Shown in pieces: positions 1 to 45,952 of a DNA stretch of 45,952 nucleotides (its first letter is position 1; each line of letters begins with the position of its first letter). The notes below the pieces were generated by a model that had not been told where the DNA came from, did not search any database, and saw nothing but the letters and a program-made list of their open reading frames with translations. Position numbers and translations under genes: made by a program. The DNA is from a bacterium (GTDB lineage: Bacteria; Zhuqueibacterota; Zhuqueibacteria; Zhuqueibacterales; Zhuqueibacteraceae): positions 1 through 45,952 of the forward strand of contig JBIOXB010000024.1 of the NCBI GenBank assembly GCA_044869275.1, in the 5' to 3' direction.

Positions 1-2
1 CC

Positions 3-116
3 AAACTTGTCATCAGAAAGGCGTACGGTTTCAAAAAATTTCAGACAATTGAAATCATGCTTTATCACATACTTGGTGAGCTACCCATGCCGCCGCTCAC
101 CCACAGATTTTTATGA
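3..116 (+). mobile_element. C-terminal fragment of an ISL3-family transposase, cut by the window edge; element end near 122
   Basis: Frame 3 reads KLVIRKAYGFKKFQTIEIMLYHILGELPMPPLTHRFL*, matching the ISL3 C-terminal pattern (RKAYGF...LYH.LG.LP.P..THRF). The stop is followed by CGAGGC and an A-rich run, resembling an ISL3 end plus AT-rich target. Not in the ORF track. Confidence 0.8.
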
Positions 117-178
117 CGAGGCAAAAAAACTAACTGGGCAGTGCGCTATGAACCTTTTCGCGAGCAAAAAAAGCTCGC

Positions 179-243
179 ACCGCGCAGGCGCAAAAACGCC
201 AAGAAAAGACTTGTTGCGTTTCGCGTCTTTGTGCCTTCACGGT
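179..243. repeat. Imperfect intergenic inverted repeat downstream of cysT
   Basis: ACCGCGCAGGCGCAAAAACGC pairs with GCGTCTTTGTGCCTTCACGGT with 4 mismatches in 21. A small GCGAGC-A7-GCTCGC hairpin precedes it at 160-178. Confidence 0.6.
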
Positions 244-270
244 TTGGTTTGAATGCGCTTTGCGCCCGAC

Positions 271-1095
271 TCAACGCTTTTGACTCCATGCTTGCAGCAG
301 ATTGATGAGCAACAGCAACATGAACGAAACCACCAGCATCACCACCGCAAGCGCAGTGGCCCCGGCATAATCGTATTGTTCCAGTTTGGTGATGATCAAG
401 AGTGGCGTGATTTCGGTGCGCATCGGCATGTTGCCGGCGATGAAAATGACGGAGCCGTATTCGCCCACGGCGCGCGCGAACGCCATGGCAAAGCCGGTGA
501 TCAAAGCCGGCCAGACCGCGGGCAGGATCACGCGCGTAAACGTCTGCCAGCGATGCGCCCCGAGAATGGTGGCGGCTTCTTCGACTTCCGGTTCGATATC
601 TTCCAGCACCGGTTGCACCGTGCGTACGACGAAGGGCAGACCGATGAACGTGAGCACCATGATGATCCCCAGAGGCGTGAAGGCGATTCGCAGCCCGAGC
701 GGTTCGAGATACTGGCCGAGCCAGCCCTTGCTCGAATACACCGCGGTAAAGGCAATGCCGGCCACCGCGGTCGGCAAGGCGAAGGGCAAATCCACCAACG
801 CATCGATGAGCCGCTTGCCGGGAAATTGATAGCGCACCAAAACCCAGGCGACGGTCAGGCCGAACGCGGCGTTGAGCAATGCTGCAAGAAATGAAGCGCC
901 GAAACTGAGGCGATACGAGGCCAGTGCGCGAGGCGCAGTGATGGTTTCCCAAATTTGCGCCCAGCTCAGCGTGGCGGTTTTCACAAACGTTCCGGCCAGG
1001 GGAATCAACACCAGCAGGCTCATGTAGAGCAGAGCATAACCCATCGCCAATCCGAAGCCGGGCAGCACGCTGCGTTTCTTAAGCAGGACGGCCAT
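271..1095 (-). CDS. cysT: Sulfate ABC transporter permease CysT
   Basis: SVLPGFGL N-terminus, DLPFALPTAVAG, EAA loop (EEAATILGA), GEYGSVIFIAGNMP; adjacent to sbp. Confidence 0.95.
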   Translation of the reverse strand: MAVLLKKRSVLPGFGLAMGYALLYMSLLVLIPLAGTFVKTATLSWAQIWETITAPRALASYRLSFGASFLAALLNAAFGLTVAWVLVRYQFPGKRLIDALVDLPFALPTAVAGIAFTAVYSSKGWLGQYLEPLGLRIAFTPLGIIMVLTFIGLPFVVRTVQPVLEDIEPEVEEAATILGAHRWQTFTRVILPAVWPALITGFAMAFARAVGEYGSVIFIAGNMPMRTEITPLLIITKLEQYDYAGATALAVVMLVVSFMLLLLINLLQAWSQKR

Positions 1096-1113
1096 GTATT
1101 ACTCCCTATCCAG

Positions 1114-1180
1114 GCAGAGCGCAAAGCGCATGGCGCATAGCGTCTTTTGCTTTGCTCTATGCGCCATGCGCTCTGCGCTA
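1114..1180. repeat. Heptamer array (GCANNGC x4) followed by its inverted copy, forming a long hairpin
   Basis: gcagagc gcaaagc gcatggc gcatagc ... gctttgc tctatgc gccatgc gctctgc, between sbp and cysT. Confidence 0.8.
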
Positions 1181-2191
1181 TTTATTGAGATAAATCTGAT
1201 CGAACACACCGCCATCTGCAAAATGCATTTTCTGCGCCTTTTGCCAGCCGCCGAAGGCCTCATCAATGGTGAAGAGATTAATTTGCGGAAACTGCGCGGC
1301 GTATTTTGCGACCACGGCGGGCGAATGTGCGCGATAAAAATGTTTCGCTGCGATCTCCTGTCCCTCTTCGGAATACAAATAATCCAAATAAGCTTGCGCC
1401 ACCGCGCGCGTTTTGCGCTTGTCGACGTTTTTGTCAATCAGCGCCACTGCCGGTTCAGCCAGAATGCTGAGTGAGGGCACGACGAGATCGAACTTGCCGG
1501 GGCTCAGCTTTTGCATGAGCAACAATTCGTTTTCCCAATTGATCAAAACGTCGCCGATTCCGCGCTCAACGAACGTGGTGGTGGCGCCGCGTGCGCCCGA
1601 ATCGAGCACAGGCACGTTTTTATACAGCTTGCCGATGAATTCTTGGGCCTTGATTTGATCGCCGTGGTTTTGCCTGAGCGCATAACCCCAGCCCGCCAAA
1701 TAATTCCAGCGCGCCACGCCCGAGGTTTTCGGATTGGGCGTGATCACGGCAATGCCGGGCTTGGTCATATCATCCCAATCTTTGATGCGTTTGGGATTGC
1801 CCTTGCGCACCAAAAAAGCCAGCGTCGAGGTGTAGGGCGCGCTGTTGTGCTGCAAACGCTTTTGCCAATCCTGCGGCAACAGTTTGGCTTGTTCGTGAAT
1901 CGCGTCCACGTCGTACGCCAAGGCCAGCGTGACGACGTCCGCTTGCAGACCCTCGATCACCGCGCGCGCCTGTTTGCTCGATCCGCCGTGCGATTGCCGG
2001 ATGGTGACGGTCTCACCGGTTTTGGCTTTCCAATATTTTGCAAACGCCGCGTTGAATTCCTGATACAGCTCGCGCGTGGGATCGTAGGAAACGTTGAGCA
2101 GGGTGACTTCTTTTTGTGCGAACGCCGAATGCATGATTCCCAAGATCAAGAGAACGAGCAAGGTTTCATGATAAATATGCTTCGAGCGCAT
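1178..2191 (-). CDS. sbp: Sulfate ABC transporter substrate-binding protein
   Basis: [50 protein letters not shown]. Start re-called at ATG 2191 (GGAG upstream, signal peptide follows). Confidence 0.95.
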
Positions 2192-2376
2192 GGCTCTTCT
2201 CCGTGTGAGATGAACTTGGTAATGTGACATTTGGCTTGACAATGCTAAATTAGAATCGCGCCACCTCAATATGTCATCCCGAAACTTCGGGATCTTCCCT
2301 AGGTTTTGATGTAGGCCTCTAGGGAAGATTACCACGAAAATGCAGTTTGCAAATTCATAAAACACTTCAGCATGCC

Positions 2377-2444
2377 GTCATTCCCGCGCAAGCGGGAATC
2401 CAGTGAGCACGAGGAACTTGGATTCCCGCTTTCGCGGGAATGAC
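2377..2444. repeat. REP/dRS3-like palindrome doublet
   Basis: GTCATTCCCGCGCAAGCGGGAATCCA (2377-2402) and inverted TGGATTCCCGCTTTCGCGGGAATGAC (2419-2444). Each unit is itself ATTCCC-N8-GGGAAT. Confidence 0.85.
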
Positions 2445-2538
2445 AGGTTTTCATCATGATAGGGTGCCAATCCGGACATGGCAATTCCTACGGAATGACA
2501 AATAATAGGGGATTTATGGCCAACTTAACATTGTCAAG

Positions 2539-3918
2539 TTAGTATGCCACCTGAACCCGGGTCAAAAATGCCTTCTCATCCGCGCGATTGCCGGAAGCCG
2601 CGCCGCCGGTGAAGGAAGTTTGTTCATAATTCAAAGCAAACTTCACGTTGCGGTTTAAATACCAATTCAAACCGGCGGCCCAGGCTGAAGCTTTTTGCGC
2701 GGAGCTTTCAGGATTGGAAAACACGGGAAAGGAATCTTTGTCCAATTCCAAAACATTGTAACGCGCGACGATTTCAAAGCTGCCCCAAATGCCTGCCGCT
2801 TGATCAAAGGAGTTTTTCGGTGAAATGCCGCGATAGGAGGCCGGTTCACCGGTAAGGGAGTACGAAGCCGCCACCTGCCAGGCGCGATGCTCCAGCCTTG
2901 CCGAAGTTGCCGCGCGGCTCACTTCGTTGGAGGACAACACGTATTCTCCCAGCAAACCGAACCGGCCCCAGCTATAATATCCTTGCGGAGAGAGGCGTTG
3001 GCGCACGCCGTCGGCTATGACGGTTCCAGCGGCGGTGCCATCCGCGCGATAACGAAAAATGGTCAGAAGTCCGGGAGTGACGTAGGTCGGCAAATCAGGC
3101 GAACTGAGAGTTCCTTCTTGTTTGCCGGTGGTGCCGGCGAGGCCTACGCTCAAATTGCGCAGCGCGGCAGCTTGGGATTTTGCGAACGGCGCAATCATCA
3201 CGCGCGCCGCGTAATCTTTGCCGTCGGAAAGATCGACGTCGCCGCTGCCGCCGTCGAGCACGCCATTGAAAACGCCCGCCATGAAATTCAGAACGCCGCC
3301 GGCAACGTCGCCATGAAGTTGCACGCCGGTATCGCGATTGGGAACCAAATTGTTGGGCAGTGCGCGTTCGATAAAGAGCATACTGGTGGGAGTCTGCAGG
3401 CGTTCGAGGCCAAACGGCGTTTTAAATTTCCCCACTTTGAATTTCAAGTACGGCCGGAAGCGGGCGTCCAAATAGGAGTCTTGCAGAACCAGTCTGCTGC
3501 CGGCAAAATCCGGCATGAATTTGAAGTCGAAGATTTTGGAGAGAGTGCCTTCGCATACGAAGCGCAGGCGGCGAATGAGGAAAGTATTCGTGCCCAACCG
3601 GCTTTCATCTTCATTGAAATAGCGGCCGTCCACGTGAGTAAGCCCACGCCATCTGAGCAAAAAGTTCCCGTCAGCAGACTGCAATGAGAACCCCTCTTTG
3701 CCTGCCATCAAAGCCGGTGTTGCTTTGGCTTTTGCCGCGGCGTCTTCCTGGGCGAGTTCCAATTTCCTTTCCAAAATGCGCGCTTTTTGATCGATCTCAT
3801 CCAAGCGTTTTTGGAGGGAATCCAAGGATGCCGGGCTTTGCGCCTGCGCTGGGAATGACAATCCCAGTATTGTGCCGTAAACAAGTGCGAGGACCCTAAA
3901 CCAGTTGTGAATTTTCAT
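2539..3918 (-). CDS. OprO/OprP-family anion-selective porin, probably for sulfate given its context
   Basis: Signal peptide, N-terminal coiled coil, GKFKTPFGLERLQ, PNRDTGVQ, GLNWYLN, terminal aromatic residue. Confidence 0.88.
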   Translation of the reverse strand: MKIHNWFRVLALVYGTILGLSFPAQAQSPASLDSLQKRLDEIDQKARILERKLELAQEDAAAKAKATPALMAGKEGFSLQSADGNFLLRWRGLTHVDGRYFNEDESRLGTNTFLIRRLRFVCEGTLSKIFDFKFMPDFAGSRLVLQDSYLDARFRPYLKFKVGKFKTPFGLERLQTPTSMLFIERALPNNLVPNRDTGVQLHGDVAGGVLNFMAGVFNGVLDGGSGDVDLSDGKDYAARVMIAPFAKSQAAALRNLSVGLAGTTGKQEGTLSSPDLPTYVTPGLLTIFRYRADGTAAGTVIADGVRQRLSPQGYYSWGRFGLLGEYVLSSNEVSRAATSARLEHRAWQVAASYSLTGEPASYRGISPKNSFDQAAGIWGSFEIVARYNVLELDKDSFPVFSNPESSAQKASAWAAGLNWYLNRNVKFALNYEQTSFTGGAASGNRADEKAFLTRVQVAY

Positions 3919-4005
3919 CTCACGGTCTCCTTTGCGCGTGAGGAGACTTCCGGTGGTCCGGTCAGCCCGCCTGTTGCTGAATGAAGCGATTTTTGTGTAC
4001 GAGCG

Positions 4006-4034
4006 GTAGATACGTCCCGCCGGGACGTCTCCAC
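4006..4034. repeat. GTAG-type REP palindrome
   Basis: GTAGATACGTCCCGCCGGGACGTCTCCAC: GTAG head with an ACGTCCCG/CGGGACGT stem. Confidence 0.7.
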
Positions 4035-4086
4035 TATAGAAATGCGATAAGGCCGGTGAATTCCATATTGCTTCTGAAAAGCCGCA

Positions 4087-4293
4087 TCACCTTGCTCTCG
4101 TTGCGGCGGTTTTATCAAAACGAATTTTTTCTTTGCGTTCGATTTGCACGACTTTGGCGTCGTGAATGGTGATCTCGATGGAGCCGAAGCGCAGCCCCTT
4201 TAGGGCATGGAGGATTGCTTGTGTGAGCTCTCGCGCTTGGGTTTCCGCGAGAGAATGCAGCGGGGAGAGGCGATCAGGCGTTTGGTCGCGCAT
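4087..4293 (-). CDS. YezD/OscA-like (DUF2292) small protein
   Basis: ALKGLRFGSIEITIHDAKVVQIERKEKIRF is the family signature; this family is commonly found upstream of sulfate transport genes. Confidence 0.9.
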   Translation of the reverse strand: MRDQTPDRLSPLHSLAETQARELTQAILHALKGLRFGSIEITIHDAKVVQIERKEKIRFDKTAATRAR

Positions 4294-4337
4294 GGCAGAG
4301 TCCTTTCAAGCTATGGCGCTCTTGAGGAATAAAGAAA

Positions 4338-4799
4338 TCAGCGTTTGCGAGGCTGCTTTATTTTGCCGTTGGCCTGCAAACGAGCAACATTCTTCAACAT
4401 ATCCGCCAGGCTGGTGCCGTCCAGAATCTCAGCGGTGGCATCGCGTACTTCTTTCATCACCAGGCGGATGCCGCAGGTGTTTTCGTCGTGGCATTCCGCG
4501 CATTTCATGTAGGCGGTTTGGCTGACACAGGGCAGGGGCGCGAGCGGGCCGTCGAGAATGCGAATGACGTACCCCAGGTTGATTTGTGCCGGTGATTTGC
4601 CCAAAAAATAGCCACCGCCCTTGCCCTTTTTGCTTTGCAAAACGCCGTGCTTTTTCAGGTCCAGCAGGATCAATTCCAAAAATTTTTGAGGAATTCTTTC
4701 TTGGCGCGCCAGCTCGGCAATGAGGATCGGGCCGTGTTCATAATCTCTGGCGAGATATTGCAGCGCCTGGAGCGCGTATTTGGCTTTTTTAGATAGCAT
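4338..4799 (-). CDS. Rrf2-family transcriptional regulator
   Basis: MLSKKAKYAL, IPQKFLELIL, SKKGKGGGYFL, DGPLAPLPCVS..CAEC...C. Confidence 0.93.
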   Translation of the reverse strand: MLSKKAKYALQALQYLARDYEHGPILIAELARQERIPQKFLELILLDLKKHGVLQSKKGKGGGYFLGKSPAQINLGYVIRILDGPLAPLPCVSQTAYMKCAECHDENTCGIRLVMKEVRDATAEILDGTSLADMLKNVARLQANGKIKQPRKR

Positions 4800-4817
4800 A
4801 TTTGATGTAATATATGT

Positions 4818-4838
4818 ACTCTATCGAATTAGTAGAGT
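4818..4838. promoter_or_regulatory. Candidate Rrf2 operator palindrome
   Basis: ACTCTA-N9-TAGAGT lies immediately downstream of the -10 element of the rrf2 promoter. Confidence 0.65.
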
Positions 4839-4844
4839 GATGCG

Positions 4845-4873
4845 AGTATAATAAAACGTGGGAAGGATGTCAA
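4845..4873 (-). promoter_or_regulatory. Sigma70 promoter of the sulfate operon
   Basis: Minus strand reads TTGACA-17 nt-TATACT. Confidence 0.85.
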
Positions 4874-5139
4874 GCGTTTTTTTGCAAATTTATGCAGCGT
4901 CAGCATCTCAAGATTTGTGCGGCCAGCTTACGCCTTCGCAACTCTGCGAGCCAGATTTCCCAACCCTGAGAACAATTCGCTTCCGTTGCATTTTCCATAA
5001 GCATCTTCCTGCTCTAAACTCAAATAAGTCAACTCATTTTGAGGGCGAAGATTGCGTCATGTTGCAGGCACGTTCTTTGTCAATGTCTCCGTCAAGTTTG
5101 GAGATTAAGACTTTTTTATCCGATTTAAACGATCAACTC

Positions 5140-5901
5140 ATGACCATGACAACTCCGGCAGCATACGCTTCCGAGCCGCTTCCCGTCGCGGCTGCGAAAG
5201 CTTCCAAAAAGATCCCGCCGGACTTGCGCCGGGCGCTGCGCCCGCCGCGTGCGTTATCCGGCTTGGCACGCTGGCGCTGGCGCATGCAAAATGATTCGCA
5301 GTATTTGCGCCTGCACGTGCAAACCGCGTTCACTGTGCTGGTGCTGTGGATCGGCGTGGAGTTCGTCGCGTTCGTGCACTGGCTGGAAAAAGGCGGCGCG
5401 GGCACGGCGGCCACGCGCCCGCCCGGCGTCGAAGGCTTTCTGCCATTGAGCGCGTTGATTTCGCTCAAGCATTGGTTCCTCACCGGCCGCTTGAATTTGA
5501 TACATCCCTCTGCCGTATTCATCTTTTTGGCGATTGCTGCGACCGGCGTGTTGCTCAAGAAATCTTTTTGTGGCTGGCTGTGTCCGGTGGGGTTTCTTTC
5601 GGAGCTGCATTGGAAACTCTGGCGCTTCTTGTTCCGTGGGAACGTGCGCGTGCATTCGGACGAGTGCATGGCCTGCCTCGCCTGCACGCAAGCATGCCCG
5701 GTGAAACATACGCTGGATTTGAAAACGGCTTTTCCCGCGCGGCGCATACCGGCGCCGGTTTTGGCGGCGTTGATGCTGGGTTTGTTCGTCGCCATCACGG
5801 GCGCGGCTATGCTCGCCGGGGTTTGGCAAAATGCGATCACAACCGAAGACTATTTGCGGCACATGCCGCGCCTCGAAGCGTACGGTCATCCCGGAAGGTA
5901 A
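5140..5901 (+). CDS. YccM-like 4Fe-4S binding membrane protein, apparently with an in-frame internal deletion (possible pseudogene)
   Basis: RPPGVEGFLP, FCGWLCPVG and a single CxxCxxCxxxCP. The second CxxxCP motif and first ferredoxin motif expected in this family are missing. Start taken at ATG 5140. Confidence 0.75.
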   Translation: MTMTTPAAYASEPLPVAAAKASKKIPPDLRRALRPPRALSGLARWRWRMQNDSQYLRLHVQTAFTVLVLWIGVEFVAFVHWLEKGGAGTAATRPPGVEGFLPLSALISLKHWFLTGRLNLIHPSAVFIFLAIAATGVLLKKSFCGWLCPVGFLSELHWKLWRFLFRGNVRVHSDECMACLACTQACPVKHTLDLKTAFPARRIPAPVLAALMLGLFVAITGAAMLAGVWQNAITTEDYLRHMPRLEAYGHPGR

Positions 5902-6053
5902 ACTGGCGTTCGCGCTCATCGCTCCGGCCGTGCTTGACCGAAAACACCGCCCTGCACGCACATTTTGCACACGCTGCCGTAAGCGCTCTTGCGAAGCGAG
6001 CGGCAAGATGCCCGCAAACTACACGGTTGGCGGCAATAGCGAGGAGCGAGGAA

Positions 6054-6698
6054 CTATTTCTTCAGCAGCTTGAATGCGTGCGTCCATTGGTTCCGCAAAA
6101 AGCCCGGTATGCACCAGAGAAGGCACAGCGGTTCGATGGCCCGCGCCGCCTGCACCCCTCCCATGTCTTCCACTTCAAAGCCGAACCGGTCGAGGATTTT
6201 GCCCACTTCATTCTTTGCGTTCGCGTCATTGCCGCAAATAAACATTGTCGGCTTGATGCCGCCGAAATCCGGGTTCACCATGAAGGCGTTGCCGATGCTG
6301 TTAAAAGCCTTGACGAAGTGCGCCTGGGGAAAGGCCGTTTGCAGTTGCTCCATGAGAGCGTTGTCAAGCGAGGTGAAGTACTTCAGAACGCCATGATCCG
6401 GCGGCGCCTCGGCGATGGGATTGGTGGTGTCTATGACGATCTTGCCCTTGAGATTCTGCGCACCCGCCATCTTCAAGGTTTCTTGTGCAACCGTGCCCTT
6501 GACGGCGAGGACGACCATCTCGCCGAAGGCTGCCGTCTCTGCGAAACTGCCTATGCGACTACCCTTGCCGGCGTTTTCCCTCCAGGTGGAAAGCTTTTCG
6601 GGGCTGCGCGTTCCTACCATGACTTCGTAGCCGTGCTTGAGGAAGCCGCTGCCCAATGCCCGGCCGACGTCTCCGGATCCAAGAATTCCGATTTTCAT
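6054..6698 (-). CDS. NADP oxidoreductase, F420-dependent / dinucleotide-binding family
   Basis: MKIGILGSGDVG Rossmann motif, IDTTNP, VKAFNS, ICGND. Start re-called at 6698. Confidence 0.88.
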   Translation of the reverse strand: MKIGILGSGDVGRALGSGFLKHGYEVMVGTRSPEKLSTWRENAGKGSRIGSFAETAAFGEMVVLAVKGTVAQETLKMAGAQNLKGKIVIDTTNPIAEAPPDHGVLKYFTSLDNALMEQLQTAFPQAHFVKAFNSIGNAFMVNPDFGGIKPTMFICGNDANAKNEVGKILDRFGFEVEDMGGVQAARAIEPLCLLWCIPGFLRNQWTHAFKLLKK

Positions 6699-6771
6699 GC
6701 CATGCTCCGTGGTTTGCGTTGGATCTGTTCGTACAATTAAGTTTTGAAGAACAAAAACTATATCTCCAATC

Positions 6772-8262
6772 TTAATTCCCTGACTCAGGCTGCTTTTTCC
6801 ACTCATACGGAAACCAATAACCCTTCCTCTCCAACTTATAATCAATCAAAATATGCTTGGCCTCGCGGAAGTCATCCAGGCCTTCGATGCCCAGCTCGCG
6901 GCCGTGGCCGGAAAGGCGCATGCCGCCGAAGGGCGCGGCGTCGTTGTCGGTGAGCGGGTCGTTGATCCAAAACGTTCCGGCTTTGATGTTCTCCGCCGCG
7001 AGCATGGCTCTTTCCAAATCGTTGGTGAGAATAGAAGCACCGAGACCGTATTCAGAATTGTTCGCGCGCGCGATGGCTTCTTCGATGTTTTTCACCACTT
7101 GAATCGGCGCGATTGGGCCAAAAGTTTCGCTGCGCATCAATTCCATGTTCTCATCGACATTCGTCAGCACGGTGGGCTCGAAGTAAAAGCCTTTGGCAAA
7201 TCGCGCCGGGCGTTTGCCGCCGGACACAATTTTCGCGCCTTGCTGCACGCTTTGTGCCAGCCGCGCTTCCACTTTGGTGCGCTGCGTCTCGCTTACCAAA
7301 GGTCCCAAATCGACATCAGGCCCCATGGGATTGCCCAAACGCAGCGATTTGCTGAATTCCGCCATGCCTTCGATGAATTTTTCGGCAATCGGTTCGAGCA
7401 CATAAAAGCGTTCGGCAGAAGTGCAGACTTGACCGTTGTTGAGGAAGGCCGTCCAAGCTGCGGCGCGCACGGCGGTGTCAACGTCAATGTCGTCGCACAC
7501 AATAAAAGGGTCATTCCCGCCCAATTCGAGATGAACTTTTTTTAATTGCTGCGCCGCGAGAATGGCAATGTGCCTGCCGGTATCGACGCTGCCGGTGAAG
7601 GCGATGAGATGCGTGCCCTTCGAAGTCACCATAGGCTCGCCGCATTCTTTGCCGTAACCGCAAACTATATTGACCACGCCTTTGGGCAAATGGTCGAAAA
7701 TTTCCGCAAAGAACAAATTGCACAATGGCGTCAATTCCGAAGGTTTGAGCACAACGGTGTTTCCCGCCGCCAGCGCGGGTGCCACTTTCCAGGACATCAA
7801 TAAGATCGGATAATTCCATGGCACGATCGCGCCCACCACGCCGAACGGCTCTTTGATCACCAGACTCATTTGATGCTCGAACACCGGCGCCACCACGCGG
7901 CCGATTTGATCGCGGCCCAATTCGGCGTAGTATTCAAAACATGAAGCCACCCATTCCACTTCATCGCGGTTTTCGATCACCGGCTTGCCGCCTTCGCGCG
8001 TAATCAGCTGCGCCAACTCCTCTCCCCGCGCGCGGATTTTGCGCGCGATTTCGTGCATCATTTCCTTGCGCTCGAGGCTGCCGATCTTGCGCCAATGCTT
8101 GAACGCGGCATTCGCCGCCGCCACGGCGCGTTCGACATCCTCGGCGTTGCCGCGCGGCACGGTGGTGATCACTTCTTCCGTGGCAGGGTTGACGACTTCG
8201 AAACGCTGTTTGCCGGCGCTTTCAAACGACTCGCCGTTGATCCACATATGGTTGAGCATCAT
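6772..8262 (-). CDS. Aldehyde dehydrogenase (betaine-aldehyde-like family)
   Basis: PWNYP, KPSE, FTGS, ELGG, GQVCTS (catalytic Cys), ETFGP, PFGG. Confidence 0.95.
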   Translation of the reverse strand: MMLNHMWINGESFESAGKQRFEVVNPATEEVITTVPRGNAEDVERAVAAANAAFKHWRKIGSLERKEMMHEIARKIRARGEELAQLITREGGKPVIENRDEVEWVASCFEYYAELGRDQIGRVVAPVFEHQMSLVIKEPFGVVGAIVPWNYPILLMSWKVAPALAAGNTVVLKPSELTPLCNLFFAEIFDHLPKGVVNIVCGYGKECGEPMVTSKGTHLIAFTGSVDTGRHIAILAAQQLKKVHLELGGNDPFIVCDDIDVDTAVRAAAWTAFLNNGQVCTSAERFYVLEPIAEKFIEGMAEFSKSLRLGNPMGPDVDLGPLVSETQRTKVEARLAQSVQQGAKIVSGGKRPARFAKGFYFEPTVLTNVDENMELMRSETFGPIAPIQVVKNIEEAIARANNSEYGLGASILTNDLERAMLAAENIKAGTFWINDPLTDNDAAPFGGMRLSGHGRELGIEGLDDFREAKHILIDYKLERKGYWFPYEWKKQPESGN

Positions 8263-8297
8263 CGACTCCGCAACAAAGCAATCTCTTGAGATTCGGT

Positions 8298-8588
8298 TTA
8301 TGCAATCGTTTCCGCGGCTATATATTGCAACTGCGATTTTCCATAAACCAAAGCTCCAATATCGTAACCGGCATTGACAAAAACATCATAAACTCGCTCA
8401 CTCACGAGTTCATCGATTTGATCGTCGAATTCATCAGGCACATACAGCGAGAGCCAGGCATGTTGTCCTTCGTATCCGGGAATTAGAATTTCACTAGTCA
8501 CATCTGGCGTAACAGTTTTGGCGAGCGCGATCAAGCCGTCAATATGTTTTTGTAGTTGCTTCTTAGAAATTCTTTTCTTGGTTTTCAT
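8298..8588 (-). CDS. Small hypothetical protein coupled to the HEPN gene, possible antitoxin
   Basis: ATGA overlap with the HEPN gene; basic N-terminus and acidic core; no GS-x-DxD nucleotidyltransferase motif. Confidence 0.65.
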   Translation of the reverse strand: MKTKKRISKKQLQKHIDGLIALAKTVTPDVTSEILIPGYEGQHAWLSLYVPDEFDDQIDELVSERVYDVFVNAGYDIGALVYGKSQLQYIAAETIA

Positions 8589-8971
8589 ATTTTGATCACC
8601 TCGACGATGTTTTGCATGAATTCTTTGGCATGAGAAGTCATACGCCGCACTTTTTTGATTTCGGGCGGAATCGCATGATATTGCGCAGCGTTACGCAATG
8701 CGTAGGCATTGACCAGCCACTTGCCAAGCTTCTCTGGATATCGGCTGCGCTTTTCAATGAGTTCCTGGATGAATTTCGATTGCAGTTCATGATGTTGCCA
8801 TTTTGACTGGTCAAAACCTTCATACGCCAACGCCGCTCTTGCCGCCCAAAACAACGCAGCATAAGAACAACTGGCACAAGCATTGAAGTAATTGTTTCTT
8901 ACCGCGAATTCAGCGCATTCCAGAAATTCACGCGCGCGTGCAAAGATTTCATTCGGTGGCAAATGCGCCAT
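8585..8971 (-). CDS. HEPN domain protein (UPF0332-like)
   Basis: 128 aa helical protein, ARAREFLECA..SYAALFWAARAAL, RNAAQYH (Rx5H). GGAGG RBS upstream. Confidence 0.85.
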   Translation of the reverse strand: MAHLPPNEIFARAREFLECAEFAVRNNYFNACASCSYAALFWAARAALAYEGFDQSKWQHHELQSKFIQELIEKRSRYPEKLGKWLVNAYALRNAAQYHAIPPEIKKVRRMTSHAKEFMQNIVEVIKI

Positions 8972-9014
8972 CAGTACCTCCCCCCAATCACATCATGAAT
9001 CTTATTTTCGGCGT

Positions 9015-9043
9015 AATATAGCCCAATTCGCAGCAAGAGTCAA
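9015..9043 (-). promoter_or_regulatory. Sigma70 promoter upstream of the HEPN/ALDH unit
   Basis: Minus strand reads TTGACT-17 nt-TATATT. Confidence 0.7.
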
Positions 9044-9171
9044 GCTGCCCAGCCGCCGACAATTTTCTCCTTGCATTTTCTCCCAAAATTCGCATTATTC
9101 AGCCACTTCAAAATCTTGTTCCACTCTGACAGACGCGGAGTTCTTTCGTTTCATTCAACAAAAAATTGCTG

Positions 9172-9933
9172 ATGGCCGAATACTCTGCCAGTGAATTGAT
9201 GGTCGCACGCGCCGCACGCGAGTTGGGCAACGACGACGTGGTGTTTGTCGGCATCGGCTTGCCCAACATGGCGTGCAACCTCGCCCGCCTCACTCATGCC
9301 CCCGAATTGGTTTTGATTTACGAATCCGGCGCCGTCGGCGCGATGCCGGAACGGTTGCCGGTTTCCATCGGTGATCCTGCACTCGTCGCGGGCGCGCTTT
9401 CCGTCTGTTCACTTGCCGACGTTTTTCTCAATTATCTGCAGGGGGGCAGAATTACCGTCGGCTTTCTCGGCGGCGCGCAGATCGATCGTTTCGGCAACAT
9501 CAATTCCACCGTCATCGGCGATTATCACAAGCCCAAAGTGCGTTTGCCCGGCAGCGGCGGCGCTTCTGAAATCGCCGCACTCGCCCAGAAGATTCTCATC
9601 ATTACTCCTCTCCGTTCGCGCAATTTCCCCGCGCGCGTGGATTTTCTCACCAGCCCAGGATTCCTCAACGGCGGCAGTGAGCGCGCTGCGCTCGGCCTCA
9701 CCACCGCAGGACCGACAGTCGTGGTGACCGATTATGGCGTATTTCGCTTCGATCCTGTCACGCATGAAATGATTCTGACCGATATTCATCCCGGCGTCGA
9801 GCCGAAGACCATTCGCGAAAACGTCGGCTGGGACATCAAGTTCGCCAGCGAGTTGCATGTTACAGCCCCGCCGACCAATGCAGAGATGCGCTTGATTCGT
9901 GAGGAACTCGATCCCGATCGCATTTATTTGTAA
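9172..9933 (+). CDS. CoA-transferase beta subunit (glutaconate/3-oxoadipate CoA-transferase B family)
   Basis: VFVGIGLP, LIYESG (catalytic Glu), GFLGGAQIDRFGNINST, RLPGSGGA. Confidence 0.92.
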   Translation: MAEYSASELMVARAARELGNDDVVFVGIGLPNMACNLARLTHAPELVLIYESGAVGAMPERLPVSIGDPALVAGALSVCSLADVFLNYLQGGRITVGFLGGAQIDRFGNINSTVIGDYHKPKVRLPGSGGASEIAALAQKILIITPLRSRNFPARVDFLTSPGFLNGGSERAALGLTTAGPTVVVTDYGVFRFDPVTHEMILTDIHPGVEPKTIRENVGWDIKFASELHVTAPPTNAEMRLIREELDPDRIYL

Positions 9934-9961
9934 GGGATTCTTGATTCATTCCGGTTTTCGC

Positions 9962-10240
9962 ATGAGCACGGTGCTCTGGTCCATCGTCGCCGTTTTTCTC
10001 GGCCTCTCCTGCACGAAGGCTTTTACCGGCACGGCGGGGAAAATCGCCGGGGCCGTCAAGGACAAAAACACCGGTGCAGCCTTGCCCGGGGTTCAAATCA
10101 TCTTGGAAGGCGCAGCCTTGCGCGCCACGACCGACTCCGCAGGCCGGTATTTTATTTTTCCCGTATTCCCAGGAGGTTACACGCTCGCGGCAACGGCCGC
10201 AGGTTATGACGCGGAGCGCTGTTCACAAATAGATCTCTGA
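9962..10240 (+). pseudogene. Stand-alone carboxypeptidase-regulatory-like domain with signal peptide, paralogous to the N-terminus of the downstream receptor
   Basis: GTAGKIAGAVKDKNTGAALPGVQIILEG versus GTTGKIAGEVKDKSTGQPLPGVNIVLEG in the next gene; ends after 92 aa. Confidence 0.6.
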
Positions 10241-10261
10241 TAACTTCGAAGGGAGGAAAGC

Positions 10262-12928
10262 ATGCAAAGTCCGTTTACACTCTTCAAAGCAGTCGCCGTG
10301 TGGATTTCGCTTGTGATATTTTCTTTGGGGGCGCTGGCCGGCACGACGGGAAAAATCGCCGGTGAGGTCAAAGACAAAAGCACGGGCCAGCCGCTGCCCG
10401 GCGTCAACATCGTTCTCGAGGGCACGACCATAGGCGCGGCGACGGATTTGAGCGGACGCTATTACATCCTGCTCATCGCGCCGGGAACCTACAATGTCGT
10501 CGCCACGATGATCGGATACCAGCCCGTCAAAATCTCCAATGTCAAAATCAATGTCGATCTCACCACCACCGTCAATTTCGATCTTTCTGCAACGACCATA
10601 GAATTGGGCGAGGCGATTGAAATCGTCGCCGAGCGGTCGTTGATTCAGAAAGACGGTGTGACCACGATGCAAGTCGCCGAGGCGGAAATGGTGGAGAACA
10701 TGGTCGCGGATGATTTCAAAGACGTGTTGACGATCAACTCGGGTATCACGACCACGCAGATTCGCGACGCGATCTTTGAAGAAACCTCGGAAACCGGTGA
10801 GGGCAAGTATTACGTGCGTGGCGGCCGCGGCAACGAATTGGCCGTGATGGTCGATGGCATGTACGTGCGCGATGCGTTTTCCGGCGGCCTGGGCACCGAA
10901 GTCTCCAACGGCGCGATCGAAGAGCTGCAAGTGATCAGCGGCAACTTCAACGCGGAATATGGCAATGCCATGAGCGGCGTACTGAACTTGATCACGCAAG
11001 ACGGCGGCGCGAAGACCACCTTGCGCTTGCGCGGTTTTACCGACGCCCTCTTCGGCAAGCGGTCCAGCGAATACACTTTTCTGGATCGTTACAACCAGGT
11101 CAGCGAGAACGGCCACCTTTCCGCCGCCAACTGGGGCACGAATCAGGGCCAGGCCAGCTTGGGGGGCCCGCTGCCGGGTTTGGGCGATAAAATAAAATAC
11201 TTTCTTTCGGGTGAATATTTTGAAAGCGACGGCAGCATCGGCATCCTGCAGAACGAAATCGCGCGGCGCGCCTCGGCAAAACTCACCTTCAACCTGGGCC
11301 GCACGATCAAGCTCAACGTGAGCGGGAATGCCAATCGCGAAGACTTGCAGGTCTATCAACACGCTTTCGCGCACGATCAGCACGAAGAAGCCATCGCCAT
11401 CAGCGGCGACAGCACGGTTTTCCCGCTCAACGTGCCGCCCAATAATTTTGCCGGCAACGATCACATCAGCAGCCGCGTGCTGCAGGGCATCATTAGCTGG
11501 ACACACACGCTCAGCGCCAAAGCGTTTTATGAAATCAAGCTGCAGCGCTTTTCACGCGAATACTTCAATCGCGTCAATGATGATATCAATGCTTATCAAG
11601 CCAACCCCATTCAATACAATGATCCGGAAGATTTCGTGGTGAATGGGTATCAGCCGCGCTTCATCGATCAGGAAGACCGCGTTTATCAAGCGAAATTTGA
11701 TCTGACCTATCAGCTCAACATCGAGCATAATCTCAAAGCGGGGATTGACTTCAATCGCCATCGCATCTGGCGGCACCAGATTTTGCCCACGGGCGACATT
11801 GCCAATATTCGCGAGGATATGTACCTCTTCTACCCGCTGGAAGCCGCGGTGTACGCGCAAGACAAAATGGAATTCAAAGATTTGGTGATCAACGTGGGCG
11901 TGCGCCTCGACCGTTTTGCGCCGCGCGACAGCGTGGCGGTGGACCGCAACGACCCCCTGGGCCCGCGCACGATCGCCGACAACAAAACCACGTTCAGTCC
12001 GCGCATCGGCATCGCGCATCCGATTTCCGACCGCGCCAATCTGCATTTTTCTTACGGCCATTTTTATCAAGTGCCGGAATACGACAAGATCGTGTTCAAT
12101 AGCCGGCGGCACATCGATATTTTCCGCCCGACCCTGGGCAACGCCGGCCTCGAGCCGCAAAAGACCGTGGCGTTCGAAGTGGGCTGGGATCAGGAGCTCA
12201 CCGCTAATCTCGCGATGACGGTGACGGGCTTTTACAAAGATTATCAGAATTTGCTCGCCACCGACCCTTATCCTGACGCGCGGCCGGCCTCAGTGACCTA
12301 TTACATCAACCAGGATTTCGCCAACGCGCGCGGCGTGGAAATCAATATGCGCACGCGCCGGGTCAAGCATTTTGGCGCATTTTTGAGTTACACCATTCAG
12401 CGCGCGGAGGGCAACAGCAGCAATCCCCTGGACACGCGCGACGACTTGCTGGCGCGGCCGCCAAGGGTGCCGCTTAAACAGCTCATCATCCTGGATTGGG
12501 ACCGCCCGCACAAATTCAATTTTAATCTCGATTATCGCTTTGGCAGAAACGAAGGCCCGCGGCTCGGCGGCATGAAAGTGCTGCAAAATTTTGGCCTCAA
12601 TTTGACGGGCCGGTTTGAAAGCGGTTTGCCCTACACGCCCACGGACACGCGCGGCCAGCGCATCGCGGATGAAAACGTGGCGCGCATGCCCTCCACCTGG
12701 CAGCTCGACTTGCGTGTGGATAAGAATTTTGTTTTCGGCGGCAGCAAGGCCGGCATTTTCCTGGAGGTCACGAATCTGACCAATCGCGTCAACGTGGCGG
12801 ACGTGTTTACCGATAGCGGTTTGCCGCTGGACACGCGCGACCCCACCTACACCGAGTTTGGGAAGCGAGACCCTTACAATCTTTATCCGCAGCGCAACAT
12901 TCGCCTTGGCGCGGAGCTGGAGTTTTGA
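10262..12928 (+). CDS. TonB-dependent receptor with N-terminal carboxypeptidase-regulatory-like domain
   Basis: Signal peptide, plug motifs YVRGGR..E and SGNFNAEYGNAMSGVLN, FSPRIG, terminal Phe, GGAGG RBS. Confidence 0.95.
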   Translation: MQSPFTLFKAVAVWISLVIFSLGALAGTTGKIAGEVKDKSTGQPLPGVNIVLEGTTIGAATDLSGRYYILLIAPGTYNVVATMIGYQPVKISNVKINVDLTTTVNFDLSATTIELGEAIEIVAERSLIQKDGVTTMQVAEAEMVENMVADDFKDVLTINSGITTTQIRDAIFEETSETGEGKYYVRGGRGNELAVMVDGMYVRDAFSGGLGTEVSNGAIEELQVISGNFNAEYGNAMSGVLNLITQDGGAKTTLRLRGFTDALFGKRSSEYTFLDRYNQVSENGHLSAANWGTNQGQASLGGPLPGLGDKIKYFLSGEYFESDGSIGILQNEIARRASAKLTFNLGRTIKLNVSGNANREDLQVYQHAFAHDQHEEAIAISGDSTVFPLNVPPNNFAGNDHISSRVLQGIISWTHTLSAKAFYEIKLQRFSREYFNRVNDDINAYQANPIQYNDPEDFVVNGYQPRFIDQEDRVYQAKFDLTYQLNIEHNLKAGIDFNRHRIWRHQILPTGDIANIREDMYLFYPLEAAVYAQDKMEFKDLVINVGVRLDRFAPRDSVAVDRNDPLGPRTIADNKTTFSPRIGIAHPISDRANLHFSYGHFYQVPEYDKIVFNSRRHIDIFRPTLGNAGLEPQKTVAFEVGWDQELTANLAMTVTGFYKDYQNLLATDPYPDARPASVTYYINQDFANARGVEINMRTRRVKHFGAFLSYTIQRAEGNSSNPLDTRDDLLARPPRVPLKQLIILDWDRPHKFNFNLDYRFGRNEGPRLGGMKVLQNFGLNLTGRFESGLPYTPTDTRGQRIADENVARMPSTWQLDLRVDKNFVFGGSKAGIFLEVTNLTNRVNVADVFTDSGLPLDTRDPTYTEFGKRDPYNLYPQRNIRLGAELEF

Positions 12929-12983
12929 CGTTCCGCAGCATCGGGAGTTTGACTCATAAGAATCTTCTCGGAGGCTTTGAGGA

Positions 12984-15900
12984 ATGAAAACAAAACCAAT
13001 CTTGATCACGATCGCGCTGGCCTTCTCGTGCTTTTTGATCGCCGCAGGCACGGACCCGGGCGGCAAGGCGGAGAAAATCCGTGCGCTGCAGCGGCGCCAA
13101 AAATTCGCCCAACCCTCGGATTTCAACGACCGCAAGCTGGGCCTCATGGACAACGGCCGCATGGTCATGTATTACGACAATAACGGCTTCATTGGCGACC
13201 GCAATTTCACGCGCAGCATCGAGTGGCCGGCGGGCTCGATCAATTATCTCGTCTGGCAAATCGGCATTCTCTTCGGCGCGGTCACCGCAAACGGCGATAC
13301 CATTGTGAGCGAATCTTTCAACGACATTTCCGACAATCAGTTCAACCCCGAGCCGGGTTATGACAATCCGGATTATTTTTTTGATCTGCTCAGCGGCCCT
13401 ATTGTCGCGCGCAGTGACATTCCGGAAAGTTATGCCCCGTCATTTAGCGGCTTGTGGCCCGCTTTCGGTGGCGGCACGACGACCTCCGATGAACTGAGAA
13501 GGGTGGGACGGCAAGAATCATATTGGGTCATGCGTGATAACAATGATCCCGTCGTGAGCAACCGGCCGCCGTTGAACCTGGAAGTGGAATGCCGCTTGAT
13601 CGAAATCAATGACGTGCTGACGCAGGATTTTATTTTTGCCTTCTACAAAGTGCGCAATAATTTGCCGCAAAGCCAGCCACTGCGCAATTGCCGCTTTGGC
13701 GTGTTGATGGACGCCGATGTGCCCGCCCTCGTGGGCGCGGAATTTGAGGATGATGATTCCAATTTCATCCGCGATTTGAATCTGGCCTATGCTCGCGACA
13801 GCGACAATTTTTACGCCAGCAAGCCGGATCTGAATCCCGGACATATCGGAGTGAAATACTTGCGCAGCCCGAAGGGCCCGGACGGCCAGGAACTGGGCTT
13901 GACAGCGTGGACCACGTTCGAATACGGCGACATGCCCAATCCTGGCGAGTTTTATTTGAATGAAGACGGCCCCGATCCTTCCGCCGGTTCCTTCGCCAGC
14001 CGCGATCACGCGCAATACGGCTACATGAAGCCCGGCTTGTTCATGAAGCCGCGCTTCAAACGTGACGTGGCGTTTATTATGAGCAGCGGCGAATTCGATT
14101 TAGCCGTGGGTGACAGCGTGGAGATCGGCGTGGCCTATATTGCCGCGCCGGATTTTGAATCCTTGTTGAACAACGCTCAGGCCGTACAAACGGTTTTCGA
14201 CAACAATTTTCGCATCCCCACGCCGCCGGAACCGCCGGCGGTCACGGGTGTGGCCGGCAACGAAACGGCCACACTTTATTGGAAAGCCGAGCCCAGCGAA
14301 AACTCGTTGGATCAATTGACCGGCCGCGAGGACTTCGAAGGCTACCGTATTTATCGCAGTGAAGATCGCGGCCAGACTTGGGGCGATCCCACGGATAATC
14401 TCGTGCGCTATCCCAACGGCGTTTTACCGATCGCGGAATACGACGTGGTGAATCTCCCGGGCCAGCTGGCGGGCATCGTGGTCGCGCATTCCAACCAGAT
14501 TTCAGACGCTTCCATTGCCAGCGAGGGCGTGGCCGACGGCACCCAGCCCGGCGACGCCGGCGGCATTGACAATTCCAGCTTTTTTTCCAATGACAATTTT
14601 CAAATCATCTTTGACACCGATGGCACCTTTCAAGTGTTGAACGCCTCGCTGGGAACATTTCTCAATTATCTCACGGATTACGCCGATGCCGTCGGTTTTG
14701 CCGTGTTCGATCAAGATTGGTTATTGCTCGCGGACAATCCCGACGCGACGCACGGCTTGTATCGCAGCGGCTATCATATCTACATTCCGGGCATGTTTGC
14801 CAGCATCAGCGATGAAAGTACTTCGCCCAAAGCCGGCGACGTTTTTTCCATCGATCAGCGCCGCAACGATGCCGGCCACAATGCCGGCTTGCAGCACCGG
14901 TATATGGATGCCAATGTGCCGAATCAACCCAAGCTCCTGTTCAACGGCTATGAGTACTGGTACACGGTGGCGGCTTACGATCGCGCGGATTTGGTGGTGG
15001 GCGTGCCGCTCAAAGAAAACCTGCCTTTGAACATCGCCACCACGGCCGACGATCAAACCGTCGCGGTGACGCCGCAAGCACCGGGCGCCGGTTTGGTGGA
15101 AGCGAATGTGGACACGAGCATGGCGCACGTAGCAGGCAATTCGGATGTGGCCGGATTCGAATTGCAAGTGATCGATCCCACGAGGATCACCGGACATCGC
15201 TATGAGATTTCATTCAATGATGTGGAAGCGGATAAGACTTATTCCGTCCGGAATCTCACGGCGAGTGGCCAGCCGTTGGTGCTTGAGAACGAGCCGTTCT
15301 ATGATACCGCGGCGGACAACGCCAGAGTGTTCGACGGCTTGCGCCTGCTGATCAACGACGTGGAATTCAACATCAATACCGAGAGCTCGCGGCAAACCGC
15401 TCCTGCCGGGGTGAGCGATCTGATCCTGAATCTTGATTCGCTCGAGCCACGCGACGGTGCGAACGATCATGACTATCTCTTCAAGTTCTTCCAGAATCCG
15501 GAAGATTCGGCGGCTTTCAGTTATACTTATGCGGATTGGGACAACGGCACGCCGGTGACCGCGCCTTTTGTTGTCATCGACCTTGTGACCGGAGACACGC
15601 TGACGGTTGAAATTTTGGATGCGGGCGACGGCGAGGGCGACGGTACATACGACGTTGCCGAGCGCATTGCCATCGGCGATACGCCCTACACCGGCAGCGG
15701 CGAATGGGAGGCGAGCACGTACCTCTATCGTTTTGCATTTGACGGAATCTATGCCGCCGGAGCCGAATTCACGCTCGTCACCAACAAGCCGCTGACCTCC
15801 GCCGACCGATATCAATTCAACACGCTCGCGCGCACGTACGCAGCCACGGCGAATGATCTAAATGCGATTCGCGTCGTGCCCAATCCTTTTGTGGTGACTT

Positions 15901-16157
15901 CGGGCCTGGACGTCGGCCGCGACCGCCACGAGATTCAGTTCACGCGCCTGCCGGAAACGTGTACGATCAAGATTTTTACCATCGCCGGCGAGCTGGTGAA
16001 AACCATCGATTATAATCGCAACACGGAAGGAACGAGCTTTGCGCGCTGGGATTTGAAAACCGAGTTCGGCAGCGAAGTGGCTTACGGCGTGTATTTGTAT
16101 CACGTCGACGCGCCCGCGGTGGGCAAGAAGATGGGAAAACTGGCGATTATGCGGTAG
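12984..16157 (+). CDS. Large acidic exported protein with a split FN3-like module and a C-terminal T9SS/FlgD-Ig-like sorting domain
   Basis: Signal peptide; PPEPP..TLYW..FEGYRIYRS..YWYTVAAYD; C-terminus VVPNPF..IKIFTIAGELVKTI..WDL..GVYLY..GKLAIMR. Confidence 0.85.
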   Translation: MKTKPILITIALAFSCFLIAAGTDPGGKAEKIRALQRRQKFAQPSDFNDRKLGLMDNGRMVMYYDNNGFIGDRNFTRSIEWPAGSINYLVWQIGILFGAVTANGDTIVSESFNDISDNQFNPEPGYDNPDYFFDLLSGPIVARSDIPESYAPSFSGLWPAFGGGTTTSDELRRVGRQESYWVMRDNNDPVVSNRPPLNLEVECRLIEINDVLTQDFIFAFYKVRNNLPQSQPLRNCRFGVLMDADVPALVGAEFEDDDSNFIRDLNLAYARDSDNFYASKPDLNPGHIGVKYLRSPKGPDGQELGLTAWTTFEYGDMPNPGEFYLNEDGPDPSAGSFASRDHAQYGYMKPGLFMKPRFKRDVAFIMSSGEFDLAVGDSVEIGVAYIAAPDFESLLNNAQAVQTVFDNNFRIPTPPEPPAVTGVAGNETATLYWKAEPSENSLDQLTGREDFEGYRIYRSEDRGQTWGDPTDNLVRYPNGVLPIAEYDVVNLPGQLAGIVVAHSNQISDASIASEGVADGTQPGDAGGIDNSSFFSNDNFQIIFDTDGTFQVLNASLGTFLNYLTDYADAVGFAVFDQDWLLLADNPDATHGLYRSGYHIYIPGMFASISDESTSPKAGDVFSIDQRRNDAGHNAGLQHRYMDANVPNQPKLLFNGYEYWYTVAAYDRADLVVGVPLKENLPLNIATTADDQTVAVTPQAPGAGLVEANVDTSMAHVAGNSDVAGFELQVIDPTRITGHRYEISFNDVEADKTYSVRNLTASGQPLVLENEPFYDTAADNARVFDGLRLLINDVEFNINTESSRQTAPAGVSDLILNLDSLEPRDGANDHDYLFKFFQNPEDSAAFSYTYADWDNGTPVTAPFVVIDLVTGDTLTVEILDAGDGEGDGTYDVAERIAIGDTPYTGSGEWEASTYLYRFAFDGIYAAGAEFTLVTNKPLTSADRYQFNTLARTYAATANDLNAIRVVPNPFVVTSGLDVGRDRHEIQFTRLPETCTIKIFTIAGELVKTIDYNRNTEGTSFARWDLKTEFGSEVAYGVYLYHVDAPAVGKKMGKLAIMR

Positions 16158-16158
16158 G

Positions 16159-16232
16159 GCGGAGGGCGGAGGGCAGAGCGCAGAGCGCTTGGAGCATGGC
16201 GGGTGACGCGAGACGACAGACGTAAAACGTGA
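16159..16232 (+). repeat. Degenerate heptamer repeats
   Basis: gcggagg gcggagg gcagagc gcagagc, then gagacga cagacgt aaaacgt. Confidence 0.6.
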
Positions 16233-16243
16233 AAGAAATATCA

Positions 16244-16334
16244 TGTCATTCTGTAAGAATCTTCCCGAGCTCATGCAGTATCTTTTTGATGCGCGAGTTT
16301 TTTGTGTGAATGAGAAGATCCCCACGGCATGACA
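16244..16334. repeat. TGTCAT...ATGACA-bounded inverted repeat (REP/MITE-like)
   Basis: TGTCATTCTGTAAGAATCTTC pairs with GAAGATCCCCACGGCATGACA (16 of 21). A related half, ATTCCTACGGAATGACA, lies near 2484-2500. Confidence 0.55.
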
Positions 16335-16380
16335 GACTTGAAGCGAAGCAATCTCAAAGAACGGCTGGGAGATTGATCAT

Positions 16381-17391
16381 ATGAAAAAGAGTATTCTCGG
16401 TGTGCTCGTGGTGGCGCTGCTGCCGGCGGTTTTGCACGCGCAGTTTGCCACTTCGACGGAAGGCTTCAACAACAACGGCACGCGTGCGGCACAGTTTCTG
16501 AAATTTCCCGTGGGCGCGCGCGCGACGGCGATGGGTGAATCTTATGCCGCCGTGGCGAATGACGCCTCCGCGCTGTTCTGGAATCCCGGCGGCGCCGGTC
16601 GCTTGAAAAATCTCGAAGTGCATCTCTCACATGTGAGTTATTTGCTGGATATCAATTTCAATTACGCCGGCATGGTTGTGCCCACCTCTTCAGGTAATTT
16701 GGGTTTCAGCGCCGCGGTACTCAACATGGGGGAGGAGCACGTGACCACGCTGGCCGACCCCGACGGCCAATCCGGCGTTTCGTGGAGCGCGAGCAGCTTT
16801 GCCCTCGGCGTGACTTTCAGCCGGGCCTTGACCGATCGCTTCTCCGTGGGGATTACGGGGAAATACATACAAGAGAATCTGTATAATTCTTCCGCAAAAT
16901 CCGTGGCGGTCGATATTGGCAGTCTTTATGAGACCGGCATGCGGGGCTTGAAAATCGGCATGGCCATGACCAACTTCGGCGGCAAAATGAAGCTGAGCGG
17001 CCGCGATCTCACGCTGCGCGACATCGATGCTGATCCTTTCGTTGGCGGCAACACCGGCCAATCCGCCGATCTGCAAGTGAGCTCATGGCCTTTGCCGCTG
17101 AATTTCCGCATTGGTGTCTCATTTGACATATTCCGCAATGAATCCAGCACGCTGATGCTCGCTTCGGATTTCAATCACCCCACGGATGCGGAAGAGCGCG
17201 TTCAAGTCGGCGCCGAATACTCTTTCCAGGGCCGTTTTTTTGTGCGCGGCGGCTACAAATTCAACTATGATGAGGAGTCTTTCACGCTCGGCGCGGGCTT
17301 GCAGTTGTCCGGCTTCTCCTTTGATTATGCCTACCGTGACTTCGGCGTGCTCGGCAACGTGCCGGCTTTTTCTTTGAATTTGCGGTTGTAG
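16381..17391 (+). CDS. PorV/PorQ-family (UPF0164) outer-membrane beta-barrel
   Basis: AQFLKFPVGARATAMGE..A..DASALFWNPGG, DIGSLY, LPLNFRIG, VGAEY, RGGY, FDYAY..FG.LG. Confidence 0.9.
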   Translation: MKKSILGVLVVALLPAVLHAQFATSTEGFNNNGTRAAQFLKFPVGARATAMGESYAAVANDASALFWNPGGAGRLKNLEVHLSHVSYLLDINFNYAGMVVPTSSGNLGFSAAVLNMGEEHVTTLADPDGQSGVSWSASSFALGVTFSRALTDRFSVGITGKYIQENLYNSSAKSVAVDIGSLYETGMRGLKIGMAMTNFGGKMKLSGRDLTLRDIDADPFVGGNTGQSADLQVSSWPLPLNFRIGVSFDIFRNESSTLMLASDFNHPTDAEERVQVGAEYSFQGRFFVRGGYKFNYDEESFTLGAGLQLSGFSFDYAYRDFGVLGNVPAFSLNLRL

Positions 17392-17427
17392 TCCACAGGC
17401 GGAACGGGATAGTTTTTCTATGCCAAT

Positions 17428-17468
17428 AAAAAAGGCCGCGAATCGTCAAGCGTGATTCGCGGCCTTTT
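17428..17468. terminator. Bidirectional intrinsic terminator between the PorV-like gene and tmRNA
   Basis: AAAAGGCCGCGAATC-loop-GATTCGCGGCCTTTT between convergent genes. Confidence 0.85.
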
Positions 17469-17475
17469 GATTTAG

Positions 17476-17833
17476 TGGAGACGGCGGGAATCGAACCCGC
17501 GTCCGAAGGCCAGTCAACGAGAACTTCTACATGCTTAGCAGATTGATCAATCTCGCGCGTGCGACCTCAGCCTGCAAGGGTCGTCACGCGCCAGCCTGTG
17601 AGATCTCGCCTCTCGCACCCAGACACAGCGAGACGCCAGCCACCAGAGTCGTCGCTTGCTTCCTCCCGGGTGGCGCGTTTGGAGCAAGCGTGCTACCTAA
17701 TTAGATTAGGCCGCAACAGCATACGCATAGTTGTCTGCGTTTAAATGGTTTGCCCGGATATTTAACGAGGTTCCAGACAACCTCGACATGCCGTCCTCAT
17801 CTCCTTGACCCCCGTCGAAGCCATGTCGTCCCC
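17476..17833 (-). ncRNA. ssrA: tmRNA, tag peptide (A)ADNYAYAVAA
   Basis: 5' GGGGACG pairs with 3' CGTCTCC-A with the G3:U alanine determinant; T-arm GCGGGTTCGATTCCCGC; tag ORF 17738-17706 gca gac aac tat gcg tat gct gtt gcg gcc taa. CCA is not encoded. Confidence 0.96.
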
Positions 17834-17895
17834 GAATCTCAGATCACTTGAACGAAAGTAAGAAACTTTGGTTCCGCAGGCAAGGAAAAAAAGCT

Positions 17896-17940
17896 TTGAC
17901 AAACCGCATGATTTCGCATATCTTTGCATAAATCGCCATG
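17896..17940 (+). promoter_or_regulatory. argR promoter with overlapping tandem ARG-box-like sites
   Basis: TTGACA-17 nt-TATCTT. The 18-mers accgcatgatttcgcata and tttgcataaatcgccatg, 2 nt apart, resemble degenerate TGCAT-N4-ATGCA boxes. Confidence 0.6.
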
Positions 17941-18008
17941 GGCCGGTGAAACCCGCATTACCAAATCACTTTTTGTTCGAAATTCTCGGTGTGACCCCGG
18001 AGCCGCTT

Positions 18009-18503
18009 ATGAAATTGACCAAACAGCAACGCCAGCTTATGATTCGCGAAATTGTTACCGCCAACAAGCTGGAAAGCCAGGAACAACTGAGCAAAATGCT
18101 GCGGCGGCAGCATGTGGAAGTGACGCAAGCCACGCTTTCGCGCGATCTGCGCGAAATGCGCATTGCGCGTGTGCCCGAAGACAATGGTTTTCGCTACGTG
18201 CTTCCCGAAGTGGCCGAAGGTAAAAAGCTGCGGCGCGTGGTGCAGGAAGAAATCGTGCAAATCCTCGCGAACGAAGCGATCATCCTGGTCAAGACGCTTC
18301 CCGGGCGCGCGGCCGGCGTCGGCGTCTTTATCGATCATTTGAAGAATCCCGACATTCTCGGCACGGTCGCCGGCAATGACACGCTGGTGGTGGTGCCGAC
18401 CACCGTGAAAAAGGCCAAAGAGGTAGCCGAAGCCTTGCGCGCCATCGGCGCCGAGGCGCAGGAGGAGGAGGAACAAAACGCAGCCGTGCTGGAGGTGGGC
18501 TAA
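18009..18503 (+). CDS. argR: Arginine repressor
   Basis: SQEQL, VTQATLSRDLREM, VKTLPGRA, ILGTVAGNDT. Start re-called at ATG 18009. Confidence 0.93.
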   Translation: MKLTKQQRQLMIREIVTANKLESQEQLSKMLRRQHVEVTQATLSRDLREMRIARVPEDNGFRYVLPEVAEGKKLRRVVQEEIVQILANEAIILVKTLPGRAAGVGVFIDHLKNPDILGTVAGNDTLVVVPTTVKKAKEVAEALRAIGAEAQEEEEQNAAVLEVG

Positions 18504-18505
18504 GC

Positions 18506-20200
18506 TCACTTTGCCTCTTCCGCGTTCATCAAAATCCAGCCTTGGGGATCGATTTCCACTTCCGCGTTTTGCGGGATGAGGTGACGCTGGCGTTTCCCCG
18601 TCACCGCGTAGCGTTTTGTCGCTGCTGTTGCTCCAGTTTTAAGGCCTACTTCAACCGGAAGCTGAAAACTCCGTTCACGCCAATGGAGTTCGAGCACGGT
18701 CTTTTCTCCTGCGGCGCGTACGATTTTGTATTCCAAGGTTGGCGCCGCAGCCGTGAACAAATATTGTTGAAAGAACCAGCTTAAATTGCGCCCGCTTTTG
18801 CGATTCACCAAATCGACAAAATCCTGCGATACGACGCGGTTGTGCAGCGTGTAGGCCGGATCCGTTGCAAAAGTTTTCAGAATATCCAGCAAGGCTTTTT
18901 CGCCGAGGAGATAGCGCAGTGTGTGCAGCATCACCGCTGCTTTCGCATAGATGTCACTATTGTAAGTTTCTGAAGTTGTAGCGTTGCGCTTGGGCACGAT
19001 CGGCTGTTGGTTGCGTATGCGCGGCCGCAGATTCCCTTCAACATAATTGTGATAAGCCTCCATGCCGAATTTGTCTTGCACGAACAATGCTTCGGCATAA
19101 CTGCAAATGCCTTCATGAATCCAAAAATCGGCCCAATCGCGCGCGGTGACAGAATTGCCCCACCATTCGTGCCCCATTTCATGCAGCATCAGCCCGTCGT
19201 AGCCTAGTGCGGTGTTGCGAAAGTGATTGCCATAAGCATTGATGGTCTGATGCTCCATGCCGAGATAATCCGTGTGCGCCAAGCCGAACTTTTCCTTGAT
19301 CCACGGATACTCGCCGAAATAACGGCTGTAAAAATGCAGAAACTCATCCGCCATTTCCACCAGCGCCGGCGCCCGCGCCGAATCCTGTCGCAAGACATAA
19401 AAGACAATGTCCATCTCGCCGGTGGTGCCGCGATAGCGGCGCTTGACGAGGGCATAGTCGCCGAGGTTGATCGAAACGTTGTAGTTGTTGACCGGATAGC
19501 GCGTCTTCCAGCGAAAGGTTTTCCAGCCTTTTTCTGGAACGGAAACGGATTCGAGCACGCCGTTCGCAGCGCAATACAGCGAATCGGGAACGGTTAAATT
19601 GAGCGTCACGCTGTCGGGCTCATCACTGGGATGATCCTTGCACGGCCACCAGATTTTTCCCCCTTCGCCCTGGCAGGAAACGCCGACCCAGGGTTTGCCG
19701 TTTTGATCTTTGCTCCAATTGAAACCGCCTTGCCACGGCGGCCGCGCCGCGACCAGCGGCTGGCCGGAATAGTGAATCCGAAAGGTGGCGGATTGATTCT
19801 GCGCGAGCCGGTCCGCCAGCGGCGCCTTGATTTTGTGCTCGTGGCGCGTGAACGATAAAGCCCGGCCGTTCCTTTCGATCTTGCTGACCTCGAAAGAACT
19901 CAGGAGATCGATCTCGAGCGTGTCCATTGCCGGCGCCACACACGCCAGACCGACCTCGACGTGGCCGGCAAGAGATCTTTGCGCGGGATCAATTTTCAAA
20001 TTCAAATCATAGTATTTGACGTCGTACTTCGCTTCGTTGGCGCTGAGCACGCCGCCGGAGGCAATAACGCCGAACTCGAATTGTGGCGCGAATGCGAAGG
20101 CGGGAAAACTGGGAGGAAGGAAAATCACAAAGAGGCATTGACGCAGTTTCTGGAATTTCTGCTTTGAGGTTCTACCAGCTCGCTCGGATTTGAAGATCAT
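18506..20200 (-). CDS. M1-family zinc aminopeptidase, probably exported; start uncertain
   Basis: YDVKYYDL, WWPCKD, GMEH, HEMGHEWWG-x-W..EG (HExxH-x18-E), IYAKA. Confidence 0.92.
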   Translation of the reverse strand: MIFKSERAGRTSKQKFQKLRQCLFVIFLPPSFPAFAFAPQFEFGVIASGGVLSANEAKYDVKYYDLNLKIDPAQRSLAGHVEVGLACVAPAMDTLEIDLLSSFEVSKIERNGRALSFTRHEHKIKAPLADRLAQNQSATFRIHYSGQPLVAARPPWQGGFNWSKDQNGKPWVGVSCQGEGGKIWWPCKDHPSDEPDSVTLNLTVPDSLYCAANGVLESVSVPEKGWKTFRWKTRYPVNNYNVSINLGDYALVKRRYRGTTGEMDIVFYVLRQDSARAPALVEMADEFLHFYSRYFGEYPWIKEKFGLAHTDYLGMEHQTINAYGNHFRNTALGYDGLMLHEMGHEWWGNSVTARDWADFWIHEGICSYAEALFVQDKFGMEAYHNYVEGNLRPRIRNQQPIVPKRNATTSETYNSDIYAKAAVMLHTLRYLLGEKALLDILKTFATDPAYTLHNRVVSQDFVDLVNRKSGRNLSWFFQQYLFTAAAPTLEYKIVRAAGEKTVLELHWRERSFQLPVEVGLKTGATAATKRYAVTGKRQRHLIPQNAEVEIDPQGWILMNAEEAK

Positions 20201-20520
20201 CAGTTCACTCCGTGCCTTGGGGTTCTTCAGCGTTAGCGCAGGTTGCGATAGAAGATACTACGAAGATTTTTATGAGTTGCGGCGCCAGGATCGTCTTCAC
20301 TTGTAAAAGATGCAAAGGATTCCTCTTTATTGCAAAAGAAAACCGCCCGTACACGACTTGATTTTTTCGACCGTACTACGCATTTTGGCGCAAGCCATAC
20401 GCTGTCCCGGGAATTCGAAGACACTCCGGGAGGCGTTGTTCTGCGCCAGAGGTGAGATAGGCGGCGCGAACTCAACCCCCGAAAATGACCAGGAAGCCGT
20501 TTGAGGAGAAAGTGTTACCT

Positions 20521-21090
20521 ATGTTTGATCATTTTGATTTGCCTCAGCCTACGTTGATTTTCGCGATCTCTGGCATTTTGTGTTTAACTCTGGGCCGCCG
20601 GTCGCTGTCATTGACGATCGCCTTGACTGGATTTTATCTCGGTGGCAGGCTTGCCAAAGTATATTGGGGTGTGGACTCGCATTTCTTCATTATCCTCTTC
20701 GCCGCCTTTGCCGGAGTCGCAGGTGTCGTTCTGTCCAAATTATCAAAGACCGCAGCTCTCAACATTGTGGCCTTTGCCATCGGTGGATTCGTTTTTTCCT
20801 CCTATCTTGTGCATTGGGGAATGGTGGCACCGCAATACGAGGGCGTCCTGTTTATCACCTTCGGACTGCTCAGTGCGATTTTTTCGATTGTCAAGTTTGA
20901 TCTCGGTTTGACCACGCTCTCCTCATTATTGGGGGCGGCGTTGCTGGCGCAAGCGAGCGGAACAGAAAGCATCACGCAGGCCGCGTTGTTTGCCGGTTTG
21001 GCTTTGGCCGGTATCTTGATTCAAACCGGGGTGTTGAGTCAAGGGTTCGATCGCTCCGACCTTCCACCGAAGAGCTCAAAAAAGTATTGA
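20521..21090 (+). CDS. Multi-pass membrane protein (DUF4203-like)
   Basis: About 7 Gly-rich hydrophobic segments; GAGGAG upstream. Confidence 0.7.
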   Translation: MFDHFDLPQPTLIFAISGILCLTLGRRSLSLTIALTGFYLGGRLAKVYWGVDSHFFIILFAAFAGVAGVVLSKLSKTAALNIVAFAIGGFVFSSYLVHWGMVAPQYEGVLFITFGLLSAIFSIVKFDLGLTTLSSLLGAALLAQASGTESITQAALFAGLALAGILIQTGVLSQGFDRSDLPPKSSKKY

Positions 21091-21130
21091 AACTGGCGTC
21101 TCAAATCGACGAATTCTCCAAGGATCCTTT

Positions 21131-22975
21131 ATGCCTGCCACGCCAACCTTCGTTCTCCCCCGACTCCTTTTTCTCTTTGTGATTATTCTTTCGCACGGCT
21201 GCAAAACAATAGAGCCACCGACCGCCAGCGTCCCCGCTTGGGCCCGAGATATGATCTGGTATCAAGTTTTCCCCGAGCGCTTTCGCAACGGCGACGCTTC
21301 GAATGATCCGCAGTTTCGCGACACCTTCGGCTCGTGGCCGCACGATACGGTTTCCTCGTGGCACCTCAGCCCGTGGGCGGCCGATTGGTACAACCGCCAG
21401 CCGTGGGAAGCGGCGAATGGCAAAAATTTCAATTACAATGCCGGCCGGCGCCGCTACGGTGGAGATCTGCAGGGCATTATTGACAAACTCGACTATCTGC
21501 AGGAATTAGGCGTAACCGCGCTCTATTTGAATCCGATTTTCGAGTCGCCGACTTTGCACAAGTATGATACGCAGCTTTACCATCACGTTGATAACAATTT
21601 CGGCCCGAATCCACAGCGTGACCGCGAGATTTGGGCAACGGAAAAATTCGACGATCCCGCCACTTGGAAATGGAGCACGGCAGACAGTTTATTTCTGAAA
21701 CTGATTCAAGCAGTGCACGGCCGCAGGATGCATATTATTATCGACGGTGTGTTCAATCACGTGGGCATCACGCATCCCGCCTTTCTCGACGTGCAAAGGA
21801 ACGGCCAAACTTCGCCCTATGCCGATTGGTTCATCATCAAAAGCTGGGACGATCCCGCCACGCCGCAGAATGAATTTGATTATCAAGGCTGGTATGGCGT
21901 AAAAGATTTGCCCGAGGTGCGGGAGGAAGGCGATGATCTGGCGCCTGATTTCAAGCCGCTGGTGCATGCCGTGGTGCGGCGGTGGATGGATCCAAACGGA
22001 GACGGTGATGCTTCCGACGGCATTGACGGCTGGCGCTTGGACGTTGCCGAAATGGTGCCAAAAGGTTTCTGGCGGCAATTTCGCCAATGGGTGCGCGCAG
22101 TCAATCCGCACGCCTATCTCACCGGCGAGGTGTGGTGGGAAGACTACCGCCAAAACAAAATGTTCAATGCCGCGCCCTGGCTGCAAGGTGATGTTTTCGA
22201 TGCGGTGATGAATTACCGCTTCGCCGACGGCGTGTTGAAGTTTTTTGTAGACACGCAAAATGCCTACAGTGCCGAACAATTCAATGGGCACCTCGCCCAA
22301 ATTCGCACGGATTATCCTGTGGAGGTTGGTCACGTCATGATGAATTTGATGAGCAGCCACGACACCGAACGCCTGAGCTCGATGGTGGTGAATCCGAATC
22401 GCATGATCGACCACGACAGCTCGCCGCAGCGCAATCCCAGGTTCGACGTGCGCAAACCAAATGCCGAGGAATTGCGCACGCAAAAGCTGATCGTGGCATT
22501 CCAAATGCTCTACCTCGGCGCGCCCATGATCTACTACGGCGAAGAGGCCGGCATGTGGGGCGCGGACGATCCCGACGATCGCAAACCGATGGTATGGCCG
22601 GACTTGGTTTATGAGACCGAACGAGGACATCCTGTCGGCACGCCGCGGCCGGCAGACTCGGTTTATTTTGATCAGGATTTGTTTGATCATTATAAAACGT
22701 TCGCCGCACTGCGCCGGCAAAACAGCGCGTTGCGCCACGGCGATTATCAGTACGCAAAACTGGGAGCAGGCGCGAATCTCTTTGCGTTTGTGCGGCAGGA
22801 GGGGAGGCAAAAGATTTTGTGCTTGTTCAACCGTTCTCTCGTGCCCGAAAACTTGACGTTACCAGAGGATTTTCGCCGGCATAAAATTCTGGCTGGCGAG
22901 AGAAATGTAAAATTCTCTGGCGAGGCACAATTGCGCTTAGACGGAAAATCGGTGGTGGTCTTGCAGTTAGAGTGA
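21131..22975 (+). CDS. GH13 alpha-amylase/neopullulanase-family glycoside hydrolase, probable lipoprotein
   Basis: YQVFPERF, GGDLQG, DGVFNH, GWRLDVA, GEVW, SHD; lipobox-like SHGC. Confidence 0.95.
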   Translation: MPATPTFVLPRLLFLFVIILSHGCKTIEPPTASVPAWARDMIWYQVFPERFRNGDASNDPQFRDTFGSWPHDTVSSWHLSPWAADWYNRQPWEAANGKNFNYNAGRRRYGGDLQGIIDKLDYLQELGVTALYLNPIFESPTLHKYDTQLYHHVDNNFGPNPQRDREIWATEKFDDPATWKWSTADSLFLKLIQAVHGRRMHIIIDGVFNHVGITHPAFLDVQRNGQTSPYADWFIIKSWDDPATPQNEFDYQGWYGVKDLPEVREEGDDLAPDFKPLVHAVVRRWMDPNGDGDASDGIDGWRLDVAEMVPKGFWRQFRQWVRAVNPHAYLTGEVWWEDYRQNKMFNAAPWLQGDVFDAVMNYRFADGVLKFFVDTQNAYSAEQFNGHLAQIRTDYPVEVGHVMMNLMSSHDTERLSSMVVNPNRMIDHDSSPQRNPRFDVRKPNAEELRTQKLIVAFQMLYLGAPMIYYGEEAGMWGADDPDDRKPMVWPDLVYETERGHPVGTPRPADSVYFDQDLFDHYKTFAALRRQNSALRHGDYQYAKLGAGANLFAFVRQEGRQKILCLFNRSLVPENLTLPEDFRRHKILAGERNVKFSGEAQLRLDGKSVVVLQLE

Positions 22976-23123
22976 AGGGTGCAATGATCACAAAAACCTC
23001 GATAATTTTGCCGAAAAACGCGGCCTCGCCCTTGCAATCCGCACGTTTTTTTAGTATTTTGTGTGCTAGTATATCGTCGAGCGCGAGCATCTTGTCTGAC
23101 AATTTCTTAACAAAACTTTGCAT

Positions 23124-24806
23124 ATGAAGAGGGGTTTTGACAATGCCCCCAGCGCCGCCTTGGCTGCCGGCTTGGGGGTGGTCACTTTTGTCTTTTATGC
23201 CAGCTTGACCCGTCAAATGAGCTGGTTCAAGTTGATCCTGTTCTGGATCGGCGCCGGTGCCATTGCGTTTTTTTTGCTGCATCACCTGCTCTCTCGCGTC
23301 AATACCTTTCGCGAAGGTAAAAGAGTAAACCGCTATAAGGCGGGCCATCGCGTGTTTTACTTTGCCCTCTTGCTGGCGGCCATGGCTGGCGCAGCGCATT
23401 TTACCCGGAAAACGCTGCAAGTTTGGCAGCAGCCCGCCGCTTACTGGGAATTTACGGAAGAAATTCCCGGCCTTCCCAATCAATATCAATCCCGCTGGGT
23501 GTTCGGCAACCAGTGTTATGAAAGACAAATTCGTCTGCAGGAGATTCAACTGATCGAGCTGGGCGGTGTAGCCTTGCATGAAAACGGTGGGGTCCTGGAG
23601 ATTGCCTGCCAGGTCAATTCCCAACCCCTGCTTGCCACACGAGATCAGGCAGCAAATGTCCAGCATTTTAGATTGCCAAAGGGTTTTTTCCTCCCGCCAC
23701 TGCACCTCACCGCGGTGCAGCTTGACGTCAAATTTCGCCATCGCTTCGCGATTTATGAGATGGCGGCAGTTTACCAAGTGGTGCCGGTTTCGAGCAAGCC
23801 TGAAAACAGAGCGCCCGAAAGGAAAATCGCGGCCACGGGGCAGTATCTCCTGGTGGAATCTCCTCATGCGGAACTGATAGATTTTTTTCAGCTCGCGCGG
23901 CTGGCGCAGCGGCCTTCGTCACATACGCGCGAAGCGTTGATTTACGCTTTGGGACGCAGCCGTCATCCGCAGGCATGGCAAGCTTTGCGGGAATTGTTGA
24001 AAGTGAATGACCCGCGCGTGCAAGGGGCGGTGTGCCAGGCCATGACTTATCTCGGCGATCCGCGCGCCACCGCGGCGCTGATCGAATTGGTGAAGCATAA
24101 CAAAAACCCGCAGGCGGTGCGCGCGCTGGCTACCATCGCAGCTCCAGAGGGCATTGAATTTCTCATCAAGCTCCTAAACGACGTGAAGGCCGAATCGTAT
24201 TTGCGTGTCGCTGCCGCCGGGATGATCGGCGAGACTAAAGTGCGCACGGCCGTACCGGCATTGCAGGCTTTGGTGAGGGATAAGAATGAAGGCGCTGATT
24301 TTGCTTTGAAACGCGAAGCGCTGTCGGCTTTGGCGCGCATCGACAAGAACATGGCGACGCGGGCGGCGATCGAGGCGGTGCATGGTTTTCCTGATCCGCG
24401 GCAGATTCGCATCAGTTTGGAGACCGTCTCCGAGCTCGAGCACGAGAAAATGCTGCCCCTGCTGGCGGAGTGGCTGGGCAACTGGCGGCGTTATGACTTG
24501 GACGCCGCCGACGTGCAAACCATATTGAGCTATGTCGTCGCCGGTGGCCATCGCGACATGGTGGAGGTGGTGATGGACGCGCTGCTGCACGAGCCCACGG
24601 CCGAGGTGCAATTCAAATTCGTGTCCGCCCTGACGGAATTAGCCGGCAATGACTTTGGGCAAATCGAGTTTCTGGAAATCAGCCACGCCGCGCAGGAGTC
24701 GAATCGCCGCGTACTCAACGCTTGGAATCGATGGTGGGGCAGGGCGCGCAACGAAGCGATCTACACGGAGCAAATCTCGCCGCTGTCGGGGGGGAACAAG
24801 ATTTAG
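23124..24806 (+). CDS. Membrane-anchored HEAT-repeat protein
   Basis: Three N-terminal TM segments; HEAT-like repeats (REALIYALG, RVQGAVCQAMTYLGDPRATAALIEL, RVAAAGMIG). Confidence 0.75.
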   Translation: MKRGFDNAPSAALAAGLGVVTFVFYASLTRQMSWFKLILFWIGAGAIAFFLLHHLLSRVNTFREGKRVNRYKAGHRVFYFALLLAAMAGAAHFTRKTLQVWQQPAAYWEFTEEIPGLPNQYQSRWVFGNQCYERQIRLQEIQLIELGGVALHENGGVLEIACQVNSQPLLATRDQAANVQHFRLPKGFFLPPLHLTAVQLDVKFRHRFAIYEMAAVYQVVPVSSKPENRAPERKIAATGQYLLVESPHAELIDFFQLARLAQRPSSHTREALIYALGRSRHPQAWQALRELLKVNDPRVQGAVCQAMTYLGDPRATAALIELVKHNKNPQAVRALATIAAPEGIEFLIKLLNDVKAESYLRVAAAGMIGETKVRTAVPALQALVRDKNEGADFALKREALSALARIDKNMATRAAIEAVHGFPDPRQIRISLETVSELEHEKMLPLLAEWLGNWRRYDLDAADVQTILSYVVAGGHRDMVEVVMDALLHEPTAEVQFKFVSALTELAGNDFGQIEFLEISHAAQESNRRVLNAWNRWWGRARNEAIYTEQISPLSGGNKI

Positions 24807-24851
24807 CCCATGATTTTTTACGCCAGCCTATTCTTTTTTTGAAGCTTGATC

Positions 24852-26714
24852 ATGCCGATGAATATTCCCTTATTCGAACACTTGCGTGCCAATCTCCTCG
24901 TTGCCGACGGCGCCATGGGCACGATGATTTACGGCCGCGGCATTCCGCTCTCCCAAAGCTTTGACCAGCTCAACCTCGAACAGCCGGATTTGATCCGTAA
25001 CATTCATCGCGCCTACGTGGAAGCCGGGTCACAGGCGATTGAAACCAACAGCTTCACCGCGAACCGGCATCGCCTGGCGCGTTTTGGCCTGGAAAAAAGC
25101 GTGCGCGCCATCAATCATGCGGCGGTGCAACTTGCCAAAGAAGCGGCGGAGGGAAAAGCGTATGTGCTGGCTTCAATTGGTCCGTTGCGCGATCGTGCGG
25201 GCGACGAAATGGAGGCGGCCTACTATCGCGAAGTATTTGCGGAACAGATTGCGGCGCTGGCGGAGAGCGAACCCGATGCCTTGATTTTCGAAACTTTCAC
25301 GTATGTTTCGGATTTGGAGATGGCGATCGAGCAAGCGCGCCGGCTCACGGCTTTGCCCATCATTGCACAGATGGTGACCGATGAAGAAGGCGTCACCCGC
25401 GACAGCCGCCACATCAGTTTCGTTTTCCGGCAATTGCGCGAACAGGGCGCGCACCTGGTGGGCATCAACTGTGCCAAGGGCCCGGCGGGGATTCTTTCCG
25501 CGCTGCGCGAAGTGCCTTTGGAAGAAGGTTTGCTGCTCTCCGCTTTTCCCAACGCTGGCTTGCCGGCATTCGTCGATGGCCGCTACATTTATCTGTCCAC
25601 GCCGGAATATTTTGCCGAGAGCGCGCTGAAGTTGCGCGACCAAGGCGTGCGCTTGATCGGTGGCTGCTGCGGCACCACGCCCGAGCACATTCGCGCCATG
25701 GCCGAGGCTTTGCGGGGTTTGCAGCCGGTGACCACGAAAACGGTGACGGTTCGCCCGGCGCCGGCAGCGCCGTCTTTGACGCCGGCAGCCACTCCGGATT
25801 TTTTGAAGAAAGTGAAAAAACAACCTACGATCATCGTGGAATTGGACCCGCCTCGGGATTTGACCATCGAGCCGATTCTGCATGGCGCGCGAGAGTTAAA
25901 ACGTGCAGGCATCGATGCGCTCACCATGGCCGATAGCTCACTCGGCATCACGCGCATGAGCAATATGGCCCTCGGCCATGTGGTCACGCAAAAGTCCGGG
26001 CTGCCGATGATCATCCATTTGGCTTGCCGCGACCGCAATTTGGTGGGGCTGCAATCGGAATTGATGGGCCTGCACGCGCTGGGCTTGCATACGGTTCTGG
26101 CGCTCACGGGCGACCCGGCCAAATTTGGCGACCAACCCGGCGCAACGTCGGTCTATGATCTCAATTCTTTCGGACTGATCGAAATGATCAAGCGCATGAA
26201 TCAGGGCATTTCATTTTCCGGGCGCGCGATGAAGCAGGGCACGAGCTTCGTGGTGGGCGCGGCGTTCAATCCGAATGTCGATCGCATCGAAACACAGGTG
26301 CGCCGCTTGCATCGCAAAGTTGAGGCGGGCGCGGATTTTGTGATGACGCAGCCGCTGTTCGATTGGCGCCAAGCCCGGGAAGTTTATGAGGCCACGCGTG
26401 AATTCGATCTTCCGATCTTCGTGGGAATTATGCCGCTGACCAGCGGCCGGAACGCGGATTTTCTTCACAACGAAGTGCCCGGCATTCAAATTCCGGAAAA
26501 AGTACGGCAACGCTTGTATCGCTTCGAAGGCGACCGCGCACGCCGCGAGGGGGTGACCATTGCCGCTGAAATTTTGGAGAGTGTGCTCGATTACTTCAAT
26601 GGCATTTACCTGATCACGCCGTTCGTGCGCTACGAGATGTGCGTGGAGCTCGTGGAAATTTGCCAGCGCGTGGCGAGGAGAAACTTGCGCAAGGCGGCAG
26701 AAGCCGCTCTATGA
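24852..26714 (+). CDS. yitJ: Bifunctional homocysteine S-methyltransferase / methylenetetrahydrofolate reductase
   Basis: DGAMGT, GINC, PNAGLP, GGCCGTTPEHI, then ELDPP, CRDRN, LTGDP, MTQP. Confidence 0.92.
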   Translation: MPMNIPLFEHLRANLLVADGAMGTMIYGRGIPLSQSFDQLNLEQPDLIRNIHRAYVEAGSQAIETNSFTANRHRLARFGLEKSVRAINHAAVQLAKEAAEGKAYVLASIGPLRDRAGDEMEAAYYREVFAEQIAALAESEPDALIFETFTYVSDLEMAIEQARRLTALPIIAQMVTDEEGVTRDSRHISFVFRQLREQGAHLVGINCAKGPAGILSALREVPLEEGLLLSAFPNAGLPAFVDGRYIYLSTPEYFAESALKLRDQGVRLIGGCCGTTPEHIRAMAEALRGLQPVTTKTVTVRPAPAAPSLTPAATPDFLKKVKKQPTIIVELDPPRDLTIEPILHGARELKRAGIDALTMADSSLGITRMSNMALGHVVTQKSGLPMIIHLACRDRNLVGLQSELMGLHALGLHTVLALTGDPAKFGDQPGATSVYDLNSFGLIEMIKRMNQGISFSGRAMKQGTSFVVGAAFNPNVDRIETQVRRLHRKVEAGADFVMTQPLFDWRQAREVYEATREFDLPIFVGIMPLTSGRNADFLHNEVPGIQIPEKVRQRLYRFEGDRARREGVTIAAEILESVLDYFNGIYLITPFVRYEMCVELVEICQRVARRNLRKAAEAAL

Positions 26715-26722
26715 CCACTTTT

Positions 26723-27976
26723 TCATCTCGCCTGTTCCTGCGTCAGCACGAAGTCCCCAAAGCCGAGGGGATCGACAAAGAGGAATTGGCGGTGCAGCTT
26801 GTGATAACGCCAAAGCTGGCGGCGCTGCAGGCGCGGCAGATCGCTATCCACTTCAATCGCGTCCGGCATGCCGAGTTGGATGAAGATCTTTCCGGGGTCC
26901 GTTTTCCAGCCCTCGCGGCTCCCGCCGAACTTTTCATTGGCATATTCCACGCGTTGATAAAACGCCGCCATCGCTTCATTTTTCGACGTCTCCGGTGAAT
27001 CATCGCGCTTGTTCCAGAAAGTGATCAGCGCCGCGCGCTGTGCCACCAAAGACGAATCGGCCACCAATTTCTCTATTGCTTTGCGCTCCGCGGCCTTCGC
27101 GATCAAACACGCTTGTGCCAGCGCTTGCTGCACGTGCATGCCGGTTTCAGGGACGCCATCCCAAGTCACATGAAATTTTTGTTTCGCGGCCTTTTTGGTT
27201 TTACCGTGTTGCACTTGCAACTCGAGCTCGTAGGCCCCGTACGCTAAATGGTCCGTCCAGATCGGCAGCACCACGCGCTCCAGTGGCGTCTGGCGCGGCC
27301 AGGGCCGTTGTTGATCCACCATGACTTTATTCTGCCGGTTGCGGATGATTTGCCGCACCTGCAGAGGCGTGCCATTCGCAGGCGCGTCGATTTCCAGATA
27401 GAAATACAAATCCTGGCCCGGCGCCGCGGCGTTTTGAAAGAACGCCGGCGCAATGACGGGTTTGCCCGTGCTGTCGGTTTCGATTTGATTCGTGATGATA
27501 ATGTCGCTCAGGGCGAGCGTTGGGTCCTGGGCCGAAAAATCCTGCAAAACCTTTTCACCTGAAAAGCTTTCTTGCCGGCCACTCGCGGCATCGGTCACGG
27601 TGACCGTTGCCGTGTATTTCCCAGGCGATAAATCGAATTCAAAAGCATCGAAATAAAGCCTCTGGCGTGAGTTCGTCTCGCCGTAATCATTGGCGTGCAA
27701 TTGTTTTTGTATCTCGCGTTCTGCCACCCCAAAACCGTCCCGGTCGATAATCGCAATACTGACGCCGAATCGAGCCTCATATGTATCACCGGATTTGACA
27801 AAACTCAGAGCATCAACCGGCAAGCCCAGCAGAAGGATCAAACGGCTTTTATCCGCCTCCTGCGCCGAAACATTGATCAATTCGCATTGAAAGAAAGCGT
27901 GGGAATTGCCGGGGTTGGTGCGGGGTGCTGCTGCGAGAGAAGCGCACAAGAAAAACAATGCAATAAGAGCTTTCAT
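26723..27976 (-). CDS. GWxTD-domain exported protein
   Basis: Signal peptide; FWNKRDDSPET..NE....FYQRVEYANEKF....GWKTDPGKIFIQLGMPD. Start re-called at 27976 (GGAG upstream). Confidence 0.88.
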   Translation of the reverse strand: MKALIALFFLCASLAAAPRTNPGNSHAFFQCELINVSAQEADKSRLILLLGLPVDALSFVKSGDTYEARFGVSIAIIDRDGFGVAEREIQKQLHANDYGETNSRQRLYFDAFEFDLSPGKYTATVTVTDAASGRQESFSGEKVLQDFSAQDPTLALSDIIITNQIETDSTGKPVIAPAFFQNAAAPGQDLYFYLEIDAPANGTPLQVRQIIRNRQNKVMVDQQRPWPRQTPLERVVLPIWTDHLAYGAYELELQVQHGKTKKAAKQKFHVTWDGVPETGMHVQQALAQACLIAKAAERKAIEKLVADSSLVAQRAALITFWNKRDDSPETSKNEAMAAFYQRVEYANEKFGGSREGWKTDPGKIFIQLGMPDAIEVDSDLPRLQRRQLWRYHKLHRQFLFVDPLGFGDFVLTQEQAR

Positions 27977-28203
27977 GTTCCGACTCCTTCGGAAAATCAT
28001 CCTAAAAGCGCCCAGGCGGGCCAAAATCCTTTTAATAGTAATACGGTCATCATGGCTCATCTGCCGAAGGCCGGTGCTGGTCATTTTCGCCTTGCGAATC
28101 CTCTTGCGATTCCATAGTTTCCTGACAAGTTGAGATTTACCCGGCCTTTGCTTGAATATCGCTGCCGCCTTTTGCAGAATCTTAATATTGATTGGACGAG
28201 CGA

Positions 28204-30537
28204 ATGAGTGCCTCGCCTCGCTATGGTTTGGTCGCCGCGTGCTTCCTGGTTTTGATCACGTTTGCGACTGTTGCCTCCCCCGCAAGGCCTTCGCCGCCCG
28301 CCCGGGCCTCGGGGAATGATGTTGAGGTTGATAGCCTGGTAGCGAAAGGCAAGCGCTTGTTCGCACAATACCGCCTCGAAGAAGCCTACAAAACGTTTGA
28401 AAGAGCCCACCGTCTCGACCGGCGCGCGCGTGAGGTTTTGCTGGGTTTGGGAAAAATCGAAGTGGCAAGGGGCAAGTGGGGCAAAGCGGACAATCGTTTT
28501 GCAGACGTGCTCAAGCTCGACAAGAACGATCTGGAAGCCAATTATTATCGCGGCATTTGTTATCGCGAGAACGGCAAATATAAAGTCCTGTTGCTGCGCA
28601 AATGGGATTTCGACAATGCGGAAGAAAGGTTCAACGCCGTGCTCGCGCGGGATTCCCTGTTTCTCGATACGATGTATCAACTGGCCGTTTTGGAGCGGTA
28701 TCGCGGCCATTATGAAAAGGCGATTGCCGCCGGCCACACGGCGCTACGCCTGCGACCCGAGCTTTCCAGCTCCCTGACCGGATTGTTCCGGTTGTATCGT
28801 TTTTACATCGACAACACCGGACATGACGAAGCAGTCAAATGGTTGCAAGCGCGATCTTCGCCCTACGCCCTATATGCGCTGGGCGAGACCTATCGATTGC
28901 AGCGCGACTTTGTCAATGCGGATTCCATTTTTCGTGCATTAATGCGGGATGAAGTCGTGATGAACAAACAGCGCGTGCGGCTCTCTCGCGCACGAATCTA
29001 TTACGACCAGGGTGCGCCTGTTGCCGGGCAGGGGCTCTTTGCGAATGCCGTTGACGCCATCTCTTCCAATGCCGACGCCGATTTGATTTTTGAAGATGTC
29101 AAATACATTCTCAGCGATGAAGAGTTGCTGCAGTATCACCAATTACGGGAGCCCGGCCAGTTTCAAGATTTTTTCCGTAAGCTATGGAACCGCCGCGATC
29201 CCACGCCGGCAGCGAGCGCCAACGTGCGCCTGACCGAGCATTATCGCCGGCTGAGTTATGCCGAACAGCACTACGCCTTCGACGGCTTTCGCGTCCATTT
29301 CAACAATCCGGACAAGCTGAATTATCTGAAATATCCCGAGGTTTACTCGCTCAATCAAGAGTTCAACGACAAAGGCTTGATCTATTTGCGCCACGGCCCG
29401 CCGGACGACACGGCGTTGAATGTCGGCGCCAACAGCATTCCCAATGAGTCCTGGCGATATTTCAAATCCTCTGCCAGCGCAGAGTTGGTTTTTCACTTCG
29501 TGATCGACGAGGGCGCGACCGGCAACAACTGGCGGCTTACGCCGTTGCTCAACGATCCCGCCATGCTGGAGGCGCGGTTGAGCTGGGGCACGGTCTATTA
29601 TCGCATGCTGACGGCTACACCGACGGAGCGCATGGCCGTGGAGCAAGACATGATTTCCGTTAGCACGAAGTCCGTCGAGATCGGCTTTGAGACCGATCGC
29701 CACACCTGGTCGAAGAATACCGCGCCGCTGGCAGCTTCGTTTTACACCGCCATTTTCAATGGCGACTCCGGCAATGATGTCTTGGAGCTTTATTATGCCA
29801 TTCCCATCAAAGAATTGGCACGCGACCGCGAGCAACAAGGCGCCGACGCAATTTTGGAAAAAGGCATGGTGGTGCGCGATCGGAATTACAAGGAAGTCCA
29901 GCGCAGCGACCGCCAGGTCAAGCTCACGCTCGCCTCGCATCCGCAAATCGTGAACGGGCTGTTTATCGATGCCTATCGCGTGAGTGCGCCGCCGGATTCT
30001 TACTTCGTCGCGTTTCATGCGCGCCAAATCGATGTCACTCCCAGCCGCCTCGCCGGTTACAACGGCGACATTCATTTGCCGGATTTCAATGGGGGCAAAT
30101 TGACCTTGAGCGATTTGGTGCTGGCGTTCGAAATCGAGCCGGCCAGCGGAACCGGCGTGTTTATGAAGAACGGCTTGAAGATCGTGCCGAATCCGTACAA
30201 GAGCTTCGACCGCCGGAGACCAGTGATGTTGTATTTCGAGGTGTATCACCTCAAGCCCGATGAGAAGGGCAAAACCGCGTTCACGATCGATTACACCGTG
30301 CAGATGCTGGAGAAGAAGAAGAGTGCAATCGGCAGGCTTGGCGGTGTGTTCGGCGGCGGCAGCAAATCCAAAGTCTCGCTTTCGGCTGAGCGTGAGGGTG
30401 ATACACCAACGGCGATCGAACAGATCGGCCTGGATTTGAGCAAGGCGGAGGCCGGGGAGTTCGAGTTGACGGTGACGGTGAAGGATCGAAATACAAAGAG
30501 CGAGGCCAAATCGAGGAGCACGCTGACTTTGAATTGA
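28204..30537 (+). CDS. TPR-repeat protein with a variant GWxTD domain
   Basis: Signal peptide, N-terminal TPRs, LWNRRDPTPA..N..EHYRRLSYA...DKGLIYLRHGPPD..ESWRY, C-terminal Ig-like LSDLVLA..YFEVY region. Confidence 0.85.
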   Translation: MSASPRYGLVAACFLVLITFATVASPARPSPPARASGNDVEVDSLVAKGKRLFAQYRLEEAYKTFERAHRLDRRAREVLLGLGKIEVARGKWGKADNRFADVLKLDKNDLEANYYRGICYRENGKYKVLLLRKWDFDNAEERFNAVLARDSLFLDTMYQLAVLERYRGHYEKAIAAGHTALRLRPELSSSLTGLFRLYRFYIDNTGHDEAVKWLQARSSPYALYALGETYRLQRDFVNADSIFRALMRDEVVMNKQRVRLSRARIYYDQGAPVAGQGLFANAVDAISSNADADLIFEDVKYILSDEELLQYHQLREPGQFQDFFRKLWNRRDPTPAASANVRLTEHYRRLSYAEQHYAFDGFRVHFNNPDKLNYLKYPEVYSLNQEFNDKGLIYLRHGPPDDTALNVGANSIPNESWRYFKSSASAELVFHFVIDEGATGNNWRLTPLLNDPAMLEARLSWGTVYYRMLTATPTERMAVEQDMISVSTKSVEIGFETDRHTWSKNTAPLAASFYTAIFNGDSGNDVLELYYAIPIKELARDREQQGADAILEKGMVVRDRNYKEVQRSDRQVKLTLASHPQIVNGLFIDAYRVSAPPDSYFVAFHARQIDVTPSRLAGYNGDIHLPDFNGGKLTLSDLVLAFEIEPASGTGVFMKNGLKIVPNPYKSFDRRRPVMLYFEVYHLKPDEKGKTAFTIDYTVQMLEKKKSAIGRLGGVFGGGSKSKVSLSAEREGDTPTAIEQIGLDLSKAEAGEFELTVTVKDRNTKSEAKSRSTLTLN

Positions 30538-30578
30538 GGAGTGTTTCAGTTTCTGCCAAACCCCAAGCGCATGGCAGC

Positions 30579-30639
30579 TCACAAAAACAGAACTCCCACG
30601 GAATGAAATGCTGTTTCCGTGGGAGTTCTATTTTTGTGA
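30579..30639. terminator. Long bidirectional terminator hairpin
   Basis: TCACAAAAACAGAACTCCCACGGAA pairs with TTCCGTGGGAGTTCTATTTTTGTGA (one mismatch) between convergent genes. Confidence 0.85.
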
Positions 30640-30710
30640 TGCAGTTCAGGCCGTGCGGCCGGTTTTTTCACCAGACATTCGCTTGCGTCTCATGAAAAAG
30701 CAGCGCTCGC

Positions 30711-31991
30711 TCAACTCGCGGTTTGGCGCACGAGGATAAAACGCCCGTCGCCGTGTTCGTCATAGAAGATGAACTCGCGCGTGGGATTTTCATAGCGCCA
30801 GATCTCGAGGCTGCGCCCATAGCTCTGATCGAAACGCCGCGAGATGTTGTCGGGCTGGCCGTGAATAATGTAGATTCTGCCGCGATCGGTTTCCCACCCA
30901 TCGGTTTTACCCCAGGAAAACTGGCTGTTGGCTTCGCTGACGCGCCAGTAGAACTCCTCCTCCAGCAGATTCGTTTTCGATTCCGGCGTTGGGTTGCGTC
31001 TCTTCCAGAATGCGGTCAGTAGCTCCCGCTGTGCTTCGGGCGAGGCGTTTTTTAGCTCTTTCCAATCTCTCGAGTCCATGATCAGCCGCATGGGCTGAAT
31101 GTAATCCGCCAGTGCGCGCTTGGAGGTGGGGCGCTGCGCCCAGCGCACCATCAATGTACGGCTCGCGTCCACTGTGGTTTCATTGGAATAGACGAGCATC
31201 TTGAGCTCTTGGCGGCCCAGCCCGAGCTGCGTCGGGGGAATTGGGAAAAACAAATTGACCGTCGGCGTGTAGGCAATAGTGTCGATGCTGGCCTGCGCGG
31301 TATTCGCTTCTTCCTGGCTGCCCACGGAGAGGCTGGCGCGAATGCGCTGCCCGACGCCGACGTTGCGTGCTTGGGCAAAGGCATAAATCGTATCGCTAAA
31401 GCGCTGCCGGAATGAAGGCACGATTTGTTCCGCGTCGGGAAAGCCGCGCGGCACTTCATCCAGAATCAAGATATCGCTCAACACCAGCGCGGTGCCGCTC
31501 AGGTCGCGCACATTCAGCGGAAAGGTAAAGTATCCATGCCCTTTGGCGACGTCGTCCGTTATCGTTGTCTCTAATACATACTGGCCGGGAGGCGGCGTCT
31601 CCATGAATTTTGCCACGCGCACGTAAAGCGATTCCGGCTGCGTGCTCTGATACGTGTCGACCGTCAGCCGCCGCTCGTCATCCACCAATTGCATCATTTC
31701 CCCTTTTTGATTGCGCAGGGCGAGCGTGAGGTTGAAACGGGCGGCGAACTTGTTGTCAGCGCGTTCGAACTGCAGACTGCGATGCGGGACGTCCACGATC
31801 ACCCACACGCGATTATGGTTGGTGTCATCCACGATATTTACGGCCTGGACGCCAAAGCGAATAACGCCTTGGCTCGCGCCGCTCCCGGACCGGCTCTGAG
31901 GCCGCTGGCTGCCGGCGCACCCCAGCAGGACAAGTGCCGAAATAACAAACCCGGCTGCGCAGCATGTGCACGATGAGATCTTGCGTGTCAT
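30711..31991 (-). CDS. GWxTD-domain lipoprotein
   Basis: Lipobox LLGC; FWKRRNPTP..N...EFYWRV..AN..F....GWETDRGRIYIIHGQPD..EIWRY. Confidence 0.9.
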   Translation of the reverse strand: MTRKISSCTCCAAGFVISALVLLGCAGSQRPQSRSGSGASQGVIRFGVQAVNIVDDTNHNRVWVIVDVPHRSLQFERADNKFAARFNLTLALRNQKGEMMQLVDDERRLTVDTYQSTQPESLYVRVAKFMETPPPGQYVLETTITDDVAKGHGYFTFPLNVRDLSGTALVLSDILILDEVPRGFPDAEQIVPSFRQRFSDTIYAFAQARNVGVGQRIRASLSVGSQEEANTAQASIDTIAYTPTVNLFFPIPPTQLGLGRQELKMLVYSNETTVDASRTLMVRWAQRPTSKRALADYIQPMRLIMDSRDWKELKNASPEAQRELLTAFWKRRNPTPESKTNLLEEEFYWRVSEANSQFSWGKTDGWETDRGRIYIIHGQPDNISRRFDQSYGRSLEIWRYENPTREFIFYDEHGDGRFILVRQTAS

Positions 31992-32003
31992 AAGGAAGCC
32001 TTC

Positions 32004-35000
32004 TTAAAAGTCGGTCCCGAGCGAGACCAAATATCTCGGTTTGGAAAAGTATTGCATATCCGTTCGCCAGGCGGCGTCGATGCGCAACAAGCCAATGGGG
32101 CTGTAGAAGCGAATGCCCCAGCCGACGCTGGTCAGGATGTCATCGGTCACACGTTCGCCCTTGCTGTTGCGGGTAAAAGCGCGAAAACCGCCGGTTTCAT
32201 CCCAAGCGCTGCCGGCATCAAAGAACAAAGCACCGCGCACGCCCTGGAAGAGCAAGGGTAACGGCGCTTGCAGCACCAAAAATTGAATAAAAGGAAAGCG
32301 AATCTCGCCGTTCACCAGGAAATAGCGCGTTCCGATTTTTTCATAATAGTCTGTGCCGCGCAGCGGATAGACGAACTGGCTGTAGGTGAGATCGCCGATT
32401 TCGTTGAGGCTCAAATTTTGGGCGAACTGGGCATCGATCCAGTTCTCCAGGCCGCCGAGAATGAATTTTTGCGGCTGTTCGCCGAAGCTGGCGCCGCCGG
32501 TGAAACGCAATGCCACACTCCATTCCCGGCCTAACGGCTGATAGGCACGCCAGTCCAGGGTCAAGCTGCTGAACTCATGCGGGTTATGGCCAACACCGGG
32601 GCTGAAAGCCGCTTGGATGATGCTGCGCCTGGCATCGACCGGGCCGAAGTATCCCCAGCGGGTGTTATCGCGCACCAGGCCCAAGGTGAAAATGGCGGCG
32701 TGCTCTTTCGATACCGGAAACTCGTAGGTCAGATTGTCGCGATAGGTGGCGAGGAGTATCGCCGAGGTTTCCAATCGTACGAAGCGCGAGAACGGATACT
32801 GCACGCTGCCGATCAAATTCAAGTAGCGGAACCGTTCGATACTGCCGAAGAAATCGGAGAGAAAGAATCTCACCTGCTGTCCCATGGCGAAATAGAAATT
32901 GGGCCGCGAGCCCAAATAGCCGTAGCTCAAAGAAAAGTCGCTGTTCGCCAGCGAGCGATTGAGATATGCACCGATGCCGATTTGATGGTTGCCGGTCAAA
33001 TCCGAGAGATAAAGCTGCCCGAGGCCCTGTATGCCGAAGAACGGGTCGTAGCCGCTGACCGCGCCCACGTAATCCACGCTGAATTTCGGCCGGTACGATT
33101 TAATCACGTAGCTCCCGTCTTCGGCCAGATGATTGGAAGGGCTGAAAGGGTTGCTGCCATTCGTGGCGCGGCTGGCTCCGCCGTTGTCGAAATCCGCTTC
33201 CCCGCGGCTGAAATCTTGGTCGAAAACGAAACTGCGGAAATTCCGTCCCTCAGTTTCGCTGTCGCTTTTGCGGGCCAGTTGCGGTGCAGCCGACGAGTCA
33301 CTGTGCTGCGGCGCGCGATTCTGCATGAAATTGGTGAGTTCCAGCGCTTTGTGTTGGCCCAGGTTGGCGAGGGGTGAGCGCCAGAGATAGACGTCGTACC
33401 CGCCGCGATAAAATGAAGTGAAGGCCAGGCGCTGCCCGCCGCGCGAAATCGACAAGTGCTGCACGCCCACCATCAAATCCGTCAAAGCTACTTCGTCGCC
33501 GGTGGACAATACGCGCAGATATATATTCGAGATGCCGTTGCGATCTGAAACGAAGAGCAGGCTGTCCGCGCTGTGATAGAATTCCGGCGAGTTTTCATTC
33601 GAATCCCATGGCGTAATCCGTTCCAGCTCGCTGCCGTCGGGCCGGACGCGGTAAAGATCATTGTTGCGATTACTATGCTCCCAAATCGGACGACCGCCCT
33701 CCGCCAGTGCGCCACGGTCGGAAACGAAGACCAATGTTTTCGCATCCGGCGACCAGCACGGCTCAAACTCCGAATACGCATCGTTGGTGACTTGCGTCAG
33801 CTCGCGCGAATCTGTTTCGACGACATAGATATCGCTTTGGCAATTCTTCATGCCGGAGAAAGCGATCTTCTTGCCATCGGGCGACCACGAAGGATTCCAC
33901 AACCCTTGCATGTCGAAGGTGTACGTGCGAATAATTCTCTTGCGCCGCACGTCGGCAACGTGCAGCACGTCCTGCCAGCCGCTTTTGGCGGAGAAAGCGA
34001 TCAAGCGATTGTCCGGCGACCAGGTGATGCCCGGGCGCAGCCACTGCAATTCCTCGATGCCCGAGCCTTTTTGCCCGCCCACGATACGGCCAAGGTTGCG
34101 GCCATCGACCGCGTTGACGAGATAGATGTCGAACAATCCGGACCGATCGGTGAGATAAGCGATCAATGAGCCGTCAGGAGAAAGCGCCGGGCTGTTGTTG
34201 ATGAAATTTTCGGTTTTGCGGTGATCCGTCAAAGCCGTGGCAATATCCGTGGGCGCTTTGCGCTTTGCAAACTCGGGCCAATACCATTCTTTGACCGAGC
34301 GATGCCATTGCTCGGTGATGACTTCGGGCTTCTCGCCCAGCGCGCGCATAAATGCGGCCTGGAAATTCCGTGTCGTGCGCAATTCCTGCAACAGCTCCGT
34401 GACCTTGGCGCGGCCATAGCGGCGCTCGACCCAATAGTAGAAGTTCTGTCCGCCTTTGTAAGCGAAGAAGCCGTAGAGTTGTTCGACCGGGGGCAGGTAG
34501 TTATTGATCACCGCGTCACGAATGAAATTATCCGCCTCGGTCTCCCAGTGCATGGATTCATATTCCGCCAGGCCTTCGTTCATCCACAGCGGAATCTGAA
34601 AATTGGTGATGCCGCGCAGCACGGAGCCGGGCCCGGCGCCATAAAAATACTGCAAAATGACCGCGTGCGTCAATTCGTGGTGCACGACATGGCGATACTG
34701 CTCGTTCGAGCCGTCGTAGGGCAGCACCACGCGGCCTTTGAAAAACTCCGTGAACCCGCCCACCGATTCTTCCTGGATATCGGGCGTGACGTTGGTTTCC
34801 TCGAAGTCATTATGCGAGTTGTAAATCAGAATTGGAATGCGCGCCAGCAACTCGAATTGCAGCGTTCTTTTCAAGCCGGTCAAGGATGACTCGGCGACCG
34901 CGGCGGTGAAATTGGCCGCATTTTCGCCGCCCTTGTAGAAATAGATGTCGAAGTGCTGGGACTGGATATAGCGCCAGCTCTTTCGTTCATATTGGATTTT

Positions 35001-35075
35001 GTTTTTGCCGAAGCTCTGGGCCCAAAGCGCTGCAGGAATCAGCAAAAGCGCGAGAGCGACAATGAATTTGCGCAT
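32004..35075 (-). CDS. Omp85/BamA-family barrel fused to an N-terminal zincin (peptidase MA-like) domain and PD40/TolB-like propeller
   Basis: QSFGKNKIQY, HHELTH + WMNEGLAEY, repeated WSPD, PLRG barrel motif, terminal GTDF. Start re-called at 35075. Confidence 0.9.
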   Translation of the reverse strand: MRKFIVALALLLIPAALWAQSFGKNKIQYERKSWRYIQSQHFDIYFYKGGENAANFTAAVAESSLTGLKRTLQFELLARIPILIYNSHNDFEETNVTPDIQEESVGGFTEFFKGRVVLPYDGSNEQYRHVVHHELTHAVILQYFYGAGPGSVLRGITNFQIPLWMNEGLAEYESMHWETEADNFIRDAVINNYLPPVEQLYGFFAYKGGQNFYYWVERRYGRAKVTELLQELRTTRNFQAAFMRALGEKPEVITEQWHRSVKEWYWPEFAKRKAPTDIATALTDHRKTENFINNSPALSPDGSLIAYLTDRSGLFDIYLVNAVDGRNLGRIVGGQKGSGIEELQWLRPGITWSPDNRLIAFSAKSGWQDVLHVADVRRKRIIRTYTFDMQGLWNPSWSPDGKKIAFSGMKNCQSDIYVVETDSRELTQVTNDAYSEFEPCWSPDAKTLVFVSDRGALAEGGRPIWEHSNRNNDLYRVRPDGSELERITPWDSNENSPEFYHSADSLLFVSDRNGISNIYLRVLSTGDEVALTDLMVGVQHLSISRGGQRLAFTSFYRGGYDVYLWRSPLANLGQHKALELTNFMQNRAPQHSDSSAAPQLARKSDSETEGRNFRSFVFDQDFSRGEADFDNGGASRATNGSNPFSPSNHLAEDGSYVIKSYRPKFSVDYVGAVSGYDPFFGIQGLGQLYLSDLTGNHQIGIGAYLNRSLANSDFSLSYGYLGSRPNFYFAMGQQVRFFLSDFFGSIERFRYLNLIGSVQYPFSRFVRLETSAILLATYRDNLTYEFPVSKEHAAIFTLGLVRDNTRWGYFGPVDARRSIIQAAFSPGVGHNPHEFSSLTLDWRAYQPLGREWSVALRFTGGASFGEQPQKFILGGLENWIDAQFAQNLSLNEIGDLTYSQFVYPLRGTDYYEKIGTRYFLVNGEIRFPFIQFLVLQAPLPLLFQGVRGALFFDAGSAWDETGGFRAFTRNSKGERVTDDILTSVGWGIRFYSPIGLLRIDAAWRTDMQYFSKPRYLVSLGTDF

Positions 35076-35122
35076 AACAATGCCTCGAGGCATAAGAATG
35101 AATGATGGAGTGATTAACAACA

Positions 35123-35187
35123 TTACGCTTTACACGTTACACTTTACACGTTTAACGTGTAAGGTGTAACGTGTAACGTGTAACGCG
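35123..35187. repeat. Heptamer array with inverted copy: (TTACACG)x4 / (TAACGTG)x5
   Basis: ttacgct ttacacg ttacact ttacacg tt taacgtg taaggtg taacgtg taacgtg taacgcg. Confidence 0.85.
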
Positions 35188-35192
35188 AGAGT

Positions 35193-37325
35193 TTATTGCG
35201 CCAGCATCTTTTGGCCGGCGCCGCTGGACAAGCCGATGAGATCGCTCAGGATGCGCGTGCTTTCATCCAGGACTAAGTCTGGCTGCTTCTGATTTTCCGG
35301 CACTGCTTCGCCTTTCTTGAGCGGCTTCAACCCACGCGCCACCCGGCGCTCGTTCTCACGGGCGAAGCGCTGCTCTTCCGCCTGTTCGCGTTCCTGCCGG
35401 CGTGCTGTTTCATTCAGCGAAACCTGCGTGCGCTCATTTTCTTTTTTGATGCGCTCGATATCCTCGTCCAGGAAACGAAATTCCAGATTCAGCGCCCTGC
35501 GCTTTTGAGACTTGTCGCGCAGCGACGGAAGAAATTGCCCGAGGCGGCCCTTGGGAGAATAAGCTGCCGCTTTAATCTCGTCCCACGGCAGCGCGTTGAC
35601 TTCCGCGCTTTCGCCGAAGTCTTGGTCGTCCCAAATCGAAGGGAAGGAAAGATCGGGAATCACGCCGCGGTGTTGCGTAGTGCCGCCGGCAACGCGATAG
35701 AACTTGGCAACCGTGAGCTTCAATTGCCCGAGCCGGGCCTCGCTGCTGGGCACGAACCGGTCAAGGTCGATCAAATTTTGCACCGTGCCCTTGCCGAACG
35801 TCTGGCTGCCGATGATCACGCCGCGGCCGTAATCTTGAATCGCCGCGGCAAAAATTTCTGAAGCCGAGGCGCTGCGGCGATTGACCAGCACCGCCATCGG
35901 GCCGTCATATTCGAGTGCGGGATCGGGATCTTGCATGACTTTGACCGAGCCGTCGTTGTTGCGCACTTGCACCACCGGACCTTTGTCGATGAACAAACCC
36001 GTGAGCTCGACGGCCTCCTGCAGCGAACCGCCGCTGTCGCCCCGCAAATCGATGAGTAACCCGTCGATTTTCGCGCCTTTCAATTCGCGGATCAGACGGC
36101 GCACGTCGCGTGTGGTGCTCTTATAATCCTGGTCCCCGCGATTCTGTGCCGCGAGATCGGAATAAAACGTCGGAATCAAGATCACGCCCAGCGTGAATTT
36201 CCGCCCTTCGTACATGAAGGTGAGCGTGTCGCTGCGCGCCTCGCCCTCTTTCAACACGACTTTGTCGCGCACCAGCGCCACCCTTTTTGGAATGGTGCCC
36301 GGGGGCGAGTTTGCGGGGAGAACGTCCAGACGCACCGTGGAGCCCTTTTGGCCGCGAATCATCTGCACGACGTCGTCCAGGCGCATGCCCACCACGTCGG
36401 CCATCTCGCCGCCCTCGCCCTGGCCCACCGCCACGATTTTATCGTTCGCCCAGAGCTGTTTGCTCAGATCCGCCGGTCCGCCGGGAATGATGCGCGCCAC
36501 CATGGTATAGTAGTCCGCTTCCGTGGTCAATTGCGCACCGATGCCCTCCAGCGACAGGCTCATGTCGATGCCAAAGTTTTGCGAAGCAATGGGTGAAAGA
36601 TAGTTGGTGTGCGGGTCGAACACCTGCGAGAGCGCATTCATATACGCCTGAAACACGTCTTCGGAGGTATTCTGGCCGATGCGTTTTTGATAATTGGCAT
36701 AGCGCTTCGTCAAGCTGGCGGTCACGTTTTCGGGAGGCTTGTTGCCCGCGTCCGGCGCCGCGCTGTTGAGTTTGAGGTTCAAAGCCTCGTGCTTCAAGCG
36801 TTTGCGCCATCTTTCGTTGAGCTCGGCGGGAGTTTTGGCCCAAGGGGTGTTCTCTTTTTCGATTTCATAAAACTCATTTACGGTGAAATCGAAGCCCTGC
36901 GCGATGGTGGTTTGCACGTAGGCGCTGCGCTCGTCGAAACGTTTTTTGAAAAGGTTGTAGATTTCATAAGCCGGCGCCAGGTCCCCGCGCTGCAGATAAT
37001 CATCCAACTGGTAACGGTATTTGGCAAAGCCTATGACGTCCGCTTCGAGGAAGATGCTGCGATAAGGATCCAGTGCATCGATGTAAAAATTCAAAAAATC
37101 CTCGGAAGTGGAATCGTCGATCGCTTTGTGGCTATAGTGGTAGTGTGTGAACAGGCCGGCAATCACCCGGCTGACCACGGGATGTTGCTTGTCAGGCGCA
37201 AGATCGCTCGCCGGAGCGGCCGCAAAAGTAAAGAGCAAAAACAGCGCGCTGGGCAGAAAAAATCTGCCGCGGTTGTCGAGGCGAGTTGAGCTGTCCGCAG
37301 AGAAAAGTTTCATGAGTGTATTCAA
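35193..37325 (-). CDS. prc: Carboxy-terminal processing (tail-specific) protease, S41; start uncertain (37313 is an alternative)
   Basis: DPHTNY, LEGIGA (PDZ), DLRG..GGSL, SASASEIF, FGKGTVQ, KFYRV. Confidence 0.93.
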   Translation of the reverse strand: MNTLMKLFSADSSTRLDNRGRFFLPSALFLLFTFAAAPASDLAPDKQHPVVSRVIAGLFTHYHYSHKAIDDSTSEDFLNFYIDALDPYRSIFLEADVIGFAKYRYQLDDYLQRGDLAPAYEIYNLFKKRFDERSAYVQTTIAQGFDFTVNEFYEIEKENTPWAKTPAELNERWRKRLKHEALNLKLNSAAPDAGNKPPENVTASLTKRYANYQKRIGQNTSEDVFQAYMNALSQVFDPHTNYLSPIASQNFGIDMSLSLEGIGAQLTTEADYYTMVARIIPGGPADLSKQLWANDKIVAVGQGEGGEMADVVGMRLDDVVQMIRGQKGSTVRLDVLPANSPPGTIPKRVALVRDKVVLKEGEARSDTLTFMYEGRKFTLGVILIPTFYSDLAAQNRGDQDYKSTTRDVRRLIRELKGAKIDGLLIDLRGDSGGSLQEAVELTGLFIDKGPVVQVRNNDGSVKVMQDPDPALEYDGPMAVLVNRRSASASEIFAAAIQDYGRGVIIGSQTFGKGTVQNLIDLDRFVPSSEARLGQLKLTVAKFYRVAGGTTQHRGVIPDLSFPSIWDDQDFGESAEVNALPWDEIKAAAYSPKGRLGQFLPSLRDKSQKRRALNLEFRFLDEDIERIKKENERTQVSLNETARRQEREQAEEQRFARENERRVARGLKPLKKGEAVPENQKQPDLVLDESTRILSDLIGLSSGAGQKMLAQ

Positions 37326-37432
37326 CCTTAAATCAAAAAAAAGTGAGTATGAAGAAACCGATATTTATTCATGTGGCTGCATGCCCGGAGTGGCGACAAG
37401 CGAAAATACAAGCCTCCCGGCAAAAGTTCAAG

Positions 37433-37762
37433 TCATTCTTCACCAGCCGAACGTGCGGCTCTTTCGAGCTTTTGACGCAGGCGTGCTTCATCTATTTCGT
37501 ACTTGCATGCCAACTGGCCATTTACCCGCACCAACGGAATGCGAGTGCCGAACTCCGCCAGCAACTCCTCGTCGCCGGCAATGTTCACTTCGCGCAGCTC
37601 GAATCCCCATTGCCTTTGCAGCCGATGCAAATGCCTCTTCGCGGCCTCGCACAGGTGACAATCGGGCTTGCTGATGAGTTCGATCACGCTGCCGCGTCCG
37701 ATTTTCGCGGGGACGAGGCGGTCTTGCACCGCCCGCCGAGCCCGGCGCAGGCTCCCCATCAA
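37433..37762 (-). CDS. Glutaredoxin-like protein (DUF836 type)
   Basis: SKPDCHLC, EVNI, RIPLV; 4-nt overlap with the upstream gene. Confidence 0.85.
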   Translation of the reverse strand: MMGSLRRARRAVQDRLVPAKIGRGSVIELISKPDCHLCEAAKRHLHRLQRQWGFELREVNIAGDEELLAEFGTRIPLVRVNGQLACKYEIDEARLRQKLERAARSAGEE

Positions 37763-38328
37763 CCTTTGCGATTTTTCATGAAGTCTTCGAACTTCATGGT
37801 TTTGTAATGGCCCTCGGACAGGAATTCCAAGATCGGCAGAAACTGATCCGGCTTCAAATATCCGGAAACAGAGGTGAGCAATTCACCGTTTTCATTGATG
37901 AAAATCGTGGCCGGATAGCCGCGTACGCCGAAGCTGACCGCCAATTGCTGGTAGCTCAATTCGTTTTCTTTATAGCGCGTCATCTGCTGCGATTCGGCGT
38001 TGACTTTCGACATCACCAGCTTCTTGCGCGCATATTTGACGACCTCGGGGTGGCCATAGGTGTCCTGATCCATTTTCTTGCACCAGCCGCACCAGTCCGT
38101 ATAAAAATCCACGACCACTATTTTGCGCTCTTTTTTCGCCGCTGCCACGGCCTTGTCAAAATCCAGCCATTGAATCGCAGTGCTTTTGCTCTTTTCCTGG
38201 GAATAGGCCACGCTGGTGATGATCAGGCCCAAAGCCAGAACCAAACCGTGAGCGCGGTCGAAGCCGGGGATGGTGCAAAAGAAGTGTGATCGACAATAGC
38301 GATTGCGCATGAAAGTCTCCGAGATCAT
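37759..38328 (-). CDS. Exported thioredoxin-family protein (SoxW/DUF255-like)
   Basis: DFYTDWCGWCKKM, GVRGYP, signal-like segment; 4-nt overlap with porU. Confidence 0.88.
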   Translation of the reverse strand: MISETFMRNRYCRSHFFCTIPGFDRAHGLVLALGLIITSVAYSQEKSKSTAIQWLDFDKAVAAAKKERKIVVVDFYTDWCGWCKKMDQDTYGHPEVVKYARKKLVMSKVNAESQQMTRYKENELSYQQLAVSFGVRGYPATIFINENGELLTSVSGYLKPDQFLPILEFLSEGHYKTMKFEDFMKNRKG

Positions 38329-41300
38329 CGTTGAATTACCAATTTGCCGATTTCTTCCGAAAGTAGGGTTTCACCGTTTTCGGAGGAAGCGCGGCGAGCG
38401 CTGATTTTATAGAGATAAACCCCGTTTGCCGGGCGATCGCCATCGGCGTCCAGCCCGTCCCATGGCACCATGTTAAACCCTGCCAGCACCTCGGTTGGTT
38501 CCATTTCCAGTTTGCGAATGAGACGGCCGGCGATGGTGTAAATCTTGATTTCGACTTCGGCGTTCGGCTGATTCAATTCAAAGGTAAAAGAAGTATGGTT
38601 GCGCAGCGGATTGGGATAATTCATCACGTTGAAGAGCTGCAGCTGGTCTTGCGCCACCATCACAAACTCCGCCGAGGCAGTGTTTGAGTTATTGAAATTG
38701 TCCCAGGCTTTCACCTCCACTGTGTGCCGGCCCTCAGAAAGATTTCCCAGCACGTAACGCAAGCTCCCGCGCGTGTAACTGCCGGAGTTGTAGCTGAACA
38801 AATCGGTTACGTCGAGTTTGCCGGCGGAATTGCCGTCCAGTTCCAGCGTAATGTTGTGCCCAATCTCCCCAGCAAGGTTGATGCCTGAAAGCGTGTCATG
38901 AAGGATCACTTCGAGCACGGGATTGAGCCCGACATACCCGCCACTGGTGAAGCCCGTCGCTCCGGCAAAACCGATCTGAATCTCCGGCCCTTGTTGGTCC
39001 ACCAGGCTCGTGTTGGTGCTGCCAATTTTCAAGTTCGCACGGTAGCCGTTGCCGTCGGTGGAATCGTTCCAAAAATAAGCTGCCAACCGGCCGCGGCTCG
39101 CGCCGTAGGTGATATCCTTGGGCGCGATGAATTGCACTTCAAATTGGCCGTTCACCACCGGTGCCTCGCCACGGAAAATGGAATTGCCGGGCAGATCGTA
39201 ATTGATGGTAATGCCGGCATTGCGATAATCCACGCGGCGTTCGGTATCGAATGCTTCCAGGCGGACCTGGCCGTTGAAGTTTGCCGCCAACTGGCCGTCT
39301 CGTTTCACCACGCCCCGTACGCGCGTGACTGCCAGCGCTTTGAGCGTATCCGGCGAGGTCAATTCCGTGGTGTAACGCGGAATCGCCAGGCGCATGCTGG
39401 GATCGCCGTAGAGATGGAATTTTTCATCATTGACGGTGCTGAAATTACCCGTTTGGGCGCGCGCCCGCATATGGGCAATTCCCAGGGGAGTGGAAATCTG
39501 GCCATTGCTGAACAGATTCTGAAATAAAGCTTGGTTGAGAGCCGCATTATAATTGGAAAAAACATCGCGTGTGGTCGCAAAGACGGCAACAGCGCCTCTT
39601 TGCGGCAAGAGCAAAAGCTGCTCGGCAAAACTCTGGCGTTCCGGCATGTCGAACTTGCCGAACGTGCAGGTCGCAGCCACCCATAAGGCCTGGCGGTCGC
39701 CGTTTTGGATGCGGTCCAAATCCGTGGAGAGCTCGAGCACGCGCTCGTGTGTCCAGACATTGGGATTGCCATGGCCGGTGTAATTGACCAGCAGGGCGCC
39801 ACTGTTGAGCAATCGCAACAGTGTTTCCGTGGCCGCAGGCTTGCGGATGCCCGAGATCGAAGCGCTTTGCACCGCGGGGAATTCGGTGAGATAGACTTTC
39901 TTGATGTCGAAATACGCCGGCGTTCTGAGATCGACCAGCTCTTCGGTATCCACGATATGCACTGTTTCAATTGACAGTGGCACACCGCCGGCATAGTTCT
40001 CGTCGTCGGCGACCATGACGACGGTATTGCGCCACGGGCCGAAGTCCGGCGCGGTTTCATACTTGATGAGCTTATCCATGTATGCCTGGGCCTCGGTCAA
40101 GCTGCGCACAGGCAGACGGCCGATCGCCATGTCCATGGTATAATCCCCGTCACCGCCCACGAGATAGGTGAACCAGCTATCGGTGACACGATAGTTTTCG
40201 GCCTCGGAATTATAGTCTTCGGTATGATAGGTTGGAATCCAGTTCTTGTCAGTTTTGACGAGAATGTTTTTGGGGTCGTAATCGCCGTCGCCGAAGAGTA
40301 CGACGTACGTTGGCCGGGTCTGCCAGTTCGCATAGGCGTATAGCAAAAAATCGCGAATGGCCACGGGATCGTACATGCCGCAGGAGAATTCGTCGAACAC
40401 GTCTTGAATGTTAACGACTTCGACCGCCATCCTTTGGTTGGAATCACCGTTGTGCCAGTTTTCGCGCAGGCTTTCCAAGCGCTGCGCCTGCGAGACGAAA
40501 TCATCGTGGGTGATCACGATCATATCCGCGGCGTTTTGAGACGAGCGTAAACTGGAGGGTGAATCGCGCTCGATTTGGGCCGCATCAACATTGGCAAAAG
40601 CCGCGCTGGTGGCAGCCAGATAACGCCGGGGCACGCGCGGGTGGGCCGCATCGGCAAAAGTGATCTGCGCGCCGTTGAGCTGCCAGTTGTCAGCGCTCAG
40701 CCTGGAGACGTTGCTGAAGTCGCTGACTTCGAACAGCCAGAAATCTTGCGAATTGACGTTGTCCAAGCGATAAGCGACCGGGGTGGAGCTGCGGCGGCCG
40801 TCAAAAAGCAAGAGCGGGCCTGGCATGCGCAAGTGACGCTCGTATTTGAACTCGAAATAATCCATGTACAGCCGTGCTACGTCACCAGCACCGCTGTAGA
40901 TCAGCTGAATCTCATTTTCACCGTTTCTGCTCACGCCACGCAGCGGCACATCTCGTGGCTGTGTTCTGGTACTAATGCCGGAATAGGTGAATTCGCCCAA
41001 ATCCTGGCCGTTGAAAGAGATCGACAACCCATGTGATGGGCCAAAAACGCCGCTGACAGCAGGCGCGTAGACCACAAGTTTCAAAGAATCCGTCACTTCA
41101 GTCACCGGATCAGTCAACTGAATGCGATAGCGGCGCGTATTGATGTTGCCAGCATTGGTGAAAAGATGGCCAAGCCAGGTCTGATCCGATTCCAGCCAAA
41201 CATTGGATTCTTCTTCCACAAACAGCTTGTCCTGGAAGGAGGTGGTGGCAGTGAGACCCGCCGGAGGAATAGTCGCCCTCAAATTCATGCGTTTGGCCGG

Positions 41301-42410
41301 AGGTGCGCCGGGGATGGGATCGACGGCAATCCAATAATAATTATTGAAGCCAAAGTGATTAAGGTAATGCCGCGACGCGCCGTTGGTGGAATCAAACGCA
41401 AAGCCTTCCACGCCGCGGCCATAAAACAAAATGAAATCATTGGCATCGAGACGGCCGTCGCCGCCGTCAGAAACGTAAATTGCGTTTTCAACCAACCCCT
41501 CAGGCGCAGGACGGGGCACGCGGAGCAAACGCGGCAATTCACGGCCGCCGTTATTGTAGAGGCGAATCTCGCTTGCAGAAATAGCGCCCGACACTTTCGA
41601 CGCGAGCGCTTGGCCGGTGATGCGATAAATGCCTTCCTTAGTGATCGGGAATTTGTAAAGCGGAACTTCGGCAAACGGTGAACTGATCTTCTTCAGGGCA
41701 GGCGAGGTTTCCGTGCGGAATGCCCGAGCTGCCGAATAATTCAGAATCATGCTGCGATAGAGAGACTCCTCGATCTCCGAGTCCACTCGAGGTGCCGCCA
41801 CGGCCACCCGGCCGCCGCTATGGCGCACGACGATGCGCGCTTCGTGCACAATGCGCAAGACCTTGGTCACTGGATTATACTGCAGGGGAGAAAACTGCAC
41901 ACGCAGAATGGTTTGCTGGCGAAATTGCGCAGGTGGATCGACTGCCACCTGAGTGGCGGGCTGGAAAGCATTTTGGCTGAAGGTTCTTTCATCCCTGCTA
42001 TATATAGGAAGAAAAGAATCGCCCTCTTTTTGGAATTCCGGCACGGGCGCAATCTCGATATTCTGGATCTCCTCAAGTCGCAGGGGCAGTATTGTAGCCT
42101 CAACCTGCGCTCCGGCAGGCACGCCAATCACGAAGCTGCGCCTCGGCAGGTTGGGAGCACCCTTTTCGGCCAATGACAGGCCGTTTTCAAAAAGAGGGGC
42201 CAGCAGTACCTGGTTCAATGCCGAGCCGGATGGCAGTGTATCCAATTTGAAGCGGCTGAGTTTGAAGTCGATGATCGTTTGTTGTGCTGTAGATTGATAT
42301 AGTTTCAAATCGCTATCAGACGCGGGAAGGGACTGGGCGTGCACGAAACCGAAAACAATTATTGGAAGAAAAGGTATGGTTCTCATTAAAAAACAAAGAG
42401 GAGAAAGCAT
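38325..42410 (-). CDS. porU: Type IX secretion sortase PorU (C25 gingipain-like)
   Basis: C25 propeptide, DEFS.G..DPVAIRDF, FGDGDYD, IGRLP, YTGHG and ATC catalytic dyad, KAWD..NNS, FlgD-type CTD. Confidence 0.92.
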   Translation of the reverse strand: MLSPLCFLMRTIPFLPIIVFGFVHAQSLPASDSDLKLYQSTAQQTIIDFKLSRFKLDTLPSGSALNQVLLAPLFENGLSLAEKGAPNLPRRSFVIGVPAGAQVEATILPLRLEEIQNIEIAPVPEFQKEGDSFLPIYSRDERTFSQNAFQPATQVAVDPPAQFRQQTILRVQFSPLQYNPVTKVLRIVHEARIVVRHSGGRVAVAAPRVDSEIEESLYRSMILNYSAARAFRTETSPALKKISSPFAEVPLYKFPITKEGIYRITGQALASKVSGAISASEIRLYNNGGRELPRLLRVPRPAPEGLVENAIYVSDGGDGRLDANDFILFYGRGVEGFAFDSTNGASRHYLNHFGFNNYYWIAVDPIPGAPPAKRMNLRATIPPAGLTATTSFQDKLFVEEESNVWLESDQTWLGHLFTNAGNINTRRYRIQLTDPVTEVTDSLKLVVYAPAVSGVFGPSHGLSISFNGQDLGEFTYSGISTRTQPRDVPLRGVSRNGENEIQLIYSGAGDVARLYMDYFEFKYERHLRMPGPLLLFDGRRSSTPVAYRLDNVNSQDFWLFEVSDFSNVSRLSADNWQLNGAQITFADAAHPRVPRRYLAATSAAFANVDAAQIERDSPSSLRSSQNAADMIVITHDDFVSQAQRLESLRENWHNGDSNQRMAVEVVNIQDVFDEFSCGMYDPVAIRDFLLYAYANWQTRPTYVVLFGDGDYDPKNILVKTDKNWIPTYHTEDYNSEAENYRVTDSWFTYLVGGDGDYTMDMAIGRLPVRSLTEAQAYMDKLIKYETAPDFGPWRNTVVMVADDENYAGGVPLSIETVHIVDTEELVDLRTPAYFDIKKVYLTEFPAVQSASISGIRKPAATETLLRLLNSGALLVNYTGHGNPNVWTHERVLELSTDLDRIQNGDRQALWVAATCTFGKFDMPERQSFAEQLLLLPQRGAVAVFATTRDVFSNYNAALNQALFQNLFSNGQISTPLGIAHMRARAQTGNFSTVNDEKFHLYGDPSMRLAIPRYTTELTSPDTLKALAVTRVRGVVKRDGQLAANFNGQVRLEAFDTERRVDYRNAGITINYDLPGNSIFRGEAPVVNGQFEVQFIAPKDITYGASRGRLAAYFWNDSTDGNGYRANLKIGSTNTSLVDQQGPEIQIGFAGATGFTSGGYVGLNPVLEVILHDTLSGINLAGEIGHNITLELDGNSAGKLDVTDLFSYNSGSYTRGSLRYVLGNLSEGRHTVEVKAWDNFNNSNTASAEFVMVAQDQLQLFNVMNYPNPLRNHTSFTFELNQPNAEVEIKIYTIAGRLIRKLEMEPTEVLAGFNMVPWDGLDADGDRPANGVYLYKISARRASSENGETLLSEEIGKLVIQR

Positions 42411-42427
42411 GTCTAAGTACCTAGCGG

Positions 42428-42613
42428 TTATTCAGATTCTTCAGTGTTCTTATCATTTTCAGCCTGAAGAGAATAAACGGTCACCAAGATGATGAAAGTA
42501 TAGCCGGCGAGCAGTGGCCAGCGGATATCTTCTCGCTGCGTTAATTCAAATCCAATGCCGAACAAGCTGATGGCGATATAAAGCCAGCGTCGAGGGGTTT
42601 TCCCGAAGTTCAT
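42428..42613 (-). CDS. Small two-TM hypothetical protein (61 aa)
   Basis: MNFGKTPRRW followed by two hydrophobic segments and an acidic tail, directly upstream of porU. Confidence 0.55.
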   Translation of the reverse strand: MNFGKTPRRWLYIAISLFGIGFELTQREDIRWPLLAGYTFIILVTVYSLQAENDKNTEESE

Positions 42614-42689
42614 TAAAAGAGTGACCGAAAATAAACCAGAGGTGTGTGAAATGCACCGAAAACCTATGAAAATAAACAAAATTCAACGT

Positions 42690-43400
42690 CTAATTGTTCC
42701 ATAAATATAGAGAAATTGCTCCTGTCCTCCAAGAGAAAGTTATAGCGGCAGGCTGTGAAGCTTTGAATTTTGCTAACCTTCAATTACTTTCAGCCCCATT
42801 GTTTCACCTTGAGGCATTGGATATGCACGCCTTGGTTATGGCTAATAACATGTTATCCACATTTTGTGGATTATCAAAAAATGCAGCAGAATTACGTAAC
42901 TGAAACGTGGAACGATTACAAATTGATTAAATTCCATTCACAACCTTTTAGTTGTGTGCCAGGATGCTGGAGCCACTACCTATGGTTATACATGCGGAAA
43001 TAAGTCTAAATACGTTGATTATTTTGAATTAATCCCGATAACAAAAATGCAAAAGAAAATGAATGAGTCTGATAGTAATACCCTTAACCTCAATATGGGA
43101 ATTAGTGACAAGACGGAAACAACTTCTCGGTATTGAGAAATGAGAACGAAGTGAGAAAGGTTATCCACATTCTGTTCACAGCTCTGAAAGCTGAGAGAAT
43201 ATGCTTGGTACTGTATCTTTACGCGACATGGGCAAAGAAAGAAGTTTTGATGATTTCGCTTGCGTCGTATGGTTTGAATCCATACCATATAATCCGCAAT
43301 CAATTTGTTGATTTTATGTTCACATTATAAAAAAATGAGATCACGACAGTGAATCTGATCACATAGCGACTAGTCTGAGCGAATCTTTCTATTTGTTTTT
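42690..43400. other. Candidate chromosomal replication origin (oriC)
   Basis: AT-rich region within a >1 kb intergenic gap; perfect TTATCCACA at 42853 and 43161; TGTGGATTA at 42865; degenerate boxes at 42934, 43172, 43290, 43316; IHF consensus on both strands at 43298-43313. Confidence 0.72.
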
Positions 43401-43742
43401 TTTGAACAAAAAGCAGTTAGATGAAGATCATGGCGCCCAATTAGGGCGCGTTTTGTTTTATAGGGTGGCCGATTTCCGTCTAATCGCAGGTGAAAGTGAT
43501 TGGGTACTGATCAGTATGTCACGCGGATGTTTGGTTCGCTCAAGCACGCAGAATAGAAAGATAGGGTCTTTTTTTGATTATGGCATGTTCCTTGCTCAAT
43601 CGTGAACTCGTTGTCTGACGTGCATTTTTGACAGGCAAGGCAAACAGAGCCTCAGGGTAGTGGAGAGAAGGACTGAGAATGCGGGTTTTCAGTCCGCACA
43701 ACTTCGCCAAATCGTATGTTGAACATATTTTTGGAGGAACAA

Positions 43743-44462
43743 ATGTCAACAGGGGAAAACCGCGGAGAGCGAAATCTAAGAGGACGCATCTCCAAAGTCA
43801 TCCTGTATGTCATTCTGACTGGCTTCAGCCTAACTGCTACGGTGTTGAGTGCGCGTTACTTCGCGCTATCCCGATCACAGGACGCCAAGATCGGCGAATT
43901 GCAGAAAGCTTTACACGAATTGTCCTCGAGGATGAACGTGGACAGCATTAGGCAGTACAGCATTCAGAAGGTGATCGCGATCATCGACCGGCACAATCCC
44001 AAAATGGAATCCAGCCTGAAGTATGAAATCGCGAACACTATCTACGAGATGAGCGTCAAGTATCCGAATCTCGACGTTGACCTCATCTGCGCGACGATCA
44101 CCCAAGAAACCGGACAGTCTTGGGATCCTCGCGTCATTTCCCCGGCCGGAGCAATGGGAATGATGCAGCTCATGCCGACGACAGGCATGTACGTAGCTGA
44201 GGTCGAAAGAGTCAATTGGACCACGCCGGAACAAGTATTGTTCAATCCCATTCTCAACATTCGCCTGGGCAGTCGCTACCTTTCGTCCATGATCGATGCT
44301 TTCGAGATCGACGGCGGCTTGGCAGCGTATAACGGCGGCCAGCGCATTGCGGCGAAATGGATCAAGGAAAATTACGCCGCCGGCATCTTGTATGCCGAAA
44401 CCGCGAATTACGTTCCGTCCGTGAAGAAGTTCTGGAAAGAATACCGTCAAATGACGATGTAG
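43743..44462 (+). CDS. Membrane-anchored lytic transglycosylase (SLT domain)
   Basis: N-terminal TM and coiled coil; ITQET (catalytic Glu), SPAGAMGMMQLMP, LAAYNGG, ETANYV. GGAGG RBS. Confidence 0.92.
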   Translation: MSTGENRGERNLRGRISKVILYVILTGFSLTATVLSARYFALSRSQDAKIGELQKALHELSSRMNVDSIRQYSIQKVIAIIDRHNPKMESSLKYEIANTIYEMSVKYPNLDVDLICATITQETGQSWDPRVISPAGAMGMMQLMPTTGMYVAEVERVNWTTPEQVLFNPILNIRLGSRYLSSMIDAFEIDGGLAAYNGGQRIAAKWIKENYAAGILYAETANYVPSVKKFWKEYRQMTM

Positions 44463-44487
44463 TTCTTTATCGACGTAGTTGTTTTCG

Positions 44488-44535
44488 GAGCCCCGGTTGA
44501 CACTAGGAAGTGTCAATTGGGGCTTCTTTATTTTT
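44488..44535 (+). terminator. Intrinsic terminator after the SLT gene
   Basis: GAGCCCCGGTTGACACT-AGGA-AGTGTCAATTGGGGCTT followed by a T-rich tract. Confidence 0.75.
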
Positions 44536-44623
44536 GCGGTATGTTGAGGAAGAGGGTTGCCGGCCTGTGCGCGGTCCTCATGCCCTCGAATTTCGGATTG
44601 GGGATTTCAAGTTCCGTGATGCT

Positions 44624-45853
44624 TCAAAATGCTTCCTCGATGCCGAAGTAAACGCCGTTGGTGTCCTTGCCAAAGCCAAAATCCACGCGCAGATTCACTT
44701 TTTCGGCCTGGTTGAACTTGACGCGCAAGCCGGCACCGTAGGATTTTTTGACATCGCGAATGCGTAAATCGTTGGTCTTGTCGCTCACCTCGCCCACCCC
44801 GAAGAAAGCCACCATGCCGAGCCGCCACCACAGGTATGTGCGGTATTCAATTTGGGCGGTCAGATAGTTCCGGTCGCGAAAGCGGCCTTGATAGTAACCG
44901 CGCATGCGGTTCTGCCCGCCCAGCGCCGGCATCTCGTAGAATGGCGGAAATGCTCTGGCGAAGCTGCCGTAAGCTTGCAAAGCAATGACGCGGTCGGGCG
45001 CAAGGGGAATGTACTCGCGCAAATCCACCTCGTATTTGTTGAATTCATAATCGCTGCCGATCTCATTAAAATAGAAGATCGCCTTGGCACGATGAAAACC
45101 GCCTTTGTTTGGAAAAAAAGTGTGATCGCGGCTGTCCCAGACCCAGGTCAGTCCAAGCCCTGAAATCACGCCACCCGCAGTACCGGCCGTTTCCCCGCCG
45201 AGCAGATAAGGATTGCTCTCCTTGTCCACGATCGTATTGTCGGAGAAATCGTAAATGATGCCTGATCTCAAGCTGATCTTAAGTGGGGAGGGCAGCTCGA
45301 AATCCAGCTCTGCACCGAACGCTTGCGAAACGTACCTGGCGTTGTCAATCTCGGGCGTGTCGTTGCCAATGCCGTAAAACTTGTCCACGTAATAGCCGAA
45401 GTCGAGCGCAGTGGAAATGAAGTACTTGTTCCTGGTAAAATACAATTGCGGTCCCAGTGAGATCTTATATTGCCCGGTGGTGGCATAGTAACCAGAGAGC
45501 AGGATTTTGGAAGGCCGCAGGATCCTGTCTTTTCCCGTGTAGAAAGTCAGAATCCCGCCGACGCCGAAAGCCACTTCCGTTTCGGGCGTGTAATACACGT
45601 AGGGATAGGCGCTGAGGCGATACTCGCGTGTGGCGGTGGTGATGCCAAGATTGCCCATGGCAGCGCTGTCCGGCAGCTCCTGGGCGAATGAACTCGCTGC
45701 GCACATCACAAGCAGCAGCGCCGAGTGCAGAAACAGGCTGCGGCTGCCCGGCGATTTACGTGCTGCTGCTTCACAATGCGAGGCGCAGATTTTGAGCTTC
45801 TGGCCTGCGGTCGTGCGGGTAAATTTGCGAGCGAAAATCTGCGCAATCAGCAT
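44624..45853 (-). CDS. Omp85/BamA-TamA-family barrel without POTRA domains
   Basis: YYTPET, WDSRD..FP, MRGYYQGRFRD, GAGLR, LRVDFG, terminal EEAF. GGAG upstream of ATG 45853. Confidence 0.88.
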   Translation of the reverse strand: MLIAQIFARKFTRTTAGQKLKICASHCEAAARKSPGSRSLFLHSALLLVMCAASSFAQELPDSAAMGNLGITTATREYRLSAYPYVYYTPETEVAFGVGGILTFYTGKDRILRPSKILLSGYYATTGQYKISLGPQLYFTRNKYFISTALDFGYYVDKFYGIGNDTPEIDNARYVSQAFGAELDFELPSPLKISLRSGIIYDFSDNTIVDKESNPYLLGGETAGTAGGVISGLGLTWVWDSRDHTFFPNKGGFHRAKAIFYFNEIGSDYEFNKYEVDLREYIPLAPDRVIALQAYGSFARAFPPFYEMPALGGQNRMRGYYQGRFRDRNYLTAQIEYRTYLWWRLGMVAFFGVGEVSDKTNDLRIRDVKKSYGAGLRVKFNQAEKVNLRVDFGFGKDTNGVYFGIEEAF

Positions 45854-45883
45854 TATTGTCTCCGATGCTCCCAGTTGCTTGCT

Positions 45884-45952
45884 TCATATCCCCACGGTGA
45901 GTCCCAGCATGAAGTGGATTTGCGTCATGTAGGAGTTAAGCGTGTGCTCATA
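45884..45952 (-). CDS. C-terminal fragment of an upstream protein, possibly an outer-membrane beta-barrel
   Basis: Open frame YEHTLNSYMTQIHFMLGLTVGI* running from the window edge with an alternating hydrophobic last strand. Confidence 0.45.
   Translation of the reverse strand, partial: YEHTLNSYMTQIHFMLGLTVGI

Follow-up and report, generated by a model that had tools for sequence, protein, structure and literature searches.

An old Omp85 fusion–GWxTD gene pair within a genus-level mosaic of envelope genes

The 16-kb run of envelope genes described here is, with high confidence, a genus-level mosaic, a recent patchwork of four older blocks rather than one secretion system. The blocks are the small gene-porU-trx-grx-prc group, the Omp85 fusion with the GWxTD gene gw1, gw2, and gw3, and of their linkages only the Omp85 fusion–GWxTD pairing is old. 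The following features were recognised in the window, i.e., the whole stretch of 45,952 nucleotides analysed.

26723..27976, minus strand: gw3, exported GWxTD paralogue, 417 aa from the likely start (longest ORF start at 28084)
28192..30537, plus strand: gw2, exported TPR-GWxTD-like protein, 781 aa, degenerate motif
30589..30629, no strand: inverted repeat of 15 bp with an 11-nt loop, A run before and T run after (read from the sequence)
30711..31991, minus strand: gw1, GWxTD lipoprotein, 426 aa (TIGR04514, lipobox, AF2 model)
32004..35075, minus strand: zincin-PD40-Omp85 fusion (WD40-Omp85 type), 1023 aa from the likely start (longest ORF start at 35123)
35193..37325, minus strand: Prc/Tsp tail-specific protease (TIGR00225), final gene of the porU block
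37433..37762, minus strand: glutaredoxin-like (DUF836) protein without signal peptide (domain match)
37759..38328, minus strand: exported thioredoxin-like protein (domain match, CGWC motif)
38325..42410, minus strand: PorU, T9SS sortase, with His/Cys motifs and a C-terminal CTD-like domain (NF033707)
42428..42613, minus strand: small membrane protein of no family, 61 aa from ATG or 83 aa from TTG at 42679

Composition and gene order of the cluster

The host belongs to KSB1. Re-listing of the ORFs and Pfam/NCBIfam profile scores confirmed the positions, genes and domains named in an earlier note on this DNA. For the longest ORFs, the small gene lies 17 nt from porU, porU-trx and trx-grx overlap by 4 nt each, and the remaining gaps are 107 nt (grx-prc), 69 nt (prc-Omp85 fusion) and 12 nt (Omp85 fusion-gw1), the last as reported earlier. 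Both overlaps, also reported earlier, hinge on the choice of start: the trx-grx overlap shrinks to 1 nt if the ATG one codon further in is used, and in four relatives with the same order porU and trx are separated by 15 to about 470 nt. Gw2 is encoded on the strand opposite to gw1, and these convergent genes are separated by the hairpin at 30589..30629, likely a two-way terminator; an inverted-repeat search with an 8-nt loop limit did not list it (loop 11 nt). Three of the 12 GWxTD matches in the host genome fall inside 6 kb, which exceeds random placement (P = 0.0005).

Conserved gene order had been set beforehand as the refutation test, and it fails for most of the genes. The thioredoxin gene directly follows porU in 13/13 genomes of the host's family and in 0/7 of the sister family, and some members of the host's family also keep the small gene upstream of porU; of the 20 PorU-bearing genomes, only 5 have this family-level porU-trx-grx block next to the Omp85 fusion. 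Gw2 is a core gene of the host's order, with an orthologue in 20/21 genomes and varying neighbours. Gw2 and gw3 adjoin the Omp85 locus in 2/21 genomes, solely in the host's genus, and gw3 is found beside gw2/gw1 in that genus only. The larger cluster, being local, carries little weight in itself.

PorU scored 849 bits with NF033707 (cut-off 420) and 25.5 bits with TIGR04183, and its His/Cys dyad motifs and CTD were found; Prc scored 286 bits with TIGR00225 (cut-off 218.6). The N-terminus of the glutaredoxin-like protein lacks a hydrophobic segment, which makes a cytoplasmic location probable. The PorU, Prc and redoxin genes would represent co-located envelope housekeeping, not subunits.

As the earlier note stated, sprA is absent from the window; it is present elsewhere in the host genome, together with PorZ, 20 PorV-family genes over the cut-off and at least 150 ORFs matching the CTD, a lower bound. 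Across the whole genome, the SprA translocon, PorV, PorZ and CTD cargo of a canonical T9SS were thus all found. GldL, GldM and GldN, the Gld components searched for, had no match in the host genome, which is 94% complete, in a search in which no control genome passed the cut-off; likewise, GldN had no match in 61 genomes, with no control genome passing a cut-off. The proposed tie to a divergent T9SS thus stands as far as the genome carries T9SS-type export genes, but no specific tie of the Omp85–GWxTD pair to them was found.

The Omp85 fusion and its GWxTD partner gene

Judged from its sequence, the fusion would comprise a signal peptide, an HExxH...E zinc protease, a TolB-like propeller, and a C-terminal barrel with a terminal Phe. 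The Omp85 barrel scored 55.1 bits with PF01103 (cut-off 24) and has an invariant P-x-R-G-type motif, PD40 scored 91.9 bits, and the best PDB sequence matches were TolB chains (E 1e-15). Peptidase_MA_2 reached 28.4 bits, under its cut-off of 32.4; HExxH and two downstream Glu are invariant in 65/65 aligned fusion homologues, and with these zincin ligands the fusion is a predicted protease. No POTRA family was matched in the Pfam profile scan, in agreement with the earlier description of the Omp85 as POTRA-less. The fusion does not qualify as BamA (TIGR03303, 34.8 bits against a cut-off of 297); the canonical BamA is another gene of the host genome (470 bits). By its domain make-up, the fusion can be assigned to the WD40-Omp85 subfamily of the Omp85/TpsB superfamily, which Heinz and Lithgow catalogued in 2014 with no function assigned (PMC4104836). 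The host genome has at least six fusion paralogues, four of them without a GWxTD neighbour.

In the host's class, a GWxTD gene immediately follows the fusion in 52/68 loci and lies one gene apart in 10 more. The pair is adjacent in 34/38 loci of the host's order and in 18/30 loci of the rest of the class, where the 10 loci with one gene between also occur; the separating gene is an unrelated methionine-synthesis gene. In other KSB1 classes, adjacency is seen in 3/30 loci, 27/30 have no GWxTD neighbour, and the same Omp85 subfamily is mostly followed by DsbD/CcdA. Outside close relatives, 0/36 fusion loci, many of them short, had a GWxTD match. The genes flanking the pair all change between class loci. 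On the Omp85 and GWxTD trees, both genes fall into matching ancient paralogous clades A and B (24 and 42 GWxTD members, support 0.96 and 1.0), and so the two genes were duplicated together and have stayed a unit, with identities of about 41% and 23%. For gw1, the suggestion that GWxTD proteins are partners of the Omp85 is supported by gene linkage, which is close and ancient, but linkage of gw2 and gw3 is confined to the host's genus. Two other genomes (G019 and G059) also have TPR-type GWxTD genes in the vicinity of the fusion.

GWxTD proteins and their gene neighbourhoods

All three proteins pass the TIGR04514 cut-off of 28 bits, gw1 with 100.5 bits and the others with 87 and 48.4, although gw2 stays under the Pfam GWxTD cut-off (22.7 against 26.9 bits). 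A GWxTD motif followed by W-x-Y is present in gw1 and gw3, which is 25% identical to gw1; gw2 retains W-x-Y, but FNDKG replaces GWxTD, as in 17 long orthologous or paralogous ORFs among those listed. The earlier count of three GWxTD proteins is thus right at the level of the family, with gw2 lacking the motif itself. Gw1 has a lipobox (Cys25), as do 17/23 clade-A partners. Its AF2 model (pLDDT 90.4) contains two Ig-like beta-sandwiches and a C-terminal GWxTD domain. The modelled GWxTD domain gave no clear structural match and at most a weak resemblance to BamE/BLIP; the BamE/SmpA profile PF04355 matched 0/50 subdomains, and the hhalign probability for BamE, against a shallow enterobacterial alignment, was 0.6%.

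The family is large: the gw1 profile collects 15,470 representatives with E no higher than 0.001, and genomes of the host's order have 6–17 matches each. Homologues occur in 38/38 genomes tested, including 12 genomes of one family (f3) without a close fusion match, and nine M56-peptidase fusions were seen among 80 hits. Thirty of 80 metagenomic loci adjoin a PorV-family gene (16), a probable barrel with a carboxypeptidase-regulatory domain (10) or the fusion (4), as judged by barrel profiles built partly from those same loci, and 50 have no such neighbour; the background rate of such barrel genes in the host genome is 53/5017. In the phylum of genome G098, a POTRA-bearing gene (3-POTRA Omp85) lies directly downstream of GWxTD in 10/30 loci. 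Three other GWxTD genes of the host sit in TonB receptor-cargo-PorV cassettes, and the PorV-linked proteins form a clade separate from that of gw1. The order rimO-GWxTD(-ldcA) is kept in 11/11 loci among those listed for one genus (g2) and one family (f2), in 15/30 loci of another set, and in Calditrichaceae and Ignavibacteriaceae genomes. Since several phyla retain rimO-GWxTD although no functional link between the two is plausible, GWxTD adjacency can be passive. No function for the GWxTD domain was found in the literature searched.

Proposed function, alternatives and known systems

The fusion and gw1 probably share one pathway, and direct binding of gw1 to the fusion is quite conceivable. 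Tentatively, we read the pair as an accessory outer-membrane protease with its periplasmic adaptor, and not as a T9SS part. The fusion would be an accessory Omp85 besides canonical BamA, its barrel holding two parts at the outer membrane, a zinc protease active in the periplasm and a TolB-like propeller. Gw1, tethered to the inner leaflet, would serve as its periplasmic adaptor; the variable Ig-like domains may confer partner specificity, and the conserved GWxTD domain may bind something common to all paralogues. The likeliest job, and the least certain step, would be the trimming or breakdown, at the outer membrane, of proteins of the envelope, as if BAM and BepA were combined in a single chain; by this analogy, a quality-control role is possible, if doubtful.

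Passive linkage, in which one old envelope operon houses both the fusion and gw1 without the two working together, is rather unlikely. It gains from the long retention of rimO-GWxTD, whose products presumably do not cooperate, from the methionine-synthesis gene that splits the pair in 10 class loci, and from the dissolution of the pair in other KSB1 classes; however, the pair came through a duplication after which both copies diverged deeply and all their other neighbours were replaced, and other GWxTD clades independently adjoin other barrels. We consider it improbable that peptides or small proteins enter through the barrel and reach a propeller-gated zincin, with GWxTD proteins as periplasmic accessories of import gates. 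The TonB receptor-cargo-PorV cassettes are consistent with such nutrient handling, as are the six or more paralogues of the fusion in each genome, a number that suggests specialisation, but the PorV-linked proteins belong to another clade than gw1, no TonB, transporter or catabolic gene steadily neighbours the pair, and we know of no precedent for inward transport through an Omp85 barrel.

Still less probable is a self-exporting surface protease, with the barrel translocating its own zincin-propeller passenger and gw1 as periplasmic chaperone. Self-export was suggested for the patatin-Omp85 PlpD, and for fusions of an enzyme with Omp85 the possibility is discussed by Heinz and Lithgow (PMC4104836), yet the fusion has no POTRA match, its propeller most resembles periplasmic TolB, and for surface export the host genome has SprA with its at least 150 CTD-bearing ORF matches. 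The earlier note had joined the three GWxTD proteins, fusion, Prc, redoxins and PorU in one divergent-T9SS export or processing pathway, possibly replacing missing Gld parts. The same-strand run with short gaps, the clustering of three paralogues beyond chance, T9SS outer-membrane parts in a genome without GldL/M/N matches and the TPR-type genes near the fusion in G019 and G059 would suit it, but the full order occurs in 2/21 genomes and the porU link in 5/20, the orientation of gw2 and gw3 places them on other transcription units, the site of PorU action is the cell surface (PMC10202324), and the nine M56-peptidase fusions place GWxTD in unrelated settings. This single pathway is highly improbable, being weakened by the genome comparison.

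The accessory protease–adaptor reading could be extended, though we think this unlikely, to GWxTD proteins as an unrecognised class of periplasmic adaptors that assist the assembly or quality control of outer-membrane barrels in the FCB group and Acidobacteriota. There would be one paralogue per barrel type (WD40-Omp85, 3-POTRA Omp85, PorV-family), which would use Ig-like domains for specificity together with a BamE/BLIP-like subdomain placed in a new domain context. The present pair would then amount to a second Omp85 machine, one armed with a protease, and T9SS-type export could draw on the family where the Gld motor/ring is undetected. If true, this would add a component class to outer-membrane biogenesis in phyla whose BAM already differs from that of E. 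coli (PMC12611786). The conserved pairing is a testable lead and offers a first concrete test for GWxTD and WD40-Omp85, through binding, protease activity and envelope phenotype.

Among known systems, BAM with BepA likewise places a periplasmic zinc protease at an Omp85 barrel, a likeness to the pair that we infer by analogy; BepA is reported to be an M48 protein of its own that BamA recruits (PMC8423444, PMC13478230), whereas here a different zincin would be fused to a non-BamA, POTRA-less barrel. The WD40-Omp85 subfamily shares with the fusion a TolB-like propeller in place of POTRA and a C-terminal Omp85 barrel, besides BamA; the relevant passages of PMC4104836 mention no zincin or partner gene, whereas the fusion has invariant zincin ligands and is followed by a GWxTD gene across one KSB1 class. 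With the Bacteroidota T9SS/PorQUZ, as portrayed in passages of PMC10202324, the window shares PorU and the host genome SprA, PorZ, PorV-family and CTD proteins; none of the parts described there resembles the fusion or GWxTD, whose linkage to porU here is local. Members of the GWxTD family (TIGR04514, PF20094) are exported, as are gw1–gw3, with gw2 missing the Pfam cut-off; new for this family are the Ig-Ig-GWxTD model, barrel neighbours that differ from clade to clade, and the degenerate motif seen in the TPR type.

Gene content of the cluster

All nine open reading frames that the earlier note had placed in the cluster were recovered in position, and the intergenic gaps also agreed when the longest reading frames were taken. 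Pfam and NCBIfam searches bore out PorU, Prc, a thioredoxin that is exported and a glutaredoxin-like protein of the DUF836 type, encoded with a small gene on the minus strand (the porU block), as well as a Peptidase_MA_2/PD40/Omp85 protein with no POTRA match (the fusion) and three TIGR04514 (GWxTD) proteins, namely the lipoprotein gw1, encoded after the fusion, the TPR-GWxTD-like protein gw2 and the exported paralogue gw3. Both PorU and Prc are typical of the families to which they belong. The claimed gene overlaps are seen with the longest reading frames but depend on start choice, and the porU–thioredoxin overlap is absent in relatives. The gw2 gene lies on the strand opposite to gw1, its product is without the GWxTD motif, and a likely two-way terminator separates it from gw1.

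The closest named relatives belong to candidate division KSB1, with the fusion at 67% and gw1 at 62%. The three GWxTD proteins share pairwise identities of 24–27% and are thus old genes that have come together rather than recent duplicates; the probability of three GWxTD genes lying this close by random placement in the host genome, G000, is 0.0005. Further features of the window are the following:

10262–17391 (+), consecutive genes for a TonB-dependent receptor, a 1057-aa protein with a CTD-like tail and a PorV-family barrel
24846–26714 (+), bifunctional homocysteine methyltransferase/MTHFR, convergent with gw3 both in the window and in genus g3
35124–35192, 7-nt unit repeated about five times and then in inverted orientation, in the prc–fusion interval at the junction of the two blocks; the array could form a hairpin
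42680–43715, AT-rich gap of 1 kb that precedes the run and holds several promoter-like sites (GC 0.435 in 42–44 kb)
43716–44462, SLT lytic transglycosylase, adjoining the following barrel
44624–45853 (−), second Omp85-family barrel, 409 aa, with no N-terminal domain match

A conserved fusion–GWxTD pair in a mosaic cluster

The fusion–GWxTD pair is conserved. The sample from the host's order comprised 38 fusion loci (37 from 20 relatives and a second copy in G000), and outside the order 60 of 70 fusion matches were taken, leaving out three from the class and seven from other classes. Immediately after the fusion comes a GWxTD gene in 34 of the 38 order loci (two do not show this and two were scored as cut, one of the latter, L053, having different genes at that place), in 18 of the 30 taken from the rest of the class (ten are one gene apart, one is not paired, one is cut) and in 3 of 30 from other classes; the flanking genes vary from family to family. 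On the trees, the fusion and its partner split into matching clades A and B, which means that the pair underwent duplication and was retained as a unit. Lipoproteins make up 17 of 23 partners in clade A and 2 of 42 in clade B. The HExxH motif and the glutamates downstream of it do not vary among the 65 fusions. In 13 of the order's loci a 130-aa membrane protein of no assigned family comes after the clade-B pair (L063:4886-5284 and relatives).

Several observations speak against the pair. Downstream of the fusion, other classes mostly have DsbD/CcdA, and upstream of it a 177-aa lipoprotein of no assigned family; four fusion paralogues of G000 have no GWxTD neighbour; GWxTD proteins persist in 12 genomes of family f3 in which no fusion was matched at E 1e-180; and none of 36 more distant named fusion loci gave a GWxTD match. 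The DsbD/CcdA arrangement was seen at L144-L149, L154, L160, L166-L182 and L187-L193, with the lipoprotein upstream in 20 loci, and may represent another set of partners, with thiol redox as a recurring link.

Taken as a whole, the cluster is a mosaic. PorU turned up in 20 of 21 genomes, and in five of these, belonging to two genera, its gene is next to the fusion; in genus g3 the porU block, with prc as part of it, is found apart from the fusion. A thioredoxin gene stands after porU in all 13 genomes of the host's family and in none of seven from the sister family. Although gw2 has orthologues in 20 and gw3 matches in all 21 genomes, both adjoin the pair only in G000 and G001. In five genomes gw3 faces a methionine-synthesis gene. 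For genus g2 and family f2, all 11 loci shown have its best match in a rimO-GWxTD-ldcA run, although on the tree gw3 forms a separate clade. A homocysteine methyltransferase/MTHFR homologue lies between the fusion and the GWxTD gene in 10 loci of the host's class, and porU is tandemly duplicated in three g2 genomes (L367, L368, L370, L380, L381, L383).

Export genes of the host and barrels beside GWxTD genes

The genome of G000, 94% complete, holds 12 GWxTD matches, at least six zincin-PD40 fusion paralogues, SprA, PorZ, PorU, 31 PorV-family matches (20 over cut-off) and at least 150 CTD matches (all 150 scored of 223 candidates). Searches for GldL, GldM and GldN in G000, and for GldN in 61 genomes from the phylum, gave no match; no control genome passed a cut-off in these searches, so that Gld parts may be present all the same. 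The gene set points to T9SS-type export with no motor or ring detected (C63:12209-18439; C241:28800-31064). Cassettes of TonB receptor, cargo and PorV like that of the window recur on C197, C142 and C222, and in these lie three GWxTD genes, one each. Another GWxTD gene is two genes from a BamG-like FadL barrel below cut-off (76 bits, cut-off 250), in a run of lipoprotein, barrel, unknown gene and TPR-GWxTD (L117:6934-12904, C48). At L113:7553-8817 (C168), an in-frame stop inside the domain match makes the GWxTD gene look broken or truncated.

In the phylum of G098 the domain occurs in 47 of 81 genomes; a POTRA-bearing gene directly follows in at least 10 of the 30 best loci, with an Omp85 domain within the fetched flank in 9 of 10. 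An Ignavibacteriaceae genome has the order rimO-GWxTD-pfkB-Omp85, and its GWxTD protein groups with those of the G098 phylum. Of 605 metagenomic loci the 80 best were taken, and in 30 of them the GWxTD gene has a barrel neighbour on its own strand, against a background of 53 of 5017 genes in G000. This comparison is rough, as the loci are related to one another, stem from genomes other than G000 and were used to seed the profiles. The 30 neighbours are 16 of the PorV family (6 of 6 checked over the NCBIfam cut-off), four zincin-PD40-Omp85 fusions and ten with a carboxypeptidase-regulatory domain, which are probably barrels (terminal Phe in 6 of 7 printed). Other recurrent neighbours are rimO, LD-carboxypeptidase, MacB/FtsX permeases and lipid A acyltransferase. 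Tandem GWxTD pairs, several behind MacB/FtsX permeases, occur in 11 of the 80 loci (L254, L260, L265, L269, L272, L274, L275, L279, L304, L314, L321); together with the triple in the window, they hint that paralogues work together. That GWxTD proteins are general barrel adaptors is doubtful.

Proposed role, alternatives and known systems

The predicted zinc ligands of the fusion are intact, gw1 carries a lipid anchor, and a canonical BamA is encoded separately. We propose that the barrel would hold a propeller-associated putative protease in the periplasm, with gw1 as its putative adaptor. The most serious alternative is passive linkage of fusion and gw1, a possibility of some weight: as the rimO link shows, members of this family can be passive neighbours. 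The matching clades argue for a retained unit.

Import of peptides by the fusion is unlikely, and a surface protease is even less likely. The earlier note had read the whole cluster as one pathway tied to a T9SS, an interpretation that is partly supported: the gene linkage of fusion and gw1 holds, but the linkage of porU, gw2 and gw3 is local, and such a pathway is the least probable of these readings.

GWxTD is a catalogued domain on which the literature searched yielded no relevant paper; neither the class-wide, co-duplicated pair nor the linkage of GWxTD genes to barrels that differ by clade was found in print. For a propeller with a lipoprotein, TolB-Pal is presumably an analogy. BepA at BAM would be the closest working analogy for the fusion with gw1. 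PMC4104836 mentions TolB-Pal, and the fusion fits the WD40-Omp85 subfamily given there.
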